Part shown: in pieces, positions 1-64,000 of the stretch
How positions within the stretch are numbered: the stretch's first letter is position 1
How the letters are laid out: each line of letters opens with the position of its first letter
Assembly: GCF_902459465.1 (NCBI RefSeq)
Contig: NC_047078.1
Span: 1,488,001-1,552,000, forward strand
Length of the DNA: 64,000 bases
From: Asterias rubens
Taxonomy: Eukaryota
Reading direction: 5' to 3'
The notes under the pieces: model-generated
What the model saw: the letters and a program-made list of their open reading frames with translations, nothing else
What the model was told of the DNA's origin: nothing
Database searches by the model: none
Translations under genes and position numbers: made by a program

Positions 1-220
1 TTGGTTGTCATGGTTCGCGAATAGTATTTCTCAAGTTCGAAGGGTGTTCTTTTTCTTTTGTTTTCCCCGAGGAAAACAACGTTGAATTATGATTTTCCAT
101 AAACATATTTATGAACGATTGCTTAGTGGTTGGTTCCATTCAATGCAGTCCAATCAATATTTATTTTTATATTGGTGGGAAAAAAAGAGAATAATAAAAA
201 AGTAAAGTACAATTATTTAA

Positions 221-593
221 AGGGACATTGCAGAATTGGTTTTGCTAACAAAACAGTTGCTGGCAGGGGAGCACTTTATCTAATCCACCATAATATAAAC
301 TGACAAACTTGTTAAAGTTTGAGATCGATCGGCCATCACGTGAAAATAGTGAAAACCCGATTACACATTTTGCATGACATTGATGCAAAAAAAAAAAAAA
401 ATGGGTAAAACGCTCACTGAGCGATAATATCCAAACGCAAAGTTAAATTATTTATTTCTCATCAAAATATGAAATTTCAGTCAGAAAAATGTTAAGGAAT
501 GTTTTCTACTGTCTTCAGCTTTAGACTGTGTAAGTTTTATGTAAATCTGTGATCTTTACCATTTTGTTTTCTTACCAATTCAGTAACGTTCCT
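221..593. mobile_element. Kolobok-like non-autonomous element (TTAA-flanked, AGG...CCT ends), family B
   Basis: ttaa|agggacattgcagaattgg ... aattcagtaacgttcct|ttaa. A second copy lies in the opposite orientation at 26454-26833. Confidence 0.7.
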
Positions 594-950
594 TTAAAGT
601 CAAAGACAGTCAAAAACATGTCAACAAATTAACTAATGAAAATGAAATGAAACGAATATAATGTAACGGAGGATACTTATATGGGGGCATTTATAAAAGC
701 CGGATGGCTTGTTTTGAATTGCCTGATAAAAGAACATTAAACAAAATTGTTCTTATTTTAAAATAAATTTATAATCATAACAAAGAAAAGAGATTATACT
801 TCTGTTACAATTCGCGATGTCGTAACTTTGTCGCGTATTTTGTACAAAGATATTTGCGATGTCGCAATTATTATTATCGCAAACTAATGCTTACGATGAT
901 ATGTGCAAAGATATCTATTGCGCGATGTTATACTATTCTTTCAGGACCAC

Positions 951-1045
951 TATAGTACCAGTATTTCTATAGTACCAGTATTTCTATAGTACAGGTATTT
1001 CTATAATACCAGTATTTCTATAGTACCAGTATTTCTATAGTACAA
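951..1045. repeat. 17-bp minisatellite (TATAGTACCAGTATTTC), about 5.5 copies
   Basis: Directly visible tandem units. Confidence 0.9.
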
Positions 1046-1144
1046 GTTTGAGACAAAACATAACGCTGGTAATCTTATTTTGATTCATAGCAAGTAACAT
1101 ACATGAATATACCATTATGCTGCATAAAATAATTGTGATATTAT

Positions 1145-2310
1145 TCACAGCCAGATAATATAGTTTTGCTGCCGAAATACTCATTCAATACTTTTGCTAT
1201 TCCAATGTCCATTTTTTGTTACTATAAAATGACTCATCCAGTATTAAACCAATAAATCAAAGTGCATATAGTCGCTGTCAGATATTAGTTTTGCTACCGA
1301 AATACACATGCCAATACTACTCCAACGTCTTATTATATTATGTGACTATAAATGGCTCCTTCAATATTAAAGCAAATAATATGTGGTTTTCGTTTTCGTG
1401 GTGCATAAAACGCAGTCAGATATTATACATTTTGCTATCGATGGTATCGATGGTATATTATATCCTTATCTTCCAGTACGCGCTAATCCACAAATCGGAA
1501 GCTCGAACTACTAGGGGGATAAAACATATATGCTACGACCTCTGATTTATATCCTACTTCCTCTGTTTTTATTACCATCGTGGTGAATAATACAACTACA
1601 CCCGAATGTTCTATAAATCGGTTACGATATAAATGGCTCCTCCAATATTAAACCAAATTTTGAATGTATTCAAAATTCATGACGAATTTTCAAAAGCGGT
1701 CACATAATAGCCTTGGCGTCTCGGTTTTGTATTTCCTTCGACCATGGCTTCGCGGTTGAACTCATATCGGTCGCCATAGAAACTGACAAAAAGGACGAGA
1801 AACTGTAAAGAATATTCAGCGATGTTGGAAATTGAGCGGGAGAGGCAAAGAGTCGCATGAGTGAGTGGCTTTATGTAGCACTGTTATTTATCTGTATCTT
1901 GGTCCTCTATCTGGCTGAAGCAATTGTGTCCATCGATTATGTACTAAAAGCATCAGGGTATAGCGTGGGTCATTTTATAGATATCTAGGGTAGTGGACGA
2001 GGGGTTCTGGGAGATAGGGCGGGGAAGGGATGGGATAGGAAGGGGCAGGAACTTTACATTTTACAGTCAGATGTTTGCTATCGAAACAACTCCAATGTCC
2101 TATATGCATACTGGTTACTACAAATGGCTCCTCAAATATTAAACCAAACAAAAATTGAAGTGCCTCACGTGTTACAAAAATTATACTTACAGTCAAATAT
2201 TTATTTTGCTACAGAAATGCCTGTGCAATACTACTACACCCAATGTCCTATAATATTGGTCACTGTAAATTGCTCCTCCAATTATTACACTAAATAATCA
2301 TCGCGCATGA
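1145..2310. repeat. Degenerate ~125-bp tandem repeat, about 5-6 copies, interrupted
   Basis: Recurring blocks 'cagtcagatat...ttttgcta', 'ccaatgtcc' and 'taaatggctcctccaatattaaaccaa' at about 1150, 1277, 1415, 1600, 2065 and 2190. Confidence 0.65.
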
Positions 2311-2528
2311 TGCATCAAGTATTATAGCGTGGGTCATTATGAGTCTCGAGTGGTGAATGAGGGGAGAGGTTCACAGGGGGAGGGATGGGTAGGAATGGGA
2401 GAGATGAGTGTGTGGGGAGGGGTGGGGTCAGGGGAGGGTTGTGTTGGGAGGAGACGGGCGTTGAGAATAAGGATGGGTGTAAAAGAAGGATGGGTGGGGA
2501 AGGAATGGTATGAATAGGGAAGGGTCAG

Positions 2529-2888
2529 GGGTGTCGTGGCCGAGCGGATACGACCACCGAATTCAAGCTCTGATGCTTCTGTTCAGCAGAGTGTGGGTTC
2601 GAATCCCGGTCATGACACTTGTGTCCCTGAGCAAGACACTTAACTATAATTGCTTCTCTCCACCCAGGGGTATATGGGTACCTGTGAGGGCAGAGATGGT
2701 TCTTGTGATTGATTTAGCCGAGTAGCGCATATTAATGTTGCACAGGCTGCATACTCCCCACCAGGGAGTTGAGATGGTTTAAGGAGTGAATTAAGGCCCA
2801 TTGACCAGGGGTAATAATGTGAAGCGCTTTGGGACGCCCTCCGGGTGTGAAAAGCGCTATATAAAAACGGGTTATTATTATTATTATT
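2529..2888 (+). mobile_element. tRNA-derived SINE (tRNA-Leu-like head) with (TTA)n tail
   Basis: Pol III A-box TGGCCGAGCGG and B-box GGTTCGAATCCC, core 'gtgtccctgagcaagacactt', ending in a ttattattatt tail. It sits inside a purine-rich tract. Confidence 0.85.
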
Positions 2889-3295
2889 AGGAAATGGGGG
2901 AGATGAGTGTGTGGGGGAGGGGTGTGGTATATATGGGAGGGGTATATAGGGAGGGTTGGGAGGAGAGGGGAGGTGAGGAGGTTTGAGAATATGGGTGGAA
3001 AAGAAGAATTGGTGAGGAAGGATGGATAGGAATAAAGGTGTAGGGGAAGGGATGTCGAAAGGAAAGTGGATGAGCAGAAAGAAAAGGTGGAGGCATGCAG
3101 GAGTAGAAGACAGAGGGGAAGGGGTTAGGAGGGGAGCGAAGGTGTAGAAAAAGATGAAGAGGCTGTAAGGGATATGAGATAGGGGTAAGCAGTGGAAACA
3201 TATGGATTTGGGAGGGGACAAGTGGAGGAAAAAGATTGCTCAAGGGAAAAGGGTTGGGAAAAGGGCCGATTGTGTAGAAGGGAAGGACTGAATCA
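2889..3295 (+). repeat. G/A-rich low-complexity tract (also 1995-2050 and 2345-2528)
   Basis: Plus strand is almost entirely purines with many GGG runs. Confidence 0.8.
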
Positions 3296-3657
3296 GTGGG
3301 GTGTATTTTTCTTTAGGTGCATATAAGTCAACATTACCGACTGGTGTGGACAATACTTCTGATTTATCTATGGTCGTTTAACACTGAAAACGCCTGGAAT
3401 ATAAAAGCGACTTGTGCACGTAGCGCACGACCGAAAATACGTTCTGCCTAATGATAAATGCCTGCCATTGTATATTGTTTAATGTAAGACTGACCCAAAA
3501 CAAGCAAAATGTTTAATGGTGTGACTTCCCTTACTTGCATTATGGTACAATTTCCAATTATTATGTAAACTCTTCAATTCTGTAGCAAAGATTACTCGCT
3601 ATTCATGCATTGAAAAGAATGACCCAGTTTTGTAGTTAAACAGTAATCAATGTTTAA

Positions 3658-4075
3658 AGGCACTGGACACGTTTGGTAGATGTCAAAGACATGCAGTATT
3701 CTCACTTGGTGTAATAAAAAAAACTGTGGAAATTTAGACTCAACAAGTCATCAAAGTTGCAAAAGAATATTGAAAGAAAATTGTTGCACAAATTTGTGTG
3801 CTTTTACGATGCCTTATTAAAAGGCTTTATGCCTGACGTCTTTTATTATTTGAGTGATAAATAATTACTTCTTTCTCGAAAACTACGTTACTTCAGAGAG
3901 AGCCGTTTCTCACATTGTTTTATACTTTCAACAGCTCTCCATTGCTTGTTACCATGAAAAAAGTACGATTTTTGATAGCACTTATTTTGAGCAACTACAA
4001 ATGTCTTGGCCTTAAAACAGCTTAAAATGATAAAGCAAGATGCGTCTTTTAAAACATAACTGACTATCAAAACTA
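3658..4075. mobile_element. Kolobok-like MITE, family A (degenerate copy)
   Basis: ttaa|aggcactggacacgtttggt followed by the family body. Same family at about 4623-4966, 7772-8333, 13005-13490, 15534-15899, 16890-17272, 18161-18502, 21125-21504, 27681-28059, 31485-31854, 43783-43857 and 46975-47238. Confidence 0.7.
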
Positions 4076-5154
4076 AACTTTATAGCTAGATGTGCCATAC
4101 AAATTCATTATGTGTATGGAATAAGACAAAATGGCTGACCTATACTGGTCAAAGAGAGTGGTGTTTTTATTATATTACTCAGGCTCCCGATCGGACAATT
4201 TTATAAACGGATTTATTTTCTGTTCTGCTCCCCCCCCCCCCGCCCTCCTTCCTCCCTGGAATCACCTCATAATGGGATACGATACAAGTTTGCAATACAA
4301 AGCGAATAAGACAAAATGGCTGACCTGGTGAAAGAGAGTGGTGTTTTTATTCTATTACTTTGGCTCTGGAGGCCAATTTACTAAGCGGATACATGTTCCG
4401 TTCTGGCTCCACCTCCCCTTCTCCCTCCCTAGAGACAATCACCTCATAATTAATGAGGGTCAGGGGATACGACAAACATGCAGGGAAAGGAAGACAGCAA
4501 TTTACGGGGAGTAAATTAAGAGATAATTGTGTCCAAGGGAATGGAAGCGTACTGAGGAATAATTGATGATACACATCGATGCACTCCAAGGATGGAAGCA
4601 CAAGCATTATTTGTTTGTTTAAAGGCGCTGGAACCGTTTTGTAATATTGTTAAAGGCCAGTATTCTCACTTGCTGTATCCCAACATAATATGCTTTCAAC
4701 CACAGACCTGTGAAGTTTTTTGCTCAATTAGTCTTCGAATTTGCAAGAGAATAATGAAAGAAAACACCATTGTTGCGTTATTTTGTGTGCTTTCAGAAAC
4801 CCATTAAAAAAAGTATTTTCTTATTTGAGTGAGAAAATACACCTCTTTCTGAAAAACTACGTTACTTCAAAAGGAGCCGTTTCTCACAATGCTTTCACAC
4901 AACAGCTATATCCATTGCTCTTTACCAAGTAAGTTTTTATGCTAACAATTATTTTGAGTGTCTGTCTTTAATAAAGGGCACAACGCAATTACACAGAGAG
5001 GAGACTGGGTGTTACAGCTTTACTGCAGTAAGCCTAGACTTGTGGTCAAGTCGTTCGATGTCTTTCGCTATGATAGGATACGACTCTCTCGCAAATCTGT
5101 GACCTTCGGTAAAATGTAAGGTGAATTTATAACAGTGGGAATATATATACTTAC

Positions 5155-6415
5155 CATAACATGAACAATCCAAATATGGCGTTGGTAGCCGACCCCATGG
5201 GTGGGGCTTCTGCTCCATCTATAAAACGACCCGTTCTCGGCTTCAAAAGTAACGTAGCAACAAGTCCAGTGACCCCGCCCACCATATGCACCGACCCCGC
5301 CCCAGCAATGTCGACCACGCCCATGATCTTCAGCCACCCATTGTCCCCCCACATCCAGTGGGCGGGGATGCAATAAACCACGGTGTTCAGAAATGAGAAG
5401 ATGATGTATATCTCGAGTTTGGTTCGTTCTGCCATCGCTCCACTCACGATTGTTGTAGCGGTGGTCGCGAAGGAAGCGTGGAAAAAGAAATGCGCGAAGA
5501 GGTTACCGACTTCATCGGAGGTTGTGTTACTGGCGTCGACGAAGAAATCACCCACGCCCACGAAGTAATTCGAACCTCCCGCTACGTCCATACCGAAGCT
5601 AAGACCGTAGCCGAACATCCAGTAGGAGACCCCCCCGAATAACACGTCTATTGCATTCTTCACCATTATGTTAACCTGTTTTGAGAAGAAAACAAAGTGA
5701 GAAGTCTAGACCCATGACATCACAATCTCGGGCAGCGCCTTCAGAAATCCCACCCCTTAAAAAAAACGAGTCTGTTTGCCAGACGTTAATACACTTTATC
5801 AAATGCCATCACTATCATGGTCAAGTTCCGTTTATCCATTAAAAGTAACGGTCAGATGCTACTATTCTTTGAACAAAAAGGAACCAGACTATTTTTCCAT
5901 CCAGCCTCGGTTTAATAACACTGATCTGATGGGAGACAAAACCAAGATGGCCGCACCATGATAAAAGTCTATGGCACCGCCTGTGGTACCAGTAAAAAGG
6001 TGACTTGAATGGTTCCACTTAGGGTTGGATGTGATCATGTGTGTGGACTGTGTTGACACTCACATAAAGCCATGTGGCAGATTGTGTACGCTGGATACGG
6101 TAAAAAGTTCTCTCATCCCGTTAAAAACCAACAACCCTGAAACTGACCCCTCTTTACATGTGGAACGGTCCAGTCTAGGATATCAAGGACGCATATTAAC
6201 CCTACCTCGTTCTTCTGCGAGACGCTACCAGATTCAAGGAGTCCGAAACCAGACTGCATTGTGAAGATGATAAAAGCACTAGTTAGAATCCATGTCGCGT
6301 CATCCCATTTGGTAGGTGGATGGTGCTCCTCCAGCACAGTCCAGTTCGAAGAATTCTGAAGATAAGGTGGGAGGGGTTGAAGGAGGGTTGTGTCGATCGT
6401 TGGTATTGGTTCCAT
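5155..6415 (-). CDS. amt: Ammonium transporter (Amt family), first two coding exons; 3' exons lie beyond the left edge of the window
   Basis: Exon 6415-6206 (MEPIP...WDDATWILTSAFIIFTMQSGFGLLESG...KNE, phase 0, GT donor) splices to exon 5675-5155 (VNIMVKNAIDV...FFFHASFATTATTIVSGAMAER...DIAGAGSVHMVGG...GLFMLW, GTAAG donor). Canonical Amt motifs are present. An acceptor at 6421 implies an upstream exon. Confidence 0.93.
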
Positions 6416-6609
6416 CTTCGGCTGCGGTAAAGAGCATGATGTGATGATATAACTATTACAAATATTTCAAGGAAATGTTTTTTGTCAAAGGTCCTTAGTG
6501 AAACCTTATCAAACATTGCTAGATTGTGTCGGAGGTCAGGACCTTAAATCGAAGTCTTATGCAGCGCACGTATCTACCAACAAGGTACGTAAGGCGCTTA
6601 GTACAGAAA

Positions 6610-6830
6610 GATGGGTTTTGAAGTTCTGAGACCCAATATATGTAACACTTTAAGTGTTTATAAGGTGCTATATGGCGCATTCAGCAGCCGCAGCCAGGAA
6701 CACCGGGGCGAACCCCTTCTCTCTTCAATAAGTGCACTTGGTTCGTTTACATGCGTTACACAACACATGGGACCGACAGCTTTACGTCCCATCAGAAGAA
6801 TGAAGCAATGGTATTGTCTTGCTTAAGACA
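6610..6830. mobile_element. SINE-like dispersed repeat fragment
   Basis: 'ttacatgcgttacacaacacatgggaccgacagctttacgtcccatc...gaagcaatgg...gtcttgct' resembles the reverse complement of a SINE core. A related minus-strand SINE piece lies at about 27200-27480. Confidence 0.5.
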
Positions 6831-8132
6831 CAATCTACAAGTTAACATTTTGATGAAAGGTCGTTCTTTAAATCATCAAGGGACCAATTAATGGATATAG
6901 AAATATTTTTGAGATAAAAATACACATTTTGTTTGCAAATTTAAGATATTGACTCTGTGCACTACATCGCATTTGTGGCAGGCCTTTGTGTCATATAACT
7001 TCCACAACAACATATTTAAAATTGAAGGCAATACAATACAATACAATAATCTTTATTAGACCCCAAAAAGGGTAATATTCAGATGCTCGCATACAGTAAA
7101 AACATTGACACATTAAAAGCATTAAAAAAAACAGACACTAGCCAAATACAATTCCAAGAAAAAACCCCTTTCTTTATATCAAAAGATACAGAAATCGGTC
7201 TGCGCAATCTCCATAAAAATGTAAGGTCTGTCATGATGCAATCTTACATTGATGAGCTTTGGGCAGATCATGACATCTCAGAAAGCCAATCATGCTATCT
7301 TAGAAAGCCAATCAGAAACAAATCTTTTTATCAATATCAAAATGAGTGTGACTAAAAGGAATTTAATATAAACCTTGAATTAAGAGCCGATCCAGCGTCT
7401 GGAAGACTGAGGTGAAAGTCGAAAATGTACTTAAGTAGCTTCTCGAGCCGTGTGCCAGCCAACAGCTTGATACATGTCAGGCCTACACGTCACAGACCTT
7501 CTTCAGTCCTTTCTTGCAACAGAAAACCACCTGGTGCATGTAAGAAATGTTTTTTTTTTTTTTTACTTCACTTGTTCGCCTTCGGGTGAATATCTCTCTG
7601 TAGAAGAGAAAAACAAGTCATTGACATTTTGTTCCACGTGTTGCTTGAATTCCCTGTCGGCTCGAATAGGTTTTCAATCCTTTGCTGTTTACGATAGAAG
7701 CTGAAGTGAGAAAAACCTCGCGGCGCTAACTAAATAGAGAGAACAAGAAGTTGTTTGTGATTATTTTATTTAAGGCACTGGACACGTTTGGTTATAATTG
7801 TCAAAGACGAGTCTCCTCACTTGGTGTATCCCAACATATGCATAAAATAAAAATCTGTGAAAATGTGGGCTCATTGGTATTTTTGCAAGAGAATAATGAA
7901 ACAAATGTCACCCTTGTTGCATTACTTTGTGTGCTTTAGATCAGATGCACAATAAAAGGCTTCAGCTGAAGTCCTGAGTGAGAGAAATAACCTCTTTTTC
8001 AAAATCTAAATTACTTCAGAGGAAGCAGTTTTTCTTAATGCCTGATCCTAATCAACAGTTCTCCATTGCTAGTATACCGAAGTAGGGTTTTATGCAAACA
8101 GTTATTAATTACCAATAGTGTCTCCAATCAAT

Positions 8133-8321
8133 CAATCAAAGGTCATTTGTAGAGTGCCAAAATCAATAAGTTTGTTCTAAGGCGCTGAGGCACAGTTGAA
8201 TGGTTAGTAAGCCTGCTGGAACAGGTGAGCTTTAAGGAGTGTCTTGAATGAGGTGAGTGAGCTGGCATTTCTGATCTGTGTAGGAAGCTTATTCCACATT
8301 TTGGGGCCATATACAGAGAAT
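8133..8321 (-). mobile_element. L2/CR1-clade LINE 3' end nested in a family A MITE
   Basis: Minus strand reads FSVYGPKMWNKLPTQIRNASSLTSFKTLLKAHLFQQAY* followed by a (TTGA)n tail. It splits the right TIR of the MITE. Confidence 0.8.
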
Positions 8322-11300
8322 CTCCAGTGCCTTTAACGGATTGAATGTGAGGGGAATGAAGACAAAAAGGCTTTCAACTTCCATTCAGTTACCTTCTGCT
8401 CCGTAACACTTTTAGGAAAATATCATTTTAAAAAAGGTTCATTTTGTTTCCAAACTAAAATGTTCCTGATCTTACCTGTTTGTAGCTGTCACAGATAAAC
8501 CTTCGCTCTGACTAATGTACACAAAAACCATGGATGTTGAATATAATATTCAACAATTTTTAGACGCAAGTCCTCAATCATTCCACTTGATCAGTAAAGT
8601 TATCCATAAAGGTTTATATCAAGTCAAACATAAATATATTCTTGTTACATCATCTCTTTGCCGAAACGGGTACCCGCATCAGGTCATAGGTCATCATGAC
8701 GTCACTGTGGGGTCACGTAAGAGCTGAGTTGGTACGGGTGTAAATTGACCAGCAAGATTAGAAACGTGGGTCTAATTAATTCCCAGGGCCGTTTAATTGG
8801 GTCATAAGGCTTTACCGTCATATCTTGCTTCTTCTCACTCATACACTCTTGCTTTCTTGAGATGTGGAACAGATTATGGTTCTATAATGTGATTTGAGGC
8901 ATTGTATGGAAAGGTACCAATTTTGTGGTATACCAATTTTATTAACAAAAATCCACTAAGGGGAAAAGTGAAATCATACATGTAGCCCTGTGTAAACAGA
9001 CCCGGAGATGACAAAAAAAACACCAACAAAATATGTGCTTCATGAATGTTTTTTTAAGACGAGCATACAAAACAGTGAAATAACATCCTGGCCAGTAGAT
9101 ACACACACATTTAAAAAAAGAAAATTGACCGCAAACCTTAATATATAATTTATTTCCTAAACACTGAACATTATTTGAACTGGCACAAAAAGTGAGCTAT
9201 GACAACCTCGCCTGCCAGTGAGCAGAAATTCTGTTCATTCAAACACAAGTTACATAATTTTTTTTATAGTGGCTAATTTGACATTTTTGGCGGGGGACTG
9301 AGCCAACCCCCCCCCCCCCCCCCCCCGGAGGCAATTTGTTTGTCTGTCGTTGTGCTTTTCAATGACAATTTTTTCTTCTTCAGGATGGCACTTTTGATGT
9401 ACAGAAAAAACAAAATTGCGGGGGTGGGGGTAGATCTTTTACTTGAGGAAGATTTGACATTTGGCTGGCAATACGAATTGCACACCCCCGGAGGCGGTAC
9501 CTGACAGGACAGCGGATATTCAGTGACTGATAAGTGGTACGAGAAAGGCAGCCTAAAATATTGTATTTCCACATCATGTCATAATTGCCAACGAAACACC
9601 GAAGGCCTGGTGGCCTAGCTCTCCCCTGCCTTTTGACTTACAAGCCCGGGGCGATTCTGCTTCATTCACGCCTTGCGTTGAATTCGCCTCGGAGGTCTTT
9701 GTCAAAACGCAATAATATAGAGAGTCAGATTCTTAATTGTGCCAAATAGCATTTTGTATAAATAATTATCAATTTTCATCACTGGATAAGAGCACGCAGA
9801 AGTGTTGGTTTGTTATAGCTTTGTTACGGGGTGAAACAGAGTAAAATCTTTAATTTATGAGGCATTGCATGGTGAGGTATCAATAAATATGTTGTTCGGG
9901 GAACACCATGTGTGTATATATACTTAGGTAGACTATGCATTTTGAGAACTTGTCCTGCTATTCTAATGCGGAGCCATTTTCGGAATTCAGGAGACTTCTC
10001 AGTCTTGAAAAGAACTGTCATTTATAGCTACTACTAGCTTTAATTTAATTTTGCCCCGACTGTTTGCTGTCATGTAGTAAAATTCAGATATTTTTTTTTG
10101 CTGAGATCATTTTGATGGCATGCATGGTACTAGCTATTAACGGTCACCTTTAGCAGCGTGTGAGGACATTTTAATTTTCTGCCAAAAGCCTTTTGGCGTC
10201 ACATTACTGTACGCCCAAAGCTTTCGCTACCAGCTCCAAAGCTGAAATACCCTTGTGTGTAATTTTACAAGAAATTACCCACTTTGTCAGTAACTTTATG
10301 ACAATCATGGAGGAAAGAAAAAGACGTAGTAAAGGTATAATAACGATCGCAACTTAAATGGTAAAATGATGTTATTCACCACTCACAAACAAATAGACGC
10401 ATTTTAAAAATGTTTTTAACATCTGTAAACGAAGATGTGTGAGCACTCATTGGAGTAAGTTGGCCACTTTACATAACTAACATGGCCAGCTGAATCGTTG
10501 TGTTTACAGCTAGTTTACAGCTAGTTTTACAAGACAATGTGAGCCATGCCAAAAATGCTACGAAACACGAAATCAGAATACACGCGTCAACATGTACTTT
10601 TACCCTAACGACGAGTTTCTTTGACGAAGTTGGAATCCGTAATATGGGCACTGAAATTACTTAACGTCATGCTTGAAGTACCTGACAAATAGCAACGATA
10701 ACTTGGGCCTTCCCTATCCCGAAGTATATAATATAACCATAGACTCATGGGTGGGTAAAGCCGTATCCGAATTGGCAGCTACGGCCTGATCGGCTACGGA
10801 TGTTGCTAAGGGTGTTGCTATACGACGTCCTATACTTCAACGCATGATGACGTGGAAGTCTATAGCCGTAGCCGTAGGTAGCCGCTAGCTCATACACGAC
10901 CTGACCTTTCGCCATTGTACTTTCCGACATTAGTCATAATTTAAGTGTACTTGCAGTATTCAGATGATGTGTTTATAGCTCGGCGGCGGCCCTTCCATAG
11001 ACGTGACTCAAGTCCCAAATCCTGTGCAATCCCGCTAGGAAACTACTGTTTTGTGATGCTCTGCATTCCAAAACCTGTCCGCATTCTCGGGGCCACACTT
11101 TGACGGCGCATTGTACTGTATGCTACGGGTTGTTTCAGAGTAAGTTGGCGTGATGCTTAGGGACCCACCTCTCACGAGAATGGGACTTGAATCAAGTCTA
11201 GCCCTTCCATGGCAAAACAGCCCAACTCGAGATATTTCATTTCGAGAAAAGCAAAAGTACAGAGATAACCCGAGATGAAAGTGCAAACAGAGGCCGAGTC

Positions 11301-11514
11301 TGATATTCACATGCCGGTGAATTGACTATGGCCATGACGTCATCATTCCATCGTGCATGATTTAACAAGTAGTTGAAGAAGAAAACAAAGCCTCAATTAA
11401 CCCAGAATTTATCTGATAAGAAACCAAATTGTGTTGTTTTGTCCTTGTGGAAGGGCTGAGATGCACTCTTTCCCAAAACATATACCTTTCAGTTTAGTAC
11501 TACAAATCAAATTG

Positions 11515-11985
11515 TCTCATTTTAGAGACGGGATTAAAAGCACAGAAATACGAGAGAAAAACTTGAGTAGAAGGCATCATAAGGACAATAAAACAAGCTA
11601 AATGGAGATGGGCTGGACAATGAAGAATTGACAACAGATGGACAACAAGAATAATGGATTGACAACCAAGGACAGGGAAAAGGAAAAGAGGTAGAAAGAG
11701 ATTGAAGAAGATGGAGAGACGACATCAGGGTATATGCAGGAACAGCATGGACCAAACCTGCAAGAAATAGTAACGAATGACGTTTAATTGAGGAGGGCTA
11801 CATCTTACACTCGAAAATGAAAAGAGGTAGACAGAGAAGAAGACGGAGAGATAACATCAGGGTATTATGGAGGAACAACATGGACCAAAGCTGCAAGAAA
11901 TAGAAATGAACGGCGTTTACATGAGGAGGGCTACATCTTGCACTGGATGAACACGGCCAAAACGATGGTGAAAGATGATGATAAA
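11515..11985 (+). mobile_element. RTE-clade LINE 3' fragment with its last ~130 bp duplicated
   Basis: Frameshifted motifs RDGIKSTEIREK, IKQAKWRWAG, NRWTTRIMD-QPRTGKRKRGR, RWRDDIR and EEGYILHW. Confidence 0.75.
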
Positions 11986-14900
11986 TAAAATAGTCGTTCT
12001 TGAACGCATGCGCATAAATGGACTACACATAGCAACCGCATTTATCAATTTTCCCGCCATTCATCCGTAACCTAGCAATATAATTACCACTTGCTCTTCA
12101 TGGCACTATTTACCCGCATCAATGACAGTACAATTCAGATAGCATATCCCGCTTAGCATCCCTGTCGCTATAAATCGAAGGACGTTTTCCTTTTAGCACA
12201 ACTTTTTTTGTCAATCTGACCTGTAAATTAAGATCTTAATTTCATTTGAAAACTAGATGTTAACATTGTGTAATTCAGTTCTTTACAACTGCCATAAACC
12301 AATCGTTGAGTTTGCATGACTCATCAGCAGTTAGCATTAATACATTAACTTAAAAAAAAAAATAAGACATTAATTTTAAACTGGCTGTTTTATAGACTCA
12401 AATGATTGTATAGGCTTCCAATGATATTGTGTATTACGTGTTAAAAACTGACATTCATGTTTGATGTTTTTAATAAACCATTGTTGATTTGAATTTAATT
12501 TAATTGAGTTGACTATTGGTAATACGTCATTTACATCACGCATGACTTAAAGTAGTTAGCATTTTGTAATTGGCTTACGATTCAGCCACCCCCTTCCCCA
12601 TATCCCTGTTTTGATGAGAGAAAAGCAGTCCATCTCAGCAGACTAATAATTGGCAATTAACATTAAGACCTGTTTATTTTTTATTCAATATGTTTGTTGC
12701 TTATTGTACAAATTAATTAGTGAAGTAATCACATTATTATGCAGTGCCGATAATCCCTGCCGGCTGCTAGGTGTTTTTTAAATGGAATATTAGTTTACTG
12801 TTTGTTATGTTGCCACGGGCAACGAGCATCCTATGTTACCCTCTCTTCGAAAAAAAGCCTAGTTATTCCATTTACGCAGCATGGCTCATTTCTCTCTACA
12901 GCCCGACACGCCATTAATCACTTCTCACTTACGTTGTCTGCCCTATACGTATTTACAACGCTGGAAAATGATTCCATCTTCCAATTGGACTCTCCGGCAG
13001 TTAAAGGTGCTGGGCACGTTTGGTAATTGCCAAAGAACAGTATTTTTACTTGGTTTATTCCAATATATGCATATATAATAACAAACCTAATATTTTGAAC
13101 CAAAATTGGTCATCGAAGTTACAAGGGGAAAAATTAAAGAAAAACCGCCTTTTTTACAAAGATGTTCGTGCATAATAACATGCTTAAAAGACATATGTTA
13201 GTTTGGTAATTGTCAAAGACCAGTCTTCTCACTTAGCTTATATCAAATTGTGAGAATTTGGACTCAATTGGTCATCAAAGTTGCAAGAGAAAAATGTTGA
13301 ACAAAAAACACCCCTTGTTCCAAAAATTTGGGTGCTTTCAAATGCATTTAAAGGCTTCAGGCCTGAATTCGTCTTTTAATAATTTTAAGTGAGAAATTAC
13401 CTCTTCCTTAAAAAACACGTTACTTCAGAGGGAGCAGTTTCCATTTCTTGATACCATTTTGAGTAATTACCAATATAGTGTCCAGTGCCTTTATTATTCA
13501 CTCCCGGTTCTCGACACAACAAAATGGCGAGCGTCAATTACGTGGGGGAAATTAAGCGTCCACGTGGACCCCGTTAGTACAATGGCAAGGGGAAACAATC
13601 AACGTGAAAGATCAGCATTGATAGATGTGGCTGCGTATCGTCTGCTGTGAATTCCCATCCATTCAGAATTCCAGATTGCATTCAATTCGAGCAATAAGGG
13701 AGCGTCTTCTTTAGAAAGGAATTGTTGATGTGGACTTGGGGGGGGGGGGTGGGGGGCAGAGAATGCTCGGTGGATTGCGGTAAAACCATGGAGGTAGACA
13801 TAGTGGAACGAGTATAGTAACGTGGGGGGGGGGGGTAGGTCTACTAAATTATCTTTCTGGAAAAAGGGAAGACGTGTGTTAAACGATAACTCGTGTTTGT
13901 AAAGGGGTGTACTTAGAGTTATAGGGACATTTATTATTTTTCTCTGAAACCAGAAAGATCTGTGCTCAATATTGACTCTGTAAAAAGAGGGTTATCCTTA
14001 TTTTATAGAACGTGCAATTTTGTTTCTGTAAGTAGGAAGATCTGTGTTAACACTGAATCGTGACATATTGTTTACGTAAACTGCTCATAGTATACGTCAT
14101 ACACTGCCGGGAGTAGATGTAGCCTATAATTATGCGGGTTGTGCAGATGTTCAAGTTAATTTTTGATATGAAATGTTAAACGAAAGGAAATAATGTTATC
14201 TCCATGTTTGTTGGAAAGTAGTGTGCTGATTTGTGTAGAAGTTGTGATTTAAAGTTTCTGCATGGTTTTCTATATGAAAGTATCGCTCCGTTTTGTGACA
14301 CCCGTTGGGTGAACGACATCAAGATTTCAAAACTGGAAACATTATTTTACTAAATTAAAGGGGCCCTGGTATTTGTTGTTTTGGTGGTTGAGCCAGCGTG
14401 TGAGTTAATTTATTATTGTATAGCTAAAGTGCGGCCTGTATGTGTCGTGACTCAGAGTTGGTCCAGTCTGCTCGAAGATCTGAAGTGTGTGTCTCATTTT
14501 TGATGAATGCATAATAGTTTGTAAGTAAATGAGTTACGAAAACCACAATGGGAAAGAGCGACAGCGAACTTTGTTACAGCATAATTTTGTCATACAGCAT
14601 AATTTGTGAGAAAACAGAATTAGCTGTTGCAAACAACTTACCAACCAAAAGGACCGACAAAATGCAAAGATGGCCTGACGCTTCGACCCTAGCAGAGTCT
14701 TTCTCGAATGATAACACAATTAAAAACAAACATAAACAGGTAACTATGTTTGTCGTATACAGCAAACATTGTCATACATTCGCAATTTCAGTCAATCTGA
14801 AATAAAACAACATGATATGGGCAAAGTTCCATGACCAACAACAAAAACATCACATAAGAACCATTCCAATTAGCATAGGAACCACCCTAATCCCTAACCG

Positions 14901-17900
14901 TCAACAACAAACACAAGAACGACAACAAAAATTATCATCATCAACAACAATACCACAGAAACTGACGCAGCAATTAGCAACAACGATTAACAACAAAAAT
15001 ACTACCACGGCAACAAGAACAGAACTTTGACGCAACAGCATCAACACGAATAAGCGAGATATATAATGTTCAAGTACATTCGCCCTTGTAATGGCAATTT
15101 ACCTAATGGAGGCCGGCATTTTCACTGGCAGTAATTGAGTTGATTAAGGTTAGAACCATCATGGATCGATGCCTTTGAAAATTATCTTTGGATTTTTTTA
15201 GATTTAAATATTAATAGAAATGATGAATGACCACTGCGAGTAATTCTCGAGGGAAAACATTATTTAATACTGACTAACATTAATTATTTATAGCAGTACA
15301 AATTCACCAACAAAAGTATCTTACTCTAAAAATAATACTCTCAGAGTAAAGGGGAAACGTTACCTGACATGACTTGAAATCATTGCGTATTTTAATTGCC
15401 GCAATCAAAATAAGAACATGGGGCAAATGGTTCTCAAATCTACGGTAAACCGTTTTTGCTGTGCACGGAAACGGTATCCCAAAGTTTCATGACTGGCACT
15501 TGCTGCATTAGGCGAGGATCAAACATGAGTTAAAGGCAGTGGACACTATTGGTAATTACTCAAAATAACTGTATGCATAAAACCTTACTTGGTAACTATG
15601 TAAGGGGCAGCTGCTGATTGATAGTATAAACCATTGTGAGAAACGGATCCCTCTGAAGCTACGTACTTTTCAAGGAAGTTCACGTATTTGATTTCGAGAC
15701 CTTAGAATTTGAGGTCTCGAAAGCATTTGAAAGCACACAGCTTCGTGTGACCAGGGTGTTTTTTCTTTCATTATAATCTCGCAACTTCGACGACCAATAT
15801 TGAGCTCAAATTTTCACAGGTTTGTTATTTTTATGCATATGTTGAGATACACCAATTGAGAAGACTGGTCTTTGACAATTACCAATAGTGCCCAGTGATT
15901 TAAAATGTTTAGACAATAATTAGAACACACTTGTACTTACTCAATGTTTACGCTGAATCCTTTCATGTACTCCAACAATCGGTTAAAAAATCACTTTGTA
16001 CAGAACAAACTTGTAGGCCTAAGACTAGTGTCCACTACATCGACGAGTCTCTTGAATTGTAAACTTAGCGTCACATGTTTACTTCCCAACCCGTACGGAC
16101 CATACGTAAAGTCAAGACGTCAAGGCAGTATTCTGAACGTCATTGAGAAAAAGTACAGTTTATATCAACTACAACGTCCCAACGGTATTCCAAATCTCAT
16201 ATTCCACACTGAGTCTACAACTATAGCAAGAGAATGACACTGAGGAAAGGATGGCAATAACATCCAACTGTAGAGAGTTTACTATAAATGAAACATCATC
16301 AGCGGCGTGTCAAACCATAGAAGAAACCAACATCCACACTAACTCGATATACAGCAGTTTTGGGGCGTTCGTCGCCGCACGAACAAAAAAGTCAATGGTC
16401 GATTTGTTTCCCTTTCTCTTCGAATCCTTGTTTAAAGAGTGACAATTCATTTTGTCTATTCCCTCAGAGGATGAGGCATCCAGCTTTCACCATCCCATGG
16501 TTATTATTAGATTCCGTGAGCAAATACACTGGAGAGGCTCCCACTCTCCTCAAGCCAAACTCCAATTTATTTTGTGTTTTTCCTTCCCGCGCAGATTGGC
16601 TTTGCCGCGCTAGACACGTACGCGCAACACGGACTTGTAAACACCACGCACGGTTTATTGGATTTCACTCGTACGTGCCCGGGCGGACCCTGCCGTCTGA
16701 TTGCTTCTGAGCGCGGCTGAGTCTACATGCAGTGACCGCTCAACTCTCGGCCTCTTCTTCGCACTACGGCTTTTTAAATGAATACGGGTGTTTTGCAGAC
16801 AGTCACGAACTTCTAAATAATGACGTGAACTGACAAGAAATTTATAACAAACTGCTGAATTGAATAATATCCCTTGACAAATTGATATAAAGGCACTCCA
16901 GACACTATTGGTAATTACTCAAAATAATTGTTAGCATAAAAAATGACTTGGTATTAACGAGCTATGGAGAACTGTTGGTAATAAAAAAAAAAACATTGTG
17001 AGAAACGGCTCCCTCTGAAGTAACGTAGTTTTTAAGAAAGAGGTAATTTCTTACTCAAATAATGAAAGACTTCAACTGAAGCCTTTTATTATTCATCTGC
17101 TGAAAGCACACAAAGTAATGCAACAAGGGTGTTTGTGCTTTCATTATTATCTCGCAACTTCGATAACCAATTTTGAGTTCAAATTTTTACAGGCTTGTTA
17201 TGTAATGCATACGTTGGGATACACCAAGTGAAAATATTGGTCTTTGACGATTACCAAAGGTATCTAGTGCCTTTTAATGAATACGGGTGTTTTTTCAGAA
17301 TGTCACGAATCGACAAACAATAAATGACGTAAACTGACAAGGAATTTATAACAAACTGCTGTATGGAATAATATCCCAAGACAAATTGATTTAATACAGG
17401 CCAAAAAAGTACAACACAGTCAAGTAAACAAAACATTAAGCTAAATACAATCTTAAAATGGTTCAGATTTTTGACTTCCTCATTAAATCTTAAACGTGTA
17501 TTATGACTTCCTCATTAAATCTTAAACGTGTATTGTTTCGGATTAAGTTAAATAAAAAATACCCCATGCAGCTAAAACCATGAAGGAAACCTCCACGCTG
17601 AAACAGTAAAACCCAAGTTATGCATAATTATTAATATCCAATGTGGGGTATGTTTCGTTTATTCTCGGCACATTAAAAGTGACAATATAGGTCACTAGGG
17701 TAGATCCATTTGAAGGATTTGTAACACAAAACACAATGTCCACAGATTTACATTAAACTTACACCGTTTGAAGATAATGATAGTAGAAAGCGTACATTAA
17801 AATAGTACATGCTGAGGTGCTGTAGTTTTTGAGAAACGGGTAAGACAATGTCATGAAAAAAAAACTATTAAAATAATTATCGTCTCATGATCAGTGAGAC

Positions 17901-20067
17901 GCAAATTATTTTCATGACATTGTTTTACTCATTTCTCAAAAACTACAGCACCTCAGCAAGTAATATTTTCAGGGAAGCTTTCTACTATCATTATCTTCAA
18001 ACTGTGTAAGTTTAGTGGACATCTGTGGACAATGTTTTTTTTTTTTGCCCTACACAAAGTACATAATACCCTTTTTAAAGGAATCTGTGAGATGGCCACA
18101 CAACCTCGGAAAGCACACATCCTTTTCAATTAGTGAATGTTTTTACATTGAATGGCTTTAAAGGCAGTGGAAACTATTGGAAATTACTCAAACAAATGAT
18201 TAGCATAAAACCTTACTTGGTGACGAGTTCTGGGGAGAGGTTGATGGTTTAAAACATTGTGAAAAACGGCTCCCTCTGAAGTGCCATAGTTTTCGAGAAA
18301 GAAGTAATTTTCCACGAATTTGATTCCGCATCCAAACGCACACAACTTCGTGTGACAAGGGTGTTTTTACTTTCATTATTATCTCGTAAGTTCGATGACC
18401 GATTGAGCTCAAATTTTCACAGGTTTGTTATTTTAAGCATATGTTCAGATACACCAAGTGAGAAGACTGGTCTTTGACAATTACCAATAGTGTCTAGTAA
18501 CTTTAAGTTTTTAATGAGAGGAACAGTTAATCTGCCTGGGGCAGTCAGCAGAACTACTGGTTAGTTCTTGATCCAAAGTCCACTGTTTGGAAAAGGAAAT
18601 ACATGGAGGTAACAGGTGTAAGTTGCTAGACGGAAAGGATGTTTTTAAAGTGACTTTCTTTAATGGAGCACCCGTAATGTGTTGGCACATCTCGAGGATA
18701 GTTTAAGACTGTTTAAATCTGGTCAACCAAAAAGGCAAATAATATGACAACTGACAAAACATTTATCACAACCAAACAAAATTAGGAATTAATCAAGTTA
18801 AATGTGTATGGGAATACAAATGATTGTGTTTCTGATAATATCCGTCTCACACAAAGCTGTACTGTAGTAAGATTGTTTAAAGAAAATCGTTTACAAACAT
18901 TTTATAGGAAAAAAACAAATCTAACCAAAAATCAACCACTGTGGGAATAAATACCGCCCTCTATTGACCCATACAGCGAGAGCCCAACCTTAATAGTTAT
19001 CTAATATTTTTGAAGGGAAACAGAGAAGACACAGACAATTTCTAGAAGGTTTTAAGTTGCTTAAAAATGTGCTGTAAATTTTACGCTTTAATCAATGGAC
19101 GAACTCCACTCTAGAGTATTATGTGTTGTGGTTTTAACATTTTTGTAGCACACCTTAAAGGTAAATAGTGGCCGACATAAACACCAGAATATCTTTAAAC
19201 ATTTGAAATAAATGACACAATGAACAACTTGAATTCTTTTTAAACAACAAAACAAATTTCCTCGGTGTATGAATGTTCTTATATGGTATACATGTACAAC
19301 TTTTTGTGCAATCCCCTCTAACAAATATGACCTGAGCCAAATTTCACAAAGCTGTTCAGCTCAAACTTCTGCTTAGCACAGAAAAGTAATGCTTAGCAGC
19401 AATGGGTTACCAGCGAAAGTACAGTGTAAATTAGATTACGCATGGCCGGTTCCCTGATAATTTTTGCTTAGCACAAAAATTTGTCCAGCAAAAGTTACAC
19501 ACAACACAAATTAAAAACATTTCTGAAGCATAAGGTGCTATAATCTAAAAGCAGACAAGTAAAAAAAGTGTAAGTCTTTTAGCAAGTGTATATCTTGGTC
19601 AAAGGTAAGAATAATATTCCTGTAGTCAAACTTGTTTTATGTGACCAGTAACATTGGATTTTTATTTACAGGGCATCACTAGGAACTAGGGGGTTAAGAT
19701 TTAAAAAAAACAGTGCTGGAGTTTTCTGCAACAACACTCATCTTTTCATCTTCTTTTCTTCGTCATAATGCCTTTCTTCTCGAGGTGATAAACAGGCCTG
19801 GAATTTCATGTTTGAGAAGGCAAAGCCATTTTTATTTTGCAAGAGCACTTTCTTACGGAAATCTTACACAGAGCACTTTTATTGGGAAATCTTAAATTGC
19901 TGTTGGAAACATCTGAAGGGGCACCAAGGCCACGACAGAGGCCGGGGCCATCTTGTAATTCCAGAACTGGATTAACCGCTATATGTATACCAGTTGAAAT
20001 GTTTTTTGTACAAACTTCTGTTATTTTCTGATGGGCTGATGAACAGCAGTGATGAAGTTCTCTATCC

Positions 20068-23000
20068 TTAAAACCGACCGGAGCGCTCCCGTTCCCCAGA
20101 CCTGCCTCGTCGACGGGAGCGGTCTCGGCTCCGGGAGCGCGACCTCTTCCTCTCTCTGCTTGGAGAGCGCGAGCGGGATCGTCTCTTCTTCCGGAGCCCG
20201 TACAGCTTTCGCCGAAGCTGACGAGAGATCGGCTTCAGATGCATGAAGTTACAGAAACCACCTCGGGTGCATTCCCTACAACAACAAAAAACAGTATCAG
20301 ACATCTATTTCATCATTCAATAATGACGTTGATATGTGATGGATTAAGAAAAGCAAAGCCAGCGTAAGGAGAGATGAAGTTAACTTTAAGCATATTAGCA
20401 AGCATTATTAGGCCAAGTCTTGGCAAAAGCTGGAACAGGACTGTAAAAAAATTACCTAAAAAGGATTGATTTATAACACGACTCTCTGGAAAGCCAATGC
20501 AGCAAGGCACTCCTCCACTGCTTACCAGTACTCCGCTTCCCTCTTACTCATAATCTGGCATAGAATAATCCTGCTGTCTACGCACATACTGTGGGACCAA
20601 ACGTCTTCCACAAACTACAAGTAGTTTGTCAAGATTTATATGATTAAGAAATGCGCCTAAATGAGATTTGTAAATACAATTTTGGAAAGAGCAATAATTG
20701 TAAATTTAACCTTGAGTGTGTCCGCGTGCATCAATTATTGTTGTGACATTTATTTAGTCTTGCGGTCATGGCCACCTTATAAGAGTTAGGCGGACACCTT
20801 TTCAGCCAGCATTGGATGGACAATTGGTTTCTTCCGTTTGTACAGCTGGTACTCTAACAAAAAACCCTGGTTTGTGCACTGTGCATTTGCTTTTCAAAGT
20901 CTCCCGTGGAATTTTGTGGAAAGAGCCAGTTGAATGGGAGAGTGCACCGGGAGCAAAAAAGGTTTTTACAGTTTGTAGATCGATATCTGCTTTTTATTGT
21001 CCATACAATATGCTCTTGTTCACCTCCCCACCCTGAAGGGCCTTTTGGGCAACCCTCACAAAAGAGCAAAATGCCTATAAAAGGAATTGACTCCATGACA
21101 ACCTATAGAGCCAGGTCAAAGGTTAAATACACTGGACACTACCGGTACTCAAAATAATTGTTAGCATAAAAAAATTTACTTGGCAACAAGAAATGGAAAG
21201 CTGTTATTGTATAAAACATTGTAAGAACAGCTCCCCCTGAAGTAACATAGTTTTCGAGAAAGAAGTAATTTTCTACTAAAATCTGTGAATTTGATTTTGA
21301 GACCTCAGAATTAGATTTTTAGGTCCCCAAATCAGGCATCTGAAATTACACAACTTTGTGTGACAAGGGTGTTTTTTCTTCCATTATTTCTCAACTTCGA
21401 CGACCAATGAGTTCAATTTTTCACAGGTTTGTTATTTTGTGCATGTTGAGATATACCAAGTGAGAAGACTGGTCTTTGACAATTACCAAAGGTGTCCAGT
21501 GTCTTTAAGAACATTTCATTTTTCCACTCACCCCATTTCATACTGGCGACAGCAGGCCTCTCTGAAGTCTGTCACCGGAGACAGCTCGGCTCTGATTGGC
21601 TGACCGTTGAACCATCGATTGTTCAAATTGGTGACTGCTGACTCCGCGTCCTCCTCACGGCGATACTACGAAAAAGTTGTTAAAGAAGCATTTCATGTAA
21701 ATAGGTATTAATTTTACCTCGGGAGTAAAGATGAAAAAGGTCAAGGGTTCGAATCCCACTCAAGTAATATGCAGGTTGGTCCTTGGAAAAAAGTAGGAAT
21801 GCTTTGGCGAGCACAGTGGCTGACACTTCAGGAAGGCAACGAAGGGGGTTCCTTCTTGTTATTTGCCTTGGTGCCCTGGTGATTCCTGGTGGTATAGAGT
21901 GCTGTTGTTGCTTTAGTGGGGTTTCTTCTATATTCAGTGTATTTGTTTCTCTCTTGTTCATATTAATAGTTCATACAAACTATACATTTCAGCATTATTA
22001 TACAAAATGGTGAATGCGTACATAAACGACATAGCTCTGAGCAGTTTGCCACCATAAACCATTCACAGTAATTCAATCAAATACAATGTTTTAAGTTAAA
22101 AGAGGACTTTATTTCATAACCAAACATCTTAAAATACCTTTACGTAGACATTGCCCACAAGATGGTCTCCCAAATTGTCGCAGACGTTCATTTCCTCAAT
22201 TTCTCCATATTTCTCCTCCAGTTCAGTGAAAACCTCCTCAAAGAAATCGTCGAAATGTTGCTGCATTTCTACATCCGATACGTTGGATACTGTCAAGAAA
22301 ACAAAACAAATGTTATTGTTTACAAAATTGTATTCGAAATTATGTTTCTTACTAAAACAACTGAATCTGAGAAGCCTTTCTAAAATGTGGTCAAAATGTG
22401 CACTGCATTTCTACATCCGATACATTGGAAACTGTCAAGAAAACAAAACAAAATGTCTGGTTAGCAAAATTTTGTTTGAATGTTTCTCGCTAACAAAATG
22501 GAATCAAAGATCCTTTCTAAGGCATCTGAAATCAGACAAATTTATGCAAAAAGGATTTTTTTCTCTTTCACTATTTTCTTACTTTTTTGATGACCAACTG
22601 AGCCCAAATTTGCAAAGAATTGTTCTTTTATGCTTATTTTGGGGTACACCATTACCATGCAGGCCTAATACTTCATGGAGGCGATTGCCTCCGTTGCCCC
22701 TTGTCATTGCCTTGGTGCCCTTGAAATGCTCCAGTAGAAATTTACAATTTCCTCATGTGGTGCCCTTTGCCAAAGAGAAACAGCCTTGGTGCCCTTGCCC
22801 TTTCACAAACAAGACATACAGCCCTGCCAAGTGAGAATACTGGTCTTGGAAATTTTACCAAATGTATCCAGTGCCTTGACGAAGTAAGCGGGATAACAAA
22901 TAACTTTAACAAAATAATAATAATTGAAGTTTCTTTCTTACTGTTTCCTCCATCTGCACTCTGCGCAGTATTCTGTGGATTCTGGTAAATGTTGGACAGA

Positions 23001-24496
23001 ACAATCGTCTGACTGAACGTTGGCTTGTTGTGAAGTCGAGAGCAACGGTCCCCATGGCGACATGCACCAATCTTGAAGTAGAAGGAACAGTTGACTCTGA
23101 AAAAACACACAAATAAAAAACCAATTGTTCAACCTGGTTGAAGATGCGTCAAAGTCTGCGACGTGGCGATTGAACGTTTGCACACCTTAGAGTTAGGCAA
23201 AAAAAACTAAAACAAAAACAGTTGATCGTCCCCGCCCGCATCCTTTTTGGGGGCCGCATCCTTTGTTATTTTTCAATTTTTTGTGAAGAAAAAAAACACC
23301 TCCATCTTTTCAAAAGGACTGGCGTAGGAGCTTTTTCCGAATCTAAAGTGATGCTCTCGAAAACGTGTAACCGTCTGTTTCATAAAACAATAATAGTGAA
23401 TGCCTACCAGCAAATCTTTTTAAAAATCCGACCCTGTTAATACTAACACAGTAATAGTGTTAACACAGGTCCTCATGTAGCCCTGGTAGGACGTCAGTTT
23501 TTGTTTTAGTTTTTTTTGCCTAACTCTAAGGTGTGCAAACGTTCGATCGCCACGTCGCAGACTTTGACGCATCTTCAACCAGGGTTTACAGAAGGTAGTG
23601 GTGAAATACTTCTCTTGACATATTATTCCATGAAATGCTTTAATGTTTGAGAAAACAGTAAAACCAATTGGCGTTTCGCCGTGTCATGACATGTGTTTAA
23701 AATAAATCCGTAATTCTCGTTAACGAGAATTGATATTGTTTTACTGTTTTCTCAAAAAGTAAAGCATTTCATTGATTAATATTTCAAGACAAGTATTTCA
23801 CCACTACCTTCTGTAAACCCTGTAAGTTATTTGTAAATCTGTGAACTTTTTTTTTTGCTGTACCGAAAGGGTCCAATGGCTTTAAAGCCATTGGACCCTT
23901 TCGGTAAACAGTATTGTCCAAGGCCCACACTTCGTGTATCACAACTTCTATATCAAATAACAAACCTGTGAAAAAGGCTCCAATGGCTTTAAATCAAAAT
24001 TTGAAAAATAATATATATTTAAAAAATAAAAAAAATTAAAAAACAATCACTATCATATTCATAGTATCAGCAAAAAGGGAAAAAAAATGGAAAAGTTTCC
24101 GTATGGCGCCACCACTTTTTCATTCGATATAAAATAATATAGGAACTTATTTACCTGATTCATATATCCCTTTTTGTAAAAATGAGTGAAAAAGTGGTGG
24201 CGCCATACGGAAAGTTATCCCGGGTGAAGAACTGGGCATGCTGACGACTCAGCGACTGGTCCCGCGACGACGCAGGCCAGCGCATGAGCGTGGACGCCGT
24301 GGTATTTTTTGTCAAAATTACATCAACCAATTGAAATAAGAAACAAAAACGAAAGGAGAAATTACCAAGCAAATTCTCCAATCGTATATCTGTGTAGGAC
24401 ACTCGTTAAAATACAAATAAGAACATCAACTGAGGAAAACACTCAAACTTACTTGTCTTTCTCTGTTCCAAAAATCGACGCTAAATACTCCGCCAT
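20068..24496 (-). CDS. U2AF1: U2 snRNP auxiliary factor 35 kDa subunit (U2AF35), 5 coding exons, 230 aa
   Basis: Exons 24496-24453, 23096-22942, 22289-22138, 21665-21532 and 20275-20068, all GT-AG, total 693 nt. Reads [40 protein letters not shown] (CCCH ZnF), UHM, second ZnF ([21 protein letters not shown]) and an RS tail. Confidence 0.97.
23134..23583. mobile_element. Foldback MITE with ~95-bp TIRs in U2AF1 intron 1
   Basis: ctggttgaagatgcgtcaaagtctgcgacgtggcg...aaacaaaaac is inverted at 23495-23583. Confidence 0.8.
23585..23995. mobile_element. Kolobok-like MITE pieces, family C (ttaa|agccattggaccc)
   Basis: Palindromic junction ccaatggctttaaagccattgg. A more complete copy lies at 45910-46269. 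Confidence 0.65.
24095..24215. mobile_element. ~120-bp hairpin MITE (TIR tttccgtatggcgccaccac)
   Basis: Perfect TIRs. A second copy in the opposite orientation lies at 25495-25615. Confidence 0.8.
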
Positions 24497-24609
24497 GTTG
24501 CTTTTTTGTTAGTGAACTCACGACGAACTCTCTCGCGTTGGATTATCGTTTTTGTGAGAAAACGTTTCTCGCCCCAAAACCTTTTCGCCCCACTTCGATT
24601 AACGCGTCG
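24497..24609. promoter_or_regulatory. Bidirectional promoter shared by U2AF1 and PSENEN
   Basis: U2AF1 ATG at 24496 (minus). A plausible plus-strand donor cg|GTAAAA at 24610 would end the PSENEN non-coding exon 1, whose acceptor partner is at 26103. The region is CpG-rich with a TCTCGCG motif at about 24532. Confidence 0.65.
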
Positions 24610-26154
24610 GTAAAATTTCTAAATAAATTACAGCATATATTTTTCAACATCAATTAAAATTTAAGACAAAACTAAGTAATAGCTTTTAATTATGAGCTGA
24701 AAACAGCATTCTTTTAAAACAGTATGATTGTGTAACTTTTGAAGGATTTGATAAATAAAAAAGTTGTATGAAACTTGCGATGGGGGCGTAAAGCTCTAAC
24801 GCCGTGTGGGGCGAATTGACAGTGTTATCCTCGTTCATTATGCTGTCAAATTAGTTTTATATTGTGACGTAAATTAAATCAAACTTTAACTTATTATTAA
24901 AGAAAATAAGTATTGTAGGTCTAACTTGGTTTTTAGAAAAAAATTTATTTTAAACTACTAAATTTGTAGTTAAATTATTTTAGTAGATCACAAAGTTGTG
25001 TTGTCAAAATTTATTTCCAGTTCCGGTTTCTGAGGCAGTGTCGGCTTTATTTGTTTCTAGTTCTTTCCTTATTATTGTGATGACAATGAGACTGTTTTTA
25101 AGTGTAGTTTTGTGAATAAGCTCTACGAATTATACTCTGGGATAGCTAGAAAACCGCAAATAAACACAACAAGTTTCCTCAGTCTTTGTTTTGGTGAGTT
25201 TTTACAACTATTCACTTCAATTTCAACATGTACAATCTTTACTCAAATCAATGAACACTGATTATTTATTGATGATTCAGTAGGGCCTACAGTGTGTGTG
25301 TAAAAAACTTACCCCCCCCCCCCCCCCCCCCGCAAAAAAAAAGAAAAAAAAAGAAGAGAATCCGGACAAAAATAAGAAATAAAATCCACGACCACCACCT
25401 TTTCACCTATTTCCACAAAAAGAAAAAGGAATAATAAATATCATTTTTGTTTGGTAAATAATTAGGTACTTTTATGTTTTATTGTTCGGATAACTTTCCG
25501 TATGGCGCCACCACCTTTCCACTTATTTTTACAAAAAGGGATATCTCATTGAGGTAAATTAGATACTATACTATTTCATATCGAATGAAAAAGTGGTGGC
25601 GCCATACGGAAACCTTTCCTATTGTTCAAAGTTTAAGTTTTTATAACTGTAGCAGGGCATAATATTAATAATGGGTGAAAAAGTGGTGGCAGGATATGGA
25701 AACCTTCGACATTAAATGGAGTCCAGTGACTAGACTGGATACTGTGTCTGTGATAGCCCAGGTTGGACTCCTCCGTTGCATGATAGTTGATAAATGTACT
25801 GAGACTGACATGGTCTGTTATACATAAAAGACAATTGACGAGACATTTATTTAAGTGAAGAAGCAACTACAAAAAGGGGGTTAGTATTAGTAAATCAGTA
25901 CGCTTAAATATAGCGAGAATTATTAATATTAGTTGTACTAAAAAAAAATTGTGTTGTACTAGGAAAAATTATGATTTGTAATACATAACCAATTTCTCAA
26001 CTCATTATATTAAACGGATTCATTATAATGACTTATTAAATGAAATCACACGATGAATGATGTAATTTGGTAATTTTGATTTTGTTTCCCCATATCCCAT
26101 CAGGTCCTCGAGACTGTGTTTCGTGGTTTCATCTTCATCTACAACAAGTCAGCA

Positions 26155-29106
26155 ATGAATCTGGAGAAGCTTTCAGATGTCGACAAGTTGGGGTTGTGTC
26201 GCAAATATTACATCGGTAAATCCTGATTCCTGAAATTGTGTTAGTTGAAAATCGACAAGGGAAGGGCCCAGTCATAATGACAAAAAAAAATAAATCAAAT
26301 TTAGATTAACAAGGCACTTTGTGTTTGGTTTCCGTTATAATGAATGAAGAATTGTACTATAGAAGCCAGGGCCCCCCAGAAAAAAAATTGTGTACCCTTC
26401 CTCTGCCCCCCTCCCCCTGACAATTTTAGTTTTTACGTTGCCGTCTCAGTTAAAGGAATGGTACAGAATTGGTAAGAAACAAAAATCGTGATGATCACAG
26501 ATTTACATAAAACTTACACGGTCTAATGATGATGATAGTTCAAAACATCCCTTGAAATAGTTCTGTCTGAAATGTCATATTTGATGAAAAATAAATAATC
26601 TAACTTCGCGTTTGGAGTTTATTGCTCAGTGAGCGTTTTATTCATTTTCATTTTTTTGGCATCGATGCAATGCAAAATTTGTAATCGGTTTTTCACTATT
26701 CTCTCGTGACCAAGACGGCCATACAATCTCAAACTTCTACAGGTTTGTCAATTTATGTATATGGTGGATTACATCAAGTGCTTACACTGTCAGCAACTGT
26801 TTTGTTAGCAAAAAACAATTCTGTAATGTTCCTTTAAATAAACATCAGCTTGACTGTGACATCCTTTCTTTATTGATTGTTTTCTTCAGGTGGTTTCTTC
26901 TTGCTGCCTTTCTTGTGGTTCATCAACTTTGTTTGGTTCTTCAAGGAAGCGTTTATAAGACCAGCATTCGATGAGCAGAAACAAATGAAAAAATGTAAAC
27001 CAATTCATTGATAATTTTAAGTGAAGACTTTTCTTTTTTAATTTTTCTTTTATGTCATTGTGCTTGTATGTACATTTTGAAGTACATGTAGGTTGTAATT
27101 TTTCAGTACTTTTTATCTAAAAAAATTTTAACAAAAGTTTTGAATACGTGTTGTAATGCGCTGATTGATTTTTGGGTGAAAATTGCGCTATACAAATCTC
27201 TATTTATTAATGTTTTAATTAATGAATCTTTTTCCTATCATGATGTTTGAGCATTGGGCTTTGAACATAATTACTTCTTGTCACTGAGACATAAATTGCA
27301 TTCCTAATACTGCATACAATCTGTGCTGCCAACCATCTCGCTATCGCAGGTACCCATGTACCCCTGGGTGAAGAGAAGCAATTGTAGCAAGGTGTCTTGC
27401 TCAAGGACAAACAGTGTCAGGACAGGGATTCTACCCCATACTCTGACAACTTACCCACCAAAACTTGAGTCTGTACACCAAGGGCTCTTCCTCGGTGACA
27501 TGCGTTTACATTCAGGCCTGATACTACATTCTTGTGAGGGCTAGGAAAATTTTGTCCTTAATATGAAGGGTGCTTTCCAAATTCAAATTTGCACATTGAC
27601 ATTTTGTGAAGAGCACCTTGGATACTTTCAGAGGGCATGCACCAAATGACCTTTTCAAAGGGCACCAAAGCAATGATTAAAGGCAGTGGACACTATTGGT
27701 AAATTGTCAAAGACTAGCCGTCACAGTTGGTGTATCTCAACATATGCATAAAAAACTAACCTGTGAAAATTTGAGCTCAATCGGTCATCAATGTTGCGAG
27801 ATAATAATGAAAGAAGAAAACACTTTAGTCACACGAAGTTGTGTGCGTTTAGATGGTTGATTTCGAGACCTCAAGTTCTAAATCTGAGGTCTCGAAATCA
27901 AATTCGTTGAAAATGACTTCTTTCTCGAAAACTAAGGCACTTCAGAGGGAGCCATTTCTCACAATGTTTTATACCATCAACCTCTCCCCATTACTCGTCA
28001 CCAAGAAAAGTTTTATGCTAACAATTATGTTTAGTAATTACCAATAGTGTCCACTGCCTTTAATGTCCTCTGTTGAAGTATCAGTCCTTTACAATTACAT
28101 GAATTACATAAATTAACCTTTTTACTGCTTTTCATTGCCTTCTATTCTGCATATTACATGTAGATAAATATTTGATTTTTAATTGCACATTTGTTTTTAA
28201 TATTACTATTTTACTTGTCTTTGCATTTATTTGTCATTGTTACACACTGCATTATTTCTTGATGTATTATTATTTCATTTGTTTATTTCCACCCATTTTG
28301 ATTGATGTTTACTCTTTTCTGGTTTTTGAATTGTTATTGACTTTGTTTATTGCAATGGTTTGCCATTACTTTTATCTGACTAATATGTGCCTTTTCCGCT
28401 TGTGCTCCTAAACTTTGAAATGGTTTACCTAATTACATCGCTGTGGTTCTCTTCCATTGTTTAAAAACTTGCTGAAAACTCATTTATTTACATCCTCATA
28501 CACTTAGCTCGTTACATGTCTTGACTTAGATTATTCATTGTATAATTTTTTATTGTACACTATATTTCCTTTTTGTTGTATATGTTTTGTTTTTTTGTTC
28601 TGCGCCTCAGAAGAGGGTCTTGTACACTAGATAAATGGCACATTATAAATGCATTATTATTATTATTATTATTTATGTTTATTATGTAAAGTTTTAATAG
28701 TGTTTTAAAAAGCACAATTTTTAATACAGGACAGTGACATATGAATAGGCTTCAGTCACTGTTTAGGATTAAGAGTATATTTACCTCTTAGATAGTTGCA
28801 GTCTGCCGTAGGCTTCTTACAAATACCTGCAAGTTTACTATTTATTGATAGTTCCTATTTCTCCACACCATGCATTGCAATGCTTCAAACAATACTTTCT
28901 TACAAGTGTCTATGAAATGTTTACCTTCTCTTAAATGAATCTCATTCGTTCCTTTATCTTCTCTAGATTTAATCAGATCGTGCATTGGGTCCGTGATATG
29001 GACGGCCGCTCTGATCACTTGGATAACGTTGTTCCAGCTCAATCGATCCAGGTGGGGTGCTACAGCGGATAGCATTTCCTTCATCGTCCCACAAGGAATT
29101 CCCTAG
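26155..29106 (+). CDS. PSENEN: Gamma-secretase subunit PEN-2, 3 coding exons, 101 aa
   Basis: Exons 26155-26215 (61 nt), 26890-26994 (105 nt) and 28967-29106 (140 nt), GT-AG. Reads [42 protein letters not shown]...[46 protein letters not shown]. Confidence 0.96.
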
Positions 29107-30215
29107 GGTCTGGGTTTGGGTGGGTTGTCTAAGGAGTTGGGTGGGTTGGGGTGTCACAGCGGATAGCATATATTCTTCATCGTCCCTCAAGGAATTCCTT
29201 AGGATCTTGGTTCGGGTGGGTTGTCTAAGGAGTTGGGTGGGTTTGGGGTGTCACAATGGATAGCATATATTCTTCATCGTCCCTCAAGGAATTCCTTAGG
29301 ATCTGGGTTTGGGTGGGTTGTGTAAGGAGTTGGGTGGGTTGTGCTGTGTAAAGAAGTGGGTGGGATGGGTTAAGGAATTCCCTAGGATCTGGGCTTAGGT
29401 GGGTTGTGTAAGGAGTTGGGTGGGATGGGTTGGGGTGCCCCATCGGATAGCGTATCCTTCATCGTCCCACAAGGAGTTCCCTAGGATCTGGGCTAGGGTG
29501 AGTTGTGTAAGGAGTTGGGTGGGGTGGGGTGCACTAGCAGGTAGCTTATCGTCCCTCAAGGAATTCCCTAGGATCTGGGCTTAGGTGGCTTGAGAGGAGT
29601 CCAGGTGAGTTGGGGTGTAAGGAAGTGGGTCGGATGGGTGTGTGTAAGGAGTTGGGAGGGATGGGTTTGGGTGCCACAGCGGACAGCATATCCTTCATTA
29701 TCTCTCAAGGAATTCCATAGGATCTGGGCTGGGGTGGGTTGGAGATGAGTCAAGGTGGGTTGGGGGTGTACTGTAAGAAAGTGGTTTGGATGGGTTGTGT
29801 GTAAGGAGTTAGGAGGGATGGGTTGGGGGTGCCACAGCGAACAGCATATCCTTTATTATCTCTCGAGGAATTCCATAGGAGCTGGGGTGGGTTGGAGAGG
29901 AGTCAAGGTGGGTTGGGGGTGTACTGTAAGAAAGTGGTTTGGATGGGTTGTGTGTAAGGAGTTAGGAGGGATGGGTTGGGGGTGCCACAGCGGACAGCAT
30001 ATCCTTTATTATCTCTCGAGGAATTCCATAGGAGCTGGGGTGGGTTGGAGAGGAGTCAAGGTGGGTTGGGGGTGTACTGTAAGGAAGTGGTTTGGATGGG
30101 TTGTGTGTAAGGAGTTGGGAGGGATGGGTTGGGGTGCCACAGCGGACAGCATATCCTTCATTATCTCTCGAGGAATTCCATATTATCTGGGCTGGGGTTG
30201 TGTAAGGAGTCCAGG
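29107..30215 (+). repeat. G-rich tandem array (units ~95-158 bp, about 9 copies) derived from the PSENEN C-terminal coding sequence
   Basis: Most units repeat 'ggggtgc-acagcgga-agcat--ccttcat--tc-c--aaggaattcc-tagg', which is the last ~60 nt of the CDS; one unit is partial. Confidence 0.9.
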
Positions 30216-32770
30216 TGGATTGCTGCTCTCCAGTAAATTGTTGAAGGGGGGGGGGGGGGGGGGGGGGTAACGGTTGTCTCATGTTAAGGGGTTTGGATAC
30301 GTGCCATTGTTATGTACCATAATATACTGAAGTTCCCATTTCAATTAAAAACTGTTTATTAGAGCTAGTTTTTGTTGTTGAGATCCGATCCCACTTAAGT
30401 CGCTTTTCCTGAAACAACATTGTTGAAATAATTAAATGAAACCAAATTACAAAGGGACACAGTTATACAATAAATGTAAATATTATATTTTAATGTTAAT
30501 TTTTTTAATCTGTAGAAGAGAATTGTTAAAAGATGTGCAATGTCATCAGCTTATAACTCAAGTAACTGCATGTATGTCATTAAAAAGTAAACAGATAAAC
30601 ACAACATAATTGTTAAAGTTAAACTGGTTCAAAATGTATCATTGCGTCGTACTTGGCTATCTAGGAACACTTGCCTTTTGGCGACGTTGTTTGTATATAT
30701 AAGTCAACAGCAGAGGGCGCTACATTGACTGATTTTTAGGCTGACCCGGATGCAATTTCTTTTTTCTGTACATGATTGCCACCCTCAAAAATTTCCAGAT
30801 TTTTCTGGTAAGGATTTCCTTTTTATAAACGATTTAGAGAAAACAAAATACCTTTAAAAAGGCAATGGGCGAAAACAAATATCGACGCGATGATTGCTTA
30901 TTTGAAGGGCGAGTCGCGGCCGAAAATCGCGCAACACTTGCAATGCATTTAAACACAAACCTGATCAATGATTTTTTTTTAACAACAAATCATTAAAGAT
31001 TCATGCACTGCTTTTCGGGTTAGATGGACAGTAACTATGGCTATCATCAAGGATTTGTAGAACTTTATAATAATAACAGTCACGGTGAGTATCCATGTTT
31101 CATTGCGGGAAATCTCCATTAAAGAATTTCCAAGTAGGGCCACCAAATCTTGGAAAGTATATACATCCTTTTTTTCAGTGAGTGAAAGTATTCACATTAT
31201 CATCACATGGGTCAGTTAATCTGCCGGGGGTAGTCGGCAGAACTGGCTTGCTCATGGTCAAGTTACAAGAGGGTTACCATTTGTACGAGGAGTTACATTA
31301 AGATAACAGGTGTGAGTTGTATGAAGACGAAAAGGATGTGTTGTTGGCATGTTTGTTTTTGAGTATTCCAGTCATGTTTTGATTGATCAACAATAATGCA
31401 TGAATTAACAAACAAGTGAACATTTTAGCTTAATCCGTTGTTTGTAATAACAATCGTGTAAAAAAATACTTCAAAGCCCCTTAAAGCTGTGGACACTATT
31501 GGTAATTGTCAAAGCCAGTCTTCTCACTTAGTGAATCTCTATGCATAAAATAACAAACCTGTGAAAATTTTAGCTCAATATTGGTCGTCGAAGTTGCGAG
31601 ATAGTAATGAAGAAAAAAAAATTGTCTGTCACACGAAGTTATGTGCTTCTAGATGGATGATTTCGAGACCTCAAATTCTAAATCTGAGGTATCGAAATCA
31701 AATTCGTGGAAATATCTTCTTTCTTGAAAACTATGTCACTTCAGAGGGAGCCGTTTCTCACAATGTTTAATACTATCAACCTCTTTTCTTTACTCGTAAG
31801 GTTTTATGCTAAAAATTACTTTGAGTAATAAGTTACCAATAGTGTCCACTGCCTTTAAAACAAAAACTACAAAACCTAGGCAATAACTATAAAGTACTTA
31901 TAAAAAGCATTTTACAAACTGAAACAAAAAAGTGAACATTTTAGCTTAATCCGTTGTGTTAGTATAGTTACAATAAATGTAAACATACTTCAAAGTCCCT
32001 TAAAACAAAACTACAAAACCTTGGCAACAAAATACTTAAAGTAACATTTTACCAACTGAAAGTGTACGAAATAAACATGGAAGCAAACTAAACTATCGGG
32101 CGCAAGTAGTAGTTTTTGACAAATGAGTAAAACAATGTCACGAAAATACGTTTTACATGCTAAAATCTTTGTAAAGTTACCCCATTCTGCAGCTTGTTCT
32201 GCAGCTTGTTATTTTCCGTTATTGTGTTTATTTCTCATGTTTATTTCTGCTTTTGTTATGCTTATTTTGTTTTATGTGTTTATTGTCCTTTGTTTTTGGT
32301 GCTGTTGCCCTGGTTTACTATAGTCTTCACTAGGACACCAGTACCATGCGCTTAGAAACGTAGTATTAAGCGCGGTATAAATTTGTATTATTATTATTAT
32401 TATAAAATAATTTTCGTCTCCTCAGGAAACGAAAATTAGTCTCGTGACTTGGTTTACTCATTTCTCAAAAACTACAGCACATTAGCAAGTAATACTTCTA
32501 AGGGAAGCTTTTTACCATCATTATCCTCAACTGTGTGAGGGTAATGTGAACCTGGTGAATCATACAAGAAGAAGGAAAAAACATTACCCCAAACATCTTT
32601 TCCAAAACAATAAGCGTTTCGGCTAGTGGGTCGAAGCCCCTAAAAACTATATACATGTACAAATATCGTTCTCATAATCTTCACCGTCACTCTGGAAACA
32701 ATTTGCCGCACAACATCAGAACTGCTCCAAACGAGAACAATTTTTTAAACATCTGCTGAATACTCACCTG

Positions 32771-33001
32771 GGCCCAATTTCATAGAGCTGCTTAAGCACA
32801 AAATTCTGCTTAAGCAAAAAAATCCTTGCTCAGTAAAATCAGATTACCGTCCAAGACTCGATTGTTATGCTAAGCAAACAACGGCTAAATACCAGTCACA
32901 AGCAAAGTATATGGCATGAAACTTTGTCCAGTAACATGTTTAAAATAAGCAAGTTATTTTCGTGCTTAAGCAAAATTTTAGCAGCTCTATGAAATTGGCC
33001 C
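32771..33001. mobile_element. Harbinger-like MITE (3-bp CWG TSD)
   Basis: ctg|ggcccaatttcatagagctgct...agcagctctatgaaattggccc|ctg. Relatives at about 53082-53268 and 53886-54109. Confidence 0.75.
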
Positions 33002-33514
33002 CTGTTTAATCATTGACTTTTATTTCTTTGTAAAGCGCTTCGGGACCTTTGTGTGAAGCGCTATATCAGTGCCGTTTTTTATTATTATTATTATAAATGT
33101 TGTGAAAGGTTAGCTGAATTGGTAAAAAGTAATGAGAATATTTTGTGAAGTTTATTTCAATTCAAACGATTTGCATTTAGTTTTTTAACTTGCACGCTAA
33201 TTACTAAGTTCATGGTGAGTTTAAAGTCTAAAACTATTTGCGTTGATGATTTTAATTTCAAACAATGAAAATATTGACGAAACAATGTAGGCCTACGTTA
33301 TGGCTAAGGCCGAAACCCCCCTAAGTAAAAGGGTGATCTGGATAACAAAAAAATGGGTAGTTTAATGGCTGTGTTGCTGAAACCATTTATTTTTTATTTT
33401 ATTTTTTTTAATCGGGTCGAAAAGGGTGCACTGTGTTTCTGCTATAATTATTGCCGAAACCGCTTAAAACAAAAACAACGACTTCCGACTGGTTAGGTAA
33501 CGAAGTGGACAGAA

Positions 33515-36500
33515 TTATACCTTTTGGTAAATGTTCACACCGTTATCGTCTACTACTGCCAAGTGTTGTCCATCTTCCGTGAATGTGATTCCCATTGGCG
33601 GACGCAGACCCTGAATAATACAGGAGATGAACTTCCCATCACCACCATAACGATGGATATGACCAGGACCATGGTAACGGTTGGTATAAACTGCCACGTA
33701 GATATCGGAGCCGTCGCAGCATACGCCACTGCAGAAGCTGACAGGCTGACCATTCATGGTTGGTTTGATGGTGAAAAGGGTAGCACCTTGGTCATCGATA
33801 ACAATAATAACTTCATCACGGCCACTGACAACTATTGTGTCATTGCAGTCAGTGGCCAAGAACCGCGGTGACTTCGGCAGTGATATACGTGTAGTGTATA
33901 TTGGCTTACCAGCAGGACGGTGTATTAAGGTTATCGCGTTCTCCGTGGAGAGTCCTACCAGAATAGTACCATCTTTCTTCACACAAATGCACGTGTAGGA
34001 ATCGAAAAAATCAAGATATCCTCTAAAGAGACAATTGCAAAAGAAATTATACGATGGTTAAAAAATAATTACTTATTTCATTCCATCGAAATTATGTTTC
34101 CTTAGCTTCGATATCAACGTCTCCCTGCTCCCTTGAAACAATTCAATAAAGGTTTAATTTAATTAAAAAGCAACAATGTGGACCCTGACCCCCCCCCCCC
34201 ACCGAAAATCAACAATACAAAGCAAACAAAAAGACACATTAGCAGGCTGTTTTAGTTCTACGGCGATCTCGTAATATTAATTGAAAATTAAAAAGGCATC
34301 GGTAGTCGCTAAAATAATTCGTTCCTTCGAATTGTTATTTTGAGGAACGAATTATTTTATGTAATTTCAATTCAATTAAATTCAATGCACGACATAAGAT
34401 AAACAGACTTAATTTGATGTGCTTTCCGTCCTGGTATTGACGCTTGCCAAAGGTTGTCTAGTTTACCGGAACCAGTCTGATCGATCCGCTGATAGTGGAA
34501 ACTTGCGTCAATCTGAGGTGGGACATAATTACTTTTTAAAATAGTCAAATCTTGGTCGATGATTGGAAATAAAGACAGAAAGTCACAATCTGAGCCTTTG
34601 TTTGTTTGGGCGTGGCTGAAATCAAATGAGCAAAGTTTATTTCGAGGAAAACAATTTGCATTTTGGGGGAAGGACTTTTTTCTAAGGGAACGAAATGATT
34701 TCGAAGAAAAAAACAGTATTTAAGGGGGATGAAAATATTATATTGAGAGAACGCAATTAATTGAATATAAAAAATGTTTTACTTTCTCCTACTCGTTTCG
34801 TCTATCTTTACATCAAGGAATGGATGAAGCTGAGAGGTTGTGAAATCCTTATTGTAGATCCGGACACATCCATCCTGATAATCAGCCACCATTAAGCCAT
34901 TGCGAAAAGATGCTATGCCATTTTGACCCCCTACTGACATAAGAAAACAAATAGAATAAAAACCCTGTAATGATTACATGAAAATCTAGCAGACTAGTTT
35001 TTTAATTCGTGAGTCCAATTGGTAATTCGTTCAGCAATCAAACCCACACCACCCTCGCAGTCGGGAGCAGACGACATGTCGACCATGAAAATAATGTCAG
35101 AGCCCATTTTCGAAGAGTCATTTTTTCTTTTTTGCTGGTTTGTCTTCCCCCCCCCCCGTCACGTCTTTGGCACAAAGATTGTAATTACAAACGTCATTGC
35201 ATCTTTGTTTCACACAAGCTATCGAAGCCCTCCTGTTGAGATATTGAAATAACATGTTTTCATCGGAACACTTACTTAGCTTCATTGGAATAGTTTTCTC
35301 ATGTTTACCATCAGTTCTGCAGATAACCAATTTTCCATCACGTGAAAGTGGGGTGATGGCGGTAGTTACTGCAAGTCTGTCACCTGGCAGAGCTGCTATA
35401 TCACAAAAAGACTCCATCATCATCCAATGCTGACTGACTTCAAGACGCAGCTTCCACTTAGTTCCGGTTTCCAGGTTGCCTAGTTTAATGGAACCAGTCT
35501 GATCGAGGCGCTGATAGTGAAAACTTGCGTCAATCTGAGGTGGGACTTTATTACTTTTTAAGAAAGTCAAATCTTGGTCGATGATTGGAAATAAAGACAG
35601 AAAGTCACTATCTGAGCCTTTGTTTGTGACATCTCTTGCGATGGTCAGCGTATCTTGCTTCCTCTGAAGCAAAGATTGCATTGTTTTTATTTGTTCGTCA
35701 AATGCTGTGCTGCGATCCTCCTTTAGGACCCGGATCTCTCGCAGAATTCGGTCTTCTTCGGCTTTCACTTTGTCCCTCGCCCAATCTGCTTCCTTCTTCA
35801 CCTCTTGCACTGTTTGTGAAACTTTCCTTTCAAATTGTTGCTGAGCTTTGCATGCAAGATCTAAACATTCTTCAACATGTTTGATTTCATTGTTAATGGT
35901 GGGAAATAGTTCTTTAAAACCCTTCTTATATTTGGAAGAAGCTGTGGCGCAATCAATGTACTGATGCTCGGGTTTGCAATGGTTAACAACAGTGCAGACG
36001 TGACAAATCAAGACATGACATGTCTCACAGTAGAATCGATTGATCTCACCCTTGTGCGTGTTACATGTATACTCCTTTTGTACCTCTGGTAGGGTAACCT
36101 TTCCCTCGCGAATATCTTCCAAGGTTCCGACTGTGTGACCAGCTGAAACTTTGATTCGCCTGTGAATGTTCATGCAGCCCTGGCAGATATTCTGAGAGCA
36201 GTTTAAACAATGATGTGTAACCTCGTTCTCAGTACATAATTCACATGTTCGTCGTGCTTTGTCTGATAGTTTGGCAACCTTCTCCTGGAGCTCGACTTTT
36301 TCCCTCAATGTTATTATGAACCCATTGGTCTTGAGGCCACTGATGCCCCCTGGCACTGGTAGTCGTGTCTCTTGTCGACACACTGGACAAGTTTTTACAA
36401 CATCGTTGCCATAGTATTGAACCAAACATTTTTCACAGAAGCTGTGAACGCAACTGAGGATTTTGGGATGTGTGTACCGTTCAAAACAGATACCACATTC

Positions 36501-36548
36501 CAAAAAGTCTTTACCAATTTCCGTGAGTACTGCAGATGCACTCGCCAT
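33515..36548 (-). CDS. TRIM-NHL E3 ubiquitin ligase, copy 1 (RING, two B-boxes, coiled coil, NHL propeller), 643 aa
   Basis: Exons 36548-35276, 34933-34783 and 34022-33515 (phases 1 and 2, GT-AG, 1932 nt, open). C3HC4 RING CGIC...CVHSFC..C...CPVC, B-boxes and NHL repeats. An acceptor precedes the ATG, and a candidate 5' UTR exon lies at about 39150-38810 (GTAAGT donor). Confidence 0.9.
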
Positions 36549-36669
36549 TTTACCTAGCAGAAAAAATAAAAATAGAAACTAGATTATTTTAGCAACCAAA
36601 GAAAATTAATGAACATTTGACCCGGATCTTGATCTCGTGGTGGCCGACTTATCCCGGGTCAGTTTTCAC

Positions 36670-38183
36670 ATTTTTGGTAGGGCAACCGTTGACAAGTGAC
36701 GTTTGTGGTGACGTTGTTTTTTACATCGGGCAAACGTCGAGGACGTTGGGCTAACGTAAGCCCAACCCCGTTCCGACGTCGGCAACTTTTTTGCCGACGT
36801 CTGCACGCCCAACGTTCGTTAGACGTTTTAGTTAAACGTTGGGACAACATAATATTTTTTAATTGGCCCAACTTCGGCAGCTGACGTCGTAACGACGTTT
36901 GTTTACAGCGTTGGGCCAACGTTGGGACAACTTACGAATAATCTAAAACAATAATATAGAGATTAATTATCTTTTAATACAGTTAACGCCCTGTGTAAAT
37001 ATTTCAAGTAATCAGTGTATGTTAATTAACACTTATCAGTTATGTTATTAACAAGTAATTGATGATACTAATAACTACATACATTCTAACTACAACCTAT
37101 ACTAGCCCATACACCCTTATGCACGGCATGTCTTGTATTTATATAGTCAAGAATCCACAGACTTTCCAGTCATGGTTTAACACCTTTATTAATTAAAATT
37201 GTTTACTTCTAAATTCAAATGGTTTTTTAAAAGTACTTTTAGTGTACATATTTTCTTACAGACAAATTATCCACAAAGGTACACAAACTTGCTTTGGAAA
37301 TTCTTAAACTCAACAAATTTGTTTTTAGTATTGTTTATACACACTTCTAAATCACGCCCACAAATTTGCATTTATTTCAACGTTCAGCCAACGTTGGCCC
37401 AAAGTATGAATATTATCTTGGTGGGGAAGTGGCCCTTTAGACTGTACAACATTTCCTGACGTTGGCACAACCGTAGGACGCCGATGTTAGGTTGCCCATA
37501 TTATAACTACGTTATGGTAACGTTGGAAATTGACATGTTAAACGGCACAACAATTCCCGACGTTGGCATAACCAAAGGATGCAGACGTTAGGTTGCCCGT
37601 ATTATAACTACGTTGAGCCAACGTTGGAAATACCTGTTATACTGCACAACATTTCCCGACGTTGGCACAACCGTAGGACGCCGATGTTAATAGGTTGCCC
37701 ACATTATAACTACGTTATGCCAACGTTGGAAATCGACATTTTATACGACTCAAGAATTCCCGACGTTGGCATTTTAAGGATTCAGACGTTAGGTTTCCCG
37801 TATTATAACTACGTTGAGCGAACGTTGGAAACTCACCTGTTATACTGCACAACATTTCCCGACGTTGGCACAACCTAAGGATGCAGACATTAGGTTGCCC
37901 GTATTATATCTAAGTGAGCCAACGTTGAAAAACGACATGTTTCACTGCATAACATTTCCCGACGTTGGCACAACCTATATTAGACGACGTTAAGTTGCCC
38001 CTATCATAACTAAGTTGTGCCAAAGTTGTAATTCTGACTGTTGTATTTCATACTGTTTACAAACGTCAGTACAACGTTTAAAAACTGACTCCTACCTTTC
38101 CAACGTCTGTTCAACGTTCGTTTTTTGATGCCGACTTTGCCGACGTTCACCGACGTTGGCCCAACGTATGCATGATAGCTGGG
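36670..38183. mobile_element. CACTA/CMC-like non-autonomous element with AACGTT-rich ~95-bp tandem units (left TIR deleted in this copy)
   Basis: Ends in tagctggg. The paralogue at 60562-62331 has both CCCAGCTA termini. Confidence 0.7.
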
Positions 38184-39184
38184 ATGTTTCAACATGATTA
38201 TGGATGTGTCCAAATGACAGAATCACAGTTAAACTTAAAACGACTTAGACTGACCTGGAAGGAGTCGAACCCCCTGTGATCAAGAAATAGGGTCAGTAAG
38301 TCTACTGACCCAGGAGTGTCCCTTTTCGCACTATGTATGTAACTATAGTTACACCCAAAAGCTAAAAAAAAACACGACTACAAGTTTTTAAAGTTTAACT
38401 GCCTCAATATTTTCATGTTCAACCTCTACCCGTTGACCCAATAATAATAATAATGGAGTCAAAATAAAATTTTCAATAAAGAAATGCGTCTCTCTATAAT
38501 AAATTTAAAAGCAGCAAAAGCAAATATTATATTCTACAGATTGCGCCTTAGTACAGCTAAGCCACCGTCCATCGCTAGAAATGGGCCCAATGGGATTTGT
38601 TTAGAGGTTAGTTAGTCGACAGCTGTAGCCATTGCCTACCCGGAGCCAAGATTGTCAGTCGGCTACGATGAACGTCGACGCAGCAGTTGGTTTTAGTTTT
38701 TCGTAATAATTGCAGACTTGACGCGAATAATCATCTTGTATGTATTACGCCCCCAGCTGTTATTACCATGCACGGTATCAATATATGAATTTCAAGCGAA
38801 AGACTTACCAGAAAAGAGCAAAATAGTCTTGAGGAAGAAAAATTGCTGCAACTATTGGGTAGAATGGCAGTAGTCTGGTATGAGTTCCCAGTGGGCGTAT
38901 CTGTTGTGTACAGGTGTGAGAGGTGAGAACACTATCTGCACCTAGCTCTTTTTTAAAATGTAGACTTGTGGACAAGTCGTAATGTTTGTCGGGCTGATAG
39001 CATACCTTACTCTCCCTGCGACTCTTGACGTGATCGTTGTATCGAGATACCTTGTTCGCAAGACTACTGCTGTTGTGACTACGCCCCCAGCAGTCTCGCG
39101 CGAAATCAGTTTTCCAGCGAGAAAGTATAGTCTTCCCTGCAGACAACAGCAGTGTCGCGAGAGTCGCATGAAAAGTTTATCACT

Positions 39185-39290
39185 TAGTCTTGGTGCAAGA
39201 CGTTTCTCGTGTTCCTTTCACGCACACCGCGGCCAATTCACTTACAGCTCCCCACACCGACTCACCGAAAAACGTCTTGCACCAAGACTA
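39185..39290. mobile_element. 106-bp MITE with TAGTCTTGG TIRs and an imperfect 9-bp TSD
   Basis: tttatcact|tagtcttggtgcaagacgttt...aaacgtcttgcaccaagacta|cgtatcact. Confidence 0.7.
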
Positions 39291-39830
39291 CGTATCACTA
39301 CAAACATTGGAACTCTTAGTTAGTTTAATATTAACTGTAACTGATAAGACAGTCTACTTCAGAATGTTTCAGACCCAGATTCACAAGAATTGTTCTGGCA
39401 CAATCTCAGCCACCATTGTTTACCCAACATGCGCTTGTGGATTTATAATGTAAACGTTGATGCATTTTATGGAGTTGGTATCGCCGTTGAATTTACTCCC
39501 AGGTTCAAAGTGTTCTCATAATATTGCAAGCGCAAAAATCGCAATATTAAAAGCGTGCCTGTTCAAAGTTCTCTTGGTGATTCTGCTGATGTAACTCAAA
39601 AGAATTGCCCTTGATAGTGCTACGGAAATAGAAATGGAGGCCAGTTTAACCTGAATGCAAACATTAAACGTAACTGAAAATTTATGCTGCTTTTGAAAAC
39701 TGGCTTCACTCCGTACGCATTCGATGTTTGTGCTTTCTATTCAGTAAAAAGTAGTGCATCCATGTAGATCAAAGGTGCCCCAACCCCAATTCCAAAAAAG
39801 AACACACATCATCACAACTGGTCCCACCCC

Positions 39831-39831
39831 A

Positions 39832-39906
<75 letters not shown>
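39831..39906. repeat. (ATT)n microsatellite
   Basis: About 25 perfect ATT units. Confidence 0.95.
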
Positions 39907-40440
39907 TATTCGACCAATACAAGGTACAACAAACAAGTTACAGTAGCACAAGCAGTAGACAGAACATTAACGGGGAAAAAAAACAATAATGAAAAAGCAA
40001 GAAATAAGGAAAATAAATACAGAATTAAATAAAAGAATAAATAAGGTTAAATTAAATTAACTTAAATAAATTATTTGAAAAAGAAAACAAAAGCAAAAAA
40101 TAAACACAATAAGAGGGCGGCTGAGGGCGGAGCATGCAGGAGGAAAACAGAACCAAATGGGAACGACAACCAGAAGGGATAAAAAACAAAGACAAATCAT
40201 GCGGGTCAGGGGTAACAAAAGTAAACCAAATTACTGTTGCTCGGAAGCATGCTGCCCCACGCATGACCAACAAACACAATGAACAATTAGTGGAAATGGC
40301 TTCAATTTGTTTAGTAAGTTGATACACATGGTCATATTTCTGGGGTAATAGTTGTTACAGGTCCAATGTAATGCGCGGTATCAAACAGTTAGTGTAGGAC
40401 TGCATTGACCCGGTTCACGTCACGTGATCACCACAACACC

Positions 40441-40759
40441 TAGTCTTGGTTCAAGACTCTCCTGGATTTGTCACAACAGGGCGCGCTATCACCCCCAACG
40501 CGCTATCAACCACGAACCGCTATCGCCCGAGAACCGCTATCACAGGAGAGTCTTGGCACATTCGATAAATCTCCACCCCAAAAAGGGGCGGGCTCTGCGG
40601 GAACCCTACGCACGCACATTATGTTTCCCCCCGATTTTGGGGGGAGATTTAACGAATGTTCCAAGACTCTCCTGTGATAGCGGTTCGTGGTTGATAGCGC
40701 GTTGGGGGTGATAGCGCGCTTTCTTGTTACAAATCCAGGAGAGTCCTGAACCAAGACTA
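40441..40759. mobile_element. 319-bp MITE with long TIRs, TAGTC ends and a perfect 9-bp TSD (CACAACACC)
   Basis: cacaacacc|tagtcttggttcaagactctcctgg...ccaggagagtcctgaaccaagacta|cacaacacc. Confidence 0.85.
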
Positions 40760-41223
40760 CACAACACCTCTTGGTTGTGATGGAAATCAATGCTTTACAA
40801 TGTATGCAACTTAGGCATGCATGTTAAGATCTCTGGTTTCGGCTTTTGACTCCCAGAATGGCGAGCTTGGAAGAGACCGACCGCTTGTAATGTTGGCGCT
40901 ATTGGGAACATTGGCGTAGCCAGGGGTTAAAGGGTGGCAAACCTGCCCCCTCCCCCACCTCCCAGATGCCTCGCTCCAATCTTTCACCCTCATTTGATAG
41001 AAAACTCTCAACTTTAGGTTCGATAATTAAGTAGTCCCCTTAAGTTATGTCTTAGCTTGCGCTTAACCCCAAATGCTCTTATAACTAATGCCACTTGGTG
41101 AATATATGTTGAGATCTCACTCAACTTTTGTTTGATACCAGGCACAGTCAAGTTTTTAAAATAAAAAGGGCGTTAACAATATATAGAGATACCTTTAAGT
41201 AAGGAAAACGTTGATTGACAGAA

Positions 41224-44118
41224 TACATAGACAACGCATTTTATTACTTTGCTAAACGTTATACACATTTTGATACTCGTTTACAGATACTCTAATCACC
41301 CGGATTAGGATTTACCCGGATTCTGTTTGTACGAAGGCCGGACACATTTACATGTCAGGTTAATCCGGAACATGTTTACAACTCGGATTCTGCGTTAGTT
41401 TCACCCATTCAAGGGTCACTTGACACGTGTTCCGGGTCATACTGACCCAGAAATGGGTCAGTCCCCATCACGGGATCCGAAGATCCAGGGCAATTCTGAC
41501 CCAGAGTCATTGAGATCGTATTGACAACACACTGCAAAAACGTTGGTCAAATCATTTGTTAGGCAAAGTAACTTCAACATTTATTGGTCGATAATTGCCC
41601 AACAAAACCAATTGGTTTTGGACAAACATTTTGTTTGCCAATTTTTCGTTTAAAAAGCGGAACAAAATTTGGGCAAGTGTTGGGCAAATAATTCGTAATC
41701 TGAATTTATCATAACTGTTGGTTACACTTTTATTTATTTATTGGAGCAACTTTTTGGGTAATTTTAGTTAATTTCGATTGATGCACATAAGTTGGTCAAA
41801 ATCATCCGATCATGCGCACTACGATCAAAGAGTTGCCCAAAAGTTGGGCAAGGTATGAAAAAACATAACGATATTTTCCAACATGGCGAGTGGAGAAGTG
41901 GCTGTGACGAGCGGGGTTTTCCAGTAGATATAGATCAAATTTGAAGGTTAATTTTTAACTAAATATGAGTTGTGTTTTGTATTCAGTCGTACATAGTCGT
42001 GACAGTTGCAGAGGGAGCCACAAAGTGACACTACTGTTGAATTAGTTTCAGTTTTTAGTTTCAGTTTTATCATGCCATTATGTGCAACGCCGGTTGTGGC
42101 ATGTATGCGTGTGCTTGCGCTGCAACTGTCACGACTGTGTACAACAACTGAACAGGAAACAAACTGTATTTTAGTTAAAAACTAACCTTCCAAAGCATCT
42201 ACGAACCACTGAGCACCGTCTCGATTTTGAGAGAGATGCCAAGGCCTTGGAAGGTACAGCTCACCACCGTTTGCCATCGTGGAAAATATATTTTCTACGC
42301 CTGCTTGTATGACGTATCACAGAAGAAACTGTAAATCAAAGGGTTAAATACATTCACCATTTTGTTGGATAACACCGAAAAGGGTTAAATCATAATAAAA
42401 TCATCGCCCAATAAGTGGGTTATTGATAATGTATTAAATACCCAGAAAATGGGTAAACAAAAAATTACCCAACTGTTGGTTACCAAAATATACCCAACTA
42501 TTGATGAAGAAATATTACCCAATTATTTGGCAATCAGAGTGCCTAACTTTGATGGGTAATATTTTGCCCAAAAGTTGGAGGAGTTCACTATTCGCCCTTA
42601 ATATTGGGTAAATAGTTGGGCATTTTTTACCCAATTTGTTTACAGTGCATAATCTACAGCCAACTGTTCAATGGACCCTTCCCATGAAATATGCTAATAA
42701 CATTCACGCATGCGTACAGACCCAGCATGTTGGTTGGCAAACGCCAAAGAGTTGTGCACCAAGCAGACGCGCAGTCGCGTCTGCGTCACGCAGATGAAAA
42801 TAATTTTCGTCTCACAGTGATCATGAGACGAAAATTATTTTAGCATGGAAAAACGTATTTTCATACACAGACAACGCATTTTATTACTTTGCTAAACGTT
42901 TTACACATTTTGATACTCGTCTACAGATACTCTAATCACCCGGATTAGGATTTACCCGGATTCTGTGTGTACGGAGGCCGGACACATTTACATGTCAGGT
43001 TAATCCGGAACATGTTTACAACTCGGATTCTGCGTTAGTTTTACCCATTCAAGGGTCACTTGACACGTGTTCCGGGTCATACTGACCCAGAAATGGGTCA
43101 GTCCCCATCACGGGATCCGAAGATCCAGGTCAATTCTGACCCAAAGTCATTGAGATTGTATTGACATAATCTACAGCCAACTGTTCAATGGACCCTTCCC
43201 ATGAAATATGCTAATAACATTCACGCATGCGTACAGACCCTGTTGGTTGGCAAAGAAATGTGCACCAAGCAGACGCGCAGTCGCGTCTGCGTCACGCAGA
43301 TGAAAATAATTTTCGTCTCAGTGATCATGAGACGAAAATTATTTTAGCATGTAAAAACGTATTTTCATGACATTGTTTTACTCATTTCTCAAAAAACACA
43401 GCACCTCAGCAACTAATTTTTTAAGGTAATCTTTCTACTATCATTATCTTCAAAAGATGCAAGTTTAATGTAAATTTGTGGACATGGTGTTTTGTGTTAC
43501 AAAAAGTACCCAAAATCCTTCAGGAGGTGTATCAATTTTTATTATCAACTGTTAGTTTTGTTCAAACATACTGATATTAGATCATTTTCAAGTCATGATC
43601 TTTCTTTTACAAAAACACAAACCATCATCGGTATAGGGTCACAAATGAACGACTAAAGTTATACCATCATATCTTTCCCTCGGCTCTCTTGATTTTTGAT
43701 CATCCCGTTAAACCCCTTTCACAAAGAGTGTCTTTATTAAGCAAATTGTTTGAGGCAAAGTTGCATTGGAAAAAAATACCATTAAAGATACTGGACACTA
43801 TTGGTAATTGTCAAAGACCAGTCTTCTCACTTGGTGTATCTCATTATATACATAAACTAAGGGTCACTTGGCACGTGTTCCGGGTCATACTAACCCAGAA
43901 ATGGGTCAGTCCCCATCACGGGTTCCGAAGATCCAGGTCAATTCTGACCCAGAATCATTGAGATCGTATTGACAACATAATTTACAGCCAACTGTTCAAT
44001 GAACCCTTCTCATGAAATATGCTAATTACATTCACGCATGCGTACAGGCCCTGTTGGTTGGCAAACGCCATAGAGTTGTGCACTAAGCAGACGCGCAATC
44101 GCGTCTGCGTCACGCAGC
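41224..44118 (+). repeat. Local triplication of a ~500-bp unit
   Basis: Copies at 41224-41529 plus 42648-42860, at 42861-43345, and a partial copy at 43858-44118. Confidence 0.85.
41530..42647. mobile_element. CACTA/EnSpm-like non-autonomous element (CACTG ends, 2-bp TSD CA) with internal foldback
   Basis: ttgacaaca|cactgcaaaaac...gtttacagtg|cataatc. An empty site 'ttgacaacataat' lies at about 43970. Subterminal CCCAA/TTGGG repeats are present. Confidence 0.85.
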
Positions 44119-44222
44119 CATTAGCCATGTACAACACAGCGCGATGTTCCCTCATTTTGCCATCCAAATCGTTAGTGCGCACGCGCTATGTGCAATTTAC
44201 ATATTTTTGAGCTTGAAACCAG

Positions 44223-45711
44223 GGGTCGATTTCACTAACGCGTTTTGGTCATCGCAAACGCCGAAATCGATCGCTAAATCTAAGATCCATCGCACCTTAG
44301 CGATGGATTTTTAGCCGACGATTTCACTAAAACTTAACGATGAATGTACTTGTCGCAAAGTTTTATTTAGCGATGACAATCTTGCGATGACATGTTAGTG
44401 GTCGCAAAGTAAAAGTTCATCACAAACTTATGATACATCACGCCATTATGTGCTTATAGTTATAGCGGTGTACTTTTTGACGTATAAATTACCCGTGATT
44501 TAGAGTAAAATGAGGGCGCTACATTATTTTAGTCTTGCGGTTTTTTACCTGGTAGACTCAGATTGCTGATGACAACTATCAGCGACGCAACTGCAGCAAA
44601 GAGCCCCTTAATATCGGTAAAAAGGAGATACTATATGGGTTCGATTATTTTAACCATCATTTTTAGAAAAAATGTGTAATGTATTGGCAAATTGACAGTG
44701 TGAAGCTATATTATTAGACAGATATGTCAGAATTTTCATCAACCCCCACCGTAACAATTTACGAAAACTGTTTATTAAAATCTAAAATTATAATAGAGGC
44801 CAGAGAGGCCTATAAATGCTTTAACCCTTTGTAAATGAATAAAAACTCATTTTCGCTAATTTACCGTGAATTTCTAGCCACAACGAATGGTTACTTTACT
44901 AATCTATTACATATTTTTAGCATTTCGTCCAGGCCCTTAATGGCTTATTTTAAAGATGTGTGGCGGTATTTTTTTTTATAAGTAGCATTTTTTGACATTT
45001 TAGTCGAAGATTTCAAAGCATTTTTGCCGTATCATCAAAACTTCGGTCCGTATTTAATTTTCTACAGTGCGAAAGGTCACTTATACAGGTAATTTAAAAA
45101 CAATATTTGTGTTCTCAAAAAATTTGTATATGCCTACCCTGGTATTTTTTTTAACATAAGGGTTTGTGATTTTTGCTGAATATAAACGTATGTCACAATA
45201 TACGAACTACAAATCCTTAAAAAACCAGGGTCATAAATTTCAAAAAATTAGTTCTTCTTGTTCAAGTCACCAAAGATATGTAGTTATCTCAGAAAAAAAA
45301 ATCGGACCTGATGTCTGGGTCTTAAACCACTGTGCAATGCCATTTCATTTCGAGCGACGACCGACGATTTTGTTGCGGGATGTCAAAGGTCACTACTATT
45401 AGCCTCGTACAAAAACTTTATTCCCCTTTTAACGTCATCGCAATTGCGATGACTTTAGTGAAACGCAGAATTAGCGTCATCGCAATGGGAGACTTTGTGG
45501 GACGATAGAGGGCAGCAGACTTACCGGGTAAATCCATTGTTCTCAGAATTATGCGCATGTTCAAAACTACGTAAACAATGGAAATTTACCCGGTATGTCT
45601 GCTGCCACCTAGCGTTGGAAAGTCTCCTATTGCGATGGATTTGAGGTTTACGATTTTTATCGCAAGTGTGTTAGCGATGATCGCAAACATAGACGTTAGT
45701 GAAATCGGCCC
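44223..45711. mobile_element. Harbinger-like non-autonomous element (GGG...CCC ends, TSD CAG)
   Basis: cag|gggtcgatttcactaacg...cgttagtgaaatcggccc|cag, with GCGATG-rich subterminal regions. Confidence 0.8.
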
Positions 45712-46439
45712 CAGGCTTTCTGCGTCTTCTCACCTGTACAACTCTTGCTTTGCATGCTGAGAAAGAACAAAGAGCCATTCAAGAAGGTTTTTTTATCAAA
45801 AGTATCTATCTATCTATCTTTTCAAAACTCCTTGCCTCGTTGTTTCCCCCAATCCTACAATCTAATCTTGTCAAAAAATGTAATCTTGATACATTTTAAA
45901 GGGTCTTAAAGCCATTGGACCCGTTCGGTAAACAGTATTGTCCAAGGCCCACACTTCGTGTATCACAACTTCTATATCAATTAACAAACCTGTGAAAATT
46001 TGGGCTTAATCGGTCATCGGAGTCGGGAGAAAATAACGGGAAAACCCACCCTTGTATCCGCGCGTTTCGCCGTGTCATGACATGTGTTTAAAATAAATCC
46101 GTAATTCTCGTTAACGAGAATTGATATTGTTTTACTGTTTTCTCAAAAAGTAAAGCATTTCATGGAATAATATTTCAAGAGAAGTATTGCACCACTACTT
46201 TCTGTAAACCCTGTAAGTTATTTGTAAATCTGTGAACTTTTTTTTTTCCTGTACCGAAAGGGTCCAATGACAAAATCAAGATGTCCACAGATTTACATTG
46301 AAATTATTATTGTTATTAAAAGATTTATATAGCGCATTTCCAAAATAGACCAATGCACCTAACAGGAAAAAAATAGAAATTAAATACAATTGAAAGCAAA
46401 TTTATGCACACACATAAAAAGCACAAGAAACAGCACATT

Positions 46440-46965
46440 AGAAGAATATTAAAAATTTGTAACATATAAAAACCTATGGGAAAAGCTTTGCAAAGAAAAA
46501 ATTAAATAAACCAGCAACATTAAAATTCCTTTGGAAAGAGGAAAGTTTTTAAAAACTTCTTAAACATTTTTACACTAGGGGCATGACGAAGGTTTATAGG
46601 GAGACTGTTCCAAAGTCTGGACCCTGAAACAGAAAAAGACTTGTCCCCGAAAGATCTTTTGGTTGACGGTATTGCAAGTCGTGTGTGATCATGGGTTGAT
46701 CTATGCCATTTGCGACCAGAGTTGTATTTATTAAAAAGCTCTTGTAAATAAATAGGTGAAGTACCATAGACACTATTGTACACATGCACTAAAATCTTAA
46801 AGCCAATCCTCTGCTGGACTGGCAACCAATGCAACTCCAAGACAGATCTTATTTCAGTAATGCAGTTGGTCATTCTAAGCTTTGCTGACGCTCTGTCTGC
46901 CTCAGATTTAGGATTGAAACTGGTGTACAGCTGCGTATCATCAGAATAAATATGATAAGATACAT
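46440..46965 (-). mobile_element. L2/CR1-clade LINE ORF2 3' fragment with an internal deletion
   Basis: RT motif HIYSDDTQLY runs almost directly into LELHWLPV.QRI.FKIL...SFSVSGSRLWNSLP...FKKFLKTFLF. Confidence 0.85.
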
Positions 46966-47814
46966 CAAAACGCCTGGAATTAGTAATATAGTTTTTGAGA
47001 AAGAAGTGGATTTCGAGACCTCAGATTTAGAATGTGAGGTCTCGAAATCAAGCATGAAGGCACACAACTTCGTGTGACCATGGTGTGCCAAGGGTGTTTT
47101 TTTTCTTTTTCATTATTATCTCGCAACTTCGACGACCAATTAAGCTCAAATTTTCACAGGTATGCTTTATTATGCATATAATATTGAGATACACCAACTG
47201 TGAAGACTAGTCTTTGACAATTACCAATAGTGTCTCTAAAGTCTCTGAAATGACTGGAATTTTAGTATCAATGGCAAAGCAAATGAGAGGAAGTTTTTCA
47301 TGAATTACAGATTTTTCGATTTACCATATTATGGTATGTTTAAAATGCATGATCTGTTTTGGATATCACGTACAGTATATGGACAGGCCCAGCTACATGG
47401 ACAGGCATATATATTAATGATAATGTTATGAAATAATTATTAAGACAAGCAAAATGTGCAACCAGTGCGTGCGACCTGGTTCCTCATATCGGGATGTTTG
47501 AGCTTAAAAACAGACTTTCTGCTTCTTCTCATCCGTTCACTCTTGCTTTGCTGAGATAGAACAAAAAGCCACTCAAACAGGTTTTTTTTTCCAAACGTAA
47601 GCCTATCTTTTCAAAACTCCTTGCCTCGTTGTTTCCCCCACTCCTACAATCTACAATCCTACAATCTAATCTTGTCTACATTAATGTAATCTTGATACAT
47701 TTTAAGAGGAGTGTCAAATGTTATTACCAGCTTCTATATTTTGTTCTGACATACTGATATTAGATTTATACTAAGCCCGGGAAGGGACAGTGGAAAGAAA
47801 AAAATATGCAGGGG

Positions 47815-48130
47815 CTAATTCGTTCGCACGGTTTAGTAATCCGTTCGAACGAATTAATAATCCGTTCGCACGGTTTAGTAATCCGTTCGAACGAATTAAT
47901 AATCCGTTCGCACGGTTTAGTAATCCGTTCGAACGAATTAATAATCCGTTCGCACGGTTTAGTAATCCGTTCGAACGAATTAATAATCCGTTCGCACAGT
48001 TTAGTAATCCGTTCGCACGGTTTAGTAATCCGTTCGAACGAAATAGTAAACCGTTCGCACGGATTAATAATCCGTTCAAACGAATTAGCAATCCGTTCGA
48101 ACGAATTAGCAATCCGTTTGCACGGTTTAG
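47815..48130. repeat. Subterminal 18/21-bp higher-order tandem repeats in the left TIR (mirror at about 56605-56965)
   Basis: Alternating TAATCCGTTCGAACGAAT and TAATCCGTTCGCACGGTTTAG units. Confidence 0.9.
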
Positions 48131-48196
48131 CCAAAGCATGAAATGGCGCTGCACGCATGCGTAAGCGATCCCCTCATAACAACACTTTGCTTCAAG

Positions 48197-50921
48197 ATGG
48201 CGGAGGGCCGCGACACAAGTTCTGACTCTGATGATGACCGTGTTGGTAAGTTTGTCAACAGATGCATTGCTAATTGAAAAGACAAGGTTGGACACTTAAA
48301 AGGTCCCGTAGAGATTACATAGAGTTGTCGGTATAGGTGTATATTTGTTATAATTCAGGGTAACGTCATTATCACTCTGGTTTACTGGTCTCTGTATCAG
48401 ACCAGCCATCGATTCCACCAAACTCTTCCTAACTTGGGATTAATCTTAGGACTTAGGACGAGTCCCAGCCTTGCACTGAAACATGCAAACCTTAAGATTA
48501 ATCCTAAGTAAGGACGAGTCAATCGCCCCAATTCGAGATAGGATAAATCCTAGTGTTTCGTGAAATCGGCTGCAGGTAAGAATGTTATGTCACATAATGC
48601 AAGTAGGCCACTTTGCATTGACTGGCACCGGCCACAGGATAGTTACGATTATAAAAACTATGGGCCTGAAAAGGCTTGTGTGTTGTGTATGACGGCAAAA
48701 AGGTTATGAGAGTAAGCATATCACAACATACCCAAAATCCTCCTCAAAACTTTGGTCGGATCTGAAGATTTCTCCTTCACAAAAGTCATTTTCATTTCTG
48801 CTAATATATATTTATGTGCATAAATAATTTAGCGTGATGATAAAATAGCTAAATGTCACCCATGTTGAGGTAAACACGTGTGTAGTCATTGTGTAAAGGT
48901 GTTATCAAGCACTCCACAAATTTGTTGTTCATATGCACTGGGCCGTTCCAGGTAGTGACAAGTCTTCCCCAGTGGCTTTCAGAACATAGCATTACCATAA
49001 TTATGTATTACCCATGTTGCTATACAAAATACTGGTGAAATTGTTTCACTGTTGTATGAGGACATTCATAGTAAGGCTAGTATACTTTTGGCTGTTGCAA
49101 TTTATAAAATGTATTGTCAACCGTGGTGATACACCGTTACCTTTTATACTCTGAGTCATTGGAGACACAAGACACAAAGTTTTGACGTTTTGCCACAGCT
49201 TCAATTAAATTTTGTTTTGAAGTTTCGCCAGATACCAAATCTTGTTTGGGCAAGCTGGAATCAACATCAGGGCTAACAGACTTTAATTAATAATTATAAC
49301 ATATCCAAAGGACACCTGCAGTCCAGTGGACCGCATTATTTTGTGTGCATTGCAATGGTTCAAACCATGACTTAAAATTGTGATAAAATCTCACATTAAA
49401 ATTAAAACTAAATAAGTATTTACTTTTTGATGTTTGTAATAAAGAAATTTCTTAATGTTTTGTCTCAACATGCAGATTTCCTCAGTGACAACCTTGAAAA
49501 CGTTCGTCCTTCTTCCAGCGAGAGGAATACCTCAACACCAGGAAACAAAATTCAAAGAATCAAACTCCATCGGGGTCAGGTTTTTGTAGAACTAAACAAC
49601 GCTGTCAAAAACGGCACAGTATCATCGAATGATGCCGTTATTGAAGTCGAGATGATTCTACCTAATGGAACTGTTGAAAAAGGGGAAGATAATGGGGGGG
49701 TCTTCAGAGACGCTCTCGCCGAATACTGGGAAACATTCAACAAGAAATGTGCAACAGGAAGTATCATAACAGTTCCAGTAACCCGACATGACATGAAAGA
49801 AACGTGGAAATATGTTGCTGAAGTTATGATTATTGGGTATAAAACAGTGGGTTATTTCCCCATCAAACTTGCAAAACCATTCATGAATCATTGTTTTGGA
49901 CATAAAACACAGGAAGACGAGCTTGTAAAGACATTCTTGCAGTTTATTCCGGACCACGAGAAAAAGATCATTGAGCAAGCTCTTACAGATTTTCAGAGTG
50001 TTAGTGAGGATGACGAATTTTTGGATATGCTGGATTCCCATGAGGTGAAACCCTGCGTACGTGAGGACAACTTCAAAACAATCTTGTCAGAAGTGGCTCA
50101 TAAAGAACTGATCCAGGATACTGCATACATATCAGATTGCTGGCGGGTTCCTCTCAAACAACGTTTGACACAACTACTACCAAAAGGGGGTCTGGATGAG
50201 TTGTATAACAAGCTAAAGCCCACACCCCACAAAGTGACATCCATCCTGCAGTTTGAGGAACATCTCGAGCGAAAAGAGCAGAGCATCTCTACTTTCTTGA
50301 AGAAATACATAAGGCAATGCCCTGAGGAACGTCTTCTAAGGTTTCTTAGATTTTGCACAGGTACTGCATTTTTTATTTAGACGAAAACACTGACTCTGCT
50401 TTTTTAAATTCAAATAAATCATTAACATGACATTTTAAACTCCATGTTAGTGTAGTCTAACCTGAAGGAAAAGTCAGTTGTACACGTAGGTTTCACTTAA
50501 AAAAATGAAGGTATATTACATGATGTACATTCTATTATTGCGTTACTCGGTTATTTTCTGGGGTTTAAGATTAATTGTACATTAACATTATTTTGATAAT
50601 TATATGTTGCAAAAAGATTGCTTGAACATTGATATGCGTCTCTCAAATGTAGTTTTTCAATTTGTACACTCAGTAGACGTTGTGCACTGTATTTGAGTAA
50701 TGGATGATAAAATCGTTCTTCTAACAGGTGCAGATGTCCTGATTGCATCATCTATTAAGGTGAGGTTTGTAGAACCACTGAGTGACTTCTCAAGAACTCC
50801 TGTTGCACACACCTGCGGTTATGTGCTTGAGTTTCCCAACAGCTATGGCTCCTACTTAGAGTTGGCAGAAGAATTAACCGAGCTCCTTGACTCAAAAGTA
50901 TGGGTAATGGATATCGTATAA
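48197..50921 (+). CDS. Transposon-borne stand-alone HECT-domain E3 ubiquitin ligase, about 375 aa
   Basis: Exons 48197-48245 (in the TIR; inferred), 49476-50360 and 50728-50921, GT-AG and in frame (1128 nt). Motifs GEDNGGVFRD, LLRFLRFCTG and catalytic PVAHTC. Confidence 0.85.
48403..48575. mobile_element. Small Harbinger-like MITE inserted in the left TIR only
   Basis: cagccatcgattccaccaaac...gtttcgtgaaatcggctgcag. It is absent from the mirror position in the right TIR. Confidence 0.6.
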
Positions 50922-52297
50922 ATCAGTAAGCATGAGATAAAGTAAAGTAGCCATTGTAATAATATATGCATTTAGGTTTTATGCTCAACTCTATTTTACT
51001 CTTTTTTTTTTTAAATGCGTCAGTGTCTTCCATCGTGTTCATATAAGAAGTTCTCTAAACCATAATGTTCAATTCGGCACAATTCACAGTGTGTCCATAG
51101 TTCATGCACAGTGCAAATTCATTAACAGTTTATGTTACCATAGTTTGACCATTATTACCATTGGAACAATCATAGGCTGTTTAGGTCATAGGTCAATTTA
51201 GTGTCACAGAAATGGATGGAAGACACAAATACTTTTCTCAGTTGAGAAATAATTATTTTTCCTAATTTTATTTGAAAGCTTATGTATCTTTTTTTTGTGG
51301 TTGCATGATATGCACTGTGTACCAATCTAAGTTTCCGATCCAGCAGTCTAAGCCCCTTATTATTTAGAAAAATAAAAGCTTATAACTGATTTGCAGGGAG
51401 TGCTCTTATTACTGTTATCTAAAGGTAGTTCTTCATGAAGAATGACTGGGAATGGATGAAAAACAAAAAGGTTTGATAAAAATAACTGATATTTGTGTAC
51501 AAAGAAGAAGAAAAATGCTTCATTGTAGATAGACAGTTACGTGTTGTTTTTTATACTCGACAAAGAAATCGATAGACAACTGAAAAACGGTTGACATTTA
51601 TGCAAAGATACATTACAATTTAATGGTTGTTAAACAAATTGAACGAGTCATGCTTGCGTGTTCATAACACTAATTGTAAAGACCAACCCCCCCCCCCCTT
51701 ACAAATTCGGGCATGTGAAAACATTTAATTGTTCTTTCTTTATTCTAAACAGTTGATGATGTATATTTTTAAAAGTATTGATAACAACAAATCATAGGCC
51801 TAGCCTGGAAAGTATTTTCCCAGCCAGTGACGCAAACGGTGGTTCAGCAGTTAAAGTACATTATACGACTTTATTAATGCACACAACATAAAATCGTCAA
51901 AACCTACATACACAAATTAGACAAGTAAAATGAAAGTATCAAACATTTCTGAGCTGCTGTAGGGGTAGTATAAATCGTTTTGAAAGCATTTTATACAGTT
52001 TAAGTGTTATATAAGTGTTGCAGTTTTCTTGTAGTTTTTAAGAGTTTTAACAGTATATCACTTTGTGTTTCTCCCGGGACATTTATGATTTGTTGGCGTA
52101 TCTATAGTGAAAGGAACCTATAGAAAGAACATATTTTTAAGTTAATAATTATTTCAAGTCTGTTTTCTTCCTAGCTAGAATTACTTTGAAAATATTTTCT
52201 GATATTTCCAACAAAAACTTGAATTTCATTCCAATATTTCAAACTCTCTATAACTAAGATGGTCACACCAAATGGCGCACCCATTGCGGGAACTTAA

Positions 52298-52687
52298 AGG
52301 AACACGTTGCCTTGGATCGGGCGAGTTGGTCAATAAAAAGCGTTTGTAACCGGTTGTTATAAAATGCATATTATGGCTAGAAAGACATTTTAAAAGTAGA
52401 ATACAGTGATCCACACAAATAGGCCTCGAAATTGCGTGGTTTTCCTTTTACATCGTGAACTAACACGGTCGGCCATTTTGTGGAGTCAAATTCACAAAAT
52501 GGCCGATCGTGTTAGTTCGCAAAGTAAAAGGAAAACCGCGCAATTTCGAGACATAATTTTGTGTGGATCACTGTATTCTACTTTACTAACATCTTTCTAA
52601 CATAGGCCTATGCATTTTATAACAAACAGTTACAAACGCTTTTTATTGACCAACTCACCCGATCCCGATCCAAGGCATAGTGTTCCT
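52298..52687. mobile_element. Palindromic Kolobok-like MITE nested in the IS3EU element
   Basis: ttaa|aggaacacgttgccttggatcgg...gatccaaggcatagtgttcct|ttaa. Confidence 0.8.
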
Positions 52688-54240
52688 TTAAGCACCACCC
52701 CCCCCCCCCCAACAAACACACAGGCAATAATGTCATTTTTACAAATGAAAACAAAAAAAATAATAACAGTTTGCAAGGGGGAAAAGCTAACTTTGTTACC
52801 GTGGTGGTGGTAAAGTAAACAGATGGTGGTGGTGGTGGTTGGGGGGGGGGGGGGGTATTATATAACGAGCACATTTTCTGTCTGACAAACTAACTAATGA
52901 TACAAATTTAAATGTCAGATCCTAAGTTTACATATAAATAAAACATAAAAATAAAAACATTGTTTAGCAAGACATCCTGTGCGCCACTTTTAAACGGTGT
53001 ATAAAGAAACACGTTTGTATTATACATTTGTAACTGTCCTAATAAAACTATAGCCTTACCATTGAGTTGTCATGCTGACAGGGCCCAATTTCATAGAGCT
53101 GCTTAAGCAGAAAAGAAGCTAAGCACAACAAAATTATGCTTACCAGAATAAGGTAACCAGCCAAAATACCATGTCACATGCACCATTTCTTAATGCCTGC
53201 TCATTTTTGCTAATCACACATTGTAAGCAAAATTACCTGCTTAAGCAGCTCTATGAAATAATTTGGCCCTGATCTTGTCTGAATGGCATACATTCACGGC
53301 AATTAATTTGTTGAACATTTTGCCACGATGCACTTTTTAAAAGATTGTTTACACTATTTTGTTAATCTGTTTTCTGTATTCCATTGTTAGTGTTTACTTG
53401 CCGTTTGTTTCAATAAAAAAGAACACATCAATTCGCCAAGAACTTATTACTTGTCATTCTTATACTTTAACGGCGTCTTAAAAACTGTTGTCAGTTTGCA
53501 CATTATTGGCGAAGTGGCTCAATATTGAGCATTCATCACTTGCTTAACAACACATGGCGGCCTACTTTATTAATTTTAGACAATCGGCTTGAAATGAAAC
53601 GACGATCTCTTCTTCAGCTTTTCGATAACGTATACACTTTAGACTTTATTCACAAGTGTATGATTTATACTTACTTTTTAAACAGTATATTGACCGTAAC
53701 TAAATTAGATCTTTAATAAAAACGCGCTAAATGTATTTTGTGCTTGCACTTCAAGCCCACATGCACTTTTAATTTGAAAGAGTTGTGTGTGTATTATTTT
53801 GAAGTATTCATGTCAAAAGCTTTGACAGAGAAGGCAGAATGCTGGTTTGCAGCTCTAAGACCACAGTCAAACACTCCAAGATCTTGGCCCAATTTCATGG
53901 CTTTTCTTACCGCAGAATTCTGTGCTTGTGATCTCCATTCTTCGCTTACGGTGAAAATGCTGAATTTCGGCGCTAGTTTAAGCAAAGAATGCCTGTGAAA
54001 CGTGAAGTACGCACGCGCCCAAGAAACATTTTCGTGCTAATCTGTGATAAACACTGCTTCCATAATCGCCGATTCGTTGCTTACGGTAAACAGAGCCATG
54101 AAATTGGGCCAGGGTTTTGGTATAGTAACATAATCGTACATAGGACGTGGAAGGCAGAGGTGGGTTGGTTTATCCCATGTTTTGCTAGATCCAATTATGT
54201 TCATTTAGTATTTTCACTAATCTGAAGATTGTAATAAATG

Positions 54241-55627
54241 TTATTCATTTAATACTGACAATACCTCTCTCAGAACGAGGTACAATTCAAGTCCACTGTA
54301 GGCATCATGTGACAAAGTAAGGTGTCTCTTTGCCATGATAAAACTGCAAAGACGGAAGACGTCCTCATCGCATGGAATCGATCCTCGGAAGATACATTCT
54401 TCCTCACATTCGTCTAAATCATCTTGAGTGATCCCCTGTGTGTAGTTTTTAGTGTTATATAATTCTGGCACGAAATACATAACATTTGGTCGGCCGTGTG
54501 GTACATTTTCATTCTTGGATGGGGAAATGATATGCGTATTCCACACATCAGCTGTCCGGTCAAGTTCATCCTGAAAAAAATAGTAATAATAAATTATAAA
54601 AAGTGTTAAAAAGATAATTATAATAAAAATAGATTTGCACACACATATGAAATATTACTGACTCGAAAACTTTCAACTATAAAACACCAAGTTTGTCATC
54701 ATGAGACCTACTCACGTTTGAAATTGACAAATTGTCATAAAAATAAGGAAAACAAGAAAAGAAAGAGCAACACAAGCAGTATAAAACGTGTACCTGGATT
54801 AGGCCGAGGAAACAGAAGAGAACTAGGTTCACGTCAAGAAAGGTGCCATCAAAGTATCCCTCGTTCTTCATTCCATGGAAAAATTCTAGCCAGAACTCAA
54901 TGCATTCTTTCCTCAAAAATCCCCAAAAACTTTCGATCCGTTGATTGTGGTTGCTTGAACCGTACATGAAACTCCTTTCTTCTGCAAAGGCATCACTTCC
55001 ATTACGCCGTAAGAATCTCTGGAATTCCCGTACATAGCAGTTCTCTGTCCCACGGTCTGCTCTTACAATTCTAGGACAGCCTTGAAGACTTTTTACAGTT
55101 TCAACGAAGTAACCGCCGATAACTCTTGGATCACTGCTGGTCCTGTACGCATTGAGCCAGCATAGTTTTCTTGCAAACCCGTCAATGCATCCATTAATGC
55201 ACAGACCGAAGGGACGCAACTTGTCATAGGAGTCCATGTGCCATATATAATTTGGTCCCTTTGAGAAGTAGGACCGTCTTGATAGTCTTCTTGCACGCCG
55301 CATTTCCGTTCCAATAGGATCGACCAAAGACAAGATAACCCTGACGTGTTCTTTTCTTACATTTAGACCATTCAATTTGCATTTTTCAAACATCCATCTG
55401 TATCCATGACAAGAACCTGACCCTTGGAGTTCTCGTCTTATGAAAGCAACCACTTCTTGAAGATTGGTATAATTTTTCCGACGAAAAAGCCCTTGTCTCT
55501 GTAAGGTCCTCTTCAAAGTTCTTTCACTTAAAAGTATTTTGTGTTTTGCAATAAGAATATTTACAATATCCTTATACTCCAGGCCAAGGTGAAAATATAT
55601 CTCTATCAGTTTGTTTCGGTTGGTCAT
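54241..55627 (-). CDS. IS3-like DDE transposase with an N-terminal HTH-like region, about 387 aa
   Basis: Exons 55627-54794 and 54570-54241 (phase 0, GT-AG). Triad WHMD...ADRGTEN...NQRIESFW. N-terminus MTNRNKLIEIYFHLGLEYKDI...SERTLKR. Confidence 0.88.
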
Positions 55628-55970
55628 GTTCGTTCTTGTGGTTGAGAATGGCACAGACTATTTGATGAATTCTGATGCTGGTAGACTATTGAAGCTGTTA
55701 GGGGATGCCGTTAGACTTTGCTCAAAAGACCTAATAGAAACAAAATAAATATAAAGATGTAAAGTGCTATTTCTTTGAGAAGGAATGGAGCATAAATCCA
55801 ACGTTATGGTGGCACATAAATAAAGGGAAATGTATGTACTCTCTTTCTAAATAGCATAATCAAAAGAAGCCTTCATTGGGAAGGTAGGGATGAGAAGTAG
55901 ATGGCTCAGTAAGTTTGGTCATCTAATGAGTCTCCATTATGCAGAACCCCCCCCCCCCCCCCGAAAAAAC

Positions 55971-56012
<42 letters not shown>

Positions 56013-57378
56013 AACAATCTAACAAACAAACAACAAACAACAAGTAACTCGCGTATTTGGGAATAATTTCTCGCTCGCTCTATTAATACTAATGGAGTCA
56101 TTTGTTCTGTAAATCGTTACATAGACATGACACTGTTTTGTAAAACAGCGCATTCTCTCCCGCCATACCCGTCAACTATGTCACCCTTTTGCCGTCAAAA
56201 GAGTCAACCACAAGCTTTTTTAGACCCACATTCAATTGTTATAATAATTATGATAGTGTGATCTTGTGGCCAGTGCCAGTCAATACTAAAGGGCATATAC
56301 GTACAAAAGTAAGTAACATTAAAATTCGTAGGTGTTTTACACAGACCAAAGTGATAATTACATTACCCTGAATCAAAACAACTATACACACTACCGACAA
56401 CTCTATATAGTCTATATGAGACCTATTAAGTTTCAATTAACAATGTATCTGTATCCAATCATACTGATCAAGATTGAAAAACTTACCAACACGGTCATCA
56501 TCAGATACGTCAGGTTTACTTGCGTCGCTGCCCTCCGCCATCTTGAAGCAAAGTGTTGTTGTGAGGGGATCGCTTACGCATGCGTGCAGCGCCATTTCAT
56601 GCCTTAGTTAAACCGTGCGAACGCATTACTAATTCGTTCGAACGAATTGCTAATTCGTTCGAACGGATTACTAATTCGTTCGAACGGATTATTAAACCGT
56701 GCGAACGGATTACTAATTCGTTCGAACGGATTACTAATTCGTTCGAACGGATTATTAAACCGTGCGAACGGATTACTAATTCGTTCAAACGGATTGCTAA
56801 TTCGTTCGAACGGATAACTAAACCGTGCGAACGGATTATTAATTCGTTCGAACGGATTACTAAACCGTGCGAACGGATTATTAATTCGTTCGAACGGATT
56901 ACTAAACCGTGCGAACGGATTATTAATTCGTTCGAACGGATTACTAAACCGTGCGAACGAATTAGCCACTGCATATTTTTTTCTTTCCACTGTCCCTTCC
57001 TGGGCTCCGTAGATTTATCAAGTCAGGATGGTTCTTTTACAAAAACACAACACCATCATCGGTATAGGGTCACAAATGACCTGCCTAATGTCACATTGAA
57101 CAACTCAAATCCTTCCCTCAGCTCTCTTGAGTTGTGTTCATCCTTGAACCCCTTTCACAAAGAACATTTATCATGGTGCCGCCATCTTGATTTTGCTCCC
57201 ATTCAAATCAAAGCAATCAAACCGAGGCTGGAAGGAGAAACAGTCTGGTTCCCTTTTGTACAATGAGTAATAGTATATTTTATTGCAAAGGAAACGAGGT
57301 ACATGACCAAGATGGTGACAGCATGATAATGGTCTTTTGTTGCATTGGAAAAAAATACCATGTTAGCCTTACAGCTAA

Positions 57379-60300
57379 TTAGGTAACGTAGTTGACTGAT
57401 ACCCTATGGTAAAGTTGTACTTTTGCATCGTCTACTACTGCTAGGTGTTGCCCATCTTCCGTGAATGTGATTCCCCTTGGTCGACGCAGACCTTGAAAAA
57501 TACAGGAGATGAACTTCCCATCACTATCATAACGATGGATATGACCAGAACCAGGGTCAAGGTTGGTAACTGCCACGTAGATAGCGGAGCCGTCGCAGCA
57601 TACGCCCCTGCAGTAGTCCACAGGCTGACCATTCATGGTGGGTTTGATGGTGACAAGGGTAGCACCTTGGTCATCGATAACAATAACTTGGTTGCCAGTA
57701 CTGACAACTATTCTGTCATTGCAGTCAGTGGCCAAGAACCGCGGTGACTTCGGCAGTGATATACGTGTAGTGTGTATTAGCTCACCAGCAGGACGGTGTA
57801 TTAAGGTTATCGCGTTCTCTGTGGAATGTCCTACCAGAATAGTACCGTCTTTCTTCATACAAATGCACGTGTATCCATTGAGAAAATCAAGATATCCTCT
57901 AAAGAGACAATTGCAAAAGAAATTATACGATGGTTAAAAAAAAATTACTTATTTCATTCCATCGAAATTATGTTTCCTTAGCTTCGATATCAACGTCTCC
58001 CTGCTCCCTTGAAACAATTCAATAAAGGTTTAATTTAATTAAAAAGCAACAATGTGGACCCTGACACCCCCACCGAAAATCAACAATACAAAGCAAACAA
58101 AAAGACACATTAGCAGGCTGTTTTAGTTCTACGGCGATCTCGTAATATTAATTGAAAATTAAAAAGGCATCAGTAGTCGCTAAAATAATTCGTTCCTTCG
58201 AGTTGTTATTTTAGGGAACGAATTATTTAATGTAATTTCAATTCAATTAAATTCAATGCACGACATAAGATAAACAGCCTTAGTTTGATGTGCTTTCCGT
58301 CCTGGTATTGACGCTTGCCAAAAGGTTGCCTAGTTTACCGGAACCAGTCTGATCGATCCGCTGATAGTGGAAAATTGCGTCAATCTGAGGTGGGACATAA
58401 TTACTTTTTAAAATGGTCAAATCTTGGTCGATGATTGGAAATAAAGACAGAAAGTCACATTCTGAGCCTTTGTTTGTTTGGGCGTGGCTGATATCAAATG
58501 AGCAAAGTTTATTTCGAGGAAAACAATTTGCATTTTGGGGGAAGGACTTTTTTTTAAGGGAACGAAATGATTTCGAAGAAAAAACAGTATATAAGGGGGA
58601 TGAAAATATTATATTGAGAGAACGCAGTTAATTGAGTATAAAAACATGTTTTACTTTTTCCTACTCGTTTCGTCTATCTTTCCATCAAGGAATGGATGAA
58701 GCTGAGAGGTTGTTGTGAAATCCTCATTGTAGATCTGGACACATCCACTCTGATAATCAGCCACCATTAAGCCATTGCGAAAAGATGCTATGCCATTTTG
58801 ACCAACTGACATAAGAAAACAAATAGAATAAAAACCCTGTAATGATTACATGAAAATCTAGCAGACTTTTTTTTAATTCGTGAGTCCAATTGGTAATTCG
58901 TTCAGCAATCAAACCCACACCACCCTCGCAGTCGGGAGCAGACAACATGTCGACCATGAAAATAATGTCAGAGCACATTTTTGAAGAGTAATTTTTTCTT
59001 TTTTGTTGGTTTGTCCCCCCCCCCCCGTCACGTCTTTGGCACAAAGATTGTAATTGCAAACGTCATTGCATCTTTGTTTCACACAAGCTATTCGAAGCCC
59101 TCCTGTTGAGATATTGAAATAACATGTTTTCATCGGAACACTTACTTCCCTTCATTGGAATAGTTTTCTCAAGTTTACCATCAGTTCTGCAGATAGCCAA
59201 TTTTCCATCACGTGAACGTCGGGTGATGGCGGTAGTTACTGCAAGTCTGTCACCTGGCAGAGATGCTATATCACAAAAAGACTCCATCCTCTTCCTCGTC
59301 CACGTCCTATGACGCCTGAGTTCACGACGCGGCTCCCACTTAGTTCCGATCTCCAGGTTGCCTAGTATAATAGAACCAGTCTGATCGAGGCGCTGATAGT
59401 GAAAACTTGCGTCAATCTGAGGTGGGACTTTATTACTTTTTAAGAAAGTCAAATCTTGGTCGATGATTGGAAATAAAGACAGAAAGTCACTATCTGAGCC
59501 TTTGTTTGTGACATCTCTTGCGATGGTCAGCGTATCTTGCTTCCTCTGAAGCAAAGATTGCATTGTTTTTATTTGTTCGTCAAATGCTGTGCTGCGATCC
59601 TCCTTTAGGACCCGGATCTCTCGCAGAATTCGGTCTTCTTCGGCTTTCACTTTGTCCCTCGCCAAATCTGCTCCCTTCTTCACCTCTTGCACTGTTTGTG
59701 AAACTTTCCTTTCAAATTGTTGCTGAGCTTTGCATGCAAGATCTAAACATTCTTTAACATGTTTGATTTCATTGGTAATTGTGGGAAATAGTTCTTTAAA
59801 ACCCCTCTTATATTTGGAAGAAGCTGATGCGCAATCAATGTACCGATGCTCGGGTTTGCAATGGTTTACAACAGTGCAGACGTGACAAATCAAGACATGA
59901 CACGTCTCACAGTAAAATCGATTGATCTCACCCTTGTGCGTGTTGCATGTATACTCCTTTTGTACCTCTGGTAGGGTAACCTTTCCCTTGCGAACATCTT
60001 CCAAGGTTCCGACTGTGTGATCAGCTGAAACTTTGCTTCGCCTGTGAATGTTCATGCAGCCCTGGCAGATATTCTGAGAGCAGTTTAAACAATGATGTGT
60101 AACCTCGTTCTCAGTACATAATTCACATGTGCGTCGTGCTTTGTCTGATAGTTTGGCAACCTTCTCCTGGAGCTCGACTTTTTCCCTCAATGTTATTATG
60201 AACCCATTGGTCTTGAGGCCACTGATGCCCCCTGGCACTGGTAGTCGTATCTTTTGCCGACACAATGGACAAGGTTTTACAACATCGTTGCCATAGTATT

Positions 60301-60430
60301 GAACCAAACATTTTTCACAGAAGCTGTGTACGCAACTGAGGATTTTGGGATGTGTGTACCGTTCAAAACAGATACCACATTCCAAAAAGTCTTTACCAAT
60401 TTCCTTGAGTACTGCAGATGCACTCGCCAT
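57379..60430 (-). CDS. TRIM-NHL E3 ubiquitin ligase, copy 2, 651 aa
   Basis: Exons 60430-59146, 58805-58655 and 57898-57379 (1956 nt, open). Same architecture as copy 1, and the indels found are in frame. Confidence 0.9.
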
Positions 60431-60561
60431 TTTACCTAGCAGAAAAAAATAAAAATAGAAACTAGATTATTTGAGCAACCAAAGAAAATTAATGAACATT
60501 TGACCCGGATCTTGATCTCGTGGTGGCCGACTTATCCCGGGTCAGTTTTCACACATAATCT

Positions 60562-62331
60562 CCCAGCTAAACATGTAAACATTGGCCCAACGTTGGCAAA
60601 CGTACACATTTTTGGTAGGGCAACCGTTGACAAGTGACGTTTGTTAATACGGCACAAAAATATACGGCACAACAATTCCCGACGTTGGCATAACCTAAGG
60701 ATGCAGACGTTAGGTTGCCCGTATTATAAATACGTTGAGCCAACGTTGGAAATTTACATGTTATACTCCACAACATTTCCCGACGTTGGCACAACCGTAA
60801 GACGCCGATGTTAGGTTGCCCACATTATAACTACGTTATGCTAACGTTGGAAATCGACATGTTATACGACTCAAGAATTCCCGACGTTGGCATTCTAAGG
60901 ATTCAGACGTTAGGTTGCCCGTATTATAACTACGTTGAGCGAACGTTGGAAAGTCACCTACTATACTGCACAACATTTTCCGACGTTGGCACAACCTAAG
61001 GATGCAGACATTAGGTTACCCGTGTTTTAACTACGTTGAGCCAACGTTGGAAATTGACCGGTTATTACTGCACAACATTTCCTGTCGTTAGCTCAACCTA
61101 TGGATGCAGACATTAGGTTGCCCGTTCTATATCTAAATGAGCCAACGTTGAAAAACGACATGTTTCACTGCATAACATTTCCCGACGTTGGCACAACCCA
61201 TATTAGACGACGTTAAGTTGCCCCTATCATAACTAAGTTGTGCCAACGTTGTAATTCTGACTGTTGTATTTCATACTGTTTACAAACGTCAGTACAACGT
61301 TTAAAAACTGACTCCGACCTTCCCAACGTCTGTTCAACGTTCGTTTTTTGATGCCGACTTTGCCGACGTTCACCGGTGTTGGCCCAACGCACAGTGGGCC
61401 AGGTCAAGGTCAAACCGCGCCAAAATAGGCAACTGGTGATTGTTTCAAAAATCAGTACTTCCATGTTGTTATTGTTCTTAATAGTCCAGGGGTATGTTAA
61501 AAGAAAGAATTAATGAAAAAAATACTCTTTAAAATTAGGGTTATGACTTTATTTAGACAAAAAATCGTAACAAAGTGCGGCAAAACCGTTGAACTTAATG
61601 GGTATTTTAACTTGCGACCCTGAACGGCTCATGAAAGATAATGCCATGAAAACTAACATGAAAAATAATCAGTTTAATTTCTGTTTACTGTTTGAAAAGG
61701 TCCGATAAATCCCATAAAATGCCTCCTAGTTTTCATTTATTTCAATCAGAGACGTAGGAAATATAAAATGCCGCCGATTGCCGCTTTAATTCTAACTTTT
61801 TTCAGTAGCCTGAACCTTCAGGAACAGTCTAAAACCAAATTTGGTTGCGACATTTTGCGACTTTGGAAATTATTCAATTTTGAAGTTGTATACCCCTAGG
61901 AGAAACGCCTGTTTTGACTCAACCACCTGTAACGACAGTGTGTGTGTCAGCGGCCATATTTCTCTGTTTAGCATCAAAGAAAGACCACCCTTTATGAGTA
62001 CCGCCTTTAGAAACCCTTATGAAAACACACTTTGCATCGCAAAACATTTGTTCACGAACTGTTTCTTTGATATGCCAAGGGGAAAAAATGAACAAAAGGA
62101 TATTAGTAGTTATTAAACTCTTGCCGACCAATCACGATTCAGCACTATGGTGACGTCATAGATCTTTAAAACCATGACCATCAAATTCTACGTATCAGAA
62201 AACCCCTTACAACCAACTTTCCATCATAAATATGTTTAAATATAATGTTCACCAAAAATATGTTGAGATATAATTTTGGCACACTTTAATTCAATTCTGG
62301 CCAACTGTGCAACGTATGCATGATAGCTGGG
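60562..62331. mobile_element. CACTA/CMC-like element (CCCAGCTA TIRs, 2-bp TSD CT) with AACGTT-rich tandem units
   Basis: atct|cccagctaaac...gatagctggg|ctgttt. Confidence 0.75.
61390..62309. mobile_element. Transib/RAG-like non-autonomous element, 920 bp, 5-bp TSD CAACG, RSS-like ends
   Basis: caacg|CACAGTGGGCCAG...CTGGCCAACTGTG|caacg. The paralogous empty site with a single caacg is at 38162-38166. Confidence 0.85.
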
Positions 62332-64000
62332 CTGTTTCAACATGACTATGGATGTGTCCAAATGACAGAATCACAATTAAACTTAAAACGACTCTCCAGA
62401 TTAGACTGACCTGGAAGGGGTCGAACCCCCTGTGATCAAGAAATAGGGTCAGTAAGTCTACTGACCCGTGAGTGTCCCTTTTCGTACTATGTATGTAACT
62501 ATAGTTACACCCAAAAGCTAAAAAAACACGACTACAAGTTTTTAAAGTTTAACTGCCTCAATATTTTCATGTTCTACCTCTACCCGTTGACTCAATAATA
62601 ATAATAATGGAGTCAAAATAAAATGGCAATAAAGAAATGCGTCTCTGAAATTAATTTAAAAAAATAGAGAAAAAAAGCAGCAAAAGCACATGTTATATTC
62701 TACAGATTGCGCCTTAGTACAGCTAAGCCACCATCCATCGCTAGAAATGGGCCTAATGGGATTTATTTAGGGGTCAGTTAATAGTCGACAGCTGTAGCCA
62801 TTGCCTACCCGGAGCCAAGATTGTCAGTCGGCTACGATGAACGTCGACGCAGCAGTTGGTTTTAGTATTTTCGTAATAATTGCAGACTTGACGCGAATAA
62901 TCATCTTGTATGTATCACGTCCCCAGCTATTATTACCATGCACGGTATCAATATATGAATTTCAAGCAAAAGACTTACCAGAAAAGAGCAAAATAGTCTT
63001 GAGGAAGAAAAATTGCTGCAACTATTGCGGGTAGAATGGCAGTAGTCTGGTATGAGTTCCCAGTGGGCGTATCTGTTGTGTACAGGTGTGAGAGGTGAGA
63101 ACACTATCTGCACCTAGCTCTTTTTCAAAATGCTTGTGGACAAGTCGTAATGTTTGTCGGGCTGATAGCATACCTTACTCTCCCTGCGACTCTTGACATG
63201 ATCGTTGTATCGAGACTACTTGCTCGCAAGATTACTGCTGTTGCGACTACGTCCCCAGCAGTCTCGCGCGAAATCAGTTTTCCCGCGAGAAAGTATAGTC
63301 TTCCCTGCGGACAACAGCAGTGTCGCGAGACTGATGAGTAAACAATAGTTTTTTTCTTGATGATTGAATGAATGATTGGGTTGGCTTGGCAAAATTGATA
63401 TTTTATAATATAATAAATAAGCAATTAAAAACTGCATGATTGTGTTTTTGTAAAACTAAGAGGGAAGACCCATCATGTCATGTTTGTAAACTACTACCTA
63501 AAAGTAATGACATGCTAGGCAGAAACCTTTTGTTTTAATTTAAGAAACAAACAAACTCTCCACGTATTGCACATGTCTATGTGTACGCGAGATGGGGAAC
63601 AATCACAACAACACTCAGTCACCCCTCGAAGAAAAAATGATACGGCCCGACTAGCACGGACGTCAAACAAGACTCATTTTGCCGATATCCAGAGATAGTT
63701 ATGAAAATAACAGAAATCTTATAATATATCATCTATATCTATACTGAACAATTTAGTTTTGAGCCATTTAATCAGTAAAAAACAAACCATGAAGGGAAAA
63801 AACTAACACCGATCCAGCGAGCTTCAGTTTCTGCGAAATGAATGCGTGGTCTGATCTAGTTCCCCGTTCAACCTACGTTATACGCGGGTTTATAAGAGAA
63901 TACACGGAGCCAGACTATAGAAGCACGTTGCATATTGTAATCGGGTCATGTCTTAGAAGAGAAACGTTGCATGATTGGAAGCAAAAAAAGCCCCTTTTTC

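Follow-up and report, generated by a model that had tools for sequence, protein, structure and literature searches.

The 64,000-nucleotide stretch of Asterias rubens DNA analysed here (the window) carries, at 47769-57011, what is very probably a low-copy, cut-and-paste transposon of the IS3EU/GingerRoot type with two genes, one for a transposase and one for a HECT ubiquitin ligase, operating by the mechanism proposed below. The two genes lie between long terminal inverted repeats (TIRs), flanked by 6-bp target site duplications (TSDs). The features are as follows (window coordinates, with strand where one applies):

47763-47768: left TSD, GATTTA, one of two identical hexamers abutting both element ends
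47769-48381 (+): left TIR, with the terminal motif TACTAAGCCCGGGAAGGGAC, a 21/42-bp array at 47816-48130 and a putative mini-exon in its inner part
48197-48245 (+): putative HECT mini-exon inside the left TIR, from ATG to GTTG, followed by a GTAAGT donor; ends in phase 1
48363-48760: high-copy interspersed repeat (MITE-like) in the first intron of the HECT gene; word depth 1e3 to 1e5, against about 12-70 in neighbouring sequence
49475-49476 (+): junction of a 1,203-bp deletion (relative to allele L009), coinciding with the 3' splice acceptor cag/AT
49476-50360 (+): main HECT exon, with linker remnant, N-lobe and start of the C-lobe; ends CAG/GTACTG (boundary after CAG)
50361-50727 (+): HECT gene intron, GT..AG, common to loach element L007
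50728-50921 (+): last HECT exon, with the catalytic Cys (PVAHTC) and the stop codon
52125-53312: at least two high-copy repeat insertions (52125-52718 and 52917-53312) between the transposase and HECT genes; word depth about 1e5
54241-54570 (-): transposase exon 2, with the C-terminal 109 aa and the stop codon
54794-55627 (-): transposase exon 1, 278 aa, with an HTH-like N-terminus and the DDE core (HMDSYD, RADRGTEN, NQRIESFW)
56345-57011 (-): right TIR, with a 21/42-bp array at 56609-56964, a mirrored mini-exon at 56541-56487 and the end ...CCGTA
57012-57017: right TSD, GATTTA

The boundaries drawn in the initial annotation (GATTTA duplications, TAC/GTA ends and long TIRs) were all recovered at 47763-57017, and the repeat (MITE) gains that it described in the interior of the element are visible as word depths of up to about 1e5 in the three repeat intervals listed above. 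The left terminus reads TACTAAGCCCGGGAAGGGAC and the right one, reverse-complemented, TACGGAGCCCAGGAAGGGAC, the first five letters of the left end being TACTA. The TIRs are about 610-660 bp long and 83% alike (gaps included), each with 15-17 copies (about 16) of a 21-bp unit; within the whole window this motif is confined to the TIRs (24 matches, with 0.05 expected by chance). The terminal motif is conserved in elements of zebrafish, sturgeon, blenny, urchin and mussel, and related elements start with TACGGAGCCC or TACGGAACCC. Elsewhere in the window, a palindromic CCGTA/TACGG motif (24082-24220 and 25488-25626) resembles IS3EU ends but is without the terminal motif.

The transposase gene consists of two exons joined over a GT..AG intron, whose position is common to the sea-star, zebrafish and loach elements. 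Its 387-aa product matches the integrase core family rva_4 in Pfam (4.5e-23), with rve at 0.0018, below its cut-off, in keeping with the spliced, minus-strand DDE transposase, convergent to the HECT gene, that had been read from the DNA at the outset. The catalytic D, D and E lie in HMDSYD, RADRGTEN and NQRIESFW contexts, which are kept in relatives, while the N-terminal 50 aa have only a weak match to Clr5/helix-turn-helix-like sequences. Identity is 49-61% to the transposases of the six gene-pair loci and up to 68% among database hits; the zebrafish transposase, from an element with the same ends, is 57% identical, which lends indirect support to a grouping with IS3EU, zebrafish being the species of IS3EU-1_DR. 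The 6-bp TSD, the TA..TA ends and the integrase-type DDE transposase together support the assignment of the element to the IS3EU/GingerRoot type, as originally suggested.

The spliced HECT model in the window encodes 375 aa with no internal stops and with PVAHTC present. The Pfam HECT family is matched by the NCBI product at this locus, P0001, with 29.6 bits (cut-off 23.9; 7e-7), and the family profile matches the HECT domain of HUWE1 over positions 29-342 of 358 and aligns with UBE3C along two shorter segments. An AF2 model of the zebrafish in-element homologue, a relative 28-30% identical to the window protein, has a pLDDT of 81 and finds HUWE1, NEDD4 and SMURF with Foldseek at about 1e-12 to 1e-13. 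All 13 family members in alignment A2 keep the catalytic Cys; the ligase thus has a HECT fold with a conserved catalytic Cys. The gene is also under purifying selection, since dN/dS of the HECT exon, a test proposed in the initial annotation, is 0.098 (and not about 1) against the closest relative, L008, over 279 codons; L008 itself has a 1-nt frameshift.

Several observations bear on the expression of this gene. The P0001 model, which NCBI annotates as an ordinary uncharacterised gene, starts at an internal Met and has a last junction identical to ours (FCTG-ADVL). In run X2, depth is high in the exons and low in the intron, and assembler contigs end at 49475, 50362 and 50724, the points at which spliced and unspliced forms are expected to diverge, although a deletion polymorphism would explain the branch at 49475 equally well. 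Judging from these contig ends, and not from reads, the HECT region appears to be transcribed and spliced in that run; splice joints were sought in the assembler contigs over the gene, and none was among the joints listed. Reads at 90% identity or more correspond to about one copy of the HECT region. The mini-exon at 48197-48245 is in frame both with 49476 (in the window allele) and with exon 2 (in the full-length allele L009), and from its sequence we infer that it would be used in RNA.

The 375-aa protein is an in-frame deletion allele of a ligase of roughly 675 aa, because two other contigs hold DNA that is missing from the window. Contig L009, 99.5% identical to the window, has 1,203 bp extra at 49475/49476, which encode the conserved N-terminal module of the protein, and a contig of run X4 (from another individual) also carries an unmatched stretch of about 1.2 kb at this point. 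The possibility that 49476 is an ordinary intron acceptor, with upstream exons missing, is ruled out by the L009 allele, which shows the deletion junction. The deletion is recent; over the remaining HECT coding sequence, the window and L009 alleles encode identical proteins and differ by one nucleotide in 884. The window copy is without the front third of the ligase, and a tblastn search of the window with the N-terminal regions of the loach and zebrafish ligases gave no match. The initial annotation had taken the protein as a bare HECT domain, naturally devoid of an N-terminus, a view which does not hold, as every relative examined at its locus carries the module; of the intact ligase that it also reported, the lack of internal stops and the PVAHTC motif stand, but the ligase is not intact, its gene having lost 1,203 bp relative to L009.

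In its full form, the ligase comprises a SAM-like helical N-terminus and a ubiquitin-like beta-grasp (together, the N-terminal module), a Ser/acidic linker and a complete bilobal HECT. The model of the beta-grasp part (pLDDT of about 95) has its matches among ubiquitin-like folds; searched with the module, Pfam returned no matching family, and a feature search returned generic ubiquitin-like leads only, all scoring below 0.9. The module is found in 2,044 representative clusters (50% identity), and 26 of 47 long members carrying it have a Pfam HECT match. Its dN/dS is 0.23. With an identity between relatives of 25-53%, against 49-62% for the transposase, the module is the faster-changing of the two.

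The convergent transposase/HECT pair is also present in zebrafish, loach, blenny, sea urchin, freshwater mussel and acorn worm. Of the six loci anchored on the transposase, five (zebrafish L004, urchin L005, mussel L006, loach L007 and blenny L011) have a convergent HECT homologue 0.7-5 kb downstream, and the HECT-anchored acorn-worm locus, L001, has a transposase too. Co-occurrence of both genes within ends bearing 6-bp TSDs, the check suggested in the initial annotation, was found in three fishes (GAGATA in L004, GATTCA in L007 and GTTTTT in L011), whose elements have TACGG..CCGTA termini, with one left end reading TACAG. In the complete sturgeon element L010 (TSD CACTTC) a transposase is present and a HECT gene was not detected. 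The HECT loci L002 and L003 (loach and sea cucumber) lack a transposase up to 10 kb away, so that a copy can persist without the linkage. In trees of the six elements with both genes, the transposases form a star, and the HECT sequences of sea star and loach are joined at 100/99 support; the HECT sequence nearest to the sea-star copy lies in a loach element and not in another echinoderm.

In the mechanism that we propose, the 21-bp motifs of the TIRs are probably the binding sites of the transposase, and the inner parts of the TIRs probably supply a promoter and a first exon. The ligase would take ubiquitin on the Cys of PVAHTC and pass it to a target picked by the N-terminal module, an activity which probably favours the element's own spread; candidate targets are a host chromatin, silencing or repair factor, or the transposase complex. 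As the module is presumed to choose the target, the deleted allele would lose targeting and be weakened or inactive.

It is highly improbable that the HECT gene belongs to the host, or is a host fragment captured once, and merely sits between the ends in the sea star. The NCBI treatment of P0001 and the HECT-only loci in loach and sea cucumber would fit such an origin, but in three fishes the pair is enclosed by ends bearing 6-bp TSDs, the HECT gene neighbours the transposase in the urchin, the mussel and the acorn worm, the sea-star HECT is nearest to a loach element copy, and no cellular HECT subfamily is close (12-19% identity). The original proposal of maintained cargo, as opposed to a host gene, is supported by the TSD-flanked pairs of the three fishes, by the convergent pairs of urchin, mussel and acorn worm and by the dN/dS of 0.10. 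A real cargo could nevertheless be aimed at the element's own transposase, as an autoregulator limiting or timing transposition rather than a host effector, a reading favoured by the fixed and conserved convergent layout, by the mirrored TIR sequences that appear to drive both genes, and by the fact that HECT ligases commonly control protein turnover. However, the large and diverse family of N-terminal modules (>2,000 clusters), changing faster than the transposase, fits a changing target, and we consider autoregulation unlikely.

For the window copy in particular, we give slightly less than an even chance to its HECT gene being a decaying remnant without present function, whose open 375-aa frame survived the recent deletion by chance. 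The deletion removed a conserved module, the frame would be kept over the junction in roughly one case in three, the NCBI model begins only at an internal Met and the closest relative, L008, is frameshifted. Against this, the protein is the same as in the full-length allele, with the single nucleotide difference in 884 giving no sign of decay yet, and the contigs of run X2 suggest that the region is transcribed and spliced. Furthermore, such a loss would be limited to the window allele and is compatible with the two-gene transposon as the explanation for the family. A wider version of this explanation, in which animal IS3EU are obligate two-gene transposons, with an active E3 directed at a host factor as a counter-defence (as in viral E3s) and an adaptor shared with the fungal kinase, is as a whole doubtful.

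To our knowledge, few DNA transposons are known with enzymes acting on host proteins. A HECT ligase that purifying selection maintains within a single transposon lineage, in molluscs through to fishes, would offer a natural system in which to study how mobile elements manipulate host protein turnover. Many models of an "uncharacterised HECT/SAM domain-containing protein" in fish and invertebrate genomes would then be explained, and HECT/SAM gene models with the N-terminal module (>2,000 clusters at 50% identity) would have to be treated as transposon, and not host, genes. The deletion polymorphism at the sea-star locus offers a natural allele pair, full-length and module-less, for comparison.

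With cellular HECT E3 ligases (HUWE1, NEDD4/SMURF, UBE3C and G2E3) the element protein shares the complete bilobal HECT fold, as well as a GGVFRD-type start of the N-lobe, FLRFCTG and a catalytic Cys in (P)xxHTC; no subfamily is clearly closest among solved and Swiss-Prot HECT domains, identity to which is the 12-19% given above. The N-terminal layouts of HUWE1, NEDD4/SMURF and G2E3 appear to differ from the SAM-like and beta-grasp arrangement and, unlike cellular HECT genes, the element gene is mobile, multi-copy and patchy across taxa.

Among transposons, the likeness to IS3EU/GingerRoot (PMC6839031; Kojima and Bao 2023, PMC10045372) lies in the 6-bp TSD, TA..TA termini and integrase-type DDE transposase, the first two being the definition of IS3EU (PMC10045372), and in a range that overlaps in zebrafish (where IS3EU-1_DR was defined, as cited in PMC11934779), cnidarians, acorn worm and molluscs. 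The sea-star right end reads TACGG, as in the fungal IS3EU ends TAYGG..CCRTA (PMC12730594). Plant GingerRoot TIRs are reported at 100-150 bp, against 610-660 bp for the sea-star TIRs with their 21-bp arrays. A search of accessible papers found none that joins IS3EU, or "transposon-encoded", with HECT; accessible published descriptions of animal IS3EU mention the transposase alone, whereas in the present elements a second gene recurs, for a SAM-like/ubiquitin-like/HECT protein. Fungal IS3EU families carry an alpha-kinase gene and a TET/JBP dioxygenase gene (Kojima 2025, PMC12730594), likewise oriented opposite to the transposase and likewise proposed to serve escape from host silencing; in animals, a HECT ligase takes the place of the fungal kinase or dioxygenase as accessory enzyme. 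A beta-grasp N-terminal module common to the fungal and animal accessory proteins is possible, on the strength of weak fold matches (ranks 17 and 22, TM 0.35-0.39); if the same module is indeed joined to the kinase in fungal IS3EU, the superfamily would consist of a swappable enzyme head on a conserved adaptor.

The element at 47769-57011 is an IS3EU/GingerRoot-type DNA transposon, whose features in the window are the following:

47763-47768 and 57012-57017: target-site duplications (TSDs) GATTTA, directly abutting both element ends
47769-48381 and 56345-57011: terminal inverted repeats (TIRs), 83% alike with gaps
47816-48130 and 56609-56964: arrays of a 21-bp unit, 15-17 copies per TIR
48197-48245, plus strand: 49-nt mini-exon in the left TIR, ATG to GTTG, then GTAAGT
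49476-50360, plus strand: HECT main exon, donor end CAG/GTACTG
50728-50921, plus strand: last HECT exon, starting after ...taacag and ending with the stop codon
55627-54794, minus strand: transposase exon 1, followed by a GT..AG intron
54570-54241, minus strand: transposase exon 2

The defining features of IS3EU transposons are TA..TA termini together with 6-bp TSDs (PMC10045372), the termini of the fungal families being TAYGG..CCRTA (PMC12730594). Here the left end reads TACTAAGCCCGGGAAGGGACAGTGG and the right end, reverse-complemented, TACGGAGCCCAGGAAGGGACAGTGG, and the exact boundaries and long TIRs of the initial annotation were recovered, the ungapped TIR segments being 90-91% alike at best. 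The window contains 24 occurrences of the core of the 21-bp unit, every one within the two TIRs, where 0.05 would be expected by chance in the window. The open, spliced DDE transposase proposed for the minus strand was likewise found, as a 387-aa product without stop or frameshift which matches the integrase core rva_4 (Pfam, 4.5e-23). A database search returned 649 relatives of this protein, the best ones (51-68% identical) coming from many fishes, sea urchins and freshwater mussels; complete relatives are ~380-390 aa long in nearly all cases, and the intron position is common to the window, zebrafish and loach elements.

Very high-copy short repeats lie inside the element (48363-48760, 52125-52718 and 52917-53312), with assembler word depths up to ~1e5-1e6, and many contigs have inverted joints around 53083-53180, which suggests that the repeats near this position are fold-back MITEs. 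Elsewhere in the window, 24082-24220 and 25488-25626 form an inverted pair of 139-nt segments (88% alike), each with its own small palindrome around TTTCCGTATGGCGCCA; they were considered as relatives of the IS3EU ends and rejected, having nothing in common with them beyond the letters CCGTA.

On the plus strand, the left mini-exon ends in phase 1, in frame with 49476, and reproduces the 375-aa HECT protein initially described. The product is 99% identical to the Asterias rubens protein LOC117303616, which marks the window as sea-star DNA. This protein, the NCBI model of the locus, has the same last junction (...FCTG/ADVL...) and a Pfam HECT match above cut-off. A profile built from 13 family members covers nearly the whole HECT domain of HUWE1 and two shorter stretches of UBE3C. 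The catalytic Cys does not vary within the family, and the homologue carried by the zebrafish element, modelled with AlphaFold (pLDDT 81), has HECT domains as its top structural matches (~1e-12 to 1e-13). Mirrored mini-exons occur in both TIRs (48197-48245, plus strand; 56541-56487, minus strand), each running from ATGGCGGAGGGC to GTTG and then GTAAGT. The left one is in frame with the ligase gene in both alleles found, whereas neither of the two acceptors examined brings the right one into frame with the ATG of the transposase (55627), so that it would form a leader containing a short upstream ORF.

The initial annotation took the protein to be a bare HECT domain whose missing N-terminus was a feature of the ligase itself, and this part does not hold: ~190 conserved residues precede the HECT domain in each relative whose locus was examined, and the window copy is a truncated allele. 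Two parts make up this conserved region, a helical segment (...DEqL..yGDRlA..fC) and, after it, GW...QVR..GGGTRH...LFFPNG...LRlYL, the latter modelled as a beta-grasp (pLDDT ~95) with matches to ubiquitin-like folds including RAWUL, UFM1 and GABARAP. Among AlphaFold DB fold clusters, it matches proteins of molluscs, corals, hydrozoans and fishes that are named “SAM domain-containing” or “HECT domain-containing” and are otherwise uncharacterised. A profile of the whole N-terminal module matches 2,044 representative clusters, and Pfam HECT is matched by 26 of 47 long members. No trace of this module was found in the window. An ENA contig (L009), 99.5-99.6% identical to window 48412-55900, has 1,203 additional bases precisely between 49475 and 49476, which consist of a 92-nt exon, an intron, and 783 coding bases at the start of the large exon. 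Joining them to the TIR mini-exon gives a 675-aa frame free of interruptions, whose HECT part has the same protein sequence as the window's. The same additional 1.2 kb is present in a contig of another individual (run X4). The deletion junction has short similar sequence on either side (tctcaacatgcag / tctcacatatg), and the deletion preserves the frame as well as the splice acceptor.

The evidence for expression consists of assembler contigs only. In sequencing run X2, depth is ~18 in the exon and 4 in the intron; downstream it is 27, and upstream there is almost no coverage. Contigs of this run end at 49475, 50362 and 50724. We infer that these ends are the exact divergence points of spliced and unspliced forms, allowing for shared junction letters; the branch at 49475 could instead stem from the polymorphic deletion. 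At ≥90% identity each run yields one contig for the HECT region, with a depth like that of the adjacent sequence, and the element family is therefore low-copy in the sea-star genome. In run X3, labelled as a different organism, 93% of the sampled HECT-region words are present at ≥99% identity, so that the same element copy occurs under a second species label, which could mean that the second organism is a sister species or a hybrid, or that the label is at fault.

Whether the ligase is cargo or an unrelated host gene was examined at loci anchored on transposase relatives and chosen by taxon only. A convergent HECT homologue lies 0.7-5 kb beyond the transposase in zebrafish, sea urchin, freshwater mussel, loach and blenny, and the acorn-worm locus, reached via its HECT protein, has a transposase in the same layout. 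As the initial annotation had anticipated, the two genes co-occur within shared ends and 6-bp TSDs: both ends were located in the zebrafish, loach and blenny elements (TACGG..CCGTA, but TACAG at the blenny left end), with the TSDs GAGATA, GATTCA and GTTTTT, respectively, enclosing both genes. Elements from mussel to fish have a recognisable terminal motif of ~20 nt, TACGGAGCCCnnnAAGGGACA. Nevertheless, linkage is the rule without being universal among single copies, since a complete sturgeon element (Acipenser oxyrinchus, L010:9818-16773), with TSD CACTTC and conserved ends, encodes a transposase and harbours a nested Tc1/mariner fragment (12545-13142) but has no detectable HECT gene, and two HECT loci (L002, loach; L003, sea cucumber) have no transposase within 10 kb.

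Selection on the ligase bears on the same question. Between the window HECT exon and its closest relative, the Logan contig L008 (78% DNA identity), dN is 0.122 and dS 1.24, giving a dN/dS of 0.098 over 279 codons; the values for the N-terminal module and the linker are 0.23 and 0.42. These ratios are rough, because dS is near saturation, but far from 1. L008 itself has a 1-nt frameshift, and individual copies therefore decay. With the gene pair in fishes, sea urchin, mussel and acorn worm, and this low ratio in the HECT exon, the cargo claim stands: the relationship between element and cargo is real and general. For both proteins the closest partner of the sea-star element is the loach element (transposase 61%, HECT 53%), and the zebrafish element pairs best with that of the sea urchin. 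The HECT tree is resolved and the transposase tree is not; the element relationships depart from the species tree, a pattern compatible with ancient element lineages, with horizontal transfer, or with a combination of the two.

Two of these loci have further peculiarities. In the acorn worm (Ptychodera flava, L001:9400-20600) the transposase is flanked by two HECT genes in inverted orientation, with a 915-nt inverted repeat (10908-11822 and 18100-19014, 96% alike) and long 21-bp-type arrays (2300-4250 and 16690-17190), the locus being either a rearranged element or two nested ones. In the blenny (Salarias fasciatus, L011) the 12.7-kb element lies within an intron of an Nramp-family gene model, and its annotated transposase gene spans a 4-kb intron.

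Taken together, we regard the structural conclusions on the element as likely to be right; the most likely, though unproven, reading of the ligase's role is that it benefits the element by attaching ubiquitin to a target, either a host factor or the transposase. The IS3EU/GingerRoot literature describes the transposase, ends and duplications, as well as passenger genes in fungi, namely alpha-kinase and TET/JBP (PMC10045372, PMC6839031, PMC12730594, PMC11934779); our literature search found no paper treating IS3EU together with HECT, and the HECT gene must be physically present in the animal IS3EU consensus sequences of Repbase. In fungal IS3EU an alpha-kinase gene lies opposite the transposase (PMC12730594), and the model of the N-terminal module has weak fold matches (E ~1e-6, TM 0.35-0.39, ranks 17 and 22) to two fungal “alpha-type protein kinase” proteins. 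On these grounds, the accessory proteins that IS3EU elements encode in fungi and in animals may have an adaptor module in common.

What the first reader, a model, noticed from the sequence alone, without database searches (positions are those of the whole stretch)
48197..56541. Mirror-image first exons inside the two TIRs could drive both transposon genes
Seen: each TIR contains caagATGGCGGAGGGC...GATGATGACCGTGTTG|GTAAGT, a strong start context plus a consensus donor facing inward. Left (48197-48245, MAEGRDTSSDSDDDRV, phase 1) joins in frame to the HECT exon acceptor at 49476. Right (56541-56487, MAEGSDASKPDVSDDDRV) joined to the acceptor at 55730 gives a short uORF (...GLLSKV*) that stops about 85 nt before the transposase ATG at 55627. 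Inference: one duplicated promoter/exon module transcribes both genes in step. It serves as the N-terminus of the ligase but as a uORF that may dampen transposase translation, a built-in way to set ligase above transposase. Convergent transcription could also produce dsRNA.
Basis: partly seen in the sequence, partly recalled or inferred. Interest (0 to 1): 0.8.

Follow-up and report, generated by a model that had tools for sequence, protein, structure and literature searches.

The report
Leader exons inside transposon inverted repeats
Both long terminal repeats of a starfish DNA transposon carry the same start-codon-plus-splice-donor module, probably a built-in promoter and first exon for its two genes, but public RNA data do not show the proposed splice on the transposase side.

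Summary

The element (47769-57011, Asterias rubens) is an IS3EU-type DNA transposon: TA..TA termini, a 6-bp target duplication and an rva_4 transposase. A HECT-like gene runs convergent to the transposase. The two modules are not independent, because each lies inside a ~620-670-bp inverted repeat.

Comparison supports a TIR-embedded leader exon. A second A. rubens family and a rainbowfish family mirror a leader exon plus donor in both TIRs. Some relatives instead start the transposase ATG right after the arrays.

On the left, a related sea-star copy shares the acceptor. Its exon there is open from that acceptor in phase 1 and has no ATG, so it needs an upstream coding exon.

On the right, three RNA-like runs show the internal transposase intron spliced but no 56487^55730 joint. 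Contigs run unspliced across both the donor and the acceptor.

The uORF is not conserved: the second family's leader exon has no ATG.

MuDR of maize is the known precedent. The scan noted this stretch before (s1-180010). Verdict: partly supported, moderate interest.

The parts
47763..47768 (.). Left target-site duplication GATTTA
   Evidence: the same hexamer flanks both ends.
57012..57017 (.). Right target-site duplication GATTTA
47769..48385 (+). Left TIR (~617 nt). Terminus TACTAAGCCC, then arrays, promoter-like unique part, exon 1 and the first ~140 nt of intron 1.
   Evidence: The terminal motif TACGGAGCCC is shared with fish, urchin and bivalve relatives.
56343..57011 (-). Right TIR (~669 nt), mirror image of the left one
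47816..48130 (.). Left subterminal array: 21/42-bp units, 15 copies. Inferred transposase-binding repeats.
   Evidence: Similar arrays occur in all relatives.
56609..56964 (.). Right subterminal array: 21/42-bp units, ~17 copies
48153..48162 (+). 10-bp palindrome ACGCATGCGT (NRF1-site-like), 35 nt upstream of the ATG. Mirror copy at 56585-56576.
   Evidence: Sequence. The factor assignment is from my own knowledge and was not tested.
48193..48203 (+). CAAGATGGCGG, a YY1/TISU-like element containing the ATG. Mirror copy at 56545-56535.
   Evidence: Sequence. The TISU core AAGAUGG and its YY1 identity are from PMC2518114.
48197..48245 (+). Left TIR exon, coding part: 16 codons + 1 nt, phase 1. 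Donor GTAAGT at 48246-48251.
   Evidence: In frame with exon 2.
48246..49475 (+). Putative intron 1 of the HECT-like gene (1230 nt). Its use was not tested by RNA.
   Evidence: no coding remnant inside. The last ~55 nt plus the AG align with a related sea-star copy.
49476..50360 (+). HECT-like gene exon 2
   Evidence: Homology to fish and sea-star proteins starts at 49475.
50728..50921 (+). HECT-like gene exon 3, with the AHTC catalytic-Cys motif and the stop codon
   Evidence: The exon 2/3 join matches the NCBI models P0001 and P0013. X3 contig 8 breaks at this acceptor. Pfam HECT 29.6 bits for P0001.
56487..56541 (-). Right TIR exon (18 codons + 1 nt). Donor GTAAGT at 56486-56481.
   Evidence: X1 contig 7 (56217-56530) runs through the donor unspliced.
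55731..56486 (-). Proposed leader intron of the transposase gene (756 nt). Present, unspliced, in the RNA contigs laid on it.
   Evidence: X4 contig 19 covers 55473-55941 at depth 15.2, against 20.2 for the coding exons. No 56487^55730 joint is listed.
55628..55730 (-). Transposase 5' leader behind the candidate acceptor (103 nt)
   Evidence: The acceptor region is alignable with the related sea-star contig L038.
54794..55627 (-). Transposase coding exon 1 (278 codons, rva_4 integrase core)
54571..54793 (-). Transposase intron (223 nt), shown spliced
   Evidence: one contig each in X1, X3 and X4 carries the joint. The spliced form is absent from the genome assembly.
54241..54570 (-). Transposase coding exon 2 with stop (109 codons)

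Best explanation
The ATG...GTAAGT module is one component of the long terminal inverted repeats of an IS3EU/GingerRoot-type DNA transposon of Asterias rubens. The element carries a transposase gene and, convergent to it, a HECT-like gene. Each TIR contains, from outside inward: (1) the terminal motif; (2) a 21/42-bp repeat array, presumably the transposase-binding sites; (3) a short CpG-rich promoter-like segment with a 10-bp palindrome and a YY1/TISU-like CAAGATGGCGG; (4) a ~50-nt leader exon ending in a consensus 5' splice site; (5) the first ~140 nt of the following intron. Because the TIRs are copies of each other, both genes inherit the same promoter and leader-exon cassette facing inward. 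On the left, the cassette most likely supplies the initiator ATG and 16 residues of the 375-aa HECT-like protein, through a phase-1 splice to 49476. This is inferred, not shown. On the right, the cassette begins the transposase 5' leader. In the RNA data available, that leader is present unspliced: 914 nt with 20 upstream ATGs. The predicted splice to 55730 is at best a minor or tissue-restricted isoform. In either form the TIR ATG opens a short upstream ORF, but this looks like a by-product of sharing the cassette rather than a conserved regulatory device.
For: Element identity: TA..TA termini and a 6-bp TSD GATTTA, matching the IS3EU definition in PMC10045372. The transposase scores rva_4 at E=4e-23. 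Five 98-100% identical copies and about 11 deletion derivatives exist. The transposase plus convergent HECT-like gene pair recurs in Misgurnus, Melanotaenia, Sinanodonta, Lytechinus, Apostichopus and an unnamed contig.

Cassette conservation. A second A. rubens family (L073:78-7433) has ~900-bp TIRs. Both arms include a leader exon, the donor ACAAG|GTAATA and ~440 nt of intron, and its transposase ATG sits directly behind an acceptor (CAG|ATG). The Melanotaenia element (L035:8829-18678) has 612-bp TIRs with CAG|GTAAGT in both arms. It has strong acceptors 75 nt before the transposase ATG and 1 nt before the HECT-gene ATG. Where there is no leader intron (Sinanodonta, Apostichopus, L081), the transposase ATG follows the arrays within about 35-330 nt, so the promoter must lie in the TIR there too.

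Left join. It is in frame. Homology to relatives starts exactly at the acceptor. The acceptor and ~55 nt of intron align with the related sea-star contig L032. The conserved coding exon behind that acceptor is open from it in phase 1, has no ATG, and is closed by a stop 5 codons upstream in the unspliced DNA.

RNA. The transposase is transcribed and its internal intron is spliced in three runs from three studies. No DNA copy of that joint exists in the assembly. Contigs reach into the unique part of the right TIR (X4, 56539-56604).
Against: No RNA joint 56487^55730 was listed, while contigs cross the donor (X1, 56217-56530) and the acceptor (X4, 55473-55941) unspliced. Nine joints in that output were not shown, and contigs drop rare forms, so a minor isoform is not excluded.

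The left junction was not tested with RNA at all, because the single read-laying run went to the right side. X3 contig 8 carries about 1630 nt upstream of exon 2, more than a fully spliced mRNA would hold. That hints at intron-1 retention or a chimeric contig.

The NCBI models of two other copies start at internal Met codons. This is uninformative, but it is not supportive either.

Contigs are unstranded and pool five copies plus the MITE-like derivatives. The dominant X1 transcript carries an extra T at 55472, so it comes from a variant copy. Transcription start sites are unknown. The factor assignments (YY1, NRF1) rest on motif resemblance only.
Confidence: 0.6

Rival explanations
1. Both TIR donors are used constitutively. 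The left exon is the ligase N-terminus. The right exon, spliced to 55730, forms a 24-codon uORF selected to hold transposase translation below ligase translation.
For: The sequence geometry is exact. The acceptor 55730 has a good polypyrimidine tract and is alignable with a related sea-star copy. The two indels between the left and right exon copies are both 3 nt and keep the frame. In Melanotaenia, the TIR ATG spliced to the transposase-side acceptor also gives a short uORF that ends 4 codons after the joint.
Against: No such joint is listed in three runs that show the internal intron joint, and there are unspliced contigs across both splice sites. The second A. rubens family has no ATG in its leader exon. 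In Melanotaenia the same TIR ATG would be an out-of-frame overlapping uORF for the HECT gene as well, so no ligase-above-transposase logic is conserved. All three substitutions between the left and right exon copies change the amino acid.
Confidence: 0.12
2. Coincidence or relic. The TIR module matters only for transposition or as a relic, and both genes use internal promoters. The HECT-like protein would start at the ATG at 49430, read from an unspliced transcript. The transposase mRNA would start between 55731 and about 55950.
For: An in-frame ATG at 49430 gives a protein of about the same length. The region 55731-55941 is transcribed. Several families have no leader intron at all. NCBI models do not include the TIR exon.
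Against: The ATG at 49430 has a poor context (T at -3 and at +4) and lies in the polypyrimidine and branch-point region of a shared acceptor. The related sea-star exon behind that acceptor cannot be translated without an upstream exon. Donors recur at a comparable position just inward of the arrays in three families whose TIR sequences are otherwise unalignable. RNA contigs continue upstream through 56048-56530 and 56539-56604.
Confidence: 0.15
3. Regulated leader-intron retention. The transposase leader intron (55731-56486) is usually retained, giving a 914-nt leader with 20 upstream ATGs that blocks translation. It is removed only in certain cells, for example the germline, leaving a 158-nt leader with 3 upstream ATGs.
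For: Unspliced leader RNA occurs in all three runs, while the internal intron is cleanly removed. Donor and acceptor are retained in relatives. The precedent of tissue-specific intron retention in the P element is from my own knowledge. Splicing failure in MuDR is cited in the reference list of PMC3440606.
Against: No spliced form has been seen at all. The tissues of the runs are unknown. Contig depths are unreliable for a five-copy element.
Confidence: 0.18

Closest known systems
MuDR (Mutator) of maize
   Same: It has two convergently transcribed genes, the transposase mudrA and a second gene mudrB. Promoters and transcription start sites lie within the ~215-bp TIRs. Antisense RNA arises from failed termination between the genes (PMC3440606).
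   Different: It belongs to a different superfamily (MULE transposase, 9-bp TSD by my own knowledge), in plants. Here the TIRs are three times longer and contain, besides the promoter region, a whole leader exon, its 5' splice site and part of the intron. The second gene is HECT-like.
[quoted passage not shown]
   Same: TA..TA termini, 6-bp TSD, and an IS3/integrase-like DDE transposase without an HHCC finger (PMC10045372).
   Different: Neither paper I searched for these terms mentions a HECT or ubiquitin gene. I searched the GingerRoot paper for promoter and subterminal repeats, and it mentions neither. I did not search Repbase.
[quoted passage not shown]
   Same: The core AAGATGG followed by CGG. 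TISU acts in both transcription and translation, lies within +30 of the start site, and has a median 5' UTR of 12 nt (PMC2518114).
   Different: TISU was defined in mammalian housekeeping genes. Here there is only a sequence match, in an echinoderm transposon. TSS position and factor binding are unknown. The second A. rubens family has a YY1-like motif in the opposite orientation, without an ATG.
Upstream-ORF and retained-intron control of transposase expression (e.g. P element third intron)
   Same: A transposase mRNA whose translatability would depend on removal of an intron. This comparison is from my own knowledge.
   Different: Here the intron lies in the 5' leader, not in the coding region, and neither regulation nor any spliced form has been observed.

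Membership tests
IS3EU/GingerRoot DNA transposon | TA..TA termini | tested here: met
   The ends read TACTAAGCCC... and ...GGGCTCCGTA. Criterion from PMC10045372.
IS3EU/GingerRoot DNA transposon | Target-site duplication of about 6 bp | tested here: met
   GATTTA on both flanks.
IS3EU/GingerRoot DNA transposon | IS3/integrase-type DDE transposase | tested here: met
   Pfam rva_4 at E=4e-23, and rve weakly. 536 homologues, all listed ones carrying rva_4.
IS3EU/GingerRoot DNA transposon | Phylogenetic placement with the Repbase IS3EU and GingerRoot transposases | not tested
MuDR-type TIR-promoter architecture (works like it; not a member of Mutator) | Two convergent genes between the TIRs | tested here: met
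   HECT-like gene on the plus strand, transposase on the minus strand. Both are transcribed and spliced.
MuDR-type TIR-promoter architecture (works like it; not a member of Mutator) | Transcription start sites inside the TIRs | tested here: inconclusive
   RNA contigs reach 56539-56604 and 56217-56530 in the right TIR, but they are unstranded, pool all copies and show no 5' ends. In families without a leader intron, the ATG follows the arrays within about 35-330 nt.
MuDR-type TIR-promoter architecture (works like it; not a member of Mutator) | Mutator-superfamily (MULE) transposase | tested here: not met
   The transposase is of the rva_4/rve type. This is an analogy only.
TISU element | Sequence core AAGATGG with flanking GCGG | tested here: met
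   CAAGATGGCGG at 48193-48203 and 56545-56535. Core as given in PMC2518114.
TISU element | Location within about 30 nt downstream of the TSS; YY1 binding | not testable with these tools
   This needs CAGE or 5' RACE and binding assays.
Regulatory uORF | The uORF is present in the mature mRNA upstream of the main ORF | tested here: inconclusive
   The spliced form was not seen. The unspliced leader, with a 34-codon uORF from the same ATG plus 19 further uATGs, is covered by contigs.
Regulatory uORF | Conservation of the uORF in related elements | tested here: not met
   The family-2 leader exon has no ATG. The Melanotaenia TIR ATG is out of frame upstream of both genes.
HECT ubiquitin ligase (for the label 'ligase') | HECT-domain match with the catalytic Cys | tested here: inconclusive
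   Pfam HECT scores 29.6 bits (cut-off 23.9) for P0001 but covers only profile positions 196-294 of 306 (C-lobe). P0003 falls below the cut-off. The AHTC motif is present. No N-lobe was recognised and activity is untested.

The most novel reading that the evidence does not exclude
In this lineage of animal IS3EU-type transposons, each TIR is at once a recombination site and a complete promoter, leader-exon and splice-donor cassette. Removal or retention of the transposase leader intron (3 versus 20 upstream ATGs) would be the switch deciding when transposase is made, while the same cassette gives the HECT-like partner its start codon.
Probability: 0.15. Interest if true: 0.6.

Novelty: new variant of a known kind. 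Interest (0 to 1): 0.4.

Why it matters
IS3EU/GingerRoot elements are among the least studied eukaryotic DNA transposons. The two papers I searched for these terms mention no HECT or ubiquitin gene, and the GingerRoot paper mentions no promoter. If each TIR is also the promoter and first exon of the gene next to it, the element is transcriptionally self-sufficient wherever it lands. Any change in a TIR then affects mobility and expression together. That parallels MuDR in plants and would be a second, independent case in animals. The A. rubens copies are 98-100% identical, transcribed and correctly spliced, so the family may be active and open to experiment. Practically, the finding corrects gene models: the NCBI models of the HECT-like gene start at internal Met codons. 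It also warns that the proposed uORF dosage device is not supported.

Tried and rejected
1. RNA test of the left junction. This was not possible: only one read-laying run of at most 6000 nt was allowed, and I spent it on the right side.

2. Scan of JGI metagenome contigs for either spliced junction: 0 hits. A second scan for the TIR ATG...GGTAAGT pattern gave 5 loci, none related to the element.

3. Search of the A. rubens assembly for processed DNA copies carrying either TIR-exon junction, or the spliced transposase junction: none. The first attempt found the machine busy.

4. Tachysurus locus L031. I first took the inverted repeats at 6078-6617 and 15569-15998, which have GTGAGT donors, for the element's TIRs. 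The family's terminal motif lies at L031:8559, so those repeats belong to another element. I dropped that evidence.

5. Resemblance of MAEGRDT..SSDSDDDRV to the N-terminus of the goby protein P0003. That N-terminus is an internal Met within the long-form ORF of Melanotaenia, and both stretches are acidic low-complexity sequence. I do not count it as evidence.

6. A remnant of the long N-terminal domain of relatives inside intron 1: none found.

7. NCBI models and cluster members of the HECT-like protein and the transposase. They gave only 5'-truncated models and unspliced DNA contigs that break at the poly-T/poly-G tract 55942-56047.

8. Depth arithmetic on the contigs, to infer partial splicing. 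I abandoned it. The dominant X1 transcript comes from a variant copy (+T at 55472), nothing was laid on 55566-55763 in X1, and depths pool several copies.

9. Earlier notes of this scan by words: nothing beyond the sister note on the same stretch.

Full report
OBSERVATION. Reading the two ends directly confirms every coordinate in the finding.
- Left: ATG at 48197; the exon ends at 48245 (16 codons + 1 nt); GTAAGT at 48246; acceptor AG at 49474-49475. The join G+AT continues the long open frame (..RV|DFLSDNLENV..).
- Right, minus strand: ATG at 56541; the exon ends at 56487 (18 codons + 1 nt); GTAAGT at 56486; acceptor AG at 55732-55731. The join reads GLLSKV-stop (stop at 55713-55711), 83 nt before the transposase ATG at 55627.
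- The two modules are the two arms of one inverted repeat. They are 63/66 identical just upstream of the ATG and 46/55 in the exon, with two 3-nt indels that keep the frame. The donor is identical, and similarity continues about 140 nt into the intron. 'Mirror image' therefore adds no statistical weight by itself.

WHAT THE ELEMENT IS.
- The element spans 47769-57011. It has TA..TA termini and a 6-bp target duplication GATTTA, which are the hallmarks given for IS3EU/GingerRoot in PMC10045372.
- The organism is Asterias rubens: P0001 is a 100% match to LOC117303616.
- The TIRs are about 617 and 669 nt long, with 21/42-bp arrays at 47816-48130 and 56609-56964.
- Gene models from sequence:
  - a HECT-like protein of 375 aa (48197-48245 + 49476-50360 + 50728-50921);
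  - an rva_4 transposase of 387 aa on the minus strand (55627-54794 + 54570-54241; Pfam E=4e-23).
- The genome holds five full copies, 98-100% identical, and about 11 short deletion derivatives.
- The pairing of transposase with a convergent HECT-like gene recurs in fishes (Misgurnus, Melanotaenia), a bivalve (Sinanodonta), a sea urchin (Lytechinus), a sea cucumber (Apostichopus) and an unnamed contig. The terminal motif TACGGAGCCC is shared across phyla.

RNA TEST, RIGHT SIDE. Only one read-laying run of at most 6000 nt was available. I used it on 50650-56620 with four runs.
- Three runs from three studies (X1, X3, X4) each carry a contig in which the transposase intron 54571-54793 is removed (GT..AG on the minus strand). 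X1 and X4 have essentially no depth inside that intron.
- The spliced form does not exist as DNA in the assembly. These runs therefore behave as RNA, and the transposase is transcribed and spliced.
- The proposed joint 56487^55730 is not among the listed joints. Nine weaker ones were not shown.
- X4 contig 19 runs continuously from 55473 to 55941 across the acceptor, at depth 15.2 against 20.2 for the coding exons. X1 contig 7 runs from 56217 to 56530 across the donor. Further contigs cover 56048-56416 and 56539-56604.
- The leader thus exists as unspliced RNA reaching into the unique part of the right TIR. A spliced form is at best minor in these samples.
- Caveats: contigs are unstranded, pool all copies and drop rare variants. 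The dominant X1 transcript has an extra T at 55472, so it comes from a variant copy. X1 also has a hole at 55566-55763. For these reasons I do not interpret the depths further.

LEFT SIDE. This side has no direct RNA test.
- X3 contig 8 (4087 nt) breaks at 50724, which is the exon-3 acceptor with 4 ambiguous bases. This confirms the exon 2/3 splice, as do the NCBI models.
- The same contig holds about 1630 nt upstream of exon 2. That is too much for a fully spliced mRNA, so intron 1 may be retained in it or the contig is chimeric.
- Indirect support is reasonable:
  - Homology with fish and sea-star proteins begins exactly at 49475.
  - No remnant of the longer N-terminal domain of relatives lies in the intron.
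  - The last ~55 nt of the intron and the AG align with a related sea-star contig, L032. In that contig the acceptor precedes a conserved coding exon (...FFDFLTDDRNLPDETVKKMIAEK|GT, homologous to the first coding exon of the fish genes).
  - That exon is open from the acceptor in the same phase 1 and contains no usable ATG. In unspliced DNA it is closed by a stop five codons upstream. The sea-star lineage therefore needs an upstream ATG-bearing exon of phase 1, which is what the A. rubens TIR exon is.
- The alternative start at 49430 has a poor context and sits in the acceptor's pyrimidine tract.

COMPARATIVE TEST OF THE CASSETTE.
- A second A. rubens family (transposase 55% identical; L073:78-7433) has ~900-bp TIRs. 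On both arms they include the arrays, a ~105-nt leader, the donor ACAAG|GTAATA and ~440 nt of intron. Its transposase ATG lies directly behind an acceptor (CAG|ATG), so an upstream exon is required. Its HECT-type gene has its own ATG in the conserved first coding exon.
- The Melanotaenia boesemani element (L035:8829-18678) has 612-bp TIRs, 99.8% identical. Both arms carry CAG|GTAAGT about 85 nt inside the arrays and then 215 nt of intron. Strong acceptors lie 75 nt before the transposase ATG and 1 nt before the annotated HECT-gene ATG.
- Misgurnus and Lytechinus also have leader introns on the transposase side, but there the exon lies at or beyond the edge of the TIR identity.
- Sinanodonta, Apostichopus and L081 have no leader intron. 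Their ATG follows the arrays within about 35-330 nt.
- Two conclusions follow. The promoter of at least the transposase gene must lie in or at the TIR throughout the family. And a leader exon plus donor duplicated in both TIRs is a recurrent, lineage-specific elaboration rather than an accident of this one element.

PROMOTER MOTIFS. These are inference only.
- Between the arrays and the ATG lie a perfect 10-bp palindrome ACGCATGCGT (48153-48162 and 56585-56576) and CAAGATGGCGG.
- The latter matches the TISU/YY1 element, which in mammals sits within +30 of the start site and drives translation from very short 5' UTRs (PMC2518114).
- Family 2 has a YY1-like motif at the same place in the opposite orientation, hence without an ATG.

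THE uORF IDEA.
- If the leader is spliced, it is 158 nt long with 3 upstream ATGs. If unspliced, it is 914 nt long with 20, and the TIR ATG opens a 34-codon ORF.
- Either way the transposase ATG is not the first, so some dampening is likely on general grounds. But the device is not conserved. Family 2 has no ATG in the leader exon. In Melanotaenia the TIR ATG would give a short uORF before the transposase and an out-of-frame overlapping uORF for the HECT gene.
- I therefore read the right-hand uORF as a side effect of sharing a cassette whose ATG is useful on the left. Regulated retention of the leader intron is an open and more interesting possibility.

CONVERGENT TRANSCRIPTS.
- The spliced HECT-gene contig extends to at least 52291, and the spliced transposase contig to at least 53352.
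- The interval between them is occupied by very high-copy repeats, so overlap, and hence dsRNA, is neither shown nor excluded.

COMPARISON WITH WHAT IS KNOWN.
- The closest system is MuDR of maize. It has two convergent genes and promoters and start sites within the TIRs (PMC3440606).
- This element works like MuDR but is not a member of that group: its transposase is of the integrase type, its TSD is 6 bp, and its host is an animal. It goes further than MuDR in that the exon, the donor and part of the intron lie inside the TIR.
- In the IS3EU and GingerRoot papers I searched for these terms, I found no mention of a HECT or ubiquitin gene. The GingerRoot paper, which I also searched for promoter and subterminal repeats, mentions neither.

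VERDICT.
- I give 0.6 to the cassette explanation, about 0.6 to the left exon being coding, under 0.5 to any use of the right splice, and about 0.12 to the selected-uORF model.
- Interest is 0.4. This is a useful, conserved piece of transposon anatomy with a known plant precedent. The most eye-catching claim is not borne out by the data I could reach.
- The same stretch was noted before in this scan as an IS3-like transposon with a HECT gene (s1-180010). My end-point and TSD checks agree with it.

Noticed in passing
G000:C10:5967078-5967320 and about 10 similar places (loci L006-L016, L023-L030): These are short MITE-like deletion derivatives of the element, 92-95% identical to it. The left TIR runs on to about 48297-48300 (exon, donor and ~50 nt of intron) and is joined directly to a right TIR that stops exactly at the G of its ATG (56539). 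X4 contig 21 ends at 56539, so these derivatives may be transcribed too.
   Followed up: partly
L073:78-7433 (G000:C15:12045277-12052632); related copies L050, L054: A second IS3EU-type family in A. rubens, with a transposase 53-55% identical to this one. It has ~900-bp TIRs, 22-bp arrays and a HECT gene with a canonical ...GFGLF C-terminus. In this copy the YY1-like motif is deleted on the HECT side.
   Followed up: partly
window 52293-52620, 53080-53240, 54087-54110: Very high-copy repeats are nested in the central non-coding part of the element. Word depths reach 10^4-10^5 in all four runs, with many loose ends, which suggests SINE- or MITE-like insertions. They lie in the gap between the mapped 3' extents of the two mRNAs.
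   Followed up: no
window 55472: The dominant transposase transcript in run X1 (depth 42) has an extra T after 55472, a frameshift at about codon 52. A minority contig in X4 has it too. The most expressed copy in that animal may therefore be defective.
   Followed up: no
G000:C15:14113666-14117364 (L053): This full-length copy differs from the window copy mainly by about 60 single-base indels over 3.7 kb (98% identity), which create many stops. The pattern looks like unpolished assembly rather than biology.
   Followed up: partly
window 49476-50921 versus L032, L035, L033, L037: The A. rubens HECT-like protein (375 aa) is an N-terminally shortened form. Relatives encode 611-680 aa, with an extra N-terminal domain of roughly 260-300 aa (MSDxxLxKxxPKxGDRxAxRQYC...) and a conserved first coding exon (..FLxFL....L.D..I.K.I.EK).
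   Followed up: partly
window 55942-56047: A poly-T / poly-G tract of about 100 nt lies in the transposase leader. Every public DNA contig of the element breaks there.
   Followed up: no
The transposase (50-68% identity) and the HECT-like protein (49-55%) are unusually similar between the starfish and teleost fishes. This suggests horizontal transfer or very strong constraint.
   Followed up: no

What the first reader, a model, noticed from the sequence alone, without database searches (positions are those of the whole stretch)
61390..62309. Transib/RAG-like MITE whose two ends resemble 23-spacer V(D)J recombination signals
Seen: 5-bp TSD CAACG confirmed by the empty paralogous site at 38162. 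Left end: CACAGTG + 23 nt + CCAAAATAG. Right end (reverse complement): CACAGTT + 23 nt + CCAAAATTA. Only the first 13 bp and a GCCAAAAT box match between the ends, and the spacer between them is divergent but equal in length. Established: CACAGTG is the RSS heptamer, the nonamer is ACAAAAACC, spacers are 12 or 23, and CAC ends with 5-bp TSDs characterise Transib and RAG-like transposons, which are known from echinoderms. Inference: the element jumped after the TRIM duplication, so a RAG1/Transib-type enzyme reading a bipartite 23/23 signal was active fairly recently in this genome.
Basis: partly seen in the sequence, partly recalled or inferred. Interest (0 to 1): 0.72.

Follow-up and report, generated by a model that had tools for sequence, protein, structure and literature searches.

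The report
Gene-less Transib transposon in starfish
This is a 920-base gene-less copy of a Transib jumping gene, the family from which the antibody recombinase RAG1 and its signal sequences arose, so its signal-like ends are real but are that family's known hallmark, not something new.

Summary
Window 61390-62309 is a 920-bp insertion with a 5-bp duplication (CAACG). Its paralogous site at 38162-38166 is empty and unscarred.

It belongs to a roughly 955-bp non-coding family with at least 30 copies in this genome. Of 22 complete elements with these termini, 20 have perfect 5-bp duplications. A second family and one 3,380-bp element on contig C3 share the same 13-bp terminus. That element encodes the only Transib transposase found in the assembly (E 1.7e-97 to the solved HzTransib enzyme). 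The genome's RAG1L-RAG2L element has different ends, so the partner is Transib proper, not RAG-like.

Eight end types from three transposase lineages (60-70% protein identity) give the real architecture:
- an invariant 13-bp block;
- a 7-bp variable linker;
- a conserved 16-bp block ending in GCCAAAA.

There are no indels between the blocks, and the A-run lies in register with an RSS-23 nonamer. Kapitonov and Jurka (2005) described exactly this for Transib ends, so this is a new member of a known kind. The scan has already judged a sister copy ordinary.

The C3 transposase gene carries a +1 frameshift in a G-run in the assembly. I could not check this against reads.

In passing, contig C12 holds a RAG1L-RAG2L pair bounded by inverted repeats and a perfect 5-bp duplication. 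It deserves its own follow-up.

The parts
61385..61389 (+). Left copy of the 5-bp target-site duplication, CAACG
   Evidence: The same pentamer occurs once at the empty paralogous site.
61390..62309 (+). Non-autonomous Transib element, family A copy. It is 920 bp, carries a roughly 35-bp internal deletion and lies 2.9% from the family consensus.
   Evidence: One search found at least 30 genomic copies. One search gives the divergence. It has no ORF of note and no Rfam match.
61390..61402 (+). Left terminal block 1, CACAGTGGGCCAG. The first 7 bases match the RSS consensus heptamer.
   Evidence: Invariant in all 8 end types. It occurs 93 times in the genome against 0-1 for the control.
61410..61425 (+). 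Left inner block 2 (positions 21-36, ending GCCAAAA). This copy has one change from the family consensus.
   Evidence: Mean pairwise identity across end types is 0.90, against 0.38 for the linker and 0.31 further inside.
62274..62289 (-). Right inner block 2 (positions 21-36 counted from the right end). This copy has one change from consensus.
62297..62309 (-). Right terminal block 1. It reads CACAGTTGGCCAG here, with G-to-T at position 7 relative to the family consensus.
62310..62314 (+). Right copy of the 5-bp target-site duplication, CAACG
38162..38166 (+). Empty paralogous target site: a single CAACG with no footprint
59063..60430 (-). Context: RING + B-box (TRIM-type) ORF. The element lies about 960 bp upstream of it. 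The paralogous ORF is at 35118-36548.
   Evidence: The duplicated segments are 93-94.5% identical.

Best explanation
The element is a non-autonomous (MITE-like, gene-less) member of the Transib superfamily of cut-and-paste DNA transposons. A Transib transposase supplied in trans recognised its two ends.

Each end has an invariant 13-bp terminal block beginning with CACAGTG, a 7-bp variable linker, and a 16-bp inner block ending in GCCAAAA.

The enzyme excised the element and pasted it into a GC-rich CRNYG site, about 960 bp upstream of one TRIM paralogue, after that gene had duplicated. This made the 5-bp duplication CAACG.

Shown here: family membership, the 5-bp duplications, the conserved two-block ends, the post-duplication timing, and a Transib transposase gene in the same genome with the same end blocks.

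Inferred:
- The chemistry is nick-and-hairpin, as shown for HzTransib in the literature.
- The catalytic core reads the terminal block.
- An N-terminal GRP-K segment, equivalent to the RAG1 nonamer-binding domain, reads the inner A-run.
- The enzyme came either from the C3 element by cross-mobilisation or from a cognate element no longer in this assembly.
For: Insertion and empty site.

Family size: at least 30 copies, with 32 left and 31 right family-type ends.

Duplications and target: 20 of 22 complete elements have perfect 5-bp duplications. The duplication consensus is C-R-N-Y-G at 67% GC, against a 39% background.

Coding partner: a 3,380-bp element at C3:11901224-11904603 has the same 13-bp termini, the same inner block and the duplication TGGCG. 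Its ORF matches HzTransib (PDB 6pqn) at 1.7e-97 over 474 residues, but BbRAG1L only at 0.018. A 20-sequence profile gives 5e-176 to HzTransib, 2e-12 to BbRAG1L and 1e-7 to RAG1. This is the only Transib transposase locus found, by protein search and by profile search.

Family B: at least 22 copies are internal-deletion derivatives of that element (positions 1-872 plus 3181-3380). This ties the termini to the transposase.

Cross-lineage footprint: the ends of the C3 element, of two Transibs from other samples (L048, L051; transposases 70% and 61% identical) and of family A were compared. Positions 1-13 are 100% identical, 14-20 are 38%, 21-36 are 90% and 37-70 are 31%, with no indels.

N-terminal segment: a conserved GRP-x-K plus basic helix is present in this clade. 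The top 16 Foldseek hits for it are RAG1 chains in complexes whose entries include the NBD. One alignment places the GRP on RAG1's GGRPR, taking zebrafish residue 408 as mouse 389 (an offset I inferred from the DDBD rows).

Literature: Transib ends are a heptamer, a 23-bp spacer and an A-rich nonamer, mostly RSS-23-like at both ends, with 5-bp GC-rich duplications (PMC1131882). Transibs have an NBD with GRP (PMC9435367).
Against: - Family A shares only the end blocks with the C3 element. Its first ~590 bp align at 68% to the 5' region of a different Transib from another sample. Its true master may therefore not be the C3 element.
- In the assembly, the C3 transposase is split by a +1 frameshift in a run of six G at L040:1771-1776, inside the NBD-like segment. 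No full-length enzyme is encoded as assembled.
- The NBD assignment rests on weak structural matches (Foldseek E 0.03 or worse; the rigid match covers only the DDBD start, Z about 7.7). Neither the window element's N-terminal peptide nor the clade's N-terminal profile found the RAG1 NBD in the PDB by sequence.
- No biochemical or read-level evidence of activity was obtainable.
Confidence: 0.93

Rival explanations
1. Same superfamily, different enzyme source. Family A was mobilised by its own cognate autonomous Transib, whose ends resemble those of the L048 and L051 elements. That element is absent from this assembly because it was lost, is polymorphic or was never fixed. The C3 element did not mobilise family A.
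For: - The family A left end is nearly identical to both ends of the L048 element.
- The first ~590 bp of family A align to that element's 5' untranslated region at 68%.
- The family A right end resembles the L051 3' end at 92% over 38 bp.
- Family A shares only about 41 bp with the C3 element.
Against: - No second Transib transposase locus was found in the assembly by protein or profile search.
- The flank of the L048 contig has no match in this genome, so that element sits in another organism.
- Both recognition blocks of family A are the same as, or within 1-2 bases of, those of the C3 element. Cross-mobilisation is therefore plausible.
- Families A and B have copies of similar youth: 0.4-1.7% from the consensus for A, and 1.7-1.9% from the C3 element for the two B copies measured.
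Confidence: 0.4
2. The element is a deletion derivative of a RAG-like (RAG1L-RAG2L) transposon, and the genome's RAG1L/RAG2L proteins read its ends.
For: The ends start with CAC and the duplication is 5 bp, features shared by RAGL transposons. The genome does hold a RAG1L-RAG2L pair.
Against: - The RAG1L-RAG2L element on C12 ends in CACAGCGAAAAATC..., unrelated beyond the first five bases (CACAG).
- No CACAGTGGGCCAG terminus lies near any RAG1-like locus.
- Family B elements with the same termini are direct derivatives of a Transib-encoding element.
Confidence: 0.02
3. The element belongs to another superfamily with CAC termini (CACTA/EnSpm, Chapaev), or the RSS resemblance is a chance feature of one copy.
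For: CAC termini are not unique to Transib.
Against: - Duplications are 5 bp in 20 of 22 elements.
- The coding relative is a Transib transposase.
- The blocks and their spacing are conserved across three transposase lineages.
Confidence: 0.01

Closest known systems
Transib superfamily non-autonomous elements (e.g. TransibN1_SP of sea urchin, TransibN1-3_AG of mosquito; Kapitonov and Jurka 2005, PMC1131882)
   Same: Both have 5-bp GC-rich target duplications and CAC...GTG termini. Both have roughly 38-bp ends with a heptamer and an A-rich box at RSS-23 distance on both sides. Both lack coding capacity and coexist with one or a few autonomous copies.
   Different: The heptamer here is CACAGTG, identical to the RSS consensus, whereas the Transib consensus is CACAATG. 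The conserved terminal block extends to 13 bp. The inner block is 16 bp (YSAAASTGYGCCAAAA) rather than a 9-mer, which leaves only a 7-bp variable linker. I could not check Repbase or Dfam, so I do not know whether this starfish family is already catalogued.
HzTransib of Helicoverpa zea (PDB 6pqn and related; biochemistry cited in PMC4840297)
   Same: The transposase core is homologous over 474 residues (E 1.7e-97). The sequence contexts around the conserved acidic and Cys/His residues are identical in the alignment. Both make 5-bp duplications.
   Different: The solved HzTransib chain lacks the N-terminal GRP-K segment; it starts at profile position 95 of the N-terminal alignment. Its ends are reported to have little nonamer similarity (PMC4840297). 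The starfish clade has both the GRP-K segment and an A-run box.
Vertebrate 23-RSS (CACAGTG, 23-bp spacer, ACAAAAACC)
   Same: The heptamer is identical in the family consensus. C at position 32 and the A-run at positions 33-36 are in register with nonamer positions 2-6.
   Different: Both ends are of the '23' type, with no 12/23 asymmetry. One 679-bp derivative (L043) even carries two 5'-type ends with a perfect duplication. Most of the 'spacer' is conserved sequence. The element is read by a RAG2-less transposase and is a mobile element, not a recombination signal.
RAGL-B transposons (ProtoRAG of amphioxus; fossil RAGL elements of Patiria; 10.1101/100735, PMC4411706)
   Same: Both have CAC termini and 5-bp duplications, and their enzymes are distantly related.
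   Different: RAGL-B elements encode RAG1L plus RAG2L. The copy in this genome has different ends (CACAGCGAAAAATC...) and no sequence relation to the element studied here.

Membership tests
Transib superfamily (non-autonomous member) | 5-bp target-site duplication | tested here: met
   CAACG flanks this copy and the paralogous site is empty. Of 22 complete elements, 20 have perfect 5-bp duplications and 2 match at 4 of 5.
Transib superfamily (non-autonomous member) | Termini 5'-CAC...GTG-3' with an RSS-like heptamer, and a second A-rich conserved box about 23 bp further in | tested here: met
   The consensus is CACAGTG at both ends. GCCAAAA lies at positions 30-36 in all 8 end types, with no indels.
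Transib superfamily (non-autonomous member) | Preference for GC-rich targets | tested here: met
   The duplications are 67% GC against 39% for the window and loci. The consensus is CRNYG with weak CAC/GTG flanks.
Transib superfamily (non-autonomous member) | Ends shared with an element encoding a Transib (RAG1-core-like DDE) transposase | tested here: met
   The C3 element has the same 13-bp termini and the same inner block. Its ORF matches HzTransib at 1.7e-97. For family A, the link is through the end blocks only.
Transib superfamily (non-autonomous member) | Actual mobilisation by that transposase | not testable with these tools
   This needs biochemistry or population data.
RAG-like (RAG1L-RAG2L) transposon derivative | Ends shared with an element encoding RAG1L and RAG2L | tested here: not met
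   The C12 RAG1L-RAG2L element ends in CACAGCGAAAAATC.... No family terminus lies near any RAG1-like locus.
   The duplications are 5 bp.
MITE in the strict sense | Short (usually under 800 bp), high copy number, no coding capacity | tested here: inconclusive
   The element is non-coding. However, it is 920-958 bp long and has only tens of copies. 'Non-autonomous element' is the safer term.

The most novel reading that the evidence does not exclude
The G-run frameshift in the C3 element may be an assembly error or a very recent, polymorphic lesion. If so, this starfish carries a live Transib. Its ends would combine an exact RSS heptamer with an in-register A-run, and its transposase would still have the GRP-K nonamer-binding-like segment. 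With two young passenger families, including a natural 5'/5' derivative, it would be a ready deuterostome system for testing how a RAG2-less enzyme reads an RSS-23-like two-part signal without a 12/23 rule.
Probability: 0.2. Interest if true: 0.45.

Novelty: new member of a known kind. Interest (0 to 1): 0.2.

Why it matters
For the finding itself, it matters little. It documents one more Transib passenger family in an echinoderm, a clade where Transibs with intact ends are already reported (PMC1131882, PMC10629977).

Two by-products are useful:
- Comparing ends across three transposase lineages gives a cleaner picture of what this clade's enzyme must read: a 13-bp block, a fixed 7-bp linker and a 16-bp block. 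This sharpens the textbook heptamer/spacer/nonamer description and is directly testable.
- Excluding a RAG-like partner turned up a RAG1L-RAG2L pair bounded by inverted repeats and a perfect 5-bp duplication. A 2023 paper says this configuration has not been seen intact in echinoderms.

Tried and rejected
- **Longer copy on C24 (L039, 6,026 bp between family ends).** I examined it as a possible autonomous element. It is a family A copy with a nested retroelement-like insertion (zinc knuckle plus aspartyl protease) and no transposase.
- **Pfam on the C3 ORF.** It gave nothing at E 0.01 or better, and only an irrelevant weak hit at E up to 10. The Pfam RAG1 model does not reach this Transib; the PDB sequence search settled the identity.
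- **Pfam RAG2 (PF03089) genome search.** It found nothing, and its controls rang nowhere, so it is uninformative. The RAG2-like ORF was found by position instead.
- **Read evidence.** I did not try another route, so insertion polymorphism, transposase expression and the G-run frameshift remain unchecked.
- **Flank of the L048 contig.** Searching it against this genome, to look for an orthologous empty site, found no match.
- **Literal search of papers for the 13-mer terminus.** It returned only unrelated hits.
- **RAG1 nonamer-binding domain.** Sequence searches with the N-terminal segment (single sequence and profile) did not find it in the PDB. Foldseek matches to RAG1 were all weaker than E 0.001.
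- **Bacterial promoter/terminator scan.** This does not apply to an animal genome and I ignored it.
- **Further genomic loci.** The solo RAGL end on C21 and more family B copies could not be fetched.
- **Repbase and Dfam.** Neither could be consulted.

Full report
**1. The observation**

- The left flank ends in CAACG at 61385-61389.
- The insert runs from 61390 to 62309 (920 bp).
- CAACG recurs at 62310-62314.
- The paralogous stretch has one CAACG at 38162-38166 and reads straight on.

A BLAST of the window against itself aligns 60661-61389 with 37438-38166 and 62310-63330 with 38162-39162. The two alignments overlap by exactly the five duplicated bases. The base before and the base after the pentamer differ between the two sides, so the duplication is exactly 5 bp.

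**2. The context**

- The insert sits about 960 bp upstream of a RING + B-box (TRIM-type) ORF at 59063-60430 on the minus strand.
- The paralogue of that ORF lies at 35118-36548.
- The duplicated segments are 93-94.5% identical.
- The insert lies at the edge of a 101-bp-period tandem array at 60661-61251. The paralogue carries the same array.
- The insert has no ORF of note and no Rfam match.

**3. It is a family**

A search of the window's own genome (417.6 Mb; earlier notes of this scan call it a starfish) found 50 matches. At least 14 cover the whole length, at about 955 bp.

Counts of family ends:

| Pattern searched | Matches | Control |
|---|---|---|
| Left-end 26-mer, up to 3 mismatches | 32 | 0 |
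| Right-end 26-mer, up to 3 mismatches (49 hits in all; the other 18 are family B ends) | 31 family-type | 0 |
| Terminal 13-mer CACAGTGGGCCAG, exact | 93 | 0 and 1 |

Among 22 complete elements in the loci I hold, 20 have perfect 5-bp duplications and 2 match at 4 of 5. The duplication consensus is C-R-N-Y-G at 67% GC, against a 39% background. Weak CAC and GTG preferences flank it.

Most full-length copies lie 0.4-1.7% (K2P) from the family consensus. The window copy lies at 2.9% and has a roughly 35-bp deletion. It is therefore one of the older, decayed copies.

Its divergence is still lower than the 5.5-7% between the duplicated flanks. This agrees with insertion after the duplication.

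**4. The coding partner**

The same 13-mer bounds a second family (family B, about 1.07 kb) and one 3,380-bp element at C3:11901224-11904603. That element is flanked by TGGCG on both sides.

Its long ORF matches the solved HzTransib transposase (PDB 6pqn) at E 1.7e-97 over 474 residues. It matches amphioxus RAG1L only at 0.018. A profile of 20 relatives gives 5e-176 to HzTransib, 2e-12 to RAG1L and about 1e-7 to RAG1.

Columns invariant across the 20 relatives include the acidic residues in the GFDG, MVD and SEE contexts and a CxxC...H pair. All are kept in the starfish ORF.

Family B copies are positions 1-872 joined to 3181-3380 of this element, at 92-98% identity. The two copies I measured are 1.7-1.9% from it. 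This ties the termini directly to a Transib transposase.

By protein search and by profile search, this is the only Transib transposase locus in the assembly.

**5. State of that gene**

Relatives are about 700 aa. In the C3 element the first ~160 residues are in one frame (L040:1291-1779) and the rest is in the next frame (from 1769). The switch falls in a run of six G at L040:1771-1776, where the closest relative reads straight through.

This is either a real, very recent lesion or a homopolymer error in the assembly.

**6. What the ends really look like**

Three contigs from other public samples carry related Transibs. One shows both termini (L048; transposase 70% identical) and another shows both (L051; 61% identical).

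I compared eight end types: these four ends, the two ends of the C3 element, and the two consensus ends of family A.

| Positions | Mean pairwise identity |
|---|---|
| 1-13 | 100% |
| 14-20 | 38% |
| 21-36 | 90% |
| 37-70 | 31% |

No indels occur between the blocks.

The coding DNA of these elements is only 65-70% identical. The L048 flank has no match in this genome. The end blocks are therefore held by selection for recognition, not by recency.

The natural description is a 13-bp terminal block, a fixed 7-bp linker and a 16-bp inner block (YSAAASTGYGCCAAAA). In RSS terms:
- the heptamer is identical to the RSS consensus;
- C32 and A33-A36 fall in register with nonamer positions 2-6 of a 23-RSS;
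- 16 of the 23 'spacer' positions are conserved sequence.

Both ends are of the same type. One 679-bp derivative (L043) has two 5'-type ends and a perfect duplication. This argues that no end asymmetry is required.

**7. Which enzyme moved family A**

Family A shares only the end blocks, about 41 bp, with the C3 element. Its first ~590 bp align at 68% to the 5' region of the L048 element. Its right end resembles the L051 3' end.

Two readings remain:
- the C3-type enzyme cross-mobilised family A, since the recognition blocks are the same or within 1-2 bases; or
- a cognate master has been lost from, or is not present in, this assembly.

I put these at about even odds.

**8. How the inner block may be read**

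The roughly 700-aa relatives share a GRP-x-K motif followed by a basic helix. It lies about 70 residues before the part that matches HzTransib.

A model of this segment (mean pLDDT 74.5) behaves as follows:
- Its top 16 Foldseek hits are all RAG1 chains from complexes whose entries include the nonamer-binding domain. All are weak (E 0.03-0.8).
- The rigid match is to the start of the RAG1 dimerisation and DNA-binding domain: model residues 98-141 on mouse 460-504, Z about 7.7, rmsd about 1 Å.
- One longer alignment places model residue 23, just before the GRP, on zebrafish RAG1 residue 408. I take that as mouse 389, the start of the nonamer-binding domain, using an offset inferred from the DDBD rows of the same table.

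Published work states that Transibs have an NBD with conserved GRP (PMC9435367; 10.1101/2023.08.20.553239).

That this segment reads the A-run is my inference. The frameshift lies inside it.

**9. Excluding a RAG-like partner**

The Pfam RAG1 model finds one open RAG1-like ORF on C12 and broken ones on C8. None lies near a family terminus.

The C12 ORF matches amphioxus RAG1L at 8e-144. It is convergent with a Kelch + PHD ORF that matches amphioxus RAG2L.

While checking it for ends, I found an 18-of-19 inverted repeat (CACAGCGAAAAATC...) with an identical CTCAG on both sides. It encloses both genes in 11,662 bp. These ends are unrelated to those of the element studied here, so the RAG-like reading is rejected. 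The C12 element itself is listed under things noticed in passing.

**10. Comparison with what is known**

Kapitonov and Jurka (2005, PMC1131882) described all of the following:
- 38-bp Transib ends as a conserved heptamer, a variable 23-bp spacer and an A-rich nonamer;
- most families RSS-23-like at both ends;
- 5-bp duplications in GC-rich targets;
- low-copy autonomous elements with many non-autonomous relatives;
- a sea urchin Transib.

Martin et al. (10.1101/2023.08.20.553239) note that Transibs with intact ends occur in numerous echinoderms.

This scan has already followed up a sister copy on other DNA of the same genome (s1-150303) and called it an ordinary, well-documented element. My independent tests agree.

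**11. Verdict**

The element is a new member of a known kind and of low interest in itself.

What this work adds:
- the cross-lineage definition of the two recognition blocks;
- the identification and state of the single transposase gene;
- the open question of which enzyme moved family A.

**Limits**
- Copy counts are lower bounds.
- No read, expression or population data could be used.
- Repbase and Dfam could not be consulted.
- No more genomic loci could be fetched.

Noticed in passing
G000:C12:11101081-11112742 (L036:3082 through L045:4743 when the two adjacent loci are joined): An 11,662-bp element is bounded by an 18-of-19 inverted repeat (CACAGCGAAAAATC[A/C]CCCA) and an identical 5-bp CTCAG on both sides.

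It encloses a Kelch + PHD ORF that matches amphioxus RAG2L residues 157-364 at E 1e-22. Convergent with it is an open 621-aa RAG1-like ORF that matches amphioxus RAG1L at 8e-144. That ORF keeps the DGADGMGD, YICTLC and SGEGNE contexts and has a C-terminal CCHC knuckle.

My rough estimate of chance for such a repeat plus duplication is about 1e-5.

Genome-wide there are only these two ends plus one solo exact end at C21:10998980.

A 2023 paper (10.1101/2023.08.20.553239) says no intact TIR-flanked RAGL element is known in echinoderms. Fossil ones are reported from Patiria (PMC4411706, 10.1101/100735).

Full gene models, expression and the C21 end were not checked.
   Followed up: partly
G000:C8:17069577-17070847 and C8:17166325-17167343 (L032-L035): Two further RAG1-like stretches lie about 96 kb apart. 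They carry in-frame stops, so they are probably decayed RAGL copies.
   Followed up: no
L040:1771-1776 (about G000:C3:11902470-11902475): The only Transib transposase gene in the assembly switches frame in a run of six G, where the closest relative reads straight through. This is either a real lesion or a homopolymer assembly error.
   Followed up: partly
L043:568-1246 (G000:C2:6124067-6124745): A 679-bp derivative has both ends of the 5' type of the C3 element, arranged head to head, with a perfect 5-bp duplication CGCTG. This suggests the two ends are interchangeable for transposition.
   Followed up: partly
L039:567-6592 (G000:C24:243066-249091): A family A copy is split by a roughly 5-kb nested insertion encoding a zinc-knuckle and aspartyl-protease ORF (retroelement-like). 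The outer 5-bp duplication CACTG is intact.
   Followed up: partly
L048:643-4592 and L051:1-4102 (contigs of other public samples): Apparently complete Transib elements have open 713-aa and 707-aa transposase genes and the same 13-bp termini and inner block as the starfish families. They sit in metagenome-type assemblies from other public samples; the one flank tested (L048) has no match in this genome. This Transib clade therefore occurs in other organisms too.
   Followed up: partly
Flanks of 22 family insertions (loci L001-L043): The target sites show a weak palindromic preference, roughly GCAC | CRNYG | GTGC. That is, there are CAC/GTG-like bases just outside the duplication.
   Followed up: partly
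window 60661-61251 and 37438-38031: A 101-bp-period tandem array (about 6 units, 77% matches) rich in CAACGT-like motifs lies directly upstream of both TRIM paralogues. The element inserted at its edge.
   Followed up: no
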